Shown here: piece after piece, positions 1 through 64,000 of the stretch
Numbering within the stretch: position 1 is the stretch's first letter
Layout: every line of letters starts with the position of its first letter
Assembly (NCBI GenBank): GCA_030704615.1
Contig: CM060734.1
Span: 34,038,001 to 34,102,000 of the forward strand
Reading direction: 5' to 3'
Length of the DNA stretch: 64,000 nucleotides
DNA from: Takakia lepidozioides
Taxonomy: Eukaryota > Plantae > Bryophyta
Translations under genes and position numbers: made by a program
The notes under the pieces: generated by a model
What the model was told of the DNA's origin: nothing
Seen by the model: the letters and a program-made list of their open reading frames with translations, nothing else
Database searches by the model: none

Positions 1-2628
1 GGATGGCGCACGGAGTTTGATGCACCTGCAAGCTACTAACCTGCGGAGTTAGTGCGCTTTGTTTACTAATTGACTGCCTCTATGGCGTATGGGCCCGTGA
101 TTAGTCAGAGGGGTTAGTTAGATTGAGTCTTCCAGAAGGTTCGCCACGTTTGTCCACGCCTTTATTTGCAATATCGCGTGCGGCGTCACCGTGACGTCAG
201 CACCCACGGATGGACTTCCGTCCGGATCACACTGCGAACTAGATTATTCGGACTTTTTGGGAAATGATGCCATTTATGATTTTGGAATCTAGACGCTGGG
301 GGAATATGTGTGATACCCATGGCAATATTTATCATTCCTCGGCGGCTAAATAAGGTGTTACCTAACAATCAGTATCATTTCCAATTAAATAAATATAAAA
401 GATATTCCGGTTGTATGTATCATTGAATGTCGCGAATTGTTGGGGCATCTTTGTCATTGAAAGCTTAGGTCGCAAGGCTTGCTGGCTATTATTACCGAGG
501 TGCTCCCACAAATATTCCTGACTAAGTGCAATCTCGTGCCAGTTGGTGAGCTGCAGCCTTTGAAGGTTGAACTCGCTGGGGCACAGCGCCCGAGGTTTGA
601 CCCGATCGGACAGCTTCTACTACTGGGTTACGTGCTCGCCAAACTTCCCCGTTGGAGCCGATCTCCTTGGAATTTGGTGACCTGTTATCGACTGACTCAC
701 CTTCTTACATAAAGAGGGCTGGCAATTAACGGATATCAATATCCTCCCTCCTCTTTTCCCTGACCATTTGCGGATGCTCCCTTATTCCGCTCTTAATTCA
801 GTTACGAAAAGCTGGGTTTGTATGGACGATGTCTTTGATGCACGAATTACAGCTCAAAGGTTAGTTTTCATCGACATGGGCGATTGTCCGAGTCCTCTCT
901 TACTTAACCCTAACTCGATTTGAACTCGACTTCAAAATGTAAGTTCGATTCAGAGAGCCTGCTTCTGCGAAGTGATGAGACATAGGTAATATACCGCTGG
1001 AACAAATTGTCACAGTCACACCGACAGTTTCGATGTCGGTGTCCAAGTTTCGAGATTTAGTTGGACCGGTATTTATTCAACCAATCGAAGTTCTTTTCCG
1101 CGCGATACACGTTTCATCAAATCTATTTCATTTAAGGTGAAAGGATCTGGCCTCAGGTTCAAAGGTTCAAATATTCAAACATTATTACCCTTTCTCACGC
1201 TCTTATATTACCCAGCTCCTTTAAAATGTCGGGCATCGTCACCATCAGTACTGCTACCGAATGGCCTGTGCTGGTCTCGTTGAAGGCTTTAGCCAATATG
1301 TCCAATTGTCCAGAATGATGCTCAGCACGGCTGCTGCCTCTTTGCATAACATGCAGATGATCATATAACGAGATCGGATTTCTGGACACTCTGACCTCGG
1401 TCTCCCATCGCTTAGATAAGTCTCTAACTCGCCATTGCGTCAGATGATCTAGACGTTGTTACAGCGTGTTCATCATCATACACTGCAATCAGCATCAACA
1501 TGCTACCCATTCTTTTGCATGATACATATGCAGGATCTGAATCTGGACACTCGACCGCTTAGGTATAGGCCGCTAACTTGCCACTGCGTCAGATGAAGCT
1601 AGACATTGTAAGTGCAGTTTTACAAGGTAGGGTGTTCATCAGCATACAGCCGGGAGAATAGGAGGGAGCATATCTGAGATTTAACATCTTGATTGCCCAC
1701 TCAACAGAGAGAAATCTCTTAACTTGATGATTTTGACATCAAGGATTACACCAAAGAGCGGGAGAAAAGAGAGGGATATTGAAGGAAGAGCCACATATAT
1801 AATGTAGTGTCTGGAAAAGAACCAGTCCAGAGAGTCACGGCTGGCTGACGATCGAGCTAGATAAAGATATCCAGAGACAATTCGAGTGACAAAACAGCCT
1901 TCAAGAGGCTGATTTTCAGAGTGGCTTTGGATTTAGTCTAAAGGAAATTGTAGGCCCTGTCTCTTTCTGCGAGAGAAGAAATGGTCGATGATGGCCAGCC
2001 ACACACCCGAGGGGGAAAGTTTGTACTGGACAGCATGCCCAGTCAAACTAACGGCAACCCCTCAAACCAAAAGCCACCGACACTGCCTCATCTTGTGTAC
2101 ATCAAATTTTGGCCAATGCATGCAAAGAATCGCACACTGACTACTTTTATCGTTGCTGCAGATATGTATGATTGAAATGGAGAAAAATAACTCGCTACTA
2201 GTTGGAAAAGCTTGCCAAATGCTATCACCTTACCCACTCCAATAAGCCAAACCCCCAATCCTTTCTTCTACCTCTATCAAAACATAATGGTTTCATGTGT
2301 TTTTATCAATAGGATATTTACTTTTATTTTTATTTATTTTTAATTTTCGTTTTTATTTCCTCATACCATTTTTGGTCTCCAATACTTTGCATAAATTAGT
2401 AAGCCAATAGAATTGATTGCCTTTGCGTCAATTAAAAAAGAAATACTCATTGGCGCACTCATCCTAGATGTTTTGGAGAGCAAGTTTGTGTATCATACCG
2501 GTCGATCAAGATGTCCACGAATTTATTGGCTCCTCCTTGGATAGGAGACTAGTACGCATCATGAAATTTTAAAAGTGACATAAAGTGCATAATATTAAGA
2601 GTTTTTGAATAATTATAGATGAATTTAC

Positions 2629-3301
2629 CAGTGTTGGACTGGTAATATATGGTCTAAGGCCTGGTATATATATTGGTATCAATACTGGCATTTGATAACA
2701 GACCAACCTGGTCTATGGTTGGGCATACTACTCCTGCCCATACCAAGGTACCCACATATTAGTCTTTGGCAGATATGCGTAGATACCCCATCAGTTTGGT
2801 ATTACATTCGGGGTACCAATATTCGTACTAGTTCCTGCAAGCCAACCTCCTCCCTTGCCTGGTATGAAGCTGTTGTCTATAAGGTGTTGCTATATGTAGT
2901 TTCAAGGCAATGTTCTGGGCTTGAGGTAGATCACAGGAGGTTACTTTTATTTTGTTTCACCACTTGAAACTTTGGGAAACATAAATTGAATGGCTGCCTT
3001 CTACTTGTACACAGATTCATGTGATCTGTATATATCTATTTCGAACATGACTGCCTTCTTTTTGTGGCTTCTCATCAATACCAATGTTCCTATATACTTA
3101 CTGGTATCACGTTAAGCATATTTATATTGATACCAGTGCATCATGAAACTATAATGCATCAATAATTACTTATAAAACCAGACTGGTAGATCAATTTCAA
3201 ACTATGCCAGTACCAGTTCTAGTATGGTATCTCATGGCTTAAGAGACATATATACCAGGACCAGACTGGTATGTAATATACTTGATACCAGTCCAACACT
3301 G
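2629..3301. mobile_element. hAT-type non-autonomous element (MITE), 673 bp
   Basis: TIRs CAGTGTTGGACTGGTA (from 2629) and TACCAGTCCAACACTG (to 3301); 8-bp flanks GAATTTAC (2621-2628) and GAAATTAC (3302-3309) match 7/8, as expected of a hAT TSD; many internal ACCAG/CTGGT motifs. Confidence 0.85.
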
Positions 3302-3427
3302 GAAATTACATCTCATATTTCACATAAGGAAAAACCATTATGCTTTTTGAACTTATGCTCCATGTTTAGGATCCTTAAATATGGCCCTTAATGGCCAAAA
3401 GCATTTTTTGCAAAATTGCAAAAACAA

Positions 3428-3830
3428 TGATCATTTCCCGGCCACAAAAAGGCACATAACTGGGCACAACTTCACATCCATGAGACCTGGAGGTGAGTTA
3501 CCACCTCAAAAACTTTTCAGAATTTTCCACCATAGAAGTTGGGAGTTTTTAACAATTTAGTGGAGGATACAAGAGAATCCAAGTAGTTTTTGGAGGACAA
3601 AAATTCTGGCTTTCTTATGGAGTTTTTTTTAAGTAGAAGGTATTGTCCAAACTTTTTTTAGGGCTTCTCATTGAAAGATAATAGTGTCTTCAAATGCGCG
3701 CGTGTGCCTACGACGGGGCCTACGTGTGGCAGAGGGGCCGTATAGGAGCACCCCTACCCGTCGGAGGGTCTGCCGCTGCTCAGTCTGCTCAGTCTGCTAC
3801 GGCCCATAAAACATATAAACATGTACTGGT
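3428..3830 (+). repeat. Dispersed copy of the right end of the ACTGGT-bounded element (matches 12283-12710)
   Basis: Near-identical to 12283-12710 from TGATCATTTCCCGGCC to CATGTACTGGT; similarity stops exactly after ACTGGT. Confidence 0.9.
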
Positions 3831-4199
3831 GTCAAGTTATTTCACCACTAGTGTGAAGCTAGCTAGGAAATAGCTAGCTTTTACATGTTGACATTTGGGA
3901 TTGGCCCAAGTGTCAATCTAAGGGTCAAGGCAGATTTAGGCCCTTACCACTAATAGAGTGGTGTCTAAGTGATTCATACATTCTCCTACAATTCCTATAC
4001 ATTCCAAATGAATCTACAAATCCAAATACTCTTGAAGATTCACCATTCAAAAAACAGAATAGAATCCAAGACAATTAGCGTTGGAACAGAGTCAACAAAA
4101 TCCAACCATGATAAAGGATGACATACTACATCTACACTACGTCTCCGCAGGCATGCTAAAAGCCATGAACTACTTTCCTGCCTTTTGGTCAGTGATAGA

Positions 4200-4562
4200 C
4201 CATCTACCCATGCAAGTTTCTTGTAGCTATTGATCCACAGGGAATCATAGGTAACCTTATGCTTGAAATCTGGCCCTCTTGGATGAATTTGGACCCACAC
4301 TCTATCTCTGCTCCTTCAGCTATCCATGCCTCTACACAAAATCATGCATTCATCCTTGGCTTGCTACTAGCAGCTGACAATGACAGCCTAGAGTTGTTCC
4401 AGCAAACACCCCAACCCTACTTGTCACACTAGTTCATATGCTCAACTGCATCTACTACTCTCTATAATCCAACAGGCATTCACCTTCATGCCTCGATTGT
4501 CCCACCATCGGTTGGGGTCAGAAAGGTATTCATTCCATACCTTCTCCTCATCTCTGTTACCT
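4200..4562 (-). pseudogene. Fragment encoding one OSB-type PDF ssDNA-binding motif, split by a probable intron
   Basis: Minus strand reads EEKVWNEYLSDPNRWWDNRGMK, then AAG|GTGAAT donor, then IHPRGPDFKHKVTYDSLWINSYKKLAWV; matches the W..F..P..WWDNR..K..P..PDFKHK....LW pattern of plant OSB proteins; acceptor looks mutated (CAA for CAG). Confidence 0.75.
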
Positions 4563-4769
4563 ATTTTTGGATACTTTCCTGTTGTCATATTGGCAGTATC
4601 ATGTCAGTCACTCCAAACTATCAAAGGTTCACTCGACCAGCTGACTATCAGAATTCAATATGGCCGATTCTGATAAGAGGGAAAAACATGATAGAATGTG
4701 TTGAAGAATGTGCCTTCATTAGCAGTGCCTGATTTTAACAATTGTGTCGCCGCTGCTGCAACTTCCAAG

Positions 4770-6460
4770 CAAATCTGTTAGGGGCCAGACCGCAACCCCT
4801 TAGAAACCATTATGGTTCTAGAAGCTATCATATCTTCATCACCATACTTGTAACAAATCCACCAAGCCATAGCCCACCTAAACTAGAGAAAATGGCAAGA
4901 AGATAGGCCCATTTGAGAACATGTACATCTGGAAACTTGAATGACAAATGCAGATCAATTGCGGGCCCAATCAGAACCCCTTATAAATGTTTATGGATGT
5001 GGAGGCTACATATCTTAATCACCCTACTTGTAATAGATCCACCAAACCATAGCCCACCCAAACTAGAACAGTTGGCAAGAAGATAGGCCCATTTGAGTAC
5101 CTACACGTCCAGAAACTTGAACAACAAGTGCAGATCTGTTGGGGGCCAGACCACAACCCATTAAAAAAAAACTCCAAAGTTTTGGAGGCCACCATATATT
5201 TATCACACTAGTTTTTAGAAATATTCCAAGCCATAGCACACCACAAATGGAGGAATTGGCAAGAAGATAGGCCCATCAAAGTAGCTGAACGTCCGGAAAC
5301 TTGAACAACAAGTGCAGATCTATTGGGGGCCAGACCACAACCTCTTAAGAAAATTCAGATCTCAGTAGGCCACCATAACTTGATTACACTAGTTGTTAGA
5401 AATGTGTCAAGCCATAGCACACCACAATTGGAGCAATTGGCAAGAACATAGGCCCATTTGAGTACCTGAACGTACGGAAACTTGAACAACAAGTGCAGAT
5501 ATGTTGGGGGCCAGACCACAACCCCTTAAATCTCTGGAGGCCATAATATGTTGATCACACTAGTTGTGAGAAATTCTCCAAGCCATAGCACACCACAATT
5601 GGAGCAATTGGCAATGAGATAGGTCCATCTGAATAGTCGAAAGTCCAGAAACTTGAACTACAAGTGCAGATCCGTTGGGGGCCAGACCACAACCCCTTAA
5701 GAAAATTCAGAGCTTAGGATGCCACCATAATTTGATCACTAGTTGTTAGAAATTTTTCAAGCCATAGCACACCACAATTGGAGCAATTGCCAAGGAGATA
5801 GACCCATCTGAATAGTTGAACGTCTGAAAACTTTAACTACAAGTGCAGATCTGTTGGGGGCCAGACCAAAACCCCTTAAGAAAATTCAGAGCTCAGGAGG
5901 CAACCATACTTTTATCACATTAGTTATTAGAAATGTTTCAAGCCATAGTAAACCACAATTGGAGCAATTGGTAAGGAGATAGGTCCATCTGAGTACCTGA
6001 ACGACCAAAAACTTGAACAACAAGTGCAGATCTATTGGGGGCCAGACCAAAACCCCTTAAGAAATTTAGAGCTCAGGAGGCCACCATAACTTGATCACAC
6101 TAGTTGTTAGAAATGTTTCAAGCCATAGCACACCACAATTGGAGCAATTGGCAAGAAGAGAGGCCCATTTGAGTACCTGAATGTCCGGAAACTTGAACAA
6201 CAAGTGCAGATCTGCAGGGGGCCAGACCACAACCCCTTAAGGAATTCCAAATAGCACAAATGGAGGAATTGGCAAGAAGATAGGCCAACCCATCAAAGTA
6301 GCTGAATGTCTGGAAACTTGAACAACAAGTGCAGCTATACTGGGGGCCAGACCACAACCCCTTGAAAATCTTTATGGCTTTGAAGGCTAGCATATCTTCA
6401 TCACCCTACTTGCTACAAATCAACCAAGCCATAGCACACCCAAATTGGAGAAATTGGCAT
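4770..6460. repeat. Tandem array of ~180-bp units (about 9-10 diverged copies)
   Basis: GCAGATCTGTTGGGGGCCAGACCACAACCCC-like anchor recurs near 4775, 4950, 5130, 5315, 5495, 5665, 5845, 6026, 6206 and 6331. Confidence 0.92.
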
Positions 6461-6479
6461 GAAGATGGGGCGCAACATA

Positions 6480-6745
6480 AATGAATGTGACTCGGTCTGG
6501 CTTCACCCCTTGCTGATGTGCATTTGCTCACATATCTCCAAAGCCTATCCCCCATATCCATGTTGTGCATGTCCTGCAGTCATAGCACTCCAGAACACAT
6601 CTTGTTTGCCCATCAAACATTTCATTTGCATCCACAATGCTTCCACATTTGGCATACATATCAACAATGGTATTGTTCAGAATGACATCTGGTATTATTC
6701 CAGCCTTGACGATGTCACCATGGACATCTTTACCCTTCATGAATA
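6480..6745 (-). pseudogene. PLS-class PPR gene fragment
   Basis: GKDVHGDIVKAGIIPDVILNNTIVDMYAKCGSIVDANEMFD, then a frameshifted W.AM..GHAQHG motif; stops present. Confidence 0.85.
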
Positions 6746-7249
6746 TATAAATGGCTGAGCCCTAGAATACAACTTCCTGGCAATGTGTACCCCTAAAGAA
6801 CCGGCAATAGAAAACCCAAACCTCGAGCGACCTACTGCAGCAAAAACATGAGAAATGAAGAGGGTGGGAGCGAGATTGATGGAGAGTTGGAGAGCGCTTG
6901 GGTGTGGACTAAGGAGAAGCAAACAATGTGAAAGAAAGATGGGGTAGAGAGGAGGGTGGAGATGATGATATTGAGGGCCGTATGAAAAAGCTAGGAAGCT
7001 GTTGAGCTTCAACCCTCCCCGCATTGATTGCGCACATGTCTCCAAAGTTGTCGAGCTCAACCCTCCCCGCATCGCTTGAGCACAGGTGGTCTCCAAAGCT
7101 TCCATCTCGGACCCTAGCTATGCACCTGCAAATCATCCCACGACACAAACAAAGAAAAACGACCAAGTCCAAGACTCATCGTCCAACACAGAACCCCGAA
7201 ACCCTAAATCTATTTTGAATTATTTTGAACTTTTATTGGATAGTACACT

Positions 7250-7975
7250 TTTTGTTACCCCAGTGGTTTTGGGCTCAATTTTTTTATGAAATGGTTTTTA
7301 TTGTTGGAACCATTTGTTCAATAGCATCATCCTACAATGGTTTGGACACTTGTCTGTTTTTCAAAGTCAGTCATAGGTGCACAAACCACTTAAAGTTTTT
7401 CATGTATCACCACAAAAGTGGTACCAATCACTGTTGTGTAGGCAACCATTCACGAGTGACCACTAGAATAGTGGTTCCAATTACTGCAGTGTCTTTCACC
7501 ACCCACTCTCCACCACTGTCAAAGTGGTACAAATCAATGAGGGGTCTTTAACCACTCAAGATCAACGTGCACTGTCCCCATCCATGTGGAATATTATATT
7601 TGTTAATTAAAATAGATTTCCAAATCATAAATCATAAATAAAATTTGAATTATTACACGTGGAGTAGCAAGTGGTTTCTACCACTTCCCATCACTGAGGT
7701 GTCTATAACCACTCACAATGTACCACTGCACTCGTCCACGTGGAATATTATATTATATTAATTAAAATATATTATAAAATAATAAATAATAAATAATAAC
7801 AAATTATTACACGTGGACTACTGAGTGGTTGAAACCACTTCCAATCACTGTCTGTGATGCTACCGTGGCATTTCATTGGGATTAACCACTGACAAGTGGT
7901 TACTAGTGGTTTATAGAGTGGGAAAAGACAGTAGTGGTTAAAGGGCCAGTGGTTATTTCACGTTTTTCTTTAGTG
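7250..7975. mobile_element. CACTA (En/Spm) transposon terminus with subterminal repeats
   Basis: Ends ...CACGTTTTTCTTTAGTG at 7975 (reverse complement CACTAAAGAAAAACG); dense ACCACT/AGTGGT motifs in both orientations; abruptly truncates the adjacent retroelement frame; partner end not found. Confidence 0.7.
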
Positions 7976-8189
7976 TCAACCCGAGAAAAATCCCCAACCT
8001 CATCCATCACCGCCGCCTTGGCTGCCAACTCCCTCTGAACCTCAAGCACCTCCCACGTGTGCCGTGGATGCCTACACCCCGTGGTCCTCACATGCTCGCC
8101 CCCACTCACTGCCTGTACTATCTCGGTATGCAGAGAGACCATCGAGGGAAGTATACTCCGCACTATGCGTTGCTCAGCCATAGCCAAAC

Positions 8190-9120
8190 TGATAATCTAG
8201 GTCAAGCAATTGAGAACCATTGCTTGCCCCAATACCTGACAACATGATGCCTCAGAAAGAGAAGACACCACCGTGGTCCCAGTGGAAAAACCCATCGCCC
8301 GCTCACACTCGTCAGCATTAGGCTCCACTAATTGCTGCAACTGAGCATCCTACAGGAGGCCAGGTCCACTATCCCGGAAAGCATGCGATCCTGGGAAGCT
8401 GAGCAGTGTAGGTAATGCTGCTCGTGGTTGACCCACCTTGTTGACCACTGCCAAAGGTGAACGGTCATCGCGTCTCACACGTTGAGACTGCCTCCCTGTG
8501 TCCAAAATACTATCCACTATGAGGTGTGCTGGCCGCTGCACCCCATCAAATGCACGCTTAAGCAGTGCAGGTGACATCAAGTTAGTCCACCATAGCCGTG
8601 GGCGATGAGCCCGTGACCCCACTGCCATGACCGGACTTGATGCACTCTGGCCATCACCTTGGCCTGAGAATCGCCCAACAGTGGCACATTCTCCAAGATG
8701 TATACTGGAGATACAACTTGATGAAGTTGTAAGTGGCGCAAAACCCGCACCATCTCCCAAAACAGACCCGACCTTGAGTCTCGCAATCCATTATCATGCC
8801 CAGCTGATGAATGCCCTTGGCAGGGCCAATCTGACACTACCAAATTAATGGAGCCAAACCGCTCCAAATCCTGCGCCCCCAGCAAAAAAAAGTCTGCTGG
8901 CAAGGCTTGCTGATATCCATGAACCGCAAACACTGGTAACAACTCAGGGTACTGTTGCACCAACTGAGCAACATGGCGAAGTGAAACACGTCGTGCAGTC
9001 TCATACCTCTCCACATACAAATAACGTCGAACTCGTACACCTGCCTGTAGCACAGTAGCCAATCCGGTGCTGATCCCGCCAAACAAGTCTAGAAGGCAAA
9101 TGTCTTTATCTGGATACTGC
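8190..9120 (-). pseudogene. DNMT3-like C5 cytosine DNA methyltransferase catalytic domain (frameshift and stops)
   Basis: Motif I LLDLFGGISTG, II YLYVE, IV DWPCQGHS, R..LFWE, VI YILENV, VIII AHRPRLWWTNL (after a frameshift near 8625), IX ECERAMGFSTGTT, X VLGQAM. Confidence 0.92.
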
Positions 9121-9478
9121 CACACAGTACGTGTGGTGTTCAATGGAGACAACTGAGGTGGTCCTGGTGCAATCCCTGCACTCTCCTCCTCTCTTGATGG
9201 TACAAAAACCTCTATCCAGGCTTGTTGTACCCGTCGATCAACAACCCGTTGCAAATCCTTGCTCGTGCCCCACAATGGAGTCTGAGTAACCATGGCAGGA
9301 AACTCCGCCATACTATACATGTCATCATGCTGTCCTGGAGGTGTGTCATCCTTTGAATGAGCATTGCCCTCTAGCAACTCTCCAGGCCAAGTCACTGCAG
9401 CTGTGAATGTTGCTAGTGTCGGCATCTTGCCCCGCTGGGCAACCGCAACTCCTCCTACGTCACAGGGAGCTGCACATG

Positions 9479-9910
9479 CTAGCCCTCCCCTGACTGCCAT
9501 CCAGGCCTATAGGAAGCTGACTCCTCCCAAAAATCCAGGGTGAAGCCCATGGGGTACAACATTGCCCCACCAACCAGGACATCGTACGAGACTGCGTCTG
9601 TCACAATGGCCTTGGCTCGCATCACTGAGCCATCTGTAGGGTGATCCGGCCGTAGTCTAATAGTCAACTCACGTCGTGTCATGCCCCGAGCCTACTCCGA
9701 TCCTCCCAGAGATGTCTGTATTTGGAAATGACAAGGCTCCATATCCACCTCCGTGAGGCCCAAGCCTGCAATAGTAGCTCTGCCTAGCATCAACGGCTGA
9801 GCTCCCGAGTCCAACAAGACCCTCAGTGGGTACCTCTTGCCTGCCGGTCCACTCAAACAGAAAATACCCTCCTGTTTGTCTAACAAGACAACCCCAGGTG
9901 TCACCATGGC
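9479..9910 (-). pseudogene. Retropepsin-type aspartic protease
   Basis: LRVLLDSGAQPLMLG active site and C-terminal YDVLVG motif in the same frame (ORFs 9692..9967 and 9479..9682) across one stop. Confidence 0.85.
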
Positions 9911-10099
9911 ACGCTCAATGGCTGGCCTAGCTGGCAGCTGCAGTTTGCCATGGCGCCGCCGTGGCAATCTTGACCCTCAAATCCAATGATCCCTCCGCCA
10001 CTACACCTTCCACTATCTCCGCAGAAGATGAAGTGACCTTCCTACTCTCACAGAGTATCGCTGCCAGTCTGAACACTACTGCAGGTCTTACCCTCGGCG

Positions 10100-11118
10100 C
10101 CGCAATCATGGTTGCCGAGAACAATGGAGCCTGACACACAGATGTGCCGCCCCCAACAGCACACTAGCTGCCGTAGCCTTGGCAATAGGTAGTGGTGCTG
10201 CCCGTGTAGCTCTCCCCAATGGCGCAATAACCTCTGCCTCGGTAGCAGTTGGGCAAGCATTAAGTGCCATGGATGGCGTCGACCCTGTCTCCGCCAATGT
10301 GAATGATTGAGGCAGCCTAGCCCGACAGCTTGCCTCCCCACGTTGTGGATCCAACTCCACCTCTGCACCTCGTGGCTCAGGAACTCGTACTGCTCCTTGA
10401 GTCACGGCTGCAGCAGACTCCACCTGCATTAGTGGTAATGCTACCCCGTACATGAATCCCATGCCTCCCATATCTCCTCCCTCAGGAGCAAGAGGTGGAC
10501 CCTCAGGCCTTGGAGCTGATACCACCTGAGTTGTGGCCATGGCAGCAAGCCACTGCTCTAGCTGCTGAAGCCGGTTGGCCATGCCTTGGTCAACACCCTG
10601 ACCTCTCGTCCCTGGCCATGCTGAGCTTGCCCTTGGCCTGCACCTCGTGCCTGACCACCTCGTCCTCTTTGAGCTGCTCCACCTCGCCCCTGGCCACCAT
10701 TATTCCGTTGGAACTGGGCCTGGCCGCAGCTCAAGGTGCAAATCATAACATTTGGCCTCTCCATGCCCATACTTGCCACAATGCCCACACTGCAACTATG
10801 CAAGCTGTGCCTGGGCTAACCATTTGTCGTTCTCTGGGCAATCGTTCTTGACATGGGGTCCTCCACATGTCCAACACACCACATCCACCCGTTGTTGGCC
10901 TGCAAATGAAGGAAGAGACCCCTACATCTGAGGTCCTCTCTGTCCTTCCCTGGGCTTCACCTGAGCCCCTTGTTGCCTTGAGCACGTTGAGGTAGTGGTT
11001 GGCTAGGAGCACCACTACCCCACAGTGTCTCAGCAAATCCCACCATGACCACTCGTTCCTCCACCATGTTGAGCTCTATCCGCTCTGCCAGCAAAAACAC
11101 ATTTGCTAAGATTGGTGG
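10100..11118 (-). pseudogene. Gag remnant with CCHC zinc knuckle
   Basis: 10748-10789 reads CGHCGKYGHGEAKC (CX2CX4HX4C), followed by an RG-rich stretch and short coiled coil (MANRLQQLEQWLAAM). Confidence 0.75.
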
Positions 11119-11207
11119 ACTAGTGGTATACTAGTATGTGGTGTGCACATGTGTTTGTGTGGTTTTGGACAACGATGTAGTTGTGTAGCGATATGTATGC
11201 GCACGAC

Positions 11208-12710
11208 ACTGGTAATGCATATAAAAACATTAGTTATTTCAAAGGTTTGTAGAAAGCAGGATAGTGTGGTGGTTAAGGGCAATGAACTATATATTTGTAT
11301 AATTGTTCTTTCTGAAAATTTCCTAAGTCTTTGTTCTTCTGTGGTGGCGGACCTTCCAGCGGACTGGGTGAGTCCACTCTGCATGTAGAGTGGATCCTCT
11401 AGCAGACTTACAGAGTGGACTAGACTGCAGAGTAGACCCTCTCGAGCCCGGTGGACCCTCCAGCAGACTCTCTAGAACAGACTAGACTATCCAATGGACC
11501 CTGGGGCGGACCCGGTGGGTGGGCGCTGGGCTTATGAACTGACCCCATGGGCTGTACTGGCAGGCCCAATAAGGCGCATTGAAGACGATATTATCTTAAA
11601 ATGAGAGGTTTTTTATAAGGAGCACATTTTGCAGCAAATACCACTACCTTCCTACCAAGCTTAAAAAAATGTCGGATTATTTTTTTGTGGCTCCTTTGTC
11701 AAGACGAGCATAGGCAGCAAAAACTTTCACTGTTAATTGCTACAATCGCAATCCATTGAATTTGGAAATTTGCAATGGCGAGTGAGTGGGGTATTATGCT
11801 GGCCTCTCATTTTAAATTATTAGGGTCTTCAACGCAAGCATGTCATGAGGGCCAAGGTGGGGGTCGCATACCCGCGTCCCTCCACCCACACTCACCTAGC
11901 GCGGGCCAAACCGTGGGCCCCACGGTGCGGTCGGTCCCACCCCTCCTACACAGCGGTTGGGCCCTCCGCGGCCCCACCACCACCCCCCCCCTTCCCCCCG
12001 CCCCTCCCTCGTTGGACCCCCGCGCCATCTCGGGTCTGTTGGATCAACTTGGACCCGCCCTGCCATATTGATTGGATCCCTTCGGCACCTTGGTTGTCTT
12101 GCTCTCGGATCCCCCTGCAAGGTCCACAAATCCCCCTCACGTAGCTCTAAAAGTTGGACACCCTCGTTGGACCCCCACGCCATGTTGGGTCTATTGGACC
12201 CCCATGTCTGCCAGGTGTCTGCCAGGTCGGTTGGATCCCTCCGGCACCTGGCTCTGGCTCTTGGATCTGTGTGCAGGGTGCGTGATCATTTCCCGGCCAC
12301 AAAAAGGCACATAACTCGGCATAACTTCACACCATGAGACCTGGAGGTGAGTTACCACCTCAAAACTTTTCAGAATTTTCCACCATAAAAGTTGGGAGTT
12401 TTAAACAATTTAGTGGAGGATACAAGAGAATCCAAGTAGCTTTTGGAGGAAATGTTTTTGGCTTTCTTATGGAGTTTTTTAAGTAGAAGGTATTGTCCAA
12501 ATTTTTTTAGGGCTTCTCATTGAAAGATAATAGCGTCTTCAATGCGCGCGCGTGTGCCTACGACGGGGCCTACGTGTGGCAGAGGGGCCCTATGGGAGCG
12601 CCCCTACCCGTCGGAGGGTCCGCCACGGCTCAGTTTGCTCAGTCCGCTGCTGGGTCTGCTGGACCTAGCCAGTCTGCTACGGCCCATAAAACACATAAAC
12701 ATGTACTGGT
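11208..12710 (+). mobile_element. ~1.5-kb internally deleted non-autonomous element bounded by ACTGGT direct repeats
   Basis: 11208-~12230 is repeated at 12705-~13700; 12283-12710 is repeated at 3428-3830; ACTGGT at 11208-11213 and 12705-12710; ~33-bp internal inverted repeat at ~11574-11606 and ~12515-12547. Confidence 0.7.
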
Positions 12711-15650
12711 ATGCACATAAAACATTAGTTATTTCAAAGGTTTGTAGAAAGCAGGTTAGTGTGGTGGTTAAGGGCAATGAATTATATATTTGTATAATTG
12801 TTCTTTCTGAAAATTTCCTAAGTCCATGTTCTTCTGCGGTGGCGGACCTTCCAGCGGACTGGGTGAGTCCAGAGTGGATCCTCTAGCAGACTTACAGAGT
12901 GGACTAGACTGCAGAGTGGACCTTCTCGAGCCCGGTGGACCCTCCAGCAGACTCTCTAGAACAGACTAGACTATCCAATGGACCCTTGGGGCGGACCCGG
13001 TGGGTGGGCGCTGGGCTTACGAGCTGACCCCATGGGCCGTACTGGTGGGGCCCATAAGGCGCATTGAAGACAATATTATCTTAAAATGAGAGGTTTTTTT
13101 AGGAGCACATTTTGCAGCAAATACCACTACCTTCCTACCAAACTTCAAAAAATGTCGGGTTATTTTTTTGTGGCTCCTTTGTCAAGGCGAGCATAGGCAG
13201 CAAAAACTTCACTTGTTAATTTGCTACAATCTCAATCCATTGAATTTGGAAATTTGCAATGGCGAGTGAGTGGGGTATTATGCTGGCCTCTCATTTTAAA
13301 TTATTAGGGTCTTCAATGCAAGCATGTCATGAGGGCCAAGGCGGGGATCGCATGCCCGCGTCCCTCCACCCACACTCACCTAGCACGGGCCAAACTGTGG
13401 GCCCCACGGTGCGGTCGGTCCCACCCCTCCTACACAGCCGTTGGGCCTCCGCGGCCCCCACCCTCACCCCCCCCTTCCCCCGCCCCTCCCTCGTTGGACC
13501 CCCGCGCCATCTCGGGTCTGTTGGATCAACTTGGACCCGCCCTGCCATATTGATTGGATCCCTCCAGCACCTTGATTGTCTCTCGGATCCCCTACAGGGT
13601 CCATGAATTCCCCTCACGTAGCTCTAAAAGTTGGACCCCCTCGTTGGACCCCCACGCCATGTTGGGTCTATTGGACCCCCATGTCTGCCATGTCGGTTGG
13701 ATCCCTCCGACACATGGCTCACCTGGCTCCTGGATCCCCGTGCAGGGTGCATGAATTCCCTTGCCTGCGGCACCGTCAATTGGACCCCGCTCGTTGGAAC
13801 CCCTATACCAGGTCGAATCTGTTGGACCCCGTCATCGTTTGTTGGACCTCTTGCCTGCTATGTTGTCTGACTCTCAGATCCCCCTGTAGGGTATGCTTTC
13901 CGCAACATCTGGCCCATCCAAATGAAAGGCATCGCAACCATCTATTTCTAGGGCATCGACATGTCCATCGAAGCAAATTCAGCCGCATGCCACCATGCGC
14001 GCTTCTTCGAGGCTTCTTCTAGCTGAAAATGTGCATCTTGTTTCTCCATTGCGCTTCCCTTGTAGGTTCTGGAGCATATGTTGTACTGTACATTTTCATG
14101 GAACAAACCACAGGCGATGACAAATTTGAAAGCAAAAGTCCTCATATTCTGCCTCTTCGCTAATGTTTGCAAACACCAAAGGAGGGGCCATTTAACAGTA
14201 AGAATCTCCATTGGAAGACTGAAACCCATCATGGGGGGGGGGATCAAGTGCATGTTCAAAAGGCGTGCATACTGTGGAATAGAGTGGAGGACTTTGTACT
14301 TGGAGAGGAGAGTTCAGATAAGTGTCATACTCGGTAGTTTAACATTCATGCGCACGTGAATCTTCAACCTAGAATGCGGAGAGCTCCAAGAGCAAACACA
14401 TTCTAGTATCACGATATGTGCACCTTTATCACATCAGTCACTTGCTCATTAGGTTGTTTTTATGTGTGTTTTGATATAAACATGGTACATACTTTGCTTG
14501 CATGATTCTACAACACCATGGATATCAAGTGTATATTTCATGCCTAGGTTCCATTGCTACTATAGTCCGGAGGACAAGCGTACCTGCAACAAAGTCGATG
14601 TGACAGATCCTAAAGTGAAGCGTGGATGACCTAATATAGTGGCTGGAACAAGCAACCTTCATAAAGGCCCAAGGAAAAAAAATCTACATATGGGGAGTCA
14701 TACAAGCGCGGTTGTCAGTGTTCTTTCAAGGTCCAACAATGCTATCTCACTCCTGACATTTACATTATCACATACTACATTGTACAACTCCATGGAGCAT
14801 CTTGATCTTCAAGGAAAGCTGTCACATGGTAGTTATGTAAACTTCCGAAGCACACAATAACCCTATGCTCCACGTATTAGTAGAGCTCAAAATGTGGATC
14901 ATGGAATGTTTGTGCCGCGGTTTGTTGGTGACTTAAATCATGATGGAACATAAAGAGTATGTCATGAAGAACACAAGATTGGGAGATGCATGGACACATG
15001 ATGATTTCCTGCTTAAACAAGATGTGTGGAACCTTGCTAAGAAACGAGCTACCTGGCAGACCTTCAGAAAACACAATAACGATGCCCAAAGTGTCCGGAT
15101 GTGGAAAGATCAAAATCCCAAAGCCATGTTTTTCTATCAAGATGAGACATTGGTGCCAACTTTCCAACATTACAATGGAGACTTTCAGACATTCATTATT
15201 GAAACAGAGTGGCAGAATCAAAAAATGTTGGAATTAGGCCACGCATGGAATGTTGCATGCGATTTAACTTTTGGAACAAATCATCACAAGGTCTGCTTCC
15301 TGACCTTCTTCATGTACCTTCCAATTAATGTTCATAGACCTTGGGCGGACCCTTCAGTAGACCCTCCATGACCAGTAATTCGCTTGACACATTGTCTTCC
15401 TACAATAATTGCGATTTGCACCATCCATGTGCATGCCAACACTTTCTATATCTACACGTTGATAGTATTTGACAAGTGGTTAAACGACATTCCGGTGGCA
15501 TATGTCATGTTAGTGCAGAATCAAACCACATACCTCATCCCTTGGATAGCAGCCTTGGGTGATACCATCTTTACATATAGGCCGAAAATGGCGACCCAAG
15601 ACTGCATTGTGGACGATGTCGAAGCAGAATTCAATGCGATTCAGTAAGTC
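12705..15650 (+). mobile_element. Longer, right-truncated copy of the same element carrying a decayed transposase-like gene
   Basis: First ~1 kb duplicates 11208-12230, continues through GGACCC/GGATCC-rich repeats into the MULE/SWIM-like pseudogene; right boundary uncertain. Confidence 0.55.
14200..15645 (+). pseudogene. MULE/SWIM-family transposase-like gene (resembles the Arabidopsis At4g13970/At1g60560 family), multi-exon, decayed
   Basis: ILWNRVEDFVLGEE, RFHCYYSPED, HNNDAQSVRMWKDQNP..FFYQ, ACDLTFGTNHHK, YTLIVFDKWLNDIPVAYV, CIVDDVEAEFNAI; family match is from recalled motifs. Confidence 0.75.
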
Positions 15651-16189
15651 TCATGCTCATAAAATGAACATGACGTCCATTTGTACAGTCGACTTATGGG
15701 GTCCCATGACAGAGTACGTTATTAGGGTCCAACGTTGAAGTCCACATTTTAATGATGCACGGGGTCGGACAATAGGACTCGTCACTAGTGTCCTTATTAT
15801 AGGTCCACCACTAAAGGTATACATGTATTATAGGTTCATTGGTTGCCCATTGAATATGAAGATACATATATAGGTACATTTTTATTTTCTGATCGTTTTT
15901 TATCCTTAAGGCAGTTTCGGCATTGTACTGCCAAAATGAAACAATATGTTAGTTATTTGAGAATCGCTGATAAAGTTAGGAATTTAGTTAGTGTTTAAGA
16001 CGACCATGTAGAGGAATTGTGGGGTCAAGATGACCGTAAAAAACTGCATTGACGACTTATTAGGCTGCCAATATTTGACAAGTTGGATCTGTTCAAACAT
16101 ACGAGACGATTGCTTGATTCCGGATTGTGATCTATTTGATCTCCCTTTTCTCTTGCACTAGAACAGATTGTGGCTATTACATCTGTCAC

Positions 16190-17039
16190 TTTTGGCTAGT
16201 CATGGCATATTTGTCTGCAAATTGCAGTCGTCAATGCCAATGGAGCTACCCAGAAGTCATATATTTGACTACGTGACTTCTCGATCTACGGATTTGCGGT
16301 CAAACACAGTTGACCAGATGCATTGAGATGGTTGATGGAGTCAGTCCAACACTATACTAAGATGGCGGAAGCATTCCAATGTATGACTGCGTGACTGCAT
16401 GACTACACGTGTGGAATGTGAGATGGTACATATGACTAATAGTCATATACATGTCTATGAATAGATGACATGTCATAGTCATGTATTAGTACATATCTAC
16501 ATGACTGTGACTGTGATACGGTATATATGACAATAGTCATATATTGACTATGATTAGACGTGTCAAAAGCCTTTAAATTTCAAATTTTGTTATGGTTATT
16601 TAAAATCAAACCACCTACGTAGTGTATATATATCTAATAGGTGTGTTGGTTAGTGTATGGTAACTTAGTGATGTTATAATGCGGAGATCTTAGATGTAAA
16701 TATGTATTGTCTAGTAATGTGTGGGATTGTGTAGGGTGTAGGGTCAATGGTCAATGCACAATTCAAATTTTGAGTCACCAAAATTCAAATTTCGAATTTG
16801 AATTTGAATTTGTTAAAATTTTTGTGATTTTTGATTATTATTTTTAAATTATATGCTTAGAGATCTTATGACTACCGCGTTATCGCCACGTCAAATTGAT
16901 ATGGACTACTGGAGTCATAGATTGCAGTCATGATCTATGACTATGAAGAGGCATCAGGTGTCACGTCAACAGTTAGCACTGCGACTGACGCTTATGACTT
17001 GTGTATCACAACTAACAGGGTTTTTTTCACTTGGTAGTC
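16190..17039. repeat. Subterminal-repeat region (TGACTA/TAGTCA motifs), possibly a degenerate CACTA end
   Basis: Dense ATGACT/AGTCAT motifs in both orientations around an AT-rich core; ends TTTTTTTCACTTGGTAGTC (TAGTC instead of TAGTG). Confidence 0.35.
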
Positions 17040-18009
17040 ATGAAGTCATAAATGGCTGATATTACTACAAAACAACAGTCGTAAAGCTAGAATTTGTTGT
17101 AAGGTTGTCCAGTATATCCACACCCTGATATGACTACGTAATTTTAGTATTAGTTTTGTACGTTGTTGAAATATCGTACAATGTTCAGCAAGATGTTGCA
17201 TCGGAACAACGACGAGTCGGGACGATTTCGGAGCAAGGCGTAGGCGACCCGATGGTGCAGAATTAATTGGAGATGACTCCCAAGATCTATGATTCAGTGG
17301 CAAGGTCAAAGACCCCAGGGACACCACCATTAGGATATTTTTTCAAGGAATTAACAAACTTCCTATACGATGGATAAAAGAAGAACGGCGTTTGGAAAGG
17401 GTTTTGAGCTCTGATAGTCTTGAGAATTATGGAGACTATTGCGGGGTACCTATAATTTGTCACCAAGTTTGGTGAATTATGGTTAAGGTTAACAACGGCA
17501 CCGAGTTTTAAGGCTTTCCATCTTATTTACTCAATTTGGAGTAATCCATAAATTTTTAGCAGGATCTCAAAAATGAAAACCAAGTTAAGTGGGTATATTG
17601 TGAGTCCTGGGGCTATTCACCAAAAATTACGTCAAACGGTTTCATATGACCAAGATATGGCGCCCAAACAGACATTAGATAATCTAATTTGGATCACCAT
17701 AAACTTTAAAATGAAGTCTCAATGCAAAGTAGATGTTAACACTACCTATATTCATTTCAATAATGTGAAATCCACAAGTACCACACAGGACAAGGTAGTA
17801 GGATTTGAGCCCTAAACTATTGTGGAGTGACACACCATGTAAAAGGGTCAAAACATTCAAAAAATTCAAGGTTCAAAACGTTCAAAAGGTTGGCAATTAG
17901 GTGTGACACGATTAAGTTGGGACCTCGAGCGTTTTCATCTTCCTTCCTAGTGCAAAGGCCTTGGGGCAATAGTTTGATCTAGGGACAAAACTATGAGGTG
18001 TCTTCCTAT

Positions 18010-18385
18010 TATTGTCAAGTGCTTTCATAACCTGGCACTAGCCCTAAAAAAGCGCAAAGAGGTCCATGGCAATGTCATAATATTCACTCCGACAGGTGTT
18101 CTAAGGATTTAGAAATTTTGAATTGAAAGCTGATGGCCGTACAAAGGTGCAGGGAAGGAATGAACCCAACCACGTACAATGTATGTTTACAATGCGTATG
18201 CACTAGCCCTAGAAAAGCAAAGAGGTCCATGGCGATATCATCAAAGCCGAGACACGGGATGGAGGCTTTGGAGACCTATCAACAAATGATGCAAAAAAGT
18301 TGAAGCTGCCTGACCACATTGCATGTTTGCGTTTACAATGCTTGTGCGAGTCTGGCAACCCTAGAAAAGAGCAATGAGGTCCAAC
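18010..18385 (+). pseudogene. Decayed PLS-class PPR fragments
   Basis: EALETYQQMMQK..LPDH, NACASLATLEK..EV and repeated GAGGTCCATGGC (EVHG) motifs. Confidence 0.6.
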
Positions 18386-18449
18386 TCCCTGAAGGTAGGC
18401 TCTTCCCCTGGTGTACTCATGAGATGTTGTTTGCAGTACCTAAGCCTGT

Positions 18450-18870
18450 GACCATTGACCCCGCGCCCAGTTTGAGCGGAACTCCCACTCTCGGCACTAG
18501 ACTGAATTTTAAACTCAAGGCAGGAAGCCAACCTTTGAACGAACAGATGCAGCGAGGAAAGGGGGATTGCAAATGCCAGTTGTGTGGGAACCTTAGGACA
18601 ATATCCACTTTTCTGATTCATTGTCCTGGGTACTCTCACCATAGAGACACCCTCTTCAAATCCATCAAGATTTGTTCAAGTACCTATGTTTGCCAACTTG
18701 GAAAATCTTCAGGTTGAGCCAAAAGCCCAGGCCCTTTTAGCGTCTAATTATTGGGCAAATCACACACAGCATATTGATGCTTGTGTGAAGGGATTTCTAG
18801 AGGATATGTGAAAACCTCAGATCAATTGTTTGTTCGAAGGTAAGTCACACTGCCGGCGTCAGCCCCTAAT
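18450..18870 (+). mobile_element. Non-LTR retrotransposon (LINE) 3' fragment with C-terminal CCHC domain
   Basis: GTRLNFKLKAG...CQLC...FLIHCPGYSHHR resembles the LINE ORF2 C-terminal zinc motif; interrupts PPR debris. Confidence 0.55.
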
Positions 18871-19289
18871 AAATGTAGTTTTTTTCTCTTTACTTTGAGG
18901 TCATCCATGATGGCCTCACCATATATGAAACAAGTTCAGAGAAGTTTTCTGCCTAACTTCATTTTCATCATACAATTTTTTGGCAACAAACATGGCTTTA
19001 AAGGACACTACAGCCTCTAAGTTAGATTTATCCAGTAGGGTCAAGACTTGCGGATTTAAATTCAGATCCTTGAAAATCTCTTCTACCAGTCTTCCGCCTT
19101 TGTGCAAAGCCTAGCATTTCTTATTATGATTTGCAAGCCAACCAACTGAACCTAGAAGATGCAAAGGGAGTATTCCACAATATATCGACACACAAGTGTT
19201 TAGTGGCATCTTCAAACTAGCTGCTTTATGACAGAATGTCCGTGCTGGAATTGTGCTTTATGACAGAATGTCCATGCTGGAATTGTGCT

Positions 19290-19580
19290 TCATGTCATTC
19301 TGAACGCTGCTATGTGTGAACATGTATGTCAAATGTGGGTGGAGCAAGGATGCGAAGGGACTGTTCAACAATAACCGGATGTGGTGCCTTGGAGTGCCAT
19401 GATTGCAGGATATGCGCAACAGTGGGGGACGGAGGCTTTGGAGACCTATGACGAAATGATGTGGCAAGGGATTCAGCCCAACCACATCACATTTGTCTGT
19501 ATTTGTTTGCATGTGTCTGCAAGCCGAGCAGCCCTGGAAAATGGAAAAGAGGTCCATGTTGACATTGTCAAAGTTGAAAG
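19290..19580 (+). pseudogene. PLS-class PPR gene fragment
   Basis: VNMYVKCG...A..LF, DVVPWSAMIAGYAQQ.G.EALETYDEMMWQGIQPNHITFVC...AALENGKEVH.DIVK. Confidence 0.85.
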
Positions 19581-20349
19581 ATGCTTTCCAGTCCTTCCGG
19601 GTCGTTGACGGGAGTGAGGCGAAAAAAGATCATAACATAGCAATGAGCATCCGAGAATTATGGTTGCTGCTGATCAGTAGACCTAAAGTTTTGTATCCAC
19701 AGTAGGAGTGTAGAATGATTAACTACATGAATACAAAACACTTTTGCATGGGATAGGATCACTCAAGATCTTAGGTTTTTCTGACCACTGTTTGATCTAA
19801 CTAGTGCCGTTCATCCCAATGGTTCTTGAAGACGTTTCGTCCTTCCAGTTCTTGGTACATCTAGTTCTTAGTGTACTTAGGAAGCTAGTGTTGATCTTCA
19901 AGAGTGAGATAGATACTCTCTGCAGGAGTTTTCTCTGCCGATGGTTGTTTTGATCACATATGCATATAGATCAAAGAATACATTCGATATATCTGAGAAC
20001 AATTTACTCGTTGATAACTTCGCCATCATAGATGCCTGATATACTAAGCAATAACCAAAAGCAAGCATCTACAGTATACATCAGACGTCAGGTGCCCTAA
20101 ACTTCAACACATTCCACTGTTCCATGATACTGGTCATTATACTGGCGTGTGAGAATTCTCATGTGACTTTATTGCTGTTGTGTGAGTCACATATAGTCGG
20201 AAAACAGGTTGAGCTGATTCACATATCTTTCTATACATGAGAACTTTGGTGCAGATGCAAAGATCCACATTAGCATTTGTTGCATGATCGGCAGGATGGT
20301 ACCTAGTGTAAGCACTGGGAGAGATCATGCACCTTGACAATATTAGAGG

Positions 20350-23344
20350 TTAGATTCTTTCACACTCGTGTGTCTCTTCTATAGATACCTGGTCCATGTC
20401 ATCAGAAAATAATGATAAGTTGAGAGTCTCTGGTCGGAAGGAGTCATGCTTCACTGAGGGGAGCTTCGCTGGAACGTTTGTAGATCCACTCAGCATTTGC
20501 CACACCTCGCGCATTGTAGGTCGAAGAGGCAGAATCCTGTGTGCACAGTCTGGCCACTTTGGCCATGTCCAAGGCCTCCTTCTCAACGACCTCACCTACT
20601 AGCTTGGGATCCACAAGCTTGAGTAGATCTTCAGGCTCCTCACCCACTTGATTCGCCCAATTCATCAGCACAATTTGTTCGGATGGAAGTGAAATGTCTA
20701 AGACTTTCCGACCGCTCAGGAGTTCGAACAGCACAACTCCGAAACTGAACACATCAATCTTCTCCGATATCTGTGAACAAGTCACATACTCTGGAACAAG
20801 TTCATGAACAAGACGATCAATGACAAAAATCTATAGTGGCTCTGAACTGATATTAGTCTGACCTAAATGAGTTCAACCACTAGAATTCATCATGTAACAG
20901 GTCTCTCACAGCAAATATATGTACAATAGGTCGAAGTCTTGTCCCAAGTCTGGAAGTCTTGAAGTCGGTGGCAAGTGCCTTTCAAGCATCCCTAGATACA
21001 TTTAATAGAACATTTGATCATCTGTACTGGTAAGCTTTGAAAAACATACAATGACACTGATCTAGCTGCTCATGCACATGTAGTAGCAAACAGCGAAAAT
21101 GATTTTAGTCAGTATATGAGGCTCTACCTGGTGCGAGATAGCCCACCGTCCCCTCTATGTTAGTTGTCGAGATGTGCGAAACCATGTCATCGCACACAAG
21201 CCTTGAAAGTCCGAAATCAGCAATGCGTGGATTGTTGTCGGCATCCAGGAGGATGTTTCCCGGCTTCATATCACAATGAATAATGCGGTGCTTCAACTCA
21301 TGATGCAAATATGCAAGGCCACACGCTGTTCCAATGGCGATGTTGCGACGCGATTCCCATTCCAGCACATGCCCTTCATTCCTATGCAAAAGATCTGACA
21401 AGCTTCCATTGGGCATGTGTTCGCACACCAAAAGTGGGAACTCGGTATCAATGCAGCAACCCCGTAACATGAGCAAGTTGCGATGTTGCACAGAGCTAAG
21501 GATTGTCATCTCCCTCTTGAAGGAGACTTTGCTTTTATGGCACTTTTGGGTGAGTTGCTTGATGGCTACAACAGACTTGTCTCTCAGCACCCCTCGATAT
21601 ACCGTACCAAACCCTCCTCGGCCAATGATGTTGGCGTCACTGAAATCATCTGTAGCATCCTGGAGCTCCTTATAAGAGTAGAAAGCAGACCGGTTGAAGT
21701 CATCTGAAAGGAGACCGTCGGGGTCCGCTTGTGCACCACCGAATCCGGATCCTTGCTGATCTTTTCTCTTCCAGATAAAAGCCACTAGCCGCGACAGAGC
21801 AACAAAAACAGCAACAGCTCCCAGAGTTGCTCCAATGTACTCCTTCCATTTTGTTTTGCGTCGATGGCGCTGCAGCAGCTCTACAGAGATACCTGACACC
21901 ATTGGCCCCGTCGCATTTGCAAGGTATCCTACGTTAGGATAATTTATCCAGCGTCCTAAGTTACCGGCATAAAGAAACTCAATTTTCAAGAGCCCATCTG
22001 TCACATCCACCTGCACGACCTTTCTGAAAGCTACACAGCTGCCTACTTCTTTTACCACATCTAGTTTCGAAAGAACGAGATTTCCTTGTACCATCACATC
22101 AAAAACACGGTAGCGCGCTGGAAGCTGGGTGAAGACAATCTCTGCAAAGTAGAGACTGACATTATACGTTCCGCTTCGCATGTTGATGCCATAGTAAGCC
22201 ATGTAGACTGGAGCCCATCGCATGGATCGAAAGATCTCCATTTCGTCCGCAGAAACGTTTGAAATTGCTCTTGCAACCGGACCCACCGTGCTGCTTGGAT
22301 AGTCTGGCTTGTCGCTGGAAACTTGCAAGGCCCAGGTGTTAGTTGGATCAACCATCATACCTGTAGATTTGTCAAACGATATTAAATCCGGCTGGAATGT
22401 AACTTTATCGCTATTTGTGACAGAGCTGTAATCACCGACATTAATTGCAAACTGAGAATTATCCCCTGGTGAAGACTGAAAGCCTGACAATACGCTTGAG
22501 TTCGGAATGGGGGTACTGCATGAGTTGAAGAGGGTGTTGTTTGCTATGCGCAAGCTCGAAGCAAGATCACTGGCGCCAGAGCCGAAGCAGTTGAAGGAGA
22601 AATCCGCCTGCAAGTTCGTGGTGTTCCAAGATGCTTTCTTGGTGAAATCCAGAGATCCTGATAGAGAATTGTGAGAGACATCCAGTATGTTTAGGTTAGA
22701 GAGATTAGCACCAATACTATCGGGGATACCACCACTCAAGTTATTGTGACTCAGAGACATAACCTGCAGTCTCGAAAGATTTCCAAGAGATAGAGGGATG
22801 ATTCCTGAAAGATTATTGAAACAGAGAAATAGAGTTGTCAAGTTGGGATTGTTGGTGCCAAACTGTGGTATCTGGTCTGAGAAGTTGTTCCTTGCCAAGA
22901 ACAACTCAGCAAGTGCAGGCATTTCCTCCAAAACAGCTATCCCACCGGAAAGGTTGCTGTTGTCAAGCCTCAAGCTCCATACATCGGTGAGTTTCCGGAA
23001 TGTGCTGGGGATGGGGCCACTGAAGCCATTCGTCAAGGTGCAGCTCCTGGAGAAGGGTTAGACTACCCAACTCTGAAGGTATGAGCCCCGACAAATTGTT
23101 GTTTGACAAGTGAAGTTGCTGAAGGCTGGTCAAGTTTGCAAAGGCTGCAGTGGGAATGACACCCTCCAGCAGGTTGACGTCGAGCCAAAGTATTTTGATC
23201 CACATCCGACGAATTCAACTGCAAGACCAACTGAATGTCCTGAAGAGCGCTTAGTTCGCCAGCGGCTAAAAAGCCGGCTTCCACCAAAGATCTTGGCGGC
23301 AGAAGACAACCGATCCATACACAAAGAGTCATGTTAGTCCACAT
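20350..23344 (-). pseudogene. LRR-malectin receptor-like kinase (LRR-VIII-like architecture), non-RD, three apparent frameshifts
   Basis: Signal-like N-terminus, plant LRRs (LxxLxLxxNxLSGxIP), malectin (YNVSLYFAEI, RVFDV, GPMVSGI), TM, kinase (GRGGFGTVY, VAIK, HCDMKPGN, DFG, GYLAP|EY); intron 20791-21127; frameshifts near 23200, 23035 and 20525. Confidence 0.9.
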
Positions 23345-23408
23345 GGTTACAAGAACAAACTTTAGCTGTGCTATTATTGTTGTATAGCTGGAAATTTCGG
23401 AGGTGACA

Positions 23409-24805
23409 CTAACAAAACCCAGAGAACAATATTGTTTTCACCAACCATTCAGGCCATTGCCCCACCAGATCCTCTTTCTGAACCACCTCATCCTCCACAG
23501 GTGCTGCAGCGTCCTTATATTCTACCCTTGGTACCTCCGTCACAGGTATTACATGCACAGCAGGGATTTCCCTGGACAAACTTTGCACCTCTGGAACCAC
23601 TGATTCCCTTACCAAGCCAGAGTTTACATAGAGAAGTTCACCCTTCTCAATTTCTGCCACGACCTGCTCTGTAGTGGGAATGTCCAACCTTTCTCCGTCC
23701 AGAGCAATTGGGGGTGGTGTCACAGCATGTTCTAACTGTGGAACCTCTGAGACAACTGAGTCAACTGGCTGTGATGGCTGTGGTACCGAAGTGACTTCTT
23801 CTTCCCTCTCCGAAGGCCGTGCTTCCAATAATAACAGCCCTTTGTGCTGCTGTGCCTCATCCTGCACAAGAGCTTGGGAAACATCATCTTGCGGTTTCCG
23901 TGAAGCCAACGGATCCGCCACTACAGTCATACCCCGCTTCTGTCTCTTAGACTGGTGTTGCCCTGCCAGTCCACCCTCACTATGTGAAGAGCCCTGCTCT
24001 TCAATTGCAGTGGTTACTGCCTCAAACACTCCCATCTCCTTACGTTCCCGAGTATTAAGTATGCAAGAGTCAAGAATGATTTGGGCAATAACTGGACCAG
24101 ACACAATGATCAGAGACTTAGCAGCAGTGCCCTGTAATCTCTTCATTTCTTCCACCAGACCATTGTACATTAACTCTGCCCAAGCTACATCCTCTCCCCT
24201 CAAAGCTTTCAGGATCTCCTCTGTGAATGACCTGCTCAAATATTGTTGGTTCTGTTTCATGGCAAACAGAACATTCAATATTTGGCCGACTTCTCTGAGC
24301 CCTGCGTACTCGGCTTTGGTACAAGCGTAACCTTGAGTATTAAAGAAACTCCCTTCTTGGAACAAATTCCCTATCTGCAATCTTGCCCTGTGCTCATCCA
24401 CATCTACATGACCCAATGGCAAATCAAACAATTGCTGCAAGTACTGGGGAGTAATTTCTATATCTACTCCCCTCACCTGGGTAACTCCCGTCCGAGGCTC
24501 AAAGTTCTGAAGAAGAAATTGAATCAATACTGCCGATGATGCAAGGACCAGTCCTTGCGTAGCAGCCCCTCCAATCGCAACTCCCTCAGCAGCTGCACTG
24601 CCTGCGGTGTAGCAATTGTTTGCTTCTGCATAATCGTGGTGCTCTTCACCCTGATATCCTCCATTCCCCTCACTCTCTTCATTCTAGCCAAACAAAAAGG
24701 CCTTGTTTGAAACAGCTGAAGAAAAGCTTGCAGGGCACAGAGCATAAAGGTATGGTTGGCATAGAATGGAACAGGTAAGTGCGTGTAAGCCTGTGGGGCT
24801 TGCAA
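23409..24805 (-). pseudogene. Extra 3' ORF of copy A (Athila/Tat-type accessory 'plant transposon protein' domain)
   Basis: VRGVDIEITPQYLQQLFDLP motif; homologous frames at 36.4-38.1, 41.0-41.7 and 50.7-52.1 kb. Confidence 0.7.
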
Positions 24806-25530
24806 GTATCGAGTGAGAGAAAATGTACTCTCAATTCGTCCGTCTTTGCGCCACTACGTGAGAAGTAAAGCGAGCGTATAATCCGTTACATCCGCCATAG
24901 CTACAAAGCTAGTGCTTTGATTGCCCCTCCCGTCGAGACACTGGCTATTCGGAGCCACCCCGACTCTTCCGCTCATAACACTTCCAATTTCTTGTTCTTG
25001 TTTCTTGGAGGGAACCACCTGCATGAAATTCTCACTCCTGATGGCTGTTGCTTGCTTAGGTAACTTCTTAATTCCACCCCCCTCCGTGGACATTCCCACC
25101 TAGAATGTCCAGTAAGACAGCACATGCGGCATAAGTCCCTATTTTCTGTACTCGGAAAGGGTTTTGTTACCCCTGCCCTGAATGCATTAATGGGCCCACA
25201 AATAGTTTTAGCCGATGTACCGAGTAGGTACTTTGACGGCCCGATTTGTCTTCCTGCATGATGAGACCCACTCTTATAATCGATGCACTGCAGTATGCTT
25301 CGCCTTAGTGGCCACGTGTCCATTTTTAGATATGCCCCCGACTTCCCCTCTCCGCGTGGCATATTCTCCGAGTTTGACTTCCCAACTTCTTCTTCACTTG
25401 ATTGCCACTTTTCTGATGTTAACCCGCGTCCACCTGTCACTGACCCAATGGACTGTGTAACCCGCATGGGCTGTGTTGGGCTGTGACAGGTTGTGTCTAA
25501 CTGTGGTGAACTGTGATAGGTTGTGTGACG

Positions 25531-28500
25531 CTATGATGGGCTGTGATAGGTTGTGTCACACTGTGATGGGTTGTGATAGCTATGCGAACACCTGTACTTC
25601 CCGCCCTGGTCATACACGCTCGGCTTAGCGACAAGTGCTCCGCACTCCGTTGGTATCACTGGCGCAGCCCGTGACTGTTTTTGTGTTTCAACATGCAAAT
25701 CGTGCTGCAATGGTTTGTCATGGATACCACTGTATCCCTTCAACTTATTGGCATTGACTCTTCCCAGCATTTCTTTGTTAATGGTTTGTAACATGGCGGT
25801 GTTATTATCATACATCTTCTGTATGACATAAGGTCTTTTCCATGGTGATTTAAGCTTAGAAGCTTTAATCTTCCCCTTCTTCTGCAACCATAGTACCAAA
25901 TCTCCCGTCTTAAAAGTCTTTAATTTACCTTCATCAAACTGATCATTCTTCTTCATCTGAATTCTGGTCATGTTATCAGCACGTACTTCTTCCACATGGT
26001 ATAATTCATGTTTCTTGATCTTAATTGAATCTTCCAATTCCATTCTCCTTCCCCATTCAGTTCTCATGGTAGTAAAGCTTCCATACCATAAACTAATTGG
26101 AATGGTGTATACTTAGTGGTGACTTTATATGAAGTCTTGTATGACCACAAAGCTGTCAGCAGCTTTGTATCTCAATCTGTTCTGTTTGCATTGACTATCT
26201 TAGCCAAGATAGTACATAGTATTTTGTTGGTAGCCTCTGCCTGCCCATTACCCTGTGGGTAATAAGTTGTACTCTTCCTATGCACAATCATGAACTCTTT
26301 AGTCAATAGTTCTATGGTCTCATTAATGAAGTGACTTCCCAGGGGACAGCCAAATCGTGTAAGTATGTTCTCATACAAGAACCTTGCTGTGGACTTAGCT
26401 GTGTTGTCCCTCAGAGCTTTAGCTTCCACCCACTTTGTAGTATAATCAGTGGCTGTGATTATATATTTGTTCTGTGTATTCTTGGCTGGTGGGTTAATTG
26501 GTCCAACAAAGTCTAGTCCCCATTTCTGAAATGGTTCAGTAGGCATCGTAAGATGCAAAGCCATCTTCCCATATCTCTGCAATGGTCCTAGCCTCTGACA
26601 CTCATCACAACTCTTACAATACTTGTGGACATCCTTGAACAAAGTAGGCCACCAGTAACCTGCAAGTAGTATCTTTCTACTGGTAGTCTCTTCTCCAAAA
26701 TAACCTCCAGCCACTCCTTTATGAATTTCCTCCAAAACTATATTTACTTCATGGTGGTACAAGCATCGTTTAAGAACTCCATCAGGTCCTAGCTTATACA
26801 TTCTGCCCCCTACCATAGTATAAGGTAAAGCCTTGATAGCGATTCTCTTCCTCTGTTCCTTTCCATAACTAGGTGGGCACTGACCATGAGTAAGGTAGTA
26901 TCTGATTGGCCACTGCCAATCTAACCAGTCATCTGCACTTCCTTGCACCTCCACCGCAAATAAACTCGCATCAGGTAATTGGTCGTCTACTCCTGTGGCG
27001 GGCTCTCCTGTTGATAGACGTGACAAGTGATCTGCCACAAGATGCAAACGGCCAGGCTTGTAAACAACTTCGAACTCAAACTCGTGCAAGATTATTAACC
27101 ACCTTGCTATCATTCCACTTATCAAAGGTTTGTTCACCAGATATATCAGAGCCTGGTAATCCACATAAAACATAAACTTCCAACCCAATAGGTAATGCCT
27201 GAATTTCTTAACTACATATATCATTGCCAGTGCTTCTCTTTCGGTTGTGCTATAGTTCCTTTCAGCACTGTTCATCAACCTGCTAGCATAGTACATAGGT
27301 GAATCTATATTTCTTGTAATATTTTGGGCTAACACTGCTCCCAACGCTTCTCGTGAGGCATCACAGTGAACATGAAATACTACATGCCAGTGAGGGTTAA
27401 TCAGCACAGGTGTAGTTGTTACTGACAATGTAAGTTCCTCAAAAGCCTGTTGACATTCAGCTGTCCATGCAAACACTGCATCTTTCTTCAGAAGCTTGCT
27501 CAATGGTGCTGCTACCTGTGCATACCGTCTGACAAATCATAGGTAATAACTGGTTTGTCCAAGGAATCTCCTTAGACTCTTAACATTTACTGGTGGTGGA
27601 GAGACTTTAATGGCCTCTGTATTTCTGGGATCCACAAGCAGTCCCCTCTTACACACAATGTGTCCCAAAAGCACTCTTGAGTTCACACAGAAAGTACACT
27701 TCTCTGGATTCAGGCCCAAACCTCTCATCCTGCATCTGGCCAAACATAACTCCAATTTATGCAAGTGATCATTCTTAGAGCTGTACACATTGAAATCATC
27801 CAAGAACACCTGCATGAAATCATCCAGATACTCATGGAACGATTCACTTATCACTCTCTGAAAGGTTGCTGGTGCATTACAAAGTCCAAAAGACATAACT
27901 TTGTATGCATAAGCACCCCAGTCTGTGATGAAAGTTGTCTTTCCCTGGTCTTCTTCTACCACTTGCACTTGATTATAACCACTGAAGCCATCCATGAATG
28001 AGTACATCTCATGGCCTGCCACGGTGTCCAATACCGCTTCTGTGAATGGCAAAGGGAAAGGATCTTTCATCGTACAAGCATTCAACTTCTTATAGTTCAC
28101 ACAAACTCTCAGTTTACCATTCTTCTTGGGAACTATCACAATGGGTGACAACCAAGTTGTATACTCTATCGGGTATATAAACTTAGCCTCAGCCAACTTC
28201 TTGATCTCTTCTCCAACCTTCTGTGCATAGTTGGGATTCATTCTGTACCTTGCATGTTTGATTGGTACTGACCCTGGTTCCAGTTCAATCTTATGCTGAC
28301 AGATCTCAGGTGGTATCCCTTTCAGATCCTCATAGCTCCAAGCAAATACATCTCTGTATTTGATGAACAGACTCTTAGCTTCCTCAAAGAATTCTGGCTC
28401 CAAATCAGCCCCTACCTTCACCATCCTCGGTTCCCCTTCAGTTCCCACATTCACTTCTCTCACCTGCTCATCAGCTGTGATTGTCCATCCAGTCACCACT

Positions 28501-29230
28501 TCATCCTGTAAACTCACAGTGGCTGGTTCCTCTAGGATTTCCATTTCTCCCTCTTTTTCTTCATAGAAATGTGGTGGGTAACTGCTTGTTTCACCCTCAA
28601 TTGGTGTTGCTATCACTACACCACAACAGATACCTTTTAAACAACTTAGGCCTTCCAGTTGCATCTCTACAACCTGCTCCCACTCTGGGTGTGCAGCGAA
28701 TAAGGTAGCTTCCTGCTCCTCATCAAGTCCTCCCCTCCAGTCATACTCCCTGACCCCTCGAGGTCTTCTTGTAGCAGGTAGTCTACTAGATTTCCTAGTG
28801 GTGATTGTATCTTGTGCATCCCATCATGCACAGTTAGTAACTAGGAATTCCAGTCATGGAATACCCTGGCCTGTTTCAGCCACGGTCGACCCAGCAATAA
28901 GGAGTAAGCTTCCATAACTTCATCCATTTTCAACACAGTTACTGTGATCATAAAGATCATCTTTTGAATCTGTATCTTAACTCCTCTTATCAATCCCAAT
29001 GGCTGTACACTTCTTTGATCTGCCATTGTTACTGTAAATGGGGCTGGTTTCATGTTACTTAGACCAAGCTTCTGCCTTAATTGGTCTATCATGATATTCA
29101 CTCCAGAGCCTCCATCTATCAGTACATCAGTTAGTTCTGTGCTTCCAATTCTCAATTGGATTATTGGCATAGAATCATCAAAGTCCATGACTGTTTCTCG
29201 CCCTTCCGGCTTCACATTATAACTGGTCAC
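25531..29230 (-). pseudogene. pol (PR-RT-RH-IN) of copy A
   Basis: ORFs 28841..29230 (PR), 27537..28664 (RT), 26172..27503 (RH-IN), 25531..26067 (IN C-terminus). Confidence 0.95.
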
Positions 29231-31650
29231 CTGCTGTTCAGGTCTGTGTTCCCTGTCACATGGGCAATCTGATTGATTGCTTGATACAGCCTGTGCCTAC
29301 AATAAGGTGCCACAGCCAATAGTTGTCCAATGGTAATCTCCGCTTTGGACTGGCATATTACTTCAGCCAAAGTCATTTCATTACTCTGCATTTCTGCAGC
29401 TTCTTTCTTCCCTTCATCCTCACTCACTTCCTCTTTTTTTCAGAATCAGAGGAATCTGCCATAGGAATATCAGTACTCTTCAGCATTTCCCCTATGGTAT
29501 CAGTTCCTTCTCATCTCTCCAAGCCTCATCATCTTCAGGCACATCACTGCCATCTTCATTATCATCACCTTCCTCATCTACTGGAGGTATTAATTTAGCT
29601 TTGCTTCTGGTTACTATCATTGTACTTACTTTTGGTACAACACATGGCCTAACCATGTGAGCTGCCACCACTGGCCCCTCATTCACAGGAGCTCTCATCT
29701 CATTCTGGTGTCTGATCCAGAATGCGATGTCCTGCCTTATTACAATAGTAACACAGTTCTTCCCCATTAGGTCCTCGCCCTTGGTCTGTTCTGGGATTGT
29801 TTCTGTAATCCTGATTCCCTGGCTGGTAATTCCCCCTTGGATTACCCTGATAGTTGCCTCTGGAATTTCCTTGGTAATTCCCTCTTGGATTACCTCTCCC
29901 TTCCATGCCATTGTTATAACCACCAGGCCTACCATAGTGGTCATGATCACTGTTTCTTCTTGGTTGGGGCTGCACTTGATGCACCCATACTTGCCTAGGT
30001 TCTCTTGCAGCTGTCCTTCTGTTGTAGTAACAATTCTTAGTAGAATGGTTATCCATTTTACAGATAGTACAGTGTTTCTCCTTCATGTGGCATTCAGTGG
30101 TGGTATGGCCTTCATTCTGGCATTTTGCACACCAAACACCCTTCCTCCAATGTGTTGCAGCCTCTGTGGCATACTTCTTCAAGATTTCTTCTAATCTTTT
30201 CTCATAGTTATCCCTCTTCAACTTTTCCTTCCTCTTACTCTTCCTCTTAAGCTCTTGCTCTTCTTCCTCATCTGACTCATCCTCAGAGTCCTCATCATCC
30301 TTTTTCTCTCTCCTGAGCATTCACAATTGCTCAATTCTGTTCGCTGTTTCAAATGCCTCTTCCACTGTATTATGGGGTAACATATCCACTTTCTTTTTCA
30401 ACTCTGGTCTTAGTCCACTCACAAACCAAGTCTTCTGTAAACTTGGTGCTGGTACAGCAGCCAGCTTTTTCATCATCAATTCCATTTTTTCCATATACTC
30501 CTCAACAGTTTCATGCTTCTTTTGCTTTAACTATTGTAAACTTCCATACACTTCATCCTCAGTTTTACTTGTCCTGAACCTATTTCGGAATGTTGTATTC
30601 AAGCCATTCCTGGTTAGGAAATGATTATCAGGGAATCTTGCATACCATTCACTTGCTTTCTTTATAAGTGAACAAGGAAAAAGTCTCATCTTGGCATCAT
30701 CGCCATTCTCATTGTTCACAATACACATGTGCTCAAATTGGCTAACGTGTACATCAGGATCCCCTTTTCCTGAATATATTGGAAAATATGGTTTTGCCCG
30801 TGTTGGTTGTAACGCCATCTGTGGCCCTACCCCCTGCCCACTGATAGGTGTTGGCCCCCTTGCTGATGCTGGTCCTTGAGGACCTGTTGTAGTTGTGGTG
30901 GAACTTCCACCAAGTGCTGGCCCCTGTGCACTCTCTGCTACTGGCCCCACTCTATTCACAGTATTCCCAGCTCCAATTGCACTACTTCCCACACTCCCTG
31001 TCCCCCAGAGCCAGATCCAGGCTGCCCGCCTGATCCCCCTGAGCCGACACCTTCGTTGGCATGTGATCCAAGTGCTCCACTTGATCCAGGTTCAACGGGT
31101 TGGGATGTCCTAGTTGTAGTCTCAACCTCAGCTGTTGGGTCTACTTCTTCATACTCTTCCTCTTCCAATTTCTTCTCTTTGTTTTCATCTTCCAAGTTCT
31201 GCCCTTGGGTTTCTTCTTCTTCACTCATGTAACTCAATTGCAATGGTGTTGGAGAGTCTGAACTCTCCGTTGGCTCTGCCACATCCTCTCCTCCTTCTTC
31301 GTCTTCCGTTTCAGAAACTGGAGTTCCTGCTTTTGGTGTTCCATGCCAACTCTTATCAAAGATTCTGTCAAATCTTTTATCCAGGGATGTACCTCAGATC
31401 TTTCACCTCGTGGTTGATCTTCTTCCTGTACCAATTCCCTTAATCTTTCTTGCAAAGAAAAAGAAGGGGTGGCATCCAACTCTAGTTCTTCCGGTATGGG
31501 TGATGTACTCTCTGATCTTAATGGTGTGAGAGGTCCAGATGATTCCCCTATGTCTATTCCTCTCTCCCAAAGATATAGATAATTAGCTTTCAGATAACTT
31601 TCTCTTTTTGCTGAATATCTCTGGAGTCTAGCTTCTCTTTCATCACTCAT
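29230..31650 (-). pseudogene. gag of copy A
   Basis: Capsid-like FPIYSGKGDPDVHVSQFE...LFPCSL..KASEWY; knuckles CAKCQNEGHTTTEC, CTICKMDNHSTKNC, CYYCNKAGH. Confidence 0.9.
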
Positions 31651-31670
31651 GTCCCATGTCTTTCATTTCT

Positions 31671-32366
31671 TTAATGTGGCAATAACCAAAACTCTCTTCT
31701 GTAGTATCTCTCGTATATGCCTGGGTTTCTTTCAAGCTTCAATGCACCCTTGGCTATACTAGAAGTTTCCATTACCATATAACCATATGGCAAACAAGTA
31801 TGAAAAGCCGTTCTTGGTGTGAGTTTGATCCACAGAATATCCTTTGGAATCCAATTCTTTACCAGTACAAGCTCCTCACGCATATGAGTATAAACATTCA
31901 CCTTCCTTTCCTCCCAGCCTTCAAACTCTACTCGCTTAATGGATAGCAATGCTATCACATAAACCAGTGTTGGTAACCAATGTGCTCTTCCTCTACAGGC
32001 CACCTGATAAATCTTTATCACTCCTTTCTCCAGACCCCACTCAGGATCAGCATCATGTACTCTCTTAAGAATGTTTTCCTTACAACCGTCTGGCAATTCC
32101 AAGAACCTCTGAAAGAATTGTTTGGACAATCTTTCCTTCTCAGTTCCACAGCGAATTTGATTCACATCAAATTCTTTAATTCTCCAACCACCATGATCCC
32201 ACCAGATGCCTGTCACATCTTGTTGTTCATGACCCAGTTCCCCAGTATGGTCGCCAAATGTCGAGCGGTTTTTACTCACCCATCCCTTCGCTATCCGAGG
32301 TGGAAACTCCAAGATAGAAGAGTTGGATATCTCTAAGCACTCAGCCCGCTCAGAACAATCAGTCAT
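31671..32366 (-). CDS. 231-aa ORF of unknown function upstream of gag, starting inside the LTR
   Basis: Open frame from ATG 32366 across LTR end and PBS, stopping 20 nt before the gag ATG; homolog at 43186-43870. Confidence 0.6.
   Translation of the reverse strand: MTDCSERAECLEISNSSILEFPPRIAKGWVSKNRSTFGDHTGELGHEQQDVTGIWWDHGGWRIKEFDVNQIRCGTEKERLSKQFFQRFLELPDGCKENILKRVHDADPEWGLEKGVIKIYQVACRGRAHWLPTLVYVIALLSIKRVEFEGWEERKVNVYTHMREELVLVKNWIPKDILWIKLTPRTAFHTCLPYGYMVMETSSIAKGALKLERNPGIYERYYRREFWLLPH
32239..32256 (-). other. Primer binding site (tRNA-Arg-like)
   Basis: TGGCGACCATACTGGGGA two nt after the LTR-terminal CA; identical at 43296-43313; tRNA identity is a best guess. Confidence 0.8.
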
Positions 32367-33266
32367 GACCTGCAGCTAGTGAATCATGGTTGTGCTTCCT
32401 ATTTGTATTCCTTCCTGCCTTAATGTTATCAATTTTCCTTACCGTATATACTGAAACATCATATTGCTTCAGTAACTATCAGGTTCCATTCACTCATCCA
32501 TTCATTCCATGGCTTCACTCATGTCTTTCTACATAGTGTGATTGTATCGAATAAATATCAGATTAAGATTTATCAGGTATCAGGCCAATGCCATGGTGTC
32601 CCTAATCTGCCCTACTGTATGATTCTGCAGCTTGCATGAAGTAAGCCTCATTCAAGTCATCATCTCATCTTCACTGTTTTCGCTCTCCGTTACGTCTTCT
32701 CCTCTCCTCAACAAGTCGCCCTCCTCCAGAAGTGATCCCCTTCCTGTTGCCGCTCTGCCTAATCTACCCGCAAGTTGTTCTAACCACCTAACCAACTAAC
32801 CTTCACCCCTGAAGTAACACGTTCCCTCTTCAGATGTCGTTCCCTGTCAATGATAATTGTTCCCTATGAACTGTGACAGGCTGTGTCAGGCTATGCTGAG
32901 GTGTGACTGGCTGTGTAAAGCTGTGTCAGGCTGTGACTGGCTGTGCGAAGCTGTGTCGGGCTGTTTCCGACTGTGTCTGGCTGTGATAGACTGTGACGGG
33001 CTGTGTAAAGCTGTGTCGGGCTGTGACTGGCTGTGCGAAGCTGTGTCGGGCTGTGTCAGACTGTGTGTGGCTGTGATAGACTGTGACGGGCTGTGTGAAG
33101 CTGTGTCGGGCTATGACTGGCTGTGCAAAGCTATGTCGGGCTGTGTAACCCCCCTAAAGCCTGCTCCTACCACCCATAAGGCTCCTGTTGGTCTCAGTCT
33201 CCGCAAAAATTAAGCGTACCCCACAGAACCCATAAAAGCGTCTAAGTCCCAAGCAGCCCTCTAACA
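32259..33266 (-). repeat. 5' LTR of copy A (1008 bp)
   Basis: TGTTAGAGGG...GCTCGACA termini; homologous to 42365-43293; contains a 10-bp-period CTGTG array (32871-33146). Confidence 0.92.
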
Positions 33267-36200
33267 AAGACCAGGGAAAGACAGCTTTCATCACAGACTG
33301 GGGTGCTTATACATACAAAGTCATGCCTTTTGGACTTTGTAATGCACCAGCAACTTTTCAGAGAGTGATAAGTGAATCGTTCCATGAGTATCTGGATGAT
33401 TTCATGCAGGTGTTCTTAGACGACTTTAGTGTGTACAGCTCTAAGAATGAGCACTTGCATAAATTGGAGTTATGTTTGGCCAGATGCAGAATGAGAGGTC
33501 TGGGCCTGAATCTAGAGAAGTATACTTTCTGTGTGAACTCAGGGGTGCTTTGGGACACATTGTGTGTAAGATGGGACTTCTTGTGGATCCCAAAAAGACA
33601 GAGGCCATTAAAGCCTCTCCACCACCAGTAAATGTTAAGAGTCTAAGGAGATTCCTTAGACAAACTAGTTATTATAGAAGATTTGTCAGACGGTATGCAT
33701 AGATAGCAGCATCATTGAGCAAGCTTCTGAAGAAAGATGCAGTGTTTGCATGGACAGCTGAATGTCAACAGGCTTTTGAGGAACTTACATTGTCAGTAAC
33801 AACTACACCTGTGCTGATTAACCCTCACTGGCATGTAGTATTTCATGTTCACTGTGATGCCTCACGAGAAGCGTTGGGAGCAGTGTTAGCCCAAAATGTT
33901 ACAGGAAACATAGATTCACCTATGTACTATGCTAGCAGGTTGATGAACAGTGCTGAAAAGAACTATAGCACAACTGAAACAGAAGCACTGACAATGATTT
34001 ATGCAGTCAATAAATTCAGACATTACCTATTGGGAATGAAGTTTATGTTTTATGTGGATTATCAGGCTCTGATTTATTTGGTGAACAAGCCTTTGATAAG
34101 TGGAAGGATAGCAAGATGGTTAATAATCATGCACGAGTTTGAGTTTGAAGTTGTTTACAAGCCTGGCCGTTTGCATCTTGTGGCAGATCACTTGTCACGT
34201 CTATCAACAGGAGAGCCCGTTACAGGGGTAGACGACCAACTACCTGATGCGAGTTTATTTGCGGTGGAGGTGCAGGGAAGTGCAGATGACTGGTTAGATT
34301 GGCAGTGGCCAATCAGATACTACCTTACTCATGGTCAGTGCCCACCTACTTATGGAAAGGAACAGAGGAAAAGAATCGTTATCAAGGCTTTACCTTGTAC
34401 TATGGTAGGGGGCAGAATGTATAAGCTAGGACCTGATGGAGTACTTAAACGATGCTTGTACCACCATGAAGTAAATAACGTTTTGGAAGAAGTTCATAAA
34501 AGAGTGGCTAGAGGTCATTTTGGAGAAGAGACTACCAGTAGAAAGATACTACTTGCAGGTTACTGGTGGCCTACTTTGTTCAAGGATGTACACAAGTATT
34601 GTAAGAGTTGTGATGAGTGTCAGAGGCTAGGACCATTACAGAGATCTGGGAAGATGGCTTTGCATCCTACGATGCCTACTGAACCATTTCTGAAATGGGG
34701 ACTAGACTTTGTTGGACCAATTAACCCACCTGCCAAGAATACACAGAACAAGTATATAGCCACTGATTATACTACAAAGTGGGTAGAAGGTAAAGCTCTG
34801 AGGGACAACACATCTAAGTCCACAGCAAGGTTCCTGTATGAGATCATACTTACAAGATTTGGTTGTCCCCTGGAATTTATCAGTGATCCGGGAAGTCACT
34901 TCATTAATGAGACCATAGAACTATTGACTAAAGAGTTCATGATTGTGCATAGGAAGAGTACAACCTATTACCCACAGGGTAATGGGCAGGCAGAGGCCAC
35001 CAACAAAATACTATGTATTATCTTGGCTAAGATAGTCAATGCAAACAGAACAGATTGGGATACAAAGCTTCTGACAGCTCTGTGGTCATACAGAACTTCA
35101 TATAAAGTCACAACCAAGTATACACCATTCCAATTAGTTGATGGTATGGAAGCTTTACTTCAAGTGGAGTTCTTGTTACCTACCATGAGAACTGAATGGG
35201 GAAGGAAAATGGAATTGGAGGATTCAATTAAAGTCAGGAAACATGAATTATATCATGTGGAAGAAATATGTGCTGATGCAGCAGATAACATGACCAGAAT
35301 TCAGATGAAAAGGAAGGATCAATTTGATGAAGGTAAACTGAAAACTTTTAAGACGGGTGATTTGGTTTTGTGGTTGCAGAAGAAGGGGAAAATTAAGGCT
35401 TCTAAGCTTTAGTCACCATGGAAAGTCATACAGAAGATGTATGATAACAACACCGCCATGTTACAAACCATTAACAAAGAGATGTTGGGAAGAGTCAATG
35501 CCAATAAGTTGAAAGGATATAGTGGTATCCACAACAAACTATTGCAACACGATTTGCATATTGAAACACAGACACAATCACAGGCTGCACCGGTAATACC
35601 AATGGAGCATGAAGCACTTGTCGTAAAGCCGAATGTGTATGGCTTGAGCGGAGAACACGGGTGTTCGCACAGTTATCACAGCCCACCACAACATCACACA
35701 GCCTATCACAGCCCATCACAGTGTCACGCAGCCTATCACAGTCCACCACAGTTAGACACAGCCTGTCACAGCCCAACACAGCCCATGCGAGTTACACAGT
35801 CCATAGGATCAGTGACAGGTGGACGCGGGTTAACGTCAGAAAAACGGCCGTCAAGTGAAAGAGAAGTTTGGAAGTCAAACTTGGAGAATGTGCCACGCAA
35901 ACAGGGGAAGTCGGAGGCATGTCTAAAAACGAACACGTGGTCACTAGGGCGAAGCACACCGCTGTGCATAAATTGCAGAAGTGGGTATCATCATGCAAGA
36001 GAACAAATCGGGCCGTCAAAGTACCTACCCGGTACATCAGCCAAAACTATTTGTGGGCCCATTAATGCATTCGGGGCAGGGGTAACGGAACCCTTTCTGA
36101 GTACAGAAAAGAGGGATTTTTACCACATGTGCTGTCCTACTGGACATTCCAGGTGGGAATGTCCACGGAGGGGGGTAGAATTAAAAAGTTACCTAAGCAG

Positions 36201-38419
36201 GCAACAGCCAATCAGGAGCGAGAATTTCATGCAGGTGGTTCCCTCCAAGAAACAAGAACAAGAAATTGGAAGAGTTATGAGCGGAAGAGTCGGGGTGGCT
36301 CCGAATAGCCCGTGTCTCGACGGGAGGGGCAATCAAAGTTATAGCTTTGTAGCTATGGCGGATATAACGGATTACACGCTCGCTTTACTACTCACGCAGT
36401 GGCGCAAGGACGAACGAATTGAGAGTACATTCTCTCTCACTCGATACTTGCAAGCCCCACAGGCTTACACGCTGTTACCTATTCCATTCTGTGCCAACCA
36501 TACCTTTATGCTCTGTGCCCTGCAAGCTTTTCTTCAGCTGTTTCAAACAAGGCCTTTTTGTTTGGCTAGAATGAAGAGAGTGAGGGGAATGGAGGATATC
36601 AGGGTGAAGAGCAGCACGATACTGCAGAAGCAAACAATTGCTACACCGCAGGCAGTGCAGCTGCTGAGGGAGTTGCGATTGGAGGGGCTGCTACGCAAGG
36701 ACTGGTCCTTGCATCATCGGCAGTATATGCTTGAATTTCTTCAAAACTTTGAGCCTAGGACGGGAGTAACCCAGGTGAGGGGAATAGATATAGAAATTAC
36801 TCCCCAGTACCTGCAACAATTGTTCGAATTGCCATCGGGTCATGTGGATGTGGATGAGCACAGGGCAAGATTGTAGATAGGGAATCTGTTCCAAGAAGGG
36901 AGTTTCTTTCAGACTCAAGGTTACGCTTGCACCAAAGCTGAGTACCCAGGGCTCAGAGATGTTGGCCAAATACTGAATGTTCTGTTTGCCATGAAACAGA
37001 ACCAACAATATTTGAGCAGGTCATTCACAGAGGAGATACTGAAAGCCTTGCGAGGAGGGGATGTAGCTTGGGCAGAGTTAATGTACAATGGTCTGGTGGA
37101 AGAGATGAAGAGGTTACAGGGCACTGCTGCTAAGTCTCCGATCATCGTGTCTGGCCCAGTCATTGCTCAGATTATTTTTGACTCTTGCATACTTCATGCG
37201 CGAGAACGTAAGGAGATGAGAGTGTTTGAGGCAGCAACCACTGCAATGGAGGAGCAGGGTTCTTCACATAGTGAGGGTGGACTGGCAGAGCAACACCAGT
37301 CTAAGAGACAGAAGAGGGGTATGACTGTAGTGGCGGATCCACTAGCTTCAAGAAAGCCGCAAGATGATGTTTCCCAAGCTCTTGTGCAAGATGGGGCACA
37401 ACAGCACAGAGGAATGTTATTACTAAAAGCACGACCTTTGGAGAGGGAAGAAGAAGTCACTTCGGTACCACAGCCATCACAGCCAGTTGAATCGGTTGTC
37501 TCAGAGGTACCTCAGTTAGTACATGCTGTTCCACCAGAGCCTATTGCTCTGGAAAGAGAAGGGTTGGACATTCCCACTACAAAGCAGGTCGTGGCAGTAA
37601 TTGAGAAGGGTGACCTTCTCTATGAAAACTCTGGCTTGGTCAGGGAGTTAGTGGTACCAGAGGTGCAGAGTCTGTCCAGGGAAATCCCTGCTGTGCATGT
37701 AATACCCACACCTGTGACGGAGGTACGAGGGGTAGAATATAAGGACACTGCAGCACCTGTGGAGGATGAGGTGGTTCAGGAAGAGGATCTGGTGGGGCAA
37801 TGGCTTGAATGGTTGGTGAAGCATCACACTGTGGAGGATTAGGGAGAACAGCAACAAGTTCACCATGATGACCCCCAGCAGGGCATGCTTATGAGTTCCA
37901 TAAGCAGGACACTCAATTTGTTGGGCACTTATGTGAAATCCCATGTTCCATCTACCCAATTGGCAGCTTTGAGGGAGGAACTCAGGAAGGAGTTTGGGAC
38001 TCGAATTGCCACTGAGTGTGCTAACAAGGTAGATGAGGAGATCGATCTCAAGTTACAGCAAGAGTTGGAGGACACAAAGGTTGCCTTGCAGTTGGCTAAG
38101 GGACATTTCATTGAAGCAGGTCTCGAGCAGAACCAGGGGCTGTGACTGGCTGTGCGAAGCTCTGTCGGCTGTGTCAGACTGTGACGGACTGTGTAAAGTT
38201 GTGTCGGACTGTGAATGGCTGTGCGAAGCTGTGTCGGGCTGTGTCAGACTGTGTCTGGCTGTGATAGACTGTGACAAGCTGTCTACCCCCCCTAAAGCCT
38301 GTGCCTGCCACCCCTAAGGCTCCTGTTGGTCTCAGTCTACCATTCATAAGTCTGCGCAAAAATTAAGGGTACCCCACAGAACCCGTAAAAGCGTCCAAGT
38401 CCCAAGCAGCCCTCTAACA

Positions 38420-38437
38420 TTACCCCTCCCCCTCTCA
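38420..38437 (-). other. Polypurine tract
   Basis: GAGAGGGGGAGGGGTAA immediately before the LTR-initial TG at 38419 on the minus strand. Confidence 0.88.
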
Positions 38438-38470
38438 AAAAGCCGTGTCCTCACGGTTTACTGTTTGGGA

Positions 38471-40142
38471 TTAGCAAAACCTTTGTGAGCGAGCACCCTT
38501 CTGTCGGTGAGAGTCTCGTGAAGAACTCCGTGTGCGAGCCCGAGTCCTGTCACTGGCTGATGGAGGCGATTGAGCACTACTTGGAAATGTCTGACCATCC
38601 TTTGGCTGATAATGAGGTAACCTCTCAGGCATAGGAGATCCCCGTCGTTTCTTCTCTGCCATCTGAAGTGCATAGTCCTCTGCCATGTCAAAAGAGTCCT
38701 CTGAAGAACCAGTAGTATCAGAATCCTCGTCCCCCCTTAGGTGTTTTAACGGCCGAACTTTAAGTGGCTTCTCGGGAATCCTGCGTGGCATACAATGTGG
38801 GCCCACCATGTCTGGAAGTTTAAACTGTACGACTTGCTGTAAGCGCTTGCAAGCAAAATTAGTGAACGCCCTGAACTCCTTACCCGTATAGGTGAGAGGT
38901 GTGCCAATGATTTTGGAACAGTGTAAGTATTTCCAGGCTTTATGTCCCTTAAAGAAAATATCATCAGGGCCGAATTTCTCTGTTGCCAAATTGTTCCAAG
39001 CCGAATTAAACCATGAACGAAGTTGGGAATCCTTCTGCATCATAACTTTTGCATCATACAGGTACATATGAGGTGACATTGAAGGTAAGACCCAATGATC
39101 CCCACTGGAATAACTCCGAAATCGTGATTGCATCTTCTGCTGCTCAATGTGATAACGTGCCATAAAACAAGCAACATAGTATAATCCACAGCCCATGACA
39201 ATATTAGATACCTCCTTGGTCTTGGTATAGATGCACCCATGTACAACCTGGAAGGCAATTAATTCCTTCAGCATGGTACCTGCCTCAGACCAGTACCTTG
39301 CAAAGTGATGATCAACAATGGGTCAATTGTTCGGAAGAACCTTAGTCTAAGTTGCCATTGGCAACCAAATGCGCATGATCTGGTAGTAATGTGCCAACGA
39401 CTGCGGAGGACTAAATTCCTTCCAAGCCAAATCCAGCACAATGGGAATTTGGTTGAAGGGCATAATCATAGCCCGACTGTACTCCCGTGCAGCATGAGTC
39501 CTAGGTGGGTTAAAAGCAACATCCCCCCATACCTCAGGCTGTGGTTTTGCTGTAGTAGCAATAGGGTCAACTACCTGCACAGGTACCTGCTATGGTATTG
39601 GTACCACTGGCCCTTCTACCACTGGCATCTCCTGCACCCCCTGCGAAGAAGACTGAAAAATTAGAGTCCTGGCATGCAAATAAATAGCCATCAGCTGCTC
39701 CTCAGGAACAAAGACTCTCTTGTCAATATTTGAACTCAGGTCATCCACTTGAGTCTGCAGGCCTTCCACATCCTCCTGTAGCTCCGCTATTCTACTATAG
39801 ACATTGTCTATAGTAGTTGTGGCAATGTTCTGCACCTGCAATCTGAGCTCATTCATCTCGCCCTGGGTGAGCTTCCTTGGTGTTTTGCATTCTACCGGCC
39901 CTTGTGCTAACCATACCTGCATAAGGTGGTTATCCACCAAGTCTTGTGTGGCACCCCTGATAGTCTACTCCTCCGTAAGTCTGTACACATCTAACTGATG
40001 CTGTAAAGCCTCCATGCGCTTCGCATGAGGTTCAACCATGTCCGCATAGGCAGTAGCCAGATTATTGGCTTCCTTCCAAGCCTTGTTAGCCACAGAGAGT
40101 TCATTTCTATTGACCATGACTGTTTGTTGCAACTCCAGGATG
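38471..40142 (-). pseudogene. Distal part of the extra 3' ORF (coiled coil plus unknown C-terminal domain)
   Basis: ORFs 39965..40147, 39590..39940, 39347..39580 and 38471..39274 share one frame and are separated only by stops. Confidence 0.7.
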
Positions 40143-40919
40143 TACACACAGCTTTACACAGCCCGTCACAGTCTATCACAGCCAGACACAGTCTGACACA
40201 GCCCGACACAGCTTTGCACAGCCAGTCACAGCCCGACACAGCTTTACACAGCTAGTCACAGCTCGGCACAGCTTAACACAGCCTGTCACAGTGTACATGG
40301 GGAACATTTATCATTAACAGGGAACGACTGTGTGGGAATGACATCTGCAGAGGGAACGTGTTACTTTAGGGGTGACGGTTAGTTAGTTAGGTGGTTAGAA
40401 CAGCTTGCGGGTAGATTAGGCAGGGCGGCAACAAGAAGAGGATCACTTCTTGAGGAGGGCGATTTGTTCAGGAGAGGAGGAGACGTAACAGAGAGCGGAA
40501 ACAGTGAAGAGGAGATGATGACTTGATTGAGGCTTAATTCATGCAAGCCGTAAAATTATACAGTAGGGTAGATGAGGGACACCATGGCATAGGCATGATA
40601 CATGATTAATCTTAATCCGATACTGAATTGATACAAATATACTATGTAGAGAGACATGAGAGAAGCTGTGGAATGAATGCATGATTAATTGGAACTTAGT
40701 AGATACTGAAGCAATCTGATGCTTCAGTATACACGGTAAGGTAAATTGATAACATGAAGGCAAGAAGGAATACAAATAGGAAGCACAACCATGATTCACT
40801 AGCTGTAGATCATGACTGATTGTTCTGAGCGGGCTGAGTGCTTAGAGATATCCAACTCTTCTATCTTGGAGTTTCCACCTCGGATAGCAAAGGGATGGGT
40901 GAGTAAAAGCCGCTCGACA

Positions 40920-42364
40920 TACTTCTTAAGCAGTGGCGCAAGGACGGACGGGTTGAGAGTACATTCTCTCTCACTCAATACTTGCAAGCCCCACAGGCTT
41001 ACACGCACTTACCCGTTCCATTCTGTGCCAACCATACTTTTATGCTCTACGCCTTGCAAGATTTCTTAGAGCTATTTCAAACAAGGCCATCTTGTTTGTC
41101 TGGAATGAAGAGAATTTGGGGAATGGAGGATGTCAGGGTAAAGAGCACCACGATTCTGCAGAAGCAGACAATTGCTACACCTCAAGCAGTGCAGCTGTGG
41201 AAGGAGTTGCGATTGGAGGGACTGCTACGCAAGGAATGGTCCTTGCATCATAGGGCGTTCATGATACAATTCATTCAGAACTTTGAACCTCAGACGGGAG
41301 TTACACAAGTGAGGGGAGTAGATATATAGATTACTCCCCAATACTTGCAGCAATTGTTTGAATTGCCATCAGGCCGTGTAAATGTGGATGAGCACAGGGC
41401 AAGATTGCAGATAGACGATTTGTTCCAAGAAAGGAGTTTCTTTAAGACTCAGGGATACACTTGCACCAAGGCTGAGTACCCAGGGTTAAAAGAAGTTGGT
41501 CAGGTTCTGAACGTTCTGTTTGCCATGAAACAGAACAACAATACCTTAGCAGAACATTCACGGAAGAGATACTGAAAGCCTTGAGGGGGGTAGATGTGGT
41601 TTGGGCGGACTTAATGTACAATGGTTTGGTGGAAGAGATGAAGCGGTTATAAGGCACTGCTGCTAAGTCTTCAATCATTGTGTCTGGTCCAGTGATTGCG
41701 CAAATTATTCTTGATTCTTGCATACTTGATGCGCAAGAACCTGCACAGCCACCTGTTGTAGAGGTTGTGATATGGCCACCGTTGTCCCTCCTACTATTGG
41801 CAACTCTTGCACCTCCTGTGATGAAGACTGGAAAATCAGAGTCCTGGCATGCAAATAAGTAGCCACCAGCTGCTCCTCAGGAACAAAGTCTCTTTTGTCA
41901 ATATTGGAACTCGGGTCATCCACTTGAGTTTGCAGACCTTCCACATCATCCTGTAACTCCGCAATCCTACTATAGACATTGTCTATAGTAGTTGTGGCAA
42001 TGTTTTGCACTTGCAATCTGAGATCATTCATCTCCCCCTGAGTGAGCTTTCGTGGTGCTTTCCCTTCCACCGGCCCTTGTGTTAACCATACTTGCATAAG
42101 ATGATTATCCACCAAGTCCTGTGTAGCACCCCGGAGAGCCTGCTCCTCCTTGAGTCTGTACACATCTAACTACTGCTATAAAGCCTCCATGCTCTTCGCA
42201 TGAGGTTCAACCAGGCCCGCATAGGCAGCAGCCAGATTATTGGCTTCCTTCCAAGCCTTGTTAGCCACAGAGAGTTAATTCTTGTGGCCCGTGAGTGATT
42301 GCTGCAACTGCAGGATGAACCTTTCATTCTCAGCCTCAACCTGACTGTACTGTTGGAAAGTATC
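40920..42364. mobile_element. Ty3/Gypsy copy C fragments (3' ORF on plus to ~41740, then distal ORF on minus)
   Basis: Homology to 36.4-37.2 kb (plus) and 39.6-40.1 kb (minus); both flanks are LTR termini of other copies. Confidence 0.85.
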
Positions 42365-43293
42365 TATTAGAGGGCTGTTTGGGACTTAGACGCTTTTACG
42401 GGTTCTAGGGGGTACCCTTAATTTTTGCATAGACTTACGGATGGTAGACTGAGACCAACAGAAGCCTTAGGGGTGACAGGCGCAGGCTTAGGGGGGGGTA
42501 GACAAGCCGACACAGTCTGACACAGCCCGACACAGCCTCACACAGCCAGTCACAGCCCGACACAGACTATCACAGCCCGACACAGCTTTGCACAGCCAGT
42601 CACAGCCCGACACAGCCTCACATAGCCAGTCATAGCTCGACACAGCTTGGCACAGCCCGTCACACCGTACATAGGGAACGGTTATCATTGACAGGGAATG
42701 ACTGTGTGGGAACGACATCTGCAGAGGGAACGTGTTACTTGAGGGGTGACAGTTAGTTAGTTAGGTGGTTAGAACAGCTTGCGGGTAGATTAGGCAGGGC
42801 GGCAACAGGAAGGGGATCACTTCTTGGAGAGCGCGACTTGGTCAGGGGAAGATGAGACAAAACGGAGAGCAGAAACACTGAAGAGGAGATGATGACTTGA
42901 TTGAGGCTTAATTCATGCAAGCTGTAGAATCATACAGTATGGTAGATTAGGGACATCATGGCATTGGCTTGATACCTGATAAATCATAATCTGATACTAA
43001 TTCGATACAAATACACTGTGTAGAGAGACATGAGTGAAGCTGTGGAATGAATGAATGATTGATTGGAACTTGATAGATACTGAAGCAATCTGATGATTCA
43101 GTATGCACAGTAAAGTAATTGGCTAACATGAAGGCAAGAAGAAATACAAATAGGAAGCACAACCATGATTCACTAGCTGTAGGTCATGACTGATTGTTCT
43201 GAGCGGGCTAAGTGTTTAGAGATATCCAACTTTTTTATCTTGGAGTTTCCGTCTCGGATAGCGAAGGGATGGGTGAGTAAAAGCCGCTCGACA
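42365..43293 (+). repeat. 5' LTR of copy D
   Basis: TATTAGAGGGCTG...CCGCTCGACA followed by TT and the PBS. Confidence 0.9.
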
Positions 43294-46200
43294 TTTGGCG
43301 ACCATACTGGGGAACTGGGTCATGAACAACCAGATGTGACAGGCATCTGGTGGGATCATGGTGGTTGGAGAATTAAAGAATTTGATGTGAATCAAATTCC
43401 CTGTGGAACTGAGAAGGAAAGATTGTCCAAACAATTCTTTCAGAGGTTCTTGGAATTGCCAGACGGTTGTAAAGAAAACATTCTTAAGAGAGTGCATGAT
43501 GCTGACCCTGAGTGGGGTCTGGAGAAAGGAGTGATAAAGATTCATCAAAATGGCCTGTAGAGGGAGAGCACGTTAGTTACCAACACTGGTTTATGTGATA
43601 GCATTGCTATTAGAGTTAGAAGGCTGGGAGGAAAGGAAAGTGAATGTTTACACTCATATGCATGAAGAGCTTGTACTGGTAAAGAATTGGATTCCTAAGG
43701 ATATTCAGTGGATCAAACTCACACCAAGAACGGCTTTTCAGACTTGTTTGCCATATGGTTATATGGTAACAGAGACTTCTAGTATAGCCAAAGGTGCATT
43801 GAAGCTTGAAAGAAATCCAGGCATATACGAGAGATACTACAGAAGAGAGTTTTGGTTATTGTCTCATTAAAGATATGAAAGACATGGGACATGAGTGATG
43901 AAAGAGAAGCTAGACTCCAGAGATATTCAGCAAAAAGAGAAATTTATCTGAAAGCTAATTATCCATATCTTTGGGAGAGAGGAATAGACATAGGGGAATC
44001 ATTTGGACCTCTCACACCATTAAAATCAAAGAGTACATCACCCATACCGAAAGAACTAGAGCTGGATGCTACTCCTTCTTATTCCTTACAAGAAAGATTA
44101 AGGGAATTGGTACAGGAAGAAGATCAACCACGAGGTGAAAGATCTGAGGTACATCCCTGGATTAAAGATTTGACAGAAATCTTTGATCAGAGTTGGCATG
44201 GAACACCAAAAGCAGGAACTCCAGTTTCTGAGGCATAAGGCCAGGAAGGAGAGGAGGATGTGGCAGAGCCAACGGAGAGTTCAGACTCTCCCACACCACT
44301 TCAGTTGAGTTACATGAGTGAAGAAGAAGAAACCCAAGGGTAGAACTTGGAAGATAAAAACAGAGAGAAAAAATTGGAAGATGAAGAGTATGAAGAAGTA
44401 GACCCAACAGTTAAGGTTGAGACTACAACCAGGACATCCCAACCTATTGGACCTGGATCAAGTGGAGCACTTGGATCACAGGCCAACAAAGGTGTCGGCT
44501 CAGGGGGATCAGGCGGGCAGCCTGGATCTGGCTCTGGGGGGGCAGGGAGTGTGGGAAGTAGTGCAACTGGAGCTGGGAATACTGTGAATATAGTGGGGCT
44601 AGTAGCAGGGAGTGCTCAGGGGCCAGCACTTGGTGGAAGTTCCACCACAACTACAACAGGTCCTCAAGGACCAGCACCAGCAGGGGGGCCAGCATCTGTC
44701 AGTGGGCAGGGGGTAGGGCCACAGATGGCGTTACAACCAACACGGACAAAACCACCTTTTCCAATATATACAGGAAAATGGGATCCTGATGTACACATCA
44801 GCCAATTTGAGCACATGTGTATTGTGAACAATGAGAATGGCGATGATGCCAAAATGAGATTGTTTCCTTGTTCACTTATAAAGAAAACAAGTGAATGGTA
44901 TGCAAGATTCCCTGATAATCATTTCCTAATCTGGAATGGCTTAAGTACATCATTCCGAAATAGGTTCAGGACAAGTAAAACTGAGGATGAAGTGTATGGA
45001 AGTTTACAATAGTTAAAGCAAAAGAAGCATGAAACTGTTGAAGAGTACATGGAAAAGATGGAATTGATGATGAAAAAGTTGGTTGCTGTACTAGCACCAG
45101 GATTACAGAAGACTTGGTTTTTGAGTGGACTAAGACCAGAGTTGCAAAAGAAAGTGGATATGCTACCCCATAATACGGTGGAGGAAGCATTTGAAACAAC
45201 TAACAGAATTGAGCAATTGGGAATGCTCAGGAGAGAGAAAAGGGATGATGAGGACTCTGAGGATGAGTCAGATGAGGAAGAAGAGCAAGAGCTCAAGAGG
45301 AAGAATAAGAAGAAAGAAAAGTTGAAGAGGGATAAATATGAGAAAAGATTAGAAGAAATCTTGAAGAAGTATGCCACAAAGGCTACAATACATTGGAGGA
45401 AGGGTGTTTGGTGTGCAAAATGCCAGAATGAAGGCCATACCACCACTGAATGCCACATGAAGGAGAAACACTGTATTATTTGTAAAATGGATAACCATTC
45501 TACTGAGAATTGTTATTACATTAGAAGGACAGCTGCAAGAGAACCTAGGCAAGTAAGGGTGCATCAGTGCAACCCTAGCCAAGAAGAAACAGTGATCATG
45601 ACCACTATAGTAAGCCTGGTGGTTATAACAATGGTAAGGAAGGGAGAGGTAATCCAAGAGGGAATTACCAAGAAAATCCCAGAGGCAACTATTAGGGTAG
45701 TCCAAGGGGGAATTACCAGCCAGGGAATCAGGATTATAGAAATAATCCCAGAGCTAAGGGCGAGGACCCAATGGTGAAGAACTGAGTTACTATTGTAATG
45801 AGGCAGGACATCGCAAGGCAGCCTGTTCATTCTGGATCAGACACCAGAATGAGATGAGAGCTCCTGTGAATGAGGGGCCAGTGGTGGCAGCTCACATGGT
45901 TAGGCCATGTGTTGTACCAGAAGTAAGTACAATGATAGTAACCAGAAGCAAAGCTAAATTTATACCTCCAGTAGATGAGGAAGATGATGATAATGAAGAT
46001 GGCAGTGATGTGCCTGAAGATGATGAGGCTTGGAGAGATGAGAAGGAACTGCACAGGGAAGTGGCTGATACCATAAGGGAAATGCAGAAGAGTACTGATA
46101 TCCCTATGGCAGATTCCTCTGATTCTGGAAGATAAGATGAAGGAAAGAAAGAAGCTGCATAAGTGCAGAGTAATGAAGGGACTTTGGCTGAAGTAATATG

Positions 46201-49200
46201 CCAGTCCAAAGTGGAGATTACGATTGGACAGTTATTGGCTGTGGCACCTTATTGTAGGCACAGGCTGTATCAAGCAATCAATCAGGTTGCCCATGAGACA
46301 GAGAACACAAGCATGAATAGCAAGGTGACCAGTTATAATGTGAAGCCGGAAGGGCGAGAAACAGTCATGGACTTTGATGATTCTATGCCAGTAATCCAAT
46401 TGAGAATTTGAAGCACAGATCTGACTGATGTACTGATAGATGGAGGCTCTGGAGTGAATATCATAACAGACCAATTAAGGCAGAAGCTTGGTCTAAGTAA
46501 CATGAAACCAGCCCCATTCACAGTAACAATGGCAGATCAAAGAAGTGTTCAGCCATTAGGTTTGATAAGAGGAGTTAAGATACAAATTCAAAAGATGATA
46601 TTTAAGATCACAGTGACTGTGTTGAAAATGGATGATGTCATGGAAGCTTACTCCTTATTGCTGGGTCGACCATGGCTGAAACAGGCCAGGGTATTCCATG
46701 ACTGGAATTCCCAGTTACTAACTGTGCATGATGGGAATCACAAGATACAAATCACCACAAAGAAATCTAGTAGACTACCTGCTACGAGAAGACCTCAAAG
46801 AGTTAGAGAGTATGACTGGAGAAGAGGACTTGATGAGGAACAGGAAGCTACCCTGTTCGCTGCACACCCAGAGTGGGAGCAGATTGCATAAATGCAACTG
46901 GAAGACCTAAGTTGTTTAAAAGGTATCTGCTATGGTGTAGTGACAGCAACACCAATTGAGGGTGAAACAAGCAGTTACCCACCACATTTCTATGAAGAAA
47001 GAGAGGGAGAAATGAAAATCCTAGAAGAACCAGCCACTGTGAGTTTGCAGGATGAAGTAGTGACTGGTTAGACAATCACAGCTGATGAGTAGGTGAGAGA
47101 AGTGAATGTGGGAACTGAGGAGGAACCAAGAATGGTGAAAGTAGGGGCTGACTTGGAGCCAGAATTCTTTGAGGAAGTTAAGAGTCTATTCATCAAATAC
47201 AGAGATGTATTTGCTTGGAGCTATGAGGATCTGAAAGGGATACCACCTGAGATCTGTCAGCATAAGATTGAACTGGAACCAGGGTCAGTACCAATCAAAC
47301 ATGCAAGGTACAGAATGAATCCCAACTATGCACAGAAGGTTGGGGAAGAGATCAAGAAACTGGCTGAGGCTAAGTTCATATACCCGATAGAGTATACAAC
47401 TTGGTTGTCACCCATTGTGATAGTTCCCAAGAAGAATGGTAAACTGAGAGTTTGTGTGAACTATCAGAAGTTGAATGCTTGTACAAAGAAACATCCCTTC
47501 CCTTTGCCATTCACAGAAGCGGTACTGGACATTGTGGCAAGCCATGAGATGTACTCATTCATGGATGGCTTCAGTGGGTATAACCAAGTGCAAGTGGCAG
47601 AAGAAGACCAGGGAAAGACAGCTTTCATCACCGACTGGGGTGCTTATGCATACAAAGTCATGTCTTTTGGACTTTGTAATGCACCAACAACTTTTTATAG
47701 AGTGATAAGTGAATCTTTCCATGAGTATCTGGATGATTTCATGCAGGTGTTCTTAGATGACTTCAGTGTGTACAGCTCTAAGAATGATCACTTGCATAAA
47801 TTAGAGTTATGTTTGGCCAGATGCAGGATGAGGGGTCTGGGCCTGAATCCAAAGAAGTGTACTTTCTGTGTGAACTCAGGGGTACTTTTGGGACACATTG
47901 TGTGTAAGAGGGGACTGCTTGTGGATCCCAGAAAGACAGAGGCGATTAAAGCCTCTCCACCACCAGGAAATGTTAAGAGTCTAAGGAGATTCCTTGGACA
48001 AACCAGTTATTATAGAAGATTTGTCAGACGGTATGCACAGATAGCAGCACCATTGAGCAAGCTTCTGAAGAAAGATGCAGTGTTTGCATTGACAGCTGAA
48101 TGTCAAAAGGCTTTTGAGGAACTTACATTGTCAGTAACAACTACACCTGTGCTGATTAACCCTCACTGGCATGTAGTATTTCATGTTCACTGTGATGCCT
48201 CACGAGAAGCATTGGGAGCAGTGTTAGCCCAAAATGTTACAGGAAACATAGATTCACCTGTGTACTATGCTAGCAGGTTGTTGAACAGTGCTAAAATGCA
48301 CTATAGCACAACTGAAAGAGAAGCATTGGCAATGATATATGCAGTCAAGAAATTCAGGCATTACCTATTGGGAATGAAGTTTATGTTTTATGTGGATCAT
48401 CAGGCTTTGATTTATCTGGTGAACAAGCCTTTGATAAGTGGCAGGATAGCAAGATGGTTAATAATCTTGCACGAGTTTGAGTTTGAAGTTGTTTACAAGC
48501 CTGGCTGTTTGCATCTTGTGGCAGATCACTTGTCACGCCTAGCAACAGGAGAGCCAACCACGGGAGTAGACGACCAACTACCTGATGTGAGTTTATTTGC
48601 AGTGGAGGTGCAGGGAAGTGCAGATGATTGGTTAGATTGGCAGTGGCCAATCAGATACTACCTTACTCATGGTCAGTGCCCACCTAGTTATGGGAAGGAG
48701 CAGAGGAAGAGAATCGCTATCAAAGCTTTACCTTACATTATGATAGGGGCCAGAATGTATAAGCTAGGACCTGATGGAGTTCTTAAATGATGCTTGTACC
48801 ACCATGAAGTAAATATAGTTTTGGAGGAAGTTCATAAAGGAGTGGCTGGAGGTCATTTTGGAGAAGAGACTACCAGTAGACAGATACTATTTGCAGGTTA
48901 CTGGTGGCCTACTTTGTTCAAGGATGTGCACAAATATTGCAAGAGTTGTGATGAGTGTCAGAGGCTAGGACCATTGCAGAGATCTGGGAAGATGGCTTTG
49001 CATCCTACGATGCCTACTGAACCATTTCTGAAATGGAGACTATACTTTGTTGGACCAATTAACCCACCAGCCAAGAATACACAGAACAAGTATATAATCA
49101 CAACCACTGATTATACTACAAAGTGGGTGGAAGCTAAAGCTCTGAGGGACAACACATCTAAGTCTACAGCAAGGTTCCTGTATGAGATCATACTTACAAG

Positions 49201-52114
49201 ATTTGGTTGTCCCCTGGAATTTATCAGTGACCAGGGAAGTCACTTCATTAATGAGACCATAGAACTATTGACTAAAGAGTTCATGATTGTGCATAGGAAG
49301 AGTACAACCTATTACCCACAGGGTAATGGGCAGGCAGAGGCCACCAACAAAATACTATGTATTATCTTGGCTAAGATAGTCAATGCAAACAGAATAGATT
49401 GGGATACAAAGCTTCTGACAGCTCTGTGGTCATACAGAACTTCATATAAAGTCACAACCAAGTATATACCATTCCAATTAGTTCATGGTATGAAAGCTTT
49501 ACTTCCAGTGGAGTTCTTGTTACCTACCATGAGAACTGAATGGGGAAGGAGAATGGAATTGGAGGATTCAATTAAAGTCAGGAAACATGAATTATATCAT
49601 GTGGAAGAAGTACGTGCTGATGCAGGAGATAACATGACCAGAATTCAGATGAAAATGAATGATCAATTTGATGAAGGTAAACTGAAAACTTTTAATACGG
49701 GTGATTTGGTTCTGTGGTTGCAGAAGAAGGGAAAAATTAAGGCTTCTAAGCTTAAGTCACCATGGAAAGGACCTTATGTCATACAGAAGATGTATGATAA
49801 CAACACAGTCATGTTATAAACCATTAACAAAGAGATGATGAGAAGAGTCAATGCCAATAAGTTGAAGGGATACAGTGGTATCCATGATAAACCATTGCAG
49901 CACGATTTGCACGTTGAAACACAAAAACAGTCACGGGCTGCGCCGGTGATACCAACGGAGTATGGAGCACTTGTCATTAAGCGAAGCGTGTATGGCCAGG
50001 GCAGGAAGTACAAGTGTCACACAGTTTATCACAGCCCACCACAGTGTCACACAGTCTATCACAGCTCGTCACAGTCTGACACAGCCCAACACAGCCCAAG
50101 CGGGTTACACAGTCCATAGGGTTAGTGACAGGTGGACGTGGGTTAACGTCAGAAAAGTGGCCGACAAGTGAAAGGACAGCTTGGAAGTCAAGCTCGGAGA
50201 ATGTGGGCCACTTGGGCGAAGAACACCGCAGAGCATATATTGCAAAAGTGGGTGTCATCATGCAAGAGGACAAACCGGGCCGTCAAAGTACCTACCCGGT
50301 ACATCAACCAAAACTAATTGTGGGCCCATTCAAGCGTTCAGGGCAGAGGTAACGGAACCCTTTACGAGTACAGAAAAGGGGGACTTTTGCCACATGTGCT
50401 GTCCTAATGGACATTCCAGGTGGGAATGTCCACTGAGGGGGGTAAAATTAAGAAGTTACCTAAGGAGGCAACAGCCAATCAGGAGTGAGAATTTCATGCA
50501 GGTGGTTCCTTCCAAGAAACAAGAACAAGAAATTGGAAGAGTTATGAGCGGAAGAGTCGGGGTGGCTCCAAATAGCCAGTGTCTCGACGGGAGAGGCAAT
50601 CAAAGCTATAGCTTTGTAGCTATGGCGGATATTACAAATTATATGCTCGCTTTACTTCTTACGCAGTGGCACAAGGACGGACGGGTTGAGAGTACATTCT
50701 CTCTCACTTGATACTTGCAAGCTCCGCAGGCTTACACGCACTTACCCGTTCCTTTTTGTGCCAACCATACTTTTATGCTCTACGCCATGCAAGCTTTCCT
50801 AGAGCTATTTCAAACAAGGCCTTCTTTTTGGTCTGGGATGAAGAGAGTAAGGGGAATGGAGGATATCAGGGTGAAGAGCACCAGGATTCTGCAGAAGCAA
50901 ACCATTGCTACACCACAGGCAGTGCAGCTGCTGAGGGAGTTGCGATTGGAAGGGTTGCTATGCAAGGACTGGTCCTTGCATCATCGGAAGTATATGATAC
51001 AATTCATTCAAAACTTTGACCTTCAGACAGGAGTTACACAAGTGCGGGGAGTAGATATAGAGATTACTCCCCAATACTTGCAGCAATTGTTTGAATTGCC
51101 ATCAGGCCGTGTAAATGTGGATGAGCACAGGGCAAGATTGTAGATAGGCAATTTGTTCCAAGAAGGGAGTTTCTTTAAGACTCAGGGATACACTTGCACC
51201 AAGGCCGAGTACCCAGGGTTAAAAGAAGTTGGTCAGGTTCTGAACATTCTGTTTGCCATGAAACAGAACCAACAATACCTTAGCAAATCATTCACGGAGG
51301 AGATACTAAAAGCCTTCAGGTGGGAAGATGTGGCTTGGGCGGACTTAATGTACAATGGTTTGGTGGAAGAGATGAAGCGGTTACACGGCACTGCTGCTAA
51401 GTCTCCAATCGTTGTGTCTGGCCTAGTGATTGTGCAAATTATTCTTGATTCTTGCATACTTGATGCGCGAGAACGTAAGGAGATGGAAGTGTTTGAGGCA
51501 GCAACCACTGCAATTGAGGAGCAGGGCTCTTCACATGGTGAAGGTGGACTGGAGGGGCAACACTAGTCTAAGAGACATAAGCGGAATATGACTGTAGTGG
51601 CAGATCCACTAGCTTCAAGGAAATCGCAAAATGATGTTTCCATAGCTCTTGTGCAGGATGGGGCACAACAGCACAGAGGGCTGTTATTGCTGGAAGCACG
51701 ACCTTTGGAGAGGGAAGAAGAAGTCACTTTGGTACCACAGCCATCACAGCCAGTTGAATCGGTTGTCTCAGAGGTTCCTCAGTTAGTACATGCTGTTGCA
51801 CCATAGCCTATTGCTCTGGAAGGAGAAGGGTTGGACATTCACACTACAGAGCAGGTTGTGGCAGAAATTGAGAAGGGTGACCTTCTCTATGAAAACTCTG
51901 GCTTGGTCAGGGAATCAGTGGTACCAAAGGTGTAGAGTCTGTCTAGGGAAATCCCTGCTGTGCATGTAATATTGGCGGAGGTACCAGGGGTAGAATGTAA
52001 GGGCACTGCAGCACCTGTGGAGGATGAGGTGGTTCAGGAAGAGGATCTGGTGGGAACATGGCCTGAATGGTTGGTGAAACATCACACTGTGGAGGATCAG
52101 GGAGAACAGCAACA
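42365..52114 (+). mobile_element. Ty3/Gypsy copy D, 3'-truncated
   Basis: 5' LTR 42365-43293 (TG mutated to TA), PBS, 5' ORF, gag from 43891, PR 46454.., RT-RH 47093..48790, IN 48794..49819, 3' ORF 50715-52110. Confidence 0.95.
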
Positions 52115-52874
52115 TGGAACTCATAAGCATGGCTTGTTGTGGGTCGTCATGGTGGTGTGGCACATTGTATGGTCATTCTCTGATGAACTGTCTCCAACTC
52201 TGTATGAAGCACCTTCACTTCTTGCAATTTGTCCTCATGCTGCACGTGCAATTGGTATAGCTGCTACTTATGTGCTTCATGCAATTTCCCCTGCTCCAGA
52301 CCCACTTCCATCAGATTCCCCTTTGCTAGCTGCAAGGTGGCCTTTGTGTCCTCCAACTCTTTCTGTAACTTGAGGTTGGCCTCCACATCTACCTTGTTTG
52401 CACACTCAGTGGCAATTCTAGCCTCAAACTCCTGCTTGAGTTCCTCCCTCAAAGCTGCCAATTGTGTAGATGGAACATGGGATTTCACATATGTGCCCAA
52501 CAAATTGAGTGTCCTGCTTATGGAACTCATAAGCATGGCCTGCTATGGATCTTCATGGTGAACTTGCTGCTGTTCTTCCTGATCCTCCACAGTGTGTTGT
52601 TTCACCAACCATTCAGGCCACGTTCCCACAAGATCTTCTTCCTGAACGACCTCATTCTCCACAGGCGCTGCAGTGCCCTTACATTCTACCTCTGGAACCT
52701 CCGCCAAAGGTTTGGGTATTACATGCACAGCAGGGATTTCCTTGGACAAACTCTGCACCTCTGGTACCACTGGTTCCCTAACCAAGCCAGAGTTTTCATA
52801 GAAAAGGTCACCCTTCTCAATTTCTGCTACGACCTGTTTTGTAGTGGGAATGTCCAACCCTTCTCCTTCCAGAG
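52115..52874 (-). mobile_element. Inverted fragments of the Gypsy 3' ORF, forming a fold-back with 51.8-52.1 kb
   Basis: ORFs 52543..52857 and 52264..52536 on minus match 51.8-52.1 and 37.9-38.1 kb on plus. Confidence 0.85.
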
Positions 52875-53124
52875 GAGGTTAGCTATTTCATGAGCATGAG
52901 CGGCATGAGCGGCATGAGCGGAGTAGTAAGACAATCGGTTTTCATGAGCAGAAGTACAAATTTTGAAAATAAAAAACAATAAAAAACAATAAACATAATT
53001 TAATGCAATGTGTCAGGAAAAACAAATATATTATTCGGCCCATTGAAGGGAAAATTGTAGTTTTGACAGTTGTGCTCATGATATTTCGTCTTCCGCTCAT
53101 GCCAATTCCCAGCGACATGTGCAA

Positions 53125-53560
53125 ATATGGCGCCGAATTTCGCGGTAATAGGGTCCGTAACCTGAAAAAACGGCGACGTATTTCGCGGTAATAGGTCTCT
53201 CTGGCGAAAAATGGTGCCGAATTCCGCGGCTATAGGTCCCCTCATGACAGGTAATTCGGCGCCATTTTTCCAGTGCATGTTCGGACTTAGCCAGTTTTCG
53301 GCGCAAAATAGGGAAATTCGGCGCCATTTTTCCAGACACTGTACCAGTGCATGTTGGGACTTAGCCAGTTTTCGGCCCAAAAAAGAGAAATTCGGCGCCA
53401 TTTTTCCAGACACGGTACCAGTGCATGTTGGGACTTAGCCAGTTTTCGGCCCAAAAAAGAGAAATTCGGCGCCATTTTCCCAGACACAGGTACCAGTGCA
53501 TGTTGGGACTTAGCCAGTTTTCGGCCCCAAAAAGAGAAATTCGGCGCCATTTTTCCAGAA
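53125..53560. repeat. Subterminal repeats including ~74-bp tandem units (x4)
   Basis: CCAGTGCATGTTGGGACTTAGCCAGTTTTCGGC at ~53270, 53344, 53418, 53493; core AAATTCGGCGCCATTTT. Confidence 0.92.
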
Positions 53561-53713
53561 ATGGCCCCACAACTGCTTCTGTTGGATCTCAGTTTGAATG
53601 GAATATTGCCTCATTCCAGGAGTTTTGGGGTGCATTTCATTACACTGCAAAAAAAAGTCTGATACAGCAAAATGCAATTGAAAATATCCATATGGAGGAT
53701 TCCCTTTGCCCCA

Positions 53714-56700
53714 TCAATGATTTCTGGAATCCCTAAGGAGGAGTTTGTGCAGCTCGTTCACGCTCAACGCCGGTGCATGAATAAAGTCATCAATAGTCAC
53801 GTTCATCCTCAACCTCTTCAGGTAAATGTAATACAGATGCTTGCACGGATAATACTTCGAACCCTTCTTTGCTTCCATCAACGAGAAGTCCGTACAATTG
53901 CAAGTCGGCTCCACTCCAATCGTAATTGTGTATACATCGTCGCGTACAGCCGAGCCGGCCGTTGCCATCCGATACACACGCCCAAGGCCGGGTGGGGGTA
54001 CGTCCACGGAGCTCTGAATAGTGCAAGCCATCCCAAGAGCATTGGCAATCCGAGTCTCATTCAACTTGTTGGGAGGGTGTCGTCTCTTCACTCTTCCGAA
54101 TCGCATTGTGGGATGTGCAGAATTGTCCAATCCGTCTCTACTGGACCGAGCAGTCTGCAATGGCTGGGTCTGAGGAACCGGAAATGCGTGGGCCGGGATG
54201 TCTGTGCGTTGCACCATTCGAAATCCTGCTGCAGATAGAGCATCCGCCTCATTCTGAGAGAGGCTGCAACCCGGTGCAACAGGCCAGACGCCCGGAGGCT
54301 CCGGCATTCCCTGAATCCCGTACTTGGGCTTGCCAAATACACAGGTCATTATGTCGTGCCTACAGAACCAAAATGTCTGCGTTGTGGCGTGAGCAAATGT
54401 GGGAGTCAAAAATCTGCCGCTGAAACAAGGTGCAGGTACAGCACCGTGTGGGTTCCTCCGAATCATCTCACCACAGCGTGCTCTCGTATCCACCCGGATG
54501 GCGCAGCACTTCCCTCGAAATGCCGGCAATGTCCTCGCAATTCTCCACTGTGACTCCGACACTCTTGTCTCCACAATGGGAATGTTGTACTGCTTTACTA
54601 CAGATGGCTCGTTATGTTGCCGGGGCACGCGCCCTGTGCTCAAAGGAGATGGCGATCTTGAACGTGCAGGACTTGCGGTGCTCGACGAGACCTCCTCGGG
54701 CAACATCACCGGACCACGAGGGAGCGTGCGAATATTCTTGTCAGCTCGCCATGAATCCTCTTCTCCGCCAGGTGCCTCGTCAAGTCTTCGTCTCACTGGA
54801 CGGGTATGAACATCTCCTTCCAAATGTTGGCCTCTTCGCAGCAATGGCGTGTCCCGAAGGCCCTCTCGCAAGGCCGCCGCCCACTTCCGAGGATTCTTCG
54901 ATCTAGAGGCAGTCCGCATCAGCATTTCCTGCCTGTCCGGCCCCAAGCCCCACTGTTTCCCTTTCAAGAACTCGTTGTACCTGCATTGCTGCATAATTGA
55001 CCTCACAATGTCCTCCGTTGTGGCAGTGAGGATGTCCACCAGATGCGCCGCAGAGGAGGCACGCCAGGAAGAGTGCACTGATTCGGCCATGTTTGTCGTG
55101 GGCATGTCGGTGTCGGAGTCGAGACACATTTCCTGCACAAGCACATGTTGAGGTTACAAGCAAGTTACAAATATGGCCAAGAATAATATTCAACGGGACG
55201 CGAATTCGTGCAACTCACCTCCCGCATATAGTCGCCGAACTGGAGGAAACGATAATGCCACCATGCTAGCCAACTGACCATTGCTCCCTCGTCTGATTTC
55301 CTTACAGCACCTGACGATGTCCACCAAGCCCGTATACATGCAAACTGTGTCTCTGCATCATCCAAGGTGGGAGCGCGCTTCCACGCAAGGCACATGGAAC
55401 GGTGCTCCTCTCTGAAATCTGGCGCCACGAGCCTGGTTGTGTACTGCGAAAGGCTCTGCAGAAAATGGAACCCACAAGATCTCTCCTTGCCTTCCATGGG
55501 AACATTGGGGTCTTGCCCGTACACCCTTCGGATGGCAGCCCAATTTGCTTGTGCGTTGTCCGCCATGAAACCACGGAAATTGGGAGGGGGCAATCCCGCC
55601 TTGGCCATCTGTTCGTTTATTCCCTGCCAAAGAAGCATCTCCGATTGTGTGTCCTCTCCTTTCATCTCACAAATAGCAATTGTCATTAGCATCCTGCAGT
55701 GGGTGTCGTAGACATGTGCACCCATTGTCACCCACTGGTGATTTGTAATTCGCTTGATATGGTCGAACATGACCCAACTGTTTGACAAGTCCCCACTCGT
55801 CATCCTGTCGACCAGTTCGACGCCGCTGCCAGGTCCACACGTGGACATTTTGAATACGAAACAACGATCTGCCTCAGTCCCTTGTCCTGGAAACCTACTT
55901 CCATGAATGTAGTCATATCCACATCGTCGCTTCACCTCCAGAATGGAGTGCATATCCGAGCCACGCCCAATTTTCTGTTTGCATGAGACAATGTGGTTTC
56001 GGACATTCGGTGAACATACGTGGGACACCGACTCCAGCAATGCCTCCATTTCCTTCTCATCGAGAGGAACTCTATCGGAGCCGTCTTCCGACATAATTCT
56101 GGCCAATGCCATCTTATGGGCGGCTTGGAGCTGTATCTGTTTGGGTTTGGCACCCGGTCTCAACTTAACCTCCTCCTGAACGAGCTGCTCTGCCTCGTGG
56201 GCAGCCTCCCGCGAGTTCCCCCTCGCCAATTTGTGACAATGGGAACCAACGTGTATGCAAGCTCGGGTGAGGTCAGGGAAACGGTGCAACACATAGAACT
56301 GCTTGGCATTACAAACAGACATGCAGTGTGGTGGTTCTTTGCAATGCGCACACTTAAATGTGGAGTTCGGAACCTTCTCCTGAGCTCGAAATGGTTGATG
56401 AGCTGTGCCTGTCCAATCGGTCTCGTTCCTGTGACCTCTGGATTTAAAGTGGAAGCAAGTTGGGGAGAAACACCGCAACGCGCCCGCACAAACAACGTAG
56501 CGCACCCGCACACCATCGAGCATCTTCATGCTGGTGGTTTTGGTAACGCACCAAGGATGACCGTCATGTTTTCTATCCATATCTGTCAACATTCCGGACG
56601 CCCTCGAGTAGTCCGCCCGAGGAGGGAACTCAAAGAAGATATTACCGTCGACGTCGGCGGGAAGGCATGTAACCGATTTAATTGCGAACTTGCTGTAGTC

Positions 56701-57306
56701 CAGCCCGGCCAGCTCCGACCGGTGTCCCTCCAGGTGAAGCCCTCGCAGAATTTCAAGAATAGATCGAACTGCGGTGCTCGTGCTGGGAATATGACTCCCT
56801 CCTCCACTGACGTCCATTGAGGACTTGCCTGATCTCCAGGACGACCTCGGAACTTCCATGACCTCGTCTGAGTCGGACAGGTTGTGAACAACCCGGTTCT
56901 CGCTCGTCTTCATGGATGGGTTCGGCTCTGGATTTACTTCGTTGCGGACTTCTCTCTTTGAGGTAGCCACTCTCTGATTCGCGGATTGTTTCGTGGAAGG
57001 CGCCAGGATAGAAGGTGCATTTGGCGGGCAAATGAAGTCCCCAACAGCCCTGTATATGACGCTGTCCGATGGTGGAACTCGCCATTCCCTGCCATCGCCG
57101 AAATCATCGTGGAGCACAACAATACTCTCGACAACAAGGCCGTTTGAGTCCTTCCTTTCCTCCTCCAAAAAAACCGACCCCGGTTTCAGGTGGTATCGAA
57201 CGCACAGATATTTCTCCATCACCCGGCAGATGTCCCCTCTGCACGGAAATGAAGCTCTATGCTCGTGAGGAGGGCAGTACACTGTAGCGCTCGGGTTTTC
57301 CGCCAT
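53714..57306 (-). CDS. MULE-type DDE transposase, ~1,168 aa, with N-terminal GCM-like zinc domain and C-terminal SWIM finger; two exons (57306-55219, 55132-53714)
   Basis: Phase-0 GT-AG intron 55133-55218 joins ORFs 55165..57321 and 53714..55144; WVMFDH (D1), FMADNAQA (D2), CGFH (CxxH), PTTNMAESVH (E); CAGALRC..CAHC..HVGSHCH; SWIM CNC...PCKH; no stops. Confidence 0.85.
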
Positions 57307-57539
57307 GGGAGATGTGCACACAAGACTGCCAGGATGGCGTGCGGGGAAGCTCCCTGGTAGAAGGGGGATGCAGCGATGGGAAGGAATGCGGTGCCGATTT
57401 GTCCGAGCGACGAAGCCTGATCCAAATCCAGGGAGCCAACTATCTCAAAAATCCACAGTCAGAGTGTTAATGAACCTTGTCTCCGGAATGCGGCCCCTGG
57501 TCTTTGCGCAATAACTGCCAACGGTATGCAGTCAGAAAG

Positions 57540-58640
57540 TGGGGGCCGTCCGGATGATGTCGGCTGAAGGGGAGAAGCCGGCACCGTGCCGTCACATTAC
57601 TACCCCCGAATGGAAATTCGGCACCCAATATCCAACAGGGGCCGCACGGATGAAGTCGTCTGGGGCAGAGATGCCGGCACCTGTCCGACAGAGAACATCC
57701 CCCGGATGGAAATTCAGCGCCGAATTTCCATTCGGATCCCCCAAAGGAAGTCCTGTCGGGGGGTCAGGCCGAAAACTGGCCGACATAAAAACCTCCGCGG
57801 ATGGAAAAACGGCGCCGAATTTCCATCCGAGGCCTTTCGGATGCAGTCGGCTCGGGGGAAAGGCCGCCATCTGGCCCTCACATTACAACCCCCGGACGGA
57901 AATTCGGCACCGAATATACAACAGGGGAAGCCCGGATGAAGTCGCCTCGGGCGCAGAGGCCGGCGCGTGTGCGACAGAGAACATCCCCTGGATGGAGATT
58001 CGGCGCCGAATTTCCATCCGGGCCCCCCCAAAGGAAGTCGTGTCGGGGGGTCAGGCCGAAAACTGGCCGGCATAAAAACATCCCCAGATGGAAAAACGGC
58101 GCCGAATTTCCATCCGGGGCGGTTCGGATGCAGTCGGGGAGGGGGGAGAGGCCGGCACCTGGCCGTCACATTTCAACCCCCGGACGGAAATTCGGCACCG
58201 AATATCCAACAGGGGACGCCCGGATGAAGTCGCCTCGGGCGTAGAGGCCGGCACGTGTTCGACAGAGAGCATCCCCTGGATGGAGATTCGGCGCCGAATT
58301 TCCATCCGGGCCCCCCCAAAGGAAGTCGTGTCGGGGGGTCAGGCCGAAAACTGGCCGACATAAAAACCTCCCCAGATGGAAAAACGGCGCCGAATTTCCA
58401 TCCGGGGCCGTTCCAATGCAGTCGGGGAGGGGGGAGAGGCCGGCACCTGGCCGTCATATTTCAACCCCCGGACGGAAATTCGGCACCGAATATCCAACAG
58501 AGCGGCGGAGAGGCCGGCACCTCTCCGACAGAGACCATCCCCCGGATGGAAATTCGGCGCCGAATTTCCATCGGGGCCCCCTCAAAGGAAGTCGTAAAAA
58601 CCTCCCAGAATGGAAAAACGGCGCCGAATTTCCGTCCGAG
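57540..58640. repeat. ~288-bp tandem units (almost 4 copies)
   Basis: GAAATTCGGCACC at ~57613, 57900, 58187, 58475; each unit holds several CGGCGCCGAATTTCCATCC motifs. Confidence 0.92.
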
Positions 58641-58759
58641 GCTGTTCCGATTTGCCTCTAGCAGTCAAGGATTCCAAGAAAAACGTGTCTACAAGTGCAC
58701 TTCAGCCACAAAACAAACAGTTAGGTTTGTTTTTCTCCGAAAAATCAATCGGACACGCT

Positions 58760-59400
58760 CAGAATTACCTGCAGGAAGGTAATTCAGCGCTTCGAAATAC
58801 CTGGCAAATGGAAATTCGGCGCCGAATATCCATACGCCAGCGATCCGACTTACCTGCTGGATGGAAATTCGGCGCCGGATTTCCATCCATCCGGGATTCG
58901 AATTACCTGCTGGATGGAAATTCGGCGCCGGATTTCCATCCATCCGGGATTCGAATTACCTGCAGGATGGAAATTCGGCGCCGGATTTCCATCCATCCGG
59001 GAGTCGAATTACCTGCAGGATGGAAATTCGGCGCCGGATTTCCATCCATCTGGGACTCGAATTACCTGCAGGATGGAAATTCGGCGCCGGATCTCCATCC
59101 ATCCGCTCTCCGCCCAACCTTGCGGATGGAAATCCGGCGCCGGATTTCCATCCATCCGCCTCCGAATTACCTGCTTGAGGGAAATTTCGCGCGCCGCCCT
59201 ACCTGCGCGGATGGAAATCCGGCGCCGGATTTCCATCCATCCGCTTCTGAATTACCTGCGTGAGGGAAATTTGGCGCGCCGCCCTACCTTGCAGGATGGA
59301 AATTCGGCGCTGAATTTCCATCCTGCTGCGCTCCGAATTACCTGCAGGATGGAAATCCGGCGCCGGATTTCCATCCTGCAGCGCTCCGAATTACCTCTAC
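58760..59400. repeat. 53-bp tandem units, each with a ~30-bp near-perfect palindrome
   Basis: GAATTACCTGCAGGATGGAAATTCGGCGCCGGATTTCCATCC at 53-nt spacing (58900, 58953, 59006, 59059), about 11 copies including degenerate ones. Confidence 0.92.
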
Positions 59401-59585
59401 GTTGGAAATTTCGGGCCGAGTTCCGTCGATTTTCATCCGACATGGAGGGCTTCATCCGACATTTAATTGCGCAGTTGGGCAATAAATGTCCACCGCCGTC
59501 CGTTTTCATTCGGGCTGGCGACACATGGCTTCCTGGATACGTACCCTAAATCTGATGCTAATCTTGGCTTAACATGCTATTCGAG

Positions 59586-62500
59586 GCATGTACCCCAAAA
59601 ACGGAAGATCTTTTTCCATTTTGGCTGGGACTTATGCCGCCTGAAGGGCGTGGCTCTCCTGAGAGAGACCTCACATCCAGACCGCGGCGGAAGTTGAAAG
59701 CTCTGTACTACGGACGACGGCCAATCTCTCGCATGGCCAAACTGAAGCTCCAGCAGGAGATTCCAGTGTCTTGCTCACAACCCGCGCCAACTGAAGCCGA
59801 GTACTCTCAGGCAAGCCACTTCTGCTTTCGCTTTGTTCGATTTGTTTTTTGCTTTCGCTTTCGCTTTCGCTTTGTTGCCTCGCTTTGTTTTTGCATCTTC
59901 ATCCTGGCTTCGCTGGATGAGTGAACCTTAGATAGTTGAGTGAACCTTAGATTGTTTGCAATGCGTGTGCAAATCCGGCAGCTCTGGAGAAGGCTGCTTG
60001 TGCATGTCATTCTCAGGCAATGGTTGCATTTGTTTTCATTGTTGTTGCATGGCTCTCCATACTTCCTAAACTTGTTATGTTTTCATTTTTGTTACACGAT
60101 TGTTGCTATGGTGGTTGCGCTGCTCGTTGCGATGCTGGTTTTTGCACCGATGTTGGTTCTCACGATTTTTGGGAATGACAGAGTGACGACGAGCCCGACA
60201 CGCTGGTGGTATCATCGACAGCTCCAACTCATCGCATGTTTGAATCGCCCAACTTGGGGCGAGAGGGCAAACTTAAACCTTTTGTTGGTGGACGGGAGGA
60301 CTTGCAACGAGAGTACGACAGAATAGGCATTGGGGAGGTTGGTGCAGGCGGCATGGCAGGTGAAGGGCGTGAGGACATGAGGACAGCAGATCCGGCAATG
60401 GAGGTTGTTGATGCACATGCAGTAGGGCCCGCCCACGCAAAGAAAAAGAAGAAAGCTAAGCACATGCAATCCCCGGCGAGAGAGCCGTCACGGGCTGCAG
60501 GGGGAGTGAGCAGTGCGCGCGAGGGTGTCAGTTCGCCTCAATCAAAGGTGGTCGTCCTGGAGGGCTCCCCTGCTGCTAGCCCTAGTAAGAAACAGAAAGC
60601 CCGTGAGAGGGCAAAAGAGAGGGCAAAAGAACAGACGAGACAGAATGCTAGCCAGGAGGAAAGAGAAAAGGCCACTGAAGAGGCCAGGGGTGCCCAAATG
60701 ACAGATGCCAATGTAAGCGAGGGACGCACAGAGACGGTGGATCCCTCCAAGACACCACAGAGAGGCAGTAACACACCGGTTAGACCATCGCGGGCAAGAG
60801 CAGCCCCTGCAATTACCCATACGGTGGAGAGTGGAGGAGAGGAAAGAACACCAGAAAGAGCACGGATTGTGCAAGTTCGAGGTGAAGCCAGGGAGAGGGC
60901 AGTAGAGACGGGGAGAGTGCTGGAGGTGGTTTCGCAGGTGGCTGACCCTGTTGAGGAGGACGACAGGGAGCTTTCTGACCAGGATGACATCCTCCCGGAC
61001 ATCCCCAGGCCCCAAACCCGGAGCATACAGGCTGGATTTGGCGGTCCTGGTGGGCTGCCGGAAAACCCCTCTGCAGCAGACGTCATGTCGGAGGCGGATA
61101 TGAAGTTGGCCGCTGCCAAGATGTTGGAGGCAACCCACAGCAACATTGGCAGGGTGCTGGGGGGCATGGTGTACCCGGCCAAGCTTCGAATTCCCCTTTG
61201 CCGCTTGGTGTCATTGCAGGTGGTGAGACCTGCCCTCCCAGGCGATATCGACAAGCTGAAATTCTCTTTCCGGGATGGATATCGAATGGGGTCTGCCGCG
61301 TTTTACGTTTCCATTGAGAACGACCACGGAGCTTCCCGTGCCCACACTTCCGATGAGGTGGACAAATGGGGTCCCCATTGGCAAACGCGAAATGAGGAGT
61401 TCGAGAGATCGATTGCTAGTGATCCTCTTTTCCAGCACTTGTCCGGTAAGATGTTCTACGTGTGGGACGGCAATCATCGCCTCCTGGCATGGATGGAGCA
61501 CATTGCCCAAGCCCACCCCAACGACCTCGATTGGCATTTCGCCGTGGATTGTGTTGTGCTGAAGGTTGCGGGGCCCAAAGATCGCAGTCTTCTCAAAGCT
61601 GCAATGGCGGACATCAACTCGTAAGCTACAACGCCTCTCGCTTTTGGACTTTGAATTTGGAAGTCATTTCATTGCGAATCCTCATATATGATGAAAATTC
61701 CCATTTCAGTATTGTTTGATGGAAATGTGGCACTGCAGGGTGACTGAGAATGCCTTCATTGCCACCAACTTGTCCCATATGCTCTTCCGAGTGAAGGATG
61801 TCGGGAAGCAGGGGGTGCAAGAGTTTGCCAATTCCCTCAGTGCCGACCTCCTGCGCAAGTCGGAGGCAAAGGCAGACAGAACCTGGTATAGGCTGAGCGT
61901 CGACGCCATGGTGGACTACATATTTCGGGTAAAGCTCCTGACAGTTTTGTTGAGCTAATCTGTCTCTCCTCCCCCAATAGAAGAAAATGTCTTCACCGTG
62001 ATTTCTAATCTCCTCCCCCAATAGAAGAAATTGTGTTGAGCAGGATCTCTAATCTTATGTGCGCATTCTTGACAGACGAAAATACAGCAGGATTTGGCAC
62101 ATGCGCGGAGGTTCTACATGGAGTCAGAGGAGAAGAATCCAACCCTCCCGGCACTCGAATCGTATGTCAAAGCTGCGGAGGTGAGGGCCCGCATAAAGTA
62201 CAAGTCGCGGATGGTAAAGTACGTGGCCATAGCTGATCCCGCCCTTGGTGCCGACTTTCTGGTGGAGGTGGGGAAGCACTACTCTCGCGCTCTGAAGCCC
62301 ACGATGACATTGGAGAAGCTCCATCGTCTAGCCACATCCTGTGTGGATGCAACAGAAAAGGTGATACATTCTTAACCAAATTGTGGTGGCAACAACTCCT
62401 TTTTGTGGTGTTTGGCGCTTACGAATATGCTGGGTGGTTGGACAGACCCGGTGGCTCCAAATCTGGAATGGTTCCCAAAGTACCAGGACATGTGGAGCTT

Positions 62501-64000
62501 CCCCAAACCGGACAAACTCTCTGACCCCACATTCGACATGTGGATGAACCGCATGACATGGTGGTTTCAGGTACTTCCCCACGCTTCGTTTGGGGCTTCT
62601 ACTCTAGTAGGGGGTGGATTCATTGTATTTTTTCAGGAAAGCGATCTGATGGAGAATCTCCACAGGTGACGACGAATGCGCAAGAGCAGCTGGACACACA
62701 AGCACATCAGTTCAAGATGGAGATATCTCCTGCAGCAGAGAGCCTACGTGACTATGTGACGAGGTACTTTCTGCTCTACAAAACCAACCTATTCTTTCGG
62801 GAGATAGCAGATGCTCGCCGGAGCCACGAGTTCACCGACCAGCCGAACGCGGACAAAGCAGCAATGCGCCTTCTGTACAGGTACATACGCGCTGCCTTTC
62901 TTTCAAGTCCTTGCATTTTAGGATGTTAGAGGCCTCATGTGGTGTTAGGGAAAATGGCGCCGAATTTCCAGTCAGGGCTCCGAAAATGGCTACGTCCCTA
63001 GACTGGCTGGCCCTGAACTGGAAATTCGGCGCCATTTTCCAATTCGAGGCCCTATTGCCGTTCAGGGACTTGGCCATTTTCGGGCTAAGTCCCTTGACTG
63101 GCTGGCCCGGAACTGGAATTTCGGCGCCATTTTCCAGTTCCAGGCCCTATTGCCGTTCAGGGACTTCGCCATTTTCGGGCTAAGTCCCTAGACTGGCTGG
63201 CCCTGAACTGGAAATTCGGCGCCATTTTCCAGTTCCAGGTCCTATTGCCGTTCAGGGACTTAGCCATTTTCGGGCTAAGTCCCTAGGGTGGCTGGCCCTG
63301 AACTGGAAATTCGGCGCCATTTTCCAGTTCCAGGCCCTATTGCCGTTCAGGGACTTAGCCATTTTCGGGCTAAGTCCCTAGGGTGGCTGGCCCTGAACTG
63401 GAAATTCGGCGCCATTTTCCAGTTCCAGGCCCTATTGCCGTTCAGGGACTTAGCCATTTTCGGGCTAAGTCCCTAGGGTGGCTGGCCCTGAACTGGAAAT
63501 TCGGTGCCGTTTTCCAGTTCCAGGCCCTATTGCCGTTCAGGGACTTAGCTATTTTCGGGCTAAGTCCCTAGGGTGGCTGGCCCTAAACTGGAAATTCGGC
63601 GCCATTTTTCCAGTTCTAGGCCCTATTGCGGTTCTGGGACTTGGCCATCTTCGGGCCAAACCGGGAAAAATGGCGCCGAATTTCCAATTCAGGGCTCCCA
63701 AGATGGCTAAGTCCCTAGGGTGGCAGTCACCGAAAACCGAAATTCGGCGCCATTTTTTCATTTCTAGGCCCACTCACATCCGCCCCAACCTGGGAAAATG
63801 GTGCCGAATATGCATTTCAGGGACCTCATTGTGTTTTTCATGAATGCAGGTACTGCAAGTTCTCCCTTTTGGAGAAAGGTCATCTGTCTTTCGAGCCACC
63901 ATTCTTCCTGGCATGGAGGAACCCTGGGGCCGACTCCATGCACACTGACGATATTGTGAAGGATCTGGAACATTTGCGTGATTGCCCTTGGTATGTGGAC
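59586..64000 (+). CDS. Multi-exon gene with a ParB/Srx-like N-terminal-fold domain (incomplete; runs off window)
   Basis: Frame-consistent exons 60182-61620, 61739-61928, 62076-62360, ~62403-62570, 62666-62880, 63850-64000; probable upstream exon ending 59810 (GC donor); IPLCRL...VRP...DIDKLKFSF...FYVWDGNHRLLAW fits the GxxRxxA motif; start codon and 62360-62403 junction unresolved. Confidence 0.7.
62950..63810. repeat. 95-bp tandem array (~8 copies) inside intron 62881-63849
   Basis: GGCTGGCCCTGAACTGGAAATTCGGCGCCATTTTCC repeated at 95-nt spacing (ORF echoes at 63288, 63383, 63478). Confidence 0.92.

Follow-up and report, generated by a model that had tools for sequence, protein, structure and literature searches.

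A defunct member of an abundant Ty3/Gypsy-type retrotransposon family whose Gag-protease frame also encodes a DNMT3-like methyltransferase, predicted to be active in live copies

Introduction

De novo cytosine methylation is the main weapon of the host against retrotransposons. To our knowledge, why some retrotransposons encode this enzyme themselves has been an open question since 2018, the hosts being algae that are hard to handle.

The closest described system is KnitGypsy-Dnmt3 of Klebsormidium nitens, a Gypsy element with a DNMT3-like domain (de Mendoza et al. 2018, PMC5890265). No methylation was observed with it in a yeast assay, which its authors call inconclusive (PMC5890265). SymbioDIRS-Dnmt3 of Symbiodinium is likewise a DNMT3 carried by a retroelement; its de novo CG methylation was shown in yeast, and methylation of the cDNA before integration was proposed as its role (PMC5890265). 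Methyltransferases are also carried by the LTR elements termed EpiLTRs and DAM-LTRs (bioRxiv 10.64898/2026.05.21.726589). The text of that preprint treats streptophyte Gypsy-DNMT3 as an established class, with Marchantia and land plants unmentioned; both this preprint and PMC12344493 say "streptophytes", and their supplementary trees may include bryophyte copies. Our search of the open-access literature, with figures and preprint supplements outside its scope, found no report of Gypsy-DNMT3 in land plants.

We analysed a stretch of DNA of 64,000 nucleotides (hereafter, the window), in which positions 7976-11118 of the minus strand hold a broken Gag-protease-C5-methyltransferase frame that is colinear with intact Marchantia proteins. 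The family of this copy shares with KnitGypsy-Dnmt3 the Gypsy domain set, an intronless and unpermuted DNMT3-like domain, and apparent constraint (PMC5890265). The order of knuckle, protease, and DNMT is also the same in the K. nitens protein GAQ93235.1 (P0220), which we assume to be a KnitGypsy-Dnmt3 copy. In the domain, however, the identity is just 33%. In addition, the DNMT of KnitGypsy-Dnmt3 shares its ORF with RT and RNase H (PMC5890265, authors' reply), whereas the first ORF (ORF1) of the land-plant relatives ends after the DNMT; and 33 DNA_methylase genes are listed for Klebsormidium (PMC5890265), whereas the window's family looks far more abundant. SymbioDIRS-Dnmt3 differs in being a DIRS element with the DNMT behind the RT region (PMC5890265), and the EpiLTRs and DAM-LTRs differ in carrying a sister of DNMT4, together with DAM and a chromodomain (bioRxiv 10.64898/2026.05.21.726589). 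The Gypsy-DNMT3 class is already known from Klebsormidium, and proteins of Klebsormidium and Closterium show the protease-DNMT order too, so that the arrangement itself belongs to a known kind. The present analysis adds the ORF split in the land-plant relatives and an RNase H-DNMT-integrase arrangement in an apparent sister group from chlorophytes.

Results and Discussion

Anatomy and decay of the window copy

The Marchantia protein Mp_4g09160 (P0005; 1278 aa) matched the window by tblastn in four colinear pieces extending from Gag to the tail (sum E 0.0); the two pieces that cover the methyltransferase were 56% identical. An earlier note on this DNA had described a Gag CCHC knuckle, followed on one strand by a retropepsin (LLDSGA) and by C5-methyltransferase motifs in canonical order, all without introns. 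The knuckle lay at exactly the coordinates given there, all of the named motifs were located on the minus strand (Table 1), and motif III was also readable at its canonical position between motifs II and IV. The Pfam check suggested in the same note returned PF00145 (DNA_methylase) in the window ORFs with an E value of 2.3e-9. The protease of the window gave a weak match to PF13650 (E 0.014), which in the relative P0035 was matched at 1e-5. A 31-nt deletion at 8623/8624 accounts for the sole gap within the methyltransferase domain, in keeping with the claim that introns are absent; the deletion removed motif VII and shifted the frame. The copy carries six in-frame stops (10924, 10798, 9694, 9481, 8352, and 8199) and five frame changes detected by tblastn, probably with two more in the G/R-rich stretch. 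No RT-RNase H-integrase half of the element was found within the window by tblastn with relatives. The window element is a dead, interrupted copy.

Table 1. Features of the element copy and its surroundings, in window coordinates
Feature	Position	Strand	Basis or remark
LRR-malectin receptor kinase gene of the host	20470..23437	-	protein matches; 10 kb from the element
~95 bp of a terminal repeat of very high copy number, joined to mid-gag	11113..11208	-	contig depth, flank duplicate
C-terminal part of Gag, broken	10838..11112	-	tblastn, motif positions; upstream of 11110 other copies go on in gag
First zinc knuckle, CX2CX3HX4C	10838-10876	-	absent from the motif list of the earlier note
Gag CCHC zinc knuckle	10748-10789	-	motif position
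G/R-rich stretch and Gag-protease linker, frameshifted	9941..10747	-	ORFs, tblastn
Retropepsin-type aspartic protease (LLDSGA 9800-9817; stops 9694, 9481)	9461..9940	-	Pfam, tblastn
C5-cytosine methyltransferase domain, DNMT3-like, with motifs in canonical order (stops 8352, 8199)	8152..9104	-	Pfam, tblastn, motifs
Motif I	9069-9095	-	
Motif II	9000-9017	-	
Motif IV (PCQ)	8814-8831	-	
Motif VI (ENV)	8682-8699	-	
Motif VIII	8581-8610	-	
Motif IX	8287-8310	-	
Motif X	8218-8235	-	
ORF1 tail, cut shortly before the stop of the relatives	7976..8151	-	tblastn, contig comparison
End of a presumed CACTA-type DNA transposon interrupting the element	7400..7975	-	terminus at 7975, subterminal repeats, 160-bp internal repeat

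Relatives and abundance of the family

The first homologue search yielded 44 relatives, with Marchantia polymorpha, Calypogeia fissa, and Sphagnum among the sources; Mp_4g09160 and Mp_8g17980 of M. polymorpha are intact ORF1s. The protease stood ahead of the DNMT in 30 of the 44 relatives, 13 were DNMT-only fragments, and the remaining one was a DIRS-type RT-DNMT protein. The homologue searches started from the DNMT, and the comparison of contig depths is independent of that start. In run X1, the summed depth was alike in the protease bins (6.4-8.1e5) and the DNMT bins (5.1e5-1.1e6), and the depth of the flank at 12172-12500 was only 110-138, lower by three to four orders; summed contig depth does not equal copy number, and we read these values only as meaning that the family is very abundant. 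A single contig of run X7 covers 8192-9829, from the protease through motif X.

Pfam and gene models revealed the domains lying past the DNMT in the relatives: RT and RNase H in P0019 and P0025, RNase H and integrase in P0022, and RT and integrase in P0039. P0169 holds the complete element set within one ORF. The family is of the Ty3/Gypsy LTR retrotransposon type, as judged from the knuckle and protease in the window and from the RT-RNase H-integrase order, which is seen in relatives only. Among 16 loci from one metagenome scan, none belonged to the family by tblastn; they were prokaryote-type methyltransferases and three DIRS-like elements. Loci L010, L013, and L015 resemble SymbioDIRS-type elements (our own label; L010 is 22% identical) and lie outside the family's clade.

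Type and conservation of the methyltransferase

DNMT3A ranked at the top of 42 matched PDB sequences (E 1.9e-15), with the best DRM-type entry, 4onj, at 2.2e-8 and HaeIII at 2e-5. The order of solved relatives by sequence and profile A2 was DNMT3A, DNMT3B/C, the DRM-type entry, and HaeIII and HhaI. For the intact homologue P0001, an AlphaFold model with a pLDDT of 92.9 had DNMT3A as its top Foldseek match (E 1.3e-18, target TM 0.84), and the matches listed were all DNMT3A/B/C. The methyltransferase is DNMT3-like by profile and predicted fold, the type that the earlier note had named; the assignment is based on this PDB ranking by sequence, profile, and fold rather than on a tree including host DNMT3.

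The host plant DNMT3 enzymes of non-flowering streptophytes, PpDNMT3a/b, likewise have a catalytic domain that is unpermuted and of the DNMT3 type (Yaari et al. 2019, PMC6453930). They possess a C-terminal DUF3444 (PMC6453930) and are encoded in several exons (PMC5890265), whereas the element enzyme is intronless, shows no DUF3444 match, and lies in the Gag-protease frame. In the Pfam scans, DUF3444 was matched in none of P0005, P0006, P0015, P0011, P0035, and the window ORFs, and no other targeting domain was found on the methyltransferase.

Within ORF1, the land-plant-clade proteins have conserved the DNMT best: four of them were 70-77% identical to P0005 in the DNMT, compared to 55-73% in the protease and 44-60% in the linkers. 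Motif VII, lost in the window copy, is present in 12 of 12 land-plant-clade relatives. The catalytic cysteine is conserved in 11 of 12 land-plant-clade domains, the twelfth having a gap, and in all 17 other protease-DNMT and all 70 chlorophyte-type domains. The glutamate of motif VI is found in all 99 domains, and both arginines of motif VIII and the glycine of motif I are near-invariant over the green-lineage domains (n=99). The proline preceding the catalytic cysteine is replaced, mostly by glutamate, in 49 of the 70 chlorophyte-type and 9 of the 17 other protease-DNMT domains, and the PC pair is kept in the land-plant copies. This conservation at the protein level argues for long selection on catalysis, and we predict that the enzyme is very probably active in live copies.

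Junction between DNMT and RT

The earlier note had expected a protease-DNMT-RT-RNase H-integrase order in a single frame, which turned out not to apply to the land-plant relatives; a stop follows the DNMT tail. ORF1 ends 96-100 residues past motif X in Marchantia P0005, P0006, and P0034 and Calypogeia P0015, and 100 residues past it in the Sphagnum type. Gene models joining the DNMT to RT skip the junction stretch, apparently by a predicted intron.

The junction was searched with the DNMT-tail/RT-start region of a Sphagnum fallax gene model as the query. Among the 120 listed of 782 matches, a census made up largely of decayed copies from one Sphagnum-type subfamily, 21 proteins, including two of S. 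jensenii, stop at one identical junction residue, nine continue into RT without a frame change and carry Y, W, L, or E at the junction, and 41 start at a methionine three codons downstream of it. No fourth behaviour was observed among those of the 120 that reach the junction motif. The Y, W, L, and E residues are one base away from TAG in nine of the nine cases; TAA fits seven and TGA five. Two further proteins, P0083 and P0099, cross the junction in another frame, and the sequence is thereby fixed as TAG-CAA-CCC-ATG. For the Sphagnum-type subfamily we thus deduce, from proteins in two frames, an in-frame UAG, then CAA-CCC-AUG, and then the RT frame.

In the land-plant elements, the DNMT appears to lie ahead of a stop, together with Gag. 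The window copy ends just short of the junction, and we consider that the same ORF split probably exists in the window's host. Some plant Gypsy groups similarly show a split between Gag-PR and RT, the first ORF ending after the protease side (PMC6317226); unlike these, the element relatives add a methyltransferase to the first ORF. There is no stop between the DNMT and RT in Closterium and in the relatives P0169, P0215, P0300, P0325, and P0329, and the split is therefore not needed for keeping the domain.

The junction resembles the readthrough site of the Tobamovirus type in its in-frame UAG followed by CAA. The signal of TMV is UAG-CAR-YYA (PMC2754532), and the CAA-CCC context fits CAR-YYA at five of six places. 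The element relatives differ from the Tobamovirus type in having CAA-CCC in place of CAR-YYA, together with an in-frame AUG (PMC2754532). Re-initiation could occur because an in-frame methionine lies three codons after the stop. We nevertheless lean slightly towards the view that RT, RNase H, and integrase would be produced at a lower level by readthrough, rather than by re-initiation at the AUG or by splicing.

Trees and spread in the green lineage

The larger DNMT tree contained 136 domains of at least 290 residues, with shorter ones and five same-cluster duplicates excluded. The smaller tree contained 40 of the 136 domains, which were picked by hand, leaving out near-duplicates as well as P0166 and P0308 for their long branches; search iterations were limited to 120. 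Both trees were built without host DNMT3 or DRM sequences. In the 40-domain tree, the window copy fell into a land-plant clade (UFBoot 100, with P0002), its sister being the copies from liverworts and of the Sphagnum type (97 and 100). The proposal of a land-plant family is upheld by this position and by the Marchantia, Calypogeia, and Sphagnum relatives. The position of the window copy seems compatible with vertical descent, although the two liverworts were placed apart. The green-lineage domains stood apart from the Symbiodinium-type and bacterial ones, with UFBoot values of 46-87 at the deep nodes of a tree without host DNMT3.

A profile search of 1.84 billion representatives found 471 proteins at E <=1e-30. 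In the best 150 of the 471, the architecture calls, which were made by local profiles and checked by Pfam for 29 proteins, gave 27 proteins in which the DNMT follows the protease or precedes RT and 71 in which it follows RNase H or directly precedes the integrase; 52 were DNMT-only. The 71 proteins mostly carry a PHD finger. Among the nine proteins with a species name, out of 30 looked up, the DNMT-after-protease type was found in Klebsormidium nitens and Closterium, and the RNase H-DNMT-integrase type in Scenedesmus, Haematococcus, and Cymbomonas. The chlorophyte type was recovered as one clade by the DNMT tree, at a UFBoot of 97, and also by the RT tree (0.91), which had only two outgroups. 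The simplest reading would be one old DNMT3 capture followed by movement of the domain, although the deep nodes are weak in a tree built without host DNMT3.

Proposed role of the enzyme

We think it fairly likely that the window holds a dead copy of an abundant Ty3/Gypsy-type family whose ORF1 encodes Gag, a protease, and a predicted active DNMT3-like enzyme that is packaged to methylate the cDNA before integration. In live elements, Gag-PR-DNMT would be translated in bulk and RT-RNase H-integrase would be made through occasional passage of the UAG; the element protease would then free the DNMT inside the particle, the freed enzyme would methylate the new double-stranded copy ahead of integration, and new insertions would arrive pre-marked like host DNA. 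The DNMT of the land-plant elements would accordingly be made at the Gag level, not with RT as in algae. We give an even chance to the more specific point that the main target of the DNMT is the element's own cDNA.

An active enzyme may instead work in the nucleus, with integrated copies or the chromatin of the host as its substrate, and either damp the element's own expression or mark competitors or target sites. The Gag-side frame would yield far more enzyme than one cDNA requires, the PHD finger after the integrase in Marchantia P0040 and most chlorophyte-type elements points to chromatin reading, and self-limitation has been raised for such elements (PMC5890265). However, the enzyme is fused to Gag or Pol in every architecture seen, which ties it to the particle, and the Pfam scans found neither DUF3444 nor another targeting domain; we regard nuclear action as unlikely. 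It is still less probable, indeed improbable, that the domain is kept for binding DNA or RNA (base flipping, or protection or packaging of nucleic acid) with methyl transfer being incidental. The lack of a signal from KnitGypsy-Dnmt3 in the yeast assay (PMC5890265) and the frequent replacement of the proline before the catalytic cysteine outside the land plants would agree with a binding role, but the catalytic cysteine, the glutamate, the motif VIII arginine pair, and the motif I glycine are near-invariant in the green lineage, and PC is kept in land plants. Chance juxtaposition, or a one-off host DNMT3 retrocopy beside a Gag-protease relic, the grounds for refutation named in the earlier note, has a negligible probability: the protease is in front in 30 of the 44 homologues, the depth over the protease and the DNMT is equal and a contig bridges them, the match to P0005 runs colinearly through the window copy all the way from Gag into the tail, DUF3444 is not matched, and the copy takes a retroelement-clade position in a tree built without host DNMT3.

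Returning to packaging and cDNA methylation, a broader scenario can be drawn, which we offer tentatively and with more doubt than belief. A Gypsy lineage may have acquired DNMT3 just once, early in green plants, and may still thrive at very high copy number, with a leaky UAG in land plants bringing bulk DNMT into particles so that insertions would be pre-methylated, and with the domain moved between RNase H and integrase in chlorophytes.

The ORF split provides a handle on the mechanism, since an enzyme produced in the same amounts as Gag points to a role across the whole particle. Marchantia polymorpha is open to genome editing and has a met1 mutant (bioRxiv 363937); together with its intact ORF1s, these make the question of function testable. 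If the broader scenario is true, some of the de novo 5mC in the genomes of lycophytes and bryophytes could come from this family without having been recognised as such. Element ORFs are annotated as ordinary host genes, which can inflate DNMT counts in these genomes.

Ends of the copy and flanking DNA

The earlier note had regarded the copy as dead through frameshifts and stops and truncated at both ends. Its death and the truncation on the 3' side were borne out, but a plain truncation on the 5' side was not; there, a terminal repeat that reaches beyond the coordinates of the note is joined to mid-gag. On the 3' side the element is cut at 7976 by a terminus that, from its terminal motif, we take to be of the CACTA type. 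This end forms a separate depth class of about 3e4 in the summed contig depth of run X1, and 46 contigs of the same run carry other sequence past 7976.

On the 5' side, the summed depth in run X1 drops from 8.6e5 to 1.8e3 at 11209/11210. The terminal-repeat piece peaks at 2.2e6, about twice the internal depth (up to 9.7e5 in the adjacent gag), and 69 contigs exit at the 11209 end with dissimilar flanks (agreement 0.42). A duplicate of the flank at 12600-12830 is without the terminal-repeat piece. No listed contig bridges the terminal repeat to gag, and no second terminal end of the element was found within the window. The segment 11113-11208 is likely the end of the element's own LTR, joined to mid-gag via an internal deletion, its membership in the element being judged from these data. 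A Helitron end, or capture within the CACTA element, was considered as a reading of the 5' flank and dropped in view of the terminus at 11208 and the element-like depth.

RT matches at 26.2-28.8 kb, 33.3-35.0 kb, and 47.1-49.3 kb were also considered as the RT of the element and were assigned to another Gypsy family; their identity to the family's RT is about 30%. The host LRR-malectin receptor kinase gene had its best match in Diphasiastrum complanatum (65%, 887 bits; 120 listed of 2885 matches), and among these listed matches the next was from Selaginella (42%, 472 bits), with the others at 361 bits or less.

Related methyltransferases in other retroelements

A DNMT3-like domain also occurs in Gypsy polyproteins that form a large clade, reach 3456 aa in length, and have the domain order RT-RH-DNMT3-like-INT-PHD; in many of them, Glu replaces Pro before the catalytic Cys. 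The members with a species name are all from chlorophytes (Scenedesmus, Haematococcus, and Cymbomonas), and no description of this clade was met in the passages of the literature consulted. A further arrangement is seen in P0044, a protein of 1417 aa in which the RT is followed by a DNMT3-like domain and then by a Dam-type adenine methyltransferase; P0044 is a DIRS-like element carrying two methyltransferases. The elements at three metagenome loci, labeled by inspection, resemble in layout SymbioDIRS-Dnmt3, the DNMT3-bearing DIRS retroelement of Symbiodinium (PMC5890265).

Among the liverwort and Sphagnum copies (P0005 from Marchantia polymorpha, P0015 from Calypogeia fissa, P0039, and P0053), the identity is 76–77% in the DNMT and approximately 77–82% at the start of the RT. 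This identity is high given the age of the lineages, and may result from either strong constraint or horizontal transfer.

Sequence context of the element

The element is richer in GC than the other Gypsy copies in the window (0.55 versus 0.43), and its CpG observed/expected ratio is higher than those of two such copies (see the table below). On its 5' side lies a 1.05-kb duplication, and the boundary of one duplicate coincides exactly with the end of the element. As for insertion sites, the Phygy elements of Physcomitrella are said to prefer NCGN sites (PMC6317226).

Another Gypsy family is represented by several nested copies, one of which adjoins the 5' end of the host LRR-malectin receptor kinase gene, near 23437.

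Retroelement members and features of the window (window positions unless a locus or protein is named)
Feature	Position or identifier	Detail
RT-RH-DNMT3-like-INT-PHD clade	P0176, P0196, P0205, P0241, P0280, P0313	and others
RT-like frame, DNMT, downstream tyrosine-recombinase-like ORF	L010:5708-10825; L013; L015	by inspection
Element	7976-11110	CpG observed/expected 0.47
Gypsy copy	26175-28823	CpG observed/expected 0.20
Gypsy copy	47093-49816	CpG observed/expected 0.12
Duplication	11208-12285; 12705-13754	92% identical
Other Gypsy family	23545-52874	both orientations, 86-98% alike
ORFs resembling MULE-type or related transposases	14937-15371; 53717-57444	by eye
Tandem array	4.8-6.5 kb	180-bp unit
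Tandem arrays	57.5-63.8 kb	53-, 95-, and 96-bp units

Follow-up and report, generated by a model that had tools for sequence, protein, structure and literature searches.

A palindrome of 22-30 bp with the core TCGGCGCCGA is present in 42 copies in the non-coding parts of a Mutator-like transposon of Takakia lepidozioides, within a stretch of 64,000 nucleotides (here called the window). The reading that we consider somewhat better than an even bet is that these palindromes are sites for the element's own ParB-fold protein, which would load on neighbouring sites, all along the same helical face, and likely keep promoters and CpG-rich DNA open. Taken together, the following points make self-binding the best reading: the core recurs beside the ParB gene in relatives, the sites are conserved, their spacings are whole turns, the accessory protein has the expected fold, the DNA is rich in CpG, a relative of the gene is spliced, and binding of this kind has been proposed for algal elements.

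The left edge of the element lies at 52875, inside a Gypsy fragment, as judged from contigs of four runs: Gypsy-family contigs diverge from the window sequence behind 52874, and element contigs start at 52875. A sister family has approximately the first 45 bases of the element in common. The terminal 21-mer has a single occurrence in the window, and the element extends past the window's end. Its features are these:

52875..53110, forward strand: left terminus, with its own CATGAGC repeats, direct and inverted; candidate transposase-binding end
53120..53560, no strand: array A, 8 asymmetric sites, 3 inverted and then 5 direct
53714..55132, reverse strand: transposase exon 2, with a putative catalytic E (TTNMAES, 55099) and a C-terminal SWIM finger
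55219..57306, reverse strand: transposase exon 1, with a Cys/His-rich N-terminal region, D (MFDH, 55770), D (MAD, 55566) and CxxH (55476)
57542..58640, no strand: array B, 12 near-symmetric sites, before the transposase start
58791..59409, no strand: array C, 11 sites, perfect palindromes up to 36 bp, before the ParB-fold gene
60179..61620, forward strand: long exon of the accessory gene, a low-complexity N-terminal part and then a ParB/Srx-fold domain (about 61160-61620) with WDGNHRLLA
61739..62880, forward strand: four further predicted exons (helical region), with exon-by-exon similarity to two related loci, L001 and L002, and to the homologue profile
62940..63815, no strand: array D, 11 asymmetric sites, in the predicted intron 62881-63849
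63850..64000, forward strand: predicted next exon, with in-phase splice sites and a weak profile match (E=0.77); cut by the window edge

The transposase gene has two exons, separated by an in-phase GT-AG intron of 86 nt (55133-55218) that is predicted from the sequence, and it is open throughout its approximately 1,170 residues. Twelve homologues are 35-41% identical to it, and in the alignment MFDH, MAD and CxxH are kept in all of those that reach the columns concerned. We take the D of MFDH, the D of MAD and the E to be the MULE catalytic triad, CxxH lying between the second D and the E. The SWIM finger matched PF04434 in Pfam below the curated cut-off (E=0.0038); the Pfam MULE families matched neither the window exons nor 10 homologues, and a PDB sequence search with the transposase returned no match. 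A Sola assignment, prompted by the GAG start, was rejected since the transposase has the D..D..CxxH..E pattern and a SWIM finger. On the D, D, CxxH and E motifs, the transposase is likely Mutator-like, and the pattern that supports this assignment is also described in the accessible part of a MULE study (PMC5225508).

When the whole 64-kb window was scanned for AAATTCGGCGCC at no more than one mismatch, 51 matches (38 sites) were found, all at 53129-63751, against an expectation of 0.15; none of 100 shuffles reached this number, and the remaining 52.9 kb of the window contained no match at this threshold. The original prediction that the motif recurs in all four arrays is upheld. At up to two mismatches, the palindrome has 47 centres in the window, 44 of which are inside the element; the other 3, spread over 52.9 kb, are weak and one-sided. 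It had also been claimed that the motif occupies every large non-coding interval of the element and is absent from its coding exons. Both statements hold for most of the element, 42 of the 44 sites being non-coding (8 in array A, 12 in B, 11 in C and 11 in D), but about 750 bp before the long ParB exon (59430-60180) are site-free, and two sites (55424 and 62250), both one-sided with 2 mismatches, are exonic, the exons making up approximately 5.9 of 11.1 kb.

The segment 57540..59400 contains 23 sites. Those between the two genes (arrays B and C) are near-symmetric, and the palindromes of 20-30 bp that had been reported there were found as perfect palindromes of 28, 30, 30 and 36 bp, centred at 58559, 59139, 59224 and 59362. 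In arrays A and D, one half of the site is an A/T-tract variant. The commonest half-site, GGAAATTCGGC, accounts for 28 of 84 halves, and the arms of the palindrome in the window are GGATGGAAA.

The four arrays are all present where they had been placed. Array A consists of 3.9 units of 74 bp (53270-53559), a period of 7.0 turns, and each unit carries a second motif, RGCC-N7-GGCY. Array B has 96-bp subunits, of about 9 turns, within a 288-bp higher-order unit (57542-58500), and array C has 7.6 units of 53 bp, or 5.0 turns (58791-59196), together with an 85/53-bp arrangement (59110-59409), 85 bp being 8.1 turns. Array D, which is predicted to be intronic because the accessory gene would continue past it, has 7 units of 95 bp, or 9.0 turns (62988-63656), with RGCC-N7-GGCY midway between sites. 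This second motif occurs 14 times in the element, other gap lengths from 3 to 11 giving 0-1 occurrences, and is common to arrays A, B and D. Furthermore, the 74-bp unit has 14 exact bases in common, inverted, with the 96-bp subunit and a 20-base stretch in common with the 95-bp unit (p=0.0005 in each case, the floor of 2000 shuffles). Consequently, the view that the arrays are unrelated in their spacers holds for the 53/85-bp array, the sole one unrelated to the others, and fails for the 74-, 96- and 95-bp units.

Spacer sequence common to three arrays implies a common origin, and one explanation of the whole pattern is that a hairpin-forming palindrome seeded the arrays, which would then be neutral minisatellites, with shared cores that reflect descent and phasing that is a by-product of slippage. 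Long palindromes promote slippage, and the sites of old copies decay like any methylated DNA. However, the motif in array B is three times better conserved than the spacers: the 22-bp site differs at 16/198 positions (8%) and the spacer at 156/666 (23%), p=5e-7. The corresponding figures are 3/132 (2%) versus 20/186 (11%), p=0.004, in array C and 5/154 (3%) versus 46/511 (9%), p=0.016, in array D, where edge copies were counted and inflate the spacer figure. A motif no better conserved than its spacer would have told against the original prediction; the motif is better conserved in B, C and D, and array A shows no significant difference (2/66 versus 9/156, p=0.5). In addition, at 10.55 bp per turn, the periods of 53, 74, 85, 95 and 96 bp equal 5.02, 7.01, 8.06, 9.0 and 9.1 turns. 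Four periods within 0.1 turn of an integer are not readily attributed to slippage, nor is the persistence across clades of a core with three CpGs despite the turnover of spacers and arms. The neutral reading, already disfavoured, is thus very improbable, the least probable of those considered here.

Phasing was also assessed for the 16 distinct neighbour spacings within arrays, which gave a mean cos of 0.72 (p=2e-4 versus jittered spacings). In this test, spacings were jittered by up to 15 bp and the helical period was scanned from 10.3 to 10.7; it excluded three long inter-cluster gaps and the two exonic sites, and the window spacings are in part derived from one another.

The accessory gene is spliced and lies head-to-head with the transposase gene. 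The product of 61,061-61,621 was modelled from 42 sequences at a pLDDT of 90.6, and when the model was compared with 48,161 chains (VIA-align), the 11 best were all of the ParB/Srx fold, among them KorB (Z 8.1, rmsd 2.4, 90 residues) and PadC (Z 7.9). Such Z values are middling, but the best matches agree with one another, and Foldseek gave a weak result in the same direction; identity to ParB structures is 9-19%, a likeness at the level of the fold only. GNHR, a GxxRxxA-type motif, is near-invariant in the 42 aligned sequences, and a match to phrog_1033 was obtained at E=0.019. As judged from the model, the accessory protein has a ParB/Srx fold; its identity as a ParB rests on the fold because Pfam and PDB sequence searches named neither this protein nor the transposase.

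The protein family comprises 804 clusters at E<=0.001. Named homologues come from Riccia and Adiantum which, together with a malectin-LRR kinase gene in the window, point to a seed-free land plant as host. When a 1191-aa homologue was modelled, confidence was high over residues 135-700, which include the helical region, and low in the methyltransferase region. Two full-length ParB proteins could be aligned, weakly, beyond the ParB domain and into the helical region of a homologue (5k5d, Z 6.6, rmsd 4.1, 210 residues; 1vz0, Z 4.8, rmsd 4.8, 167 residues), and the structural comparison identified no HTH with confidence. DUF3723 was tried as a name for the ParB domain plus helical region and rejected at an atlas score of 0.89, below the 0.9 mark; a literature search for DUF3723 together with ParB found nothing. 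The full-length Riccia homologue P0171 (1207 aa) ends in an N6/N4-methyltransferase-like domain, which matches PF01555 at E=5e-5, below the cut-off, and has an atlas score of 0.94; Riccia homologues match PHROG methyltransferases at E=9e-7, and locus L002 ends in such a domain as well (E=0.021). In the homologues, the catalytic motif of this domain is altered (DLPT, DMPS, DVPF, DIPE). From the domain order of L002 and P0171, the methyltransferase-like domain of the window copy would start approximately 1 kb past the window.

In the window copy, exon 62446-62570 is one base short and runs into an early stop, and other copies have the additional base at about 62485 (contigs of three other runs). 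Because the missing base belongs to a run of G, it may reflect an assembly error instead of a frameshift. With the window gene either frameshifted or mis-assembled, the protein would come from sister copies. Splicing of the GT-AG intron 62571-62665 is seen in a contig that joins 62,570 to 62,666; it comes from a run guessed to be RNA and represents a copy of about 91% identity. Cover by the two runs guessed to be RNA is patchy and is due to diverged copies only. No ParA-like frame was found among those scanned in the visible 11 kb of the element, which is cut by the window edge. Neither the window exons nor 27 homologues, full-length ones included, matched the VANC domains DUF1985/DUF287 in Pfam. 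Viral contigs contained neither a homologue of the ParB domain nor an exact copy of the 22-bp site, and prokaryote genomes yielded 2 loci that match over only 21-23 residues, which was taken as no sign of a closely related bacterial source.

In a metagenome scan, 108 loci were confirmed to encode the ParB domain, and the best 80 of the 108 (28-48% identity) collapse to 42, mostly AT-rich, decayed, plant-like contigs. All 4096 palindromic 12-mer cores were ranked blindly on these 42 loci, with the window left out, C>T decay tolerated and palindromic flanks required. First came CTCGGCGCCGAG, with 120 occurrences versus 0 in shuffles and in 27 loci, and second TTCGGCGCCGAA, with 93 versus 1.2 in shuffles and in 23 loci; the best unrelated core had 22. 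When these cores were merged, 138 sites were obtained in 27 of the 42 loci drawn from the best 80 of 108. Relative to the ParB domain, 114 of the 138 lie no more than 2 kb before it, 3 in the next kb upstream and 19 at +1 to +5 kb; sites are absent from the domain's own kilobase, and there are 2 in 112 kb more than 3 kb upstream and 0 in 75 kb beyond +5 kb. Thus the motif and protein comparison that the original prediction had called for shows a core kept while the ParB domains are only 28-48% identical.

Sites are present in 25 of the 32 loci that have at least 1 kb upstream and absent from the other 7; the site-free loci include L007 and L011, the best ParB matches among long loci (44-45%). 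When 12 related loci in which core sites are few or lacking were searched de novo for palindromes, no motif emerged in place of the core. Locus L001, which is little decayed and 41% identical, has intact cores in 75-bp and 127-bp arrays, and one related clade has a 51-bp period. Phasing in the relatives is weak, with a mean cos of 0.27 (p=0.009 counting related loci, 0.07 on distinct values). The arms found in relatives are GCCTCCAACT, CCAAGCTTCT, GAGCTACT, GAGCAACT and AGCA. They follow the clades of the ParB tree and the core is constant; this agreement needs no co-evolution because common descent explains it. The tree was built on 39 of 43 rows (L043, L080, L054 and L037 were too short and were dropped), and the window protein forms its own long branch.

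The arrangement of the relatives bears on which protein reads the sites. In 5 of the 42 loci the same transposase was detected, each time head-to-head with the ParB gene, and in the 3 loci that have sites as well as both genes, 20 of 20 sites precede the ParB domain by at most 1.5 kb and 0 precede the transposase start. It may be postulated that the palindromes are internal repeats bound by the zinc-finger or SWIM domain of the transposase, which would assemble or regulate the transpososome. Array A is subterminal, at 250-700 bp from the end, array B precedes the transposase start, and subterminal repeats are frequent in MULEs, often as short (9-15 bp) tandem repeats, according to the portion of the MULE study available (PMC5225508). 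However, the element end has a repeat of its own. CATGAGC occurs at 52889-52943 on the forward strand and at 53074 and 53095 on the reverse strand, with only two other occurrences in the window, and these copies include a subterminal tandem repeat of a 9-bp unit (x3.1 at 52894-52921), a size typical of MULE subterminal repeats as described in the same portion (PMC5225508). This 9-bp repeat is a better candidate than the palindrome for transposase binding, as far as the sequence indicates. In addition, 34 of the 42 sites lie over 4 kb away from the known end, the sites in relatives follow the ParB gene, and in the Plavaka case, as far as the accessible preprint text goes, inverted-repeat arrays accompany a ParB gene beside another type of transposase (bioRxiv 10.1101/2025.02.11.637652). 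Binding by the transposase is therefore quite improbable, being scarcely better placed than neutrality. The original prediction of a protein-motif self-recognition system, which named either the ParB-like protein or the zinc domain of the transposase, is supported indirectly, by conservation above spacer, helical phasing and the core kept in relatives. As reader of the sites, the evidence from the loci with both genes (20/20 versus 0) and from the end's own repeat favours the ParB-like protein over the transposase.

Another hypothesis is that a host transcription factor, most likely E2F, reads the core. In this model, host enhancers would have been amplified into arrays and would activate both genes when cells divide, the arms either hitch-hiking or serving a second reader. 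GGCGCC is an E2F homodimer site with A/T flanks preferred in mammalian SELEX, according to the accessible part of PMC4686757, and 15 of the 42 sites have four A/T directly beside GGCGCC. A host reader would explain why the core is nearly unchanged despite divergence of the ParB domain to 28-48% identity, and a core that barely varies from clade to clade accords with a host factor no less than with a VANC-type system, which evolves fast. Against this model, it is a conserved TC..GA, not A/T, that adjoins the hexamer in relatives, and the canonical E2F/DP consensus overlaps only 1 of the 42 sites. Furthermore, the sites are 22-36-bp palindromes with clade-specific arms, which also occur within introns and downstream of the transposase gene; in relatives they adjoin the ParB gene rather than that of the transposase. 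A host factor is thus an unlikely reader, although the likeliest of the alternatives to self-binding. That the ParB-fold protein binds the palindrome is, on these sequence comparisons, likely.

Similar arrangements have been described in algae. In the accessible text on the red alga Bostrychia, the Plavaka accessory gene PAG3, which is ParB-like, is adjoined by tandem arrays of inverted repeats, and the authors propose that PAG3 binds and modifies its own element; related cassettes are noted in Chondrus Mutator elements (bioRxiv 10.1101/2025.02.11.637652). As far as the descriptions go, the likeness to the Takakia element lies in a DNA transposon with a ParB-like accessory gene and adjoining inverted-repeat arrays. 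In the available description, however, PAG3 combines ParB with a 2OG-oxygenase, the methylase being on a separate PAG2, whereas the homologues here have ParB and a methyltransferase-like domain in one gene; and the algal transposase is EnSpm/Plavaka, whereas that of the land plant is Mutator-like. In the brown alga Ectocarpus, Sola1-1_Ec32 encodes, according to the part of the article available, a 1104-aa protein with a ParB-like domain and an N4C/N6A methyltransferase, on the strand opposite the transposase, for which self-binding and modification were proposed (PMC12477816). As far as its description allows comparison, it resembles the window element in the N-terminal ParB-like domain and the gene opposite the transposase, and its protein resembles the homologue P0171 (1207 aa) in architecture and size. 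Unlike in the window element, its transposase is Sola1, and the accessible main text mentions no palindrome array (PMC12477816).

The VANDAL elements of Arabidopsis, which are MULEs, use VANC for anti-silencing, and the relevant short motifs are tandemly amplified in introns and upstream of their own genes, as stated in the accessible part of PMC5735166. As in VANDAL, the Takakia element, a likely MULE, has an accessory gene and dense motifs in its own non-coding tandem repeats (42 of 44 sites). In contrast to the window protein, VANC has DUF1985/DUF287 and, in the same accessible part, no ParB fold; its motifs are described there as 8-9 bp, non-palindromic, in a single orientation and different by family, whereas the core in the window is palindromic and constant and the arms vary (PMC5735166). 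In phages, the fusion of ParB to a PF01555 methyltransferase is common, according to the available portions of two reports (bioRxiv 10.1101/2025.10.10.680097, PMC4738411). With bacterial ParB/parS, KorB and these phage fusions, as described in the accessible sources, the element shares the ParB-CTPase fold, the GxxRxxA-type motif and clustered palindromic sites; unlike in bacterial ParB, the gene is a spliced eukaryotic one, there is no ParA in the visible 11 kb, and the similarity is at the fold level alone. By analogy, then, the system appears to work like the algal proposal and VANDAL; it is not a VANC system, and the parS-like sites are candidates. According to the accessible text by the Bostrychia authors, no transposon system other than VANDAL/VANC is known that binds its own DNA and modifies it (bioRxiv 10.1101/2025.02.11.637652).

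A literature search, which extended to sources outside subscription journals, found no land-plant case, constant core or phasing; the relevant cases were Bostrychia and Ectocarpus only. What is new here is that the setting is a Mutator-like element of a land plant, that a constant core is combined with variable arms, that the sites are phased at whole turns and that they are separate from the terminal repeat; the concept of self-binding is already in print for algae. For the algal ParB cargo genes, it is a proposal without a defined site; here, a candidate site is defined to the base, with a constant core as against variable arms, and the family that carries it is abundant and includes near-identical copies, a related copy having given a spliced transcript. 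Since the site is defined and the family abundant, the self-binding proposal can be tested with one protein and one oligonucleotide, natural arm variants serving as specificity controls. If it is true, ParB clamp biology would extend into plant chromatin, and the system could serve as a programmable DNA-targeting or anti-silencing module.

How self-binding might operate can be sketched. A dimer would read the site via the helical region behind the ParB domain, with a conserved surface of the protein contacting the invariant core and a surface that differs by clade contacting the arms. Dimers would pack on one helical face or loop between arrays, and would spread via the ParB fold, which may act as a nucleotide-gated clamp or as an oligomerisation switch. 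Tandem duplication would multiply the sites as in VANDAL, with whole-turn periods retained. The methyltransferase-like domain may lay a 4mC/6mA mark, or may merely shield the DNA from host 5mC, and the bound protein would keep the two divergent promoters and the introns open. In a bolder form of the model, which is tentative and on balance doubtful, land-plant transposons would have their own ParB/parS-like two-part code, in which an ancient CpG-rich 10-bp core and family-specific arms at whole turns load a nucleotide-gated clamp, and a methyltransferase fold spreads a non-5mC mark or a shield. If so, each family would recognise only itself, and plants would have a second, independently evolved, sequence-specific anti-silencing system made from phage-type parts.

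Finally, the accessory protein might bind the sites to the opposite effect, as a self-repressor or copy-number limiter that silences from a distance in the manner of KorB. KorB, a plasmid repressor, is the best structural match, and the sites flank both promoters and show C>T decay: 9 of 11 central-hexamer changes in the window are C>T or G>A. In most of the related loci, 35-53% of sites have T/A in place of any given C/G of the core, and the local CpG o/e is mostly 0.1-0.4. With cores deaminated and CpG o/e low, these old copies were not protected. On the other hand, the KorB match is tied with other ParB folds, and the family is abundant, young and CpG-rich. It is multi-copy, with up to 72 variant contigs at one position; a 1881-nt contig from another sample differs by 10 letters, and two assemblies of only 2-4 Mb contain 60% and 37% of the family's words. 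Self-repression is thus improbable, somewhat more so than the host factor. The CpG o/e of the element is 0.67-0.86 in the exons and 1.1 between the genes, as compared with 0.67 in a host kinase gene and 0.12-0.39 in Gypsy copies within the window. Such values fit open or protected DNA as expected under self-binding, but can also mean a young or recently acquired family.

In addition to the main 22-30-bp palindromic sites, the non-coding arrays A, B, and D of the transposon contain a second palindromic motif, RGCC-N7-GGCY, of which there are 14 exact copies in the following stretches:

53289-53526, array A, exact copies of RGCC-N7-GGCY
57767-58452, array B, exact copies of RGCC-N7-GGCY
63072-63657, array D, exact copies of RGCC-N7-GGCY

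Within array D, this motif lies midway between the main sites. It may be an additional site for protein binding, or a remnant of the arrays' ancestry.

At the left end, the first ~45 terminal bases of the transposon (52875-52919) are shared with a sister family, and the two diverge beyond, as seen from loose contig ends behind 52919 in three runs. The sister family may be mobilised by the same transposase. To the left lie the following features:

21105-23057, minus strand, fragment of a host malectin-LRR receptor kinase gene
23400-52874, both orientations, one Gypsy family, present several times as nested or fragmentary copies, 87-98% identical
51814-52114 and 52565-52874, inverted duplication of a Gypsy stretch, 92%

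The Gypsy copies contain coding tandem repeats of 10/30 bp; the cluster adjoins the kinase fragment, and its inverted duplication adjoins the end of the transposon.

Two further features are present elsewhere in the window:

4769-6470, tandem array, ~181 bp x8, 81% identity
8577-9506, minus strand, frame matching C-5 cytosine methyltransferase (PF00145, E=2e-9)

The ~181-bp unit is nucleosome-sized, and the palindrome is absent from this array. The methyltransferase-like frame belongs to the GC-rich region at 8-14 kb, which has the look of a mobile element in its own right and is reminiscent of methylase-carrying retrotransposons.

In the accessory gene, a 44-bp intronic duplication (61965-62055) is specific to the window's copy; the contig of run X6 skips it. 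In the Adiantum homologue, P0140, the C-terminus matches an FCP1/NIF-like phosphatase domain (PF03031, E=2e-12). For the ParB and helical region of the Riccia homologue (P0171, residues 170-660), the closest atlas clusters are fungal DUF3723 proteins (0.89), a lead only.
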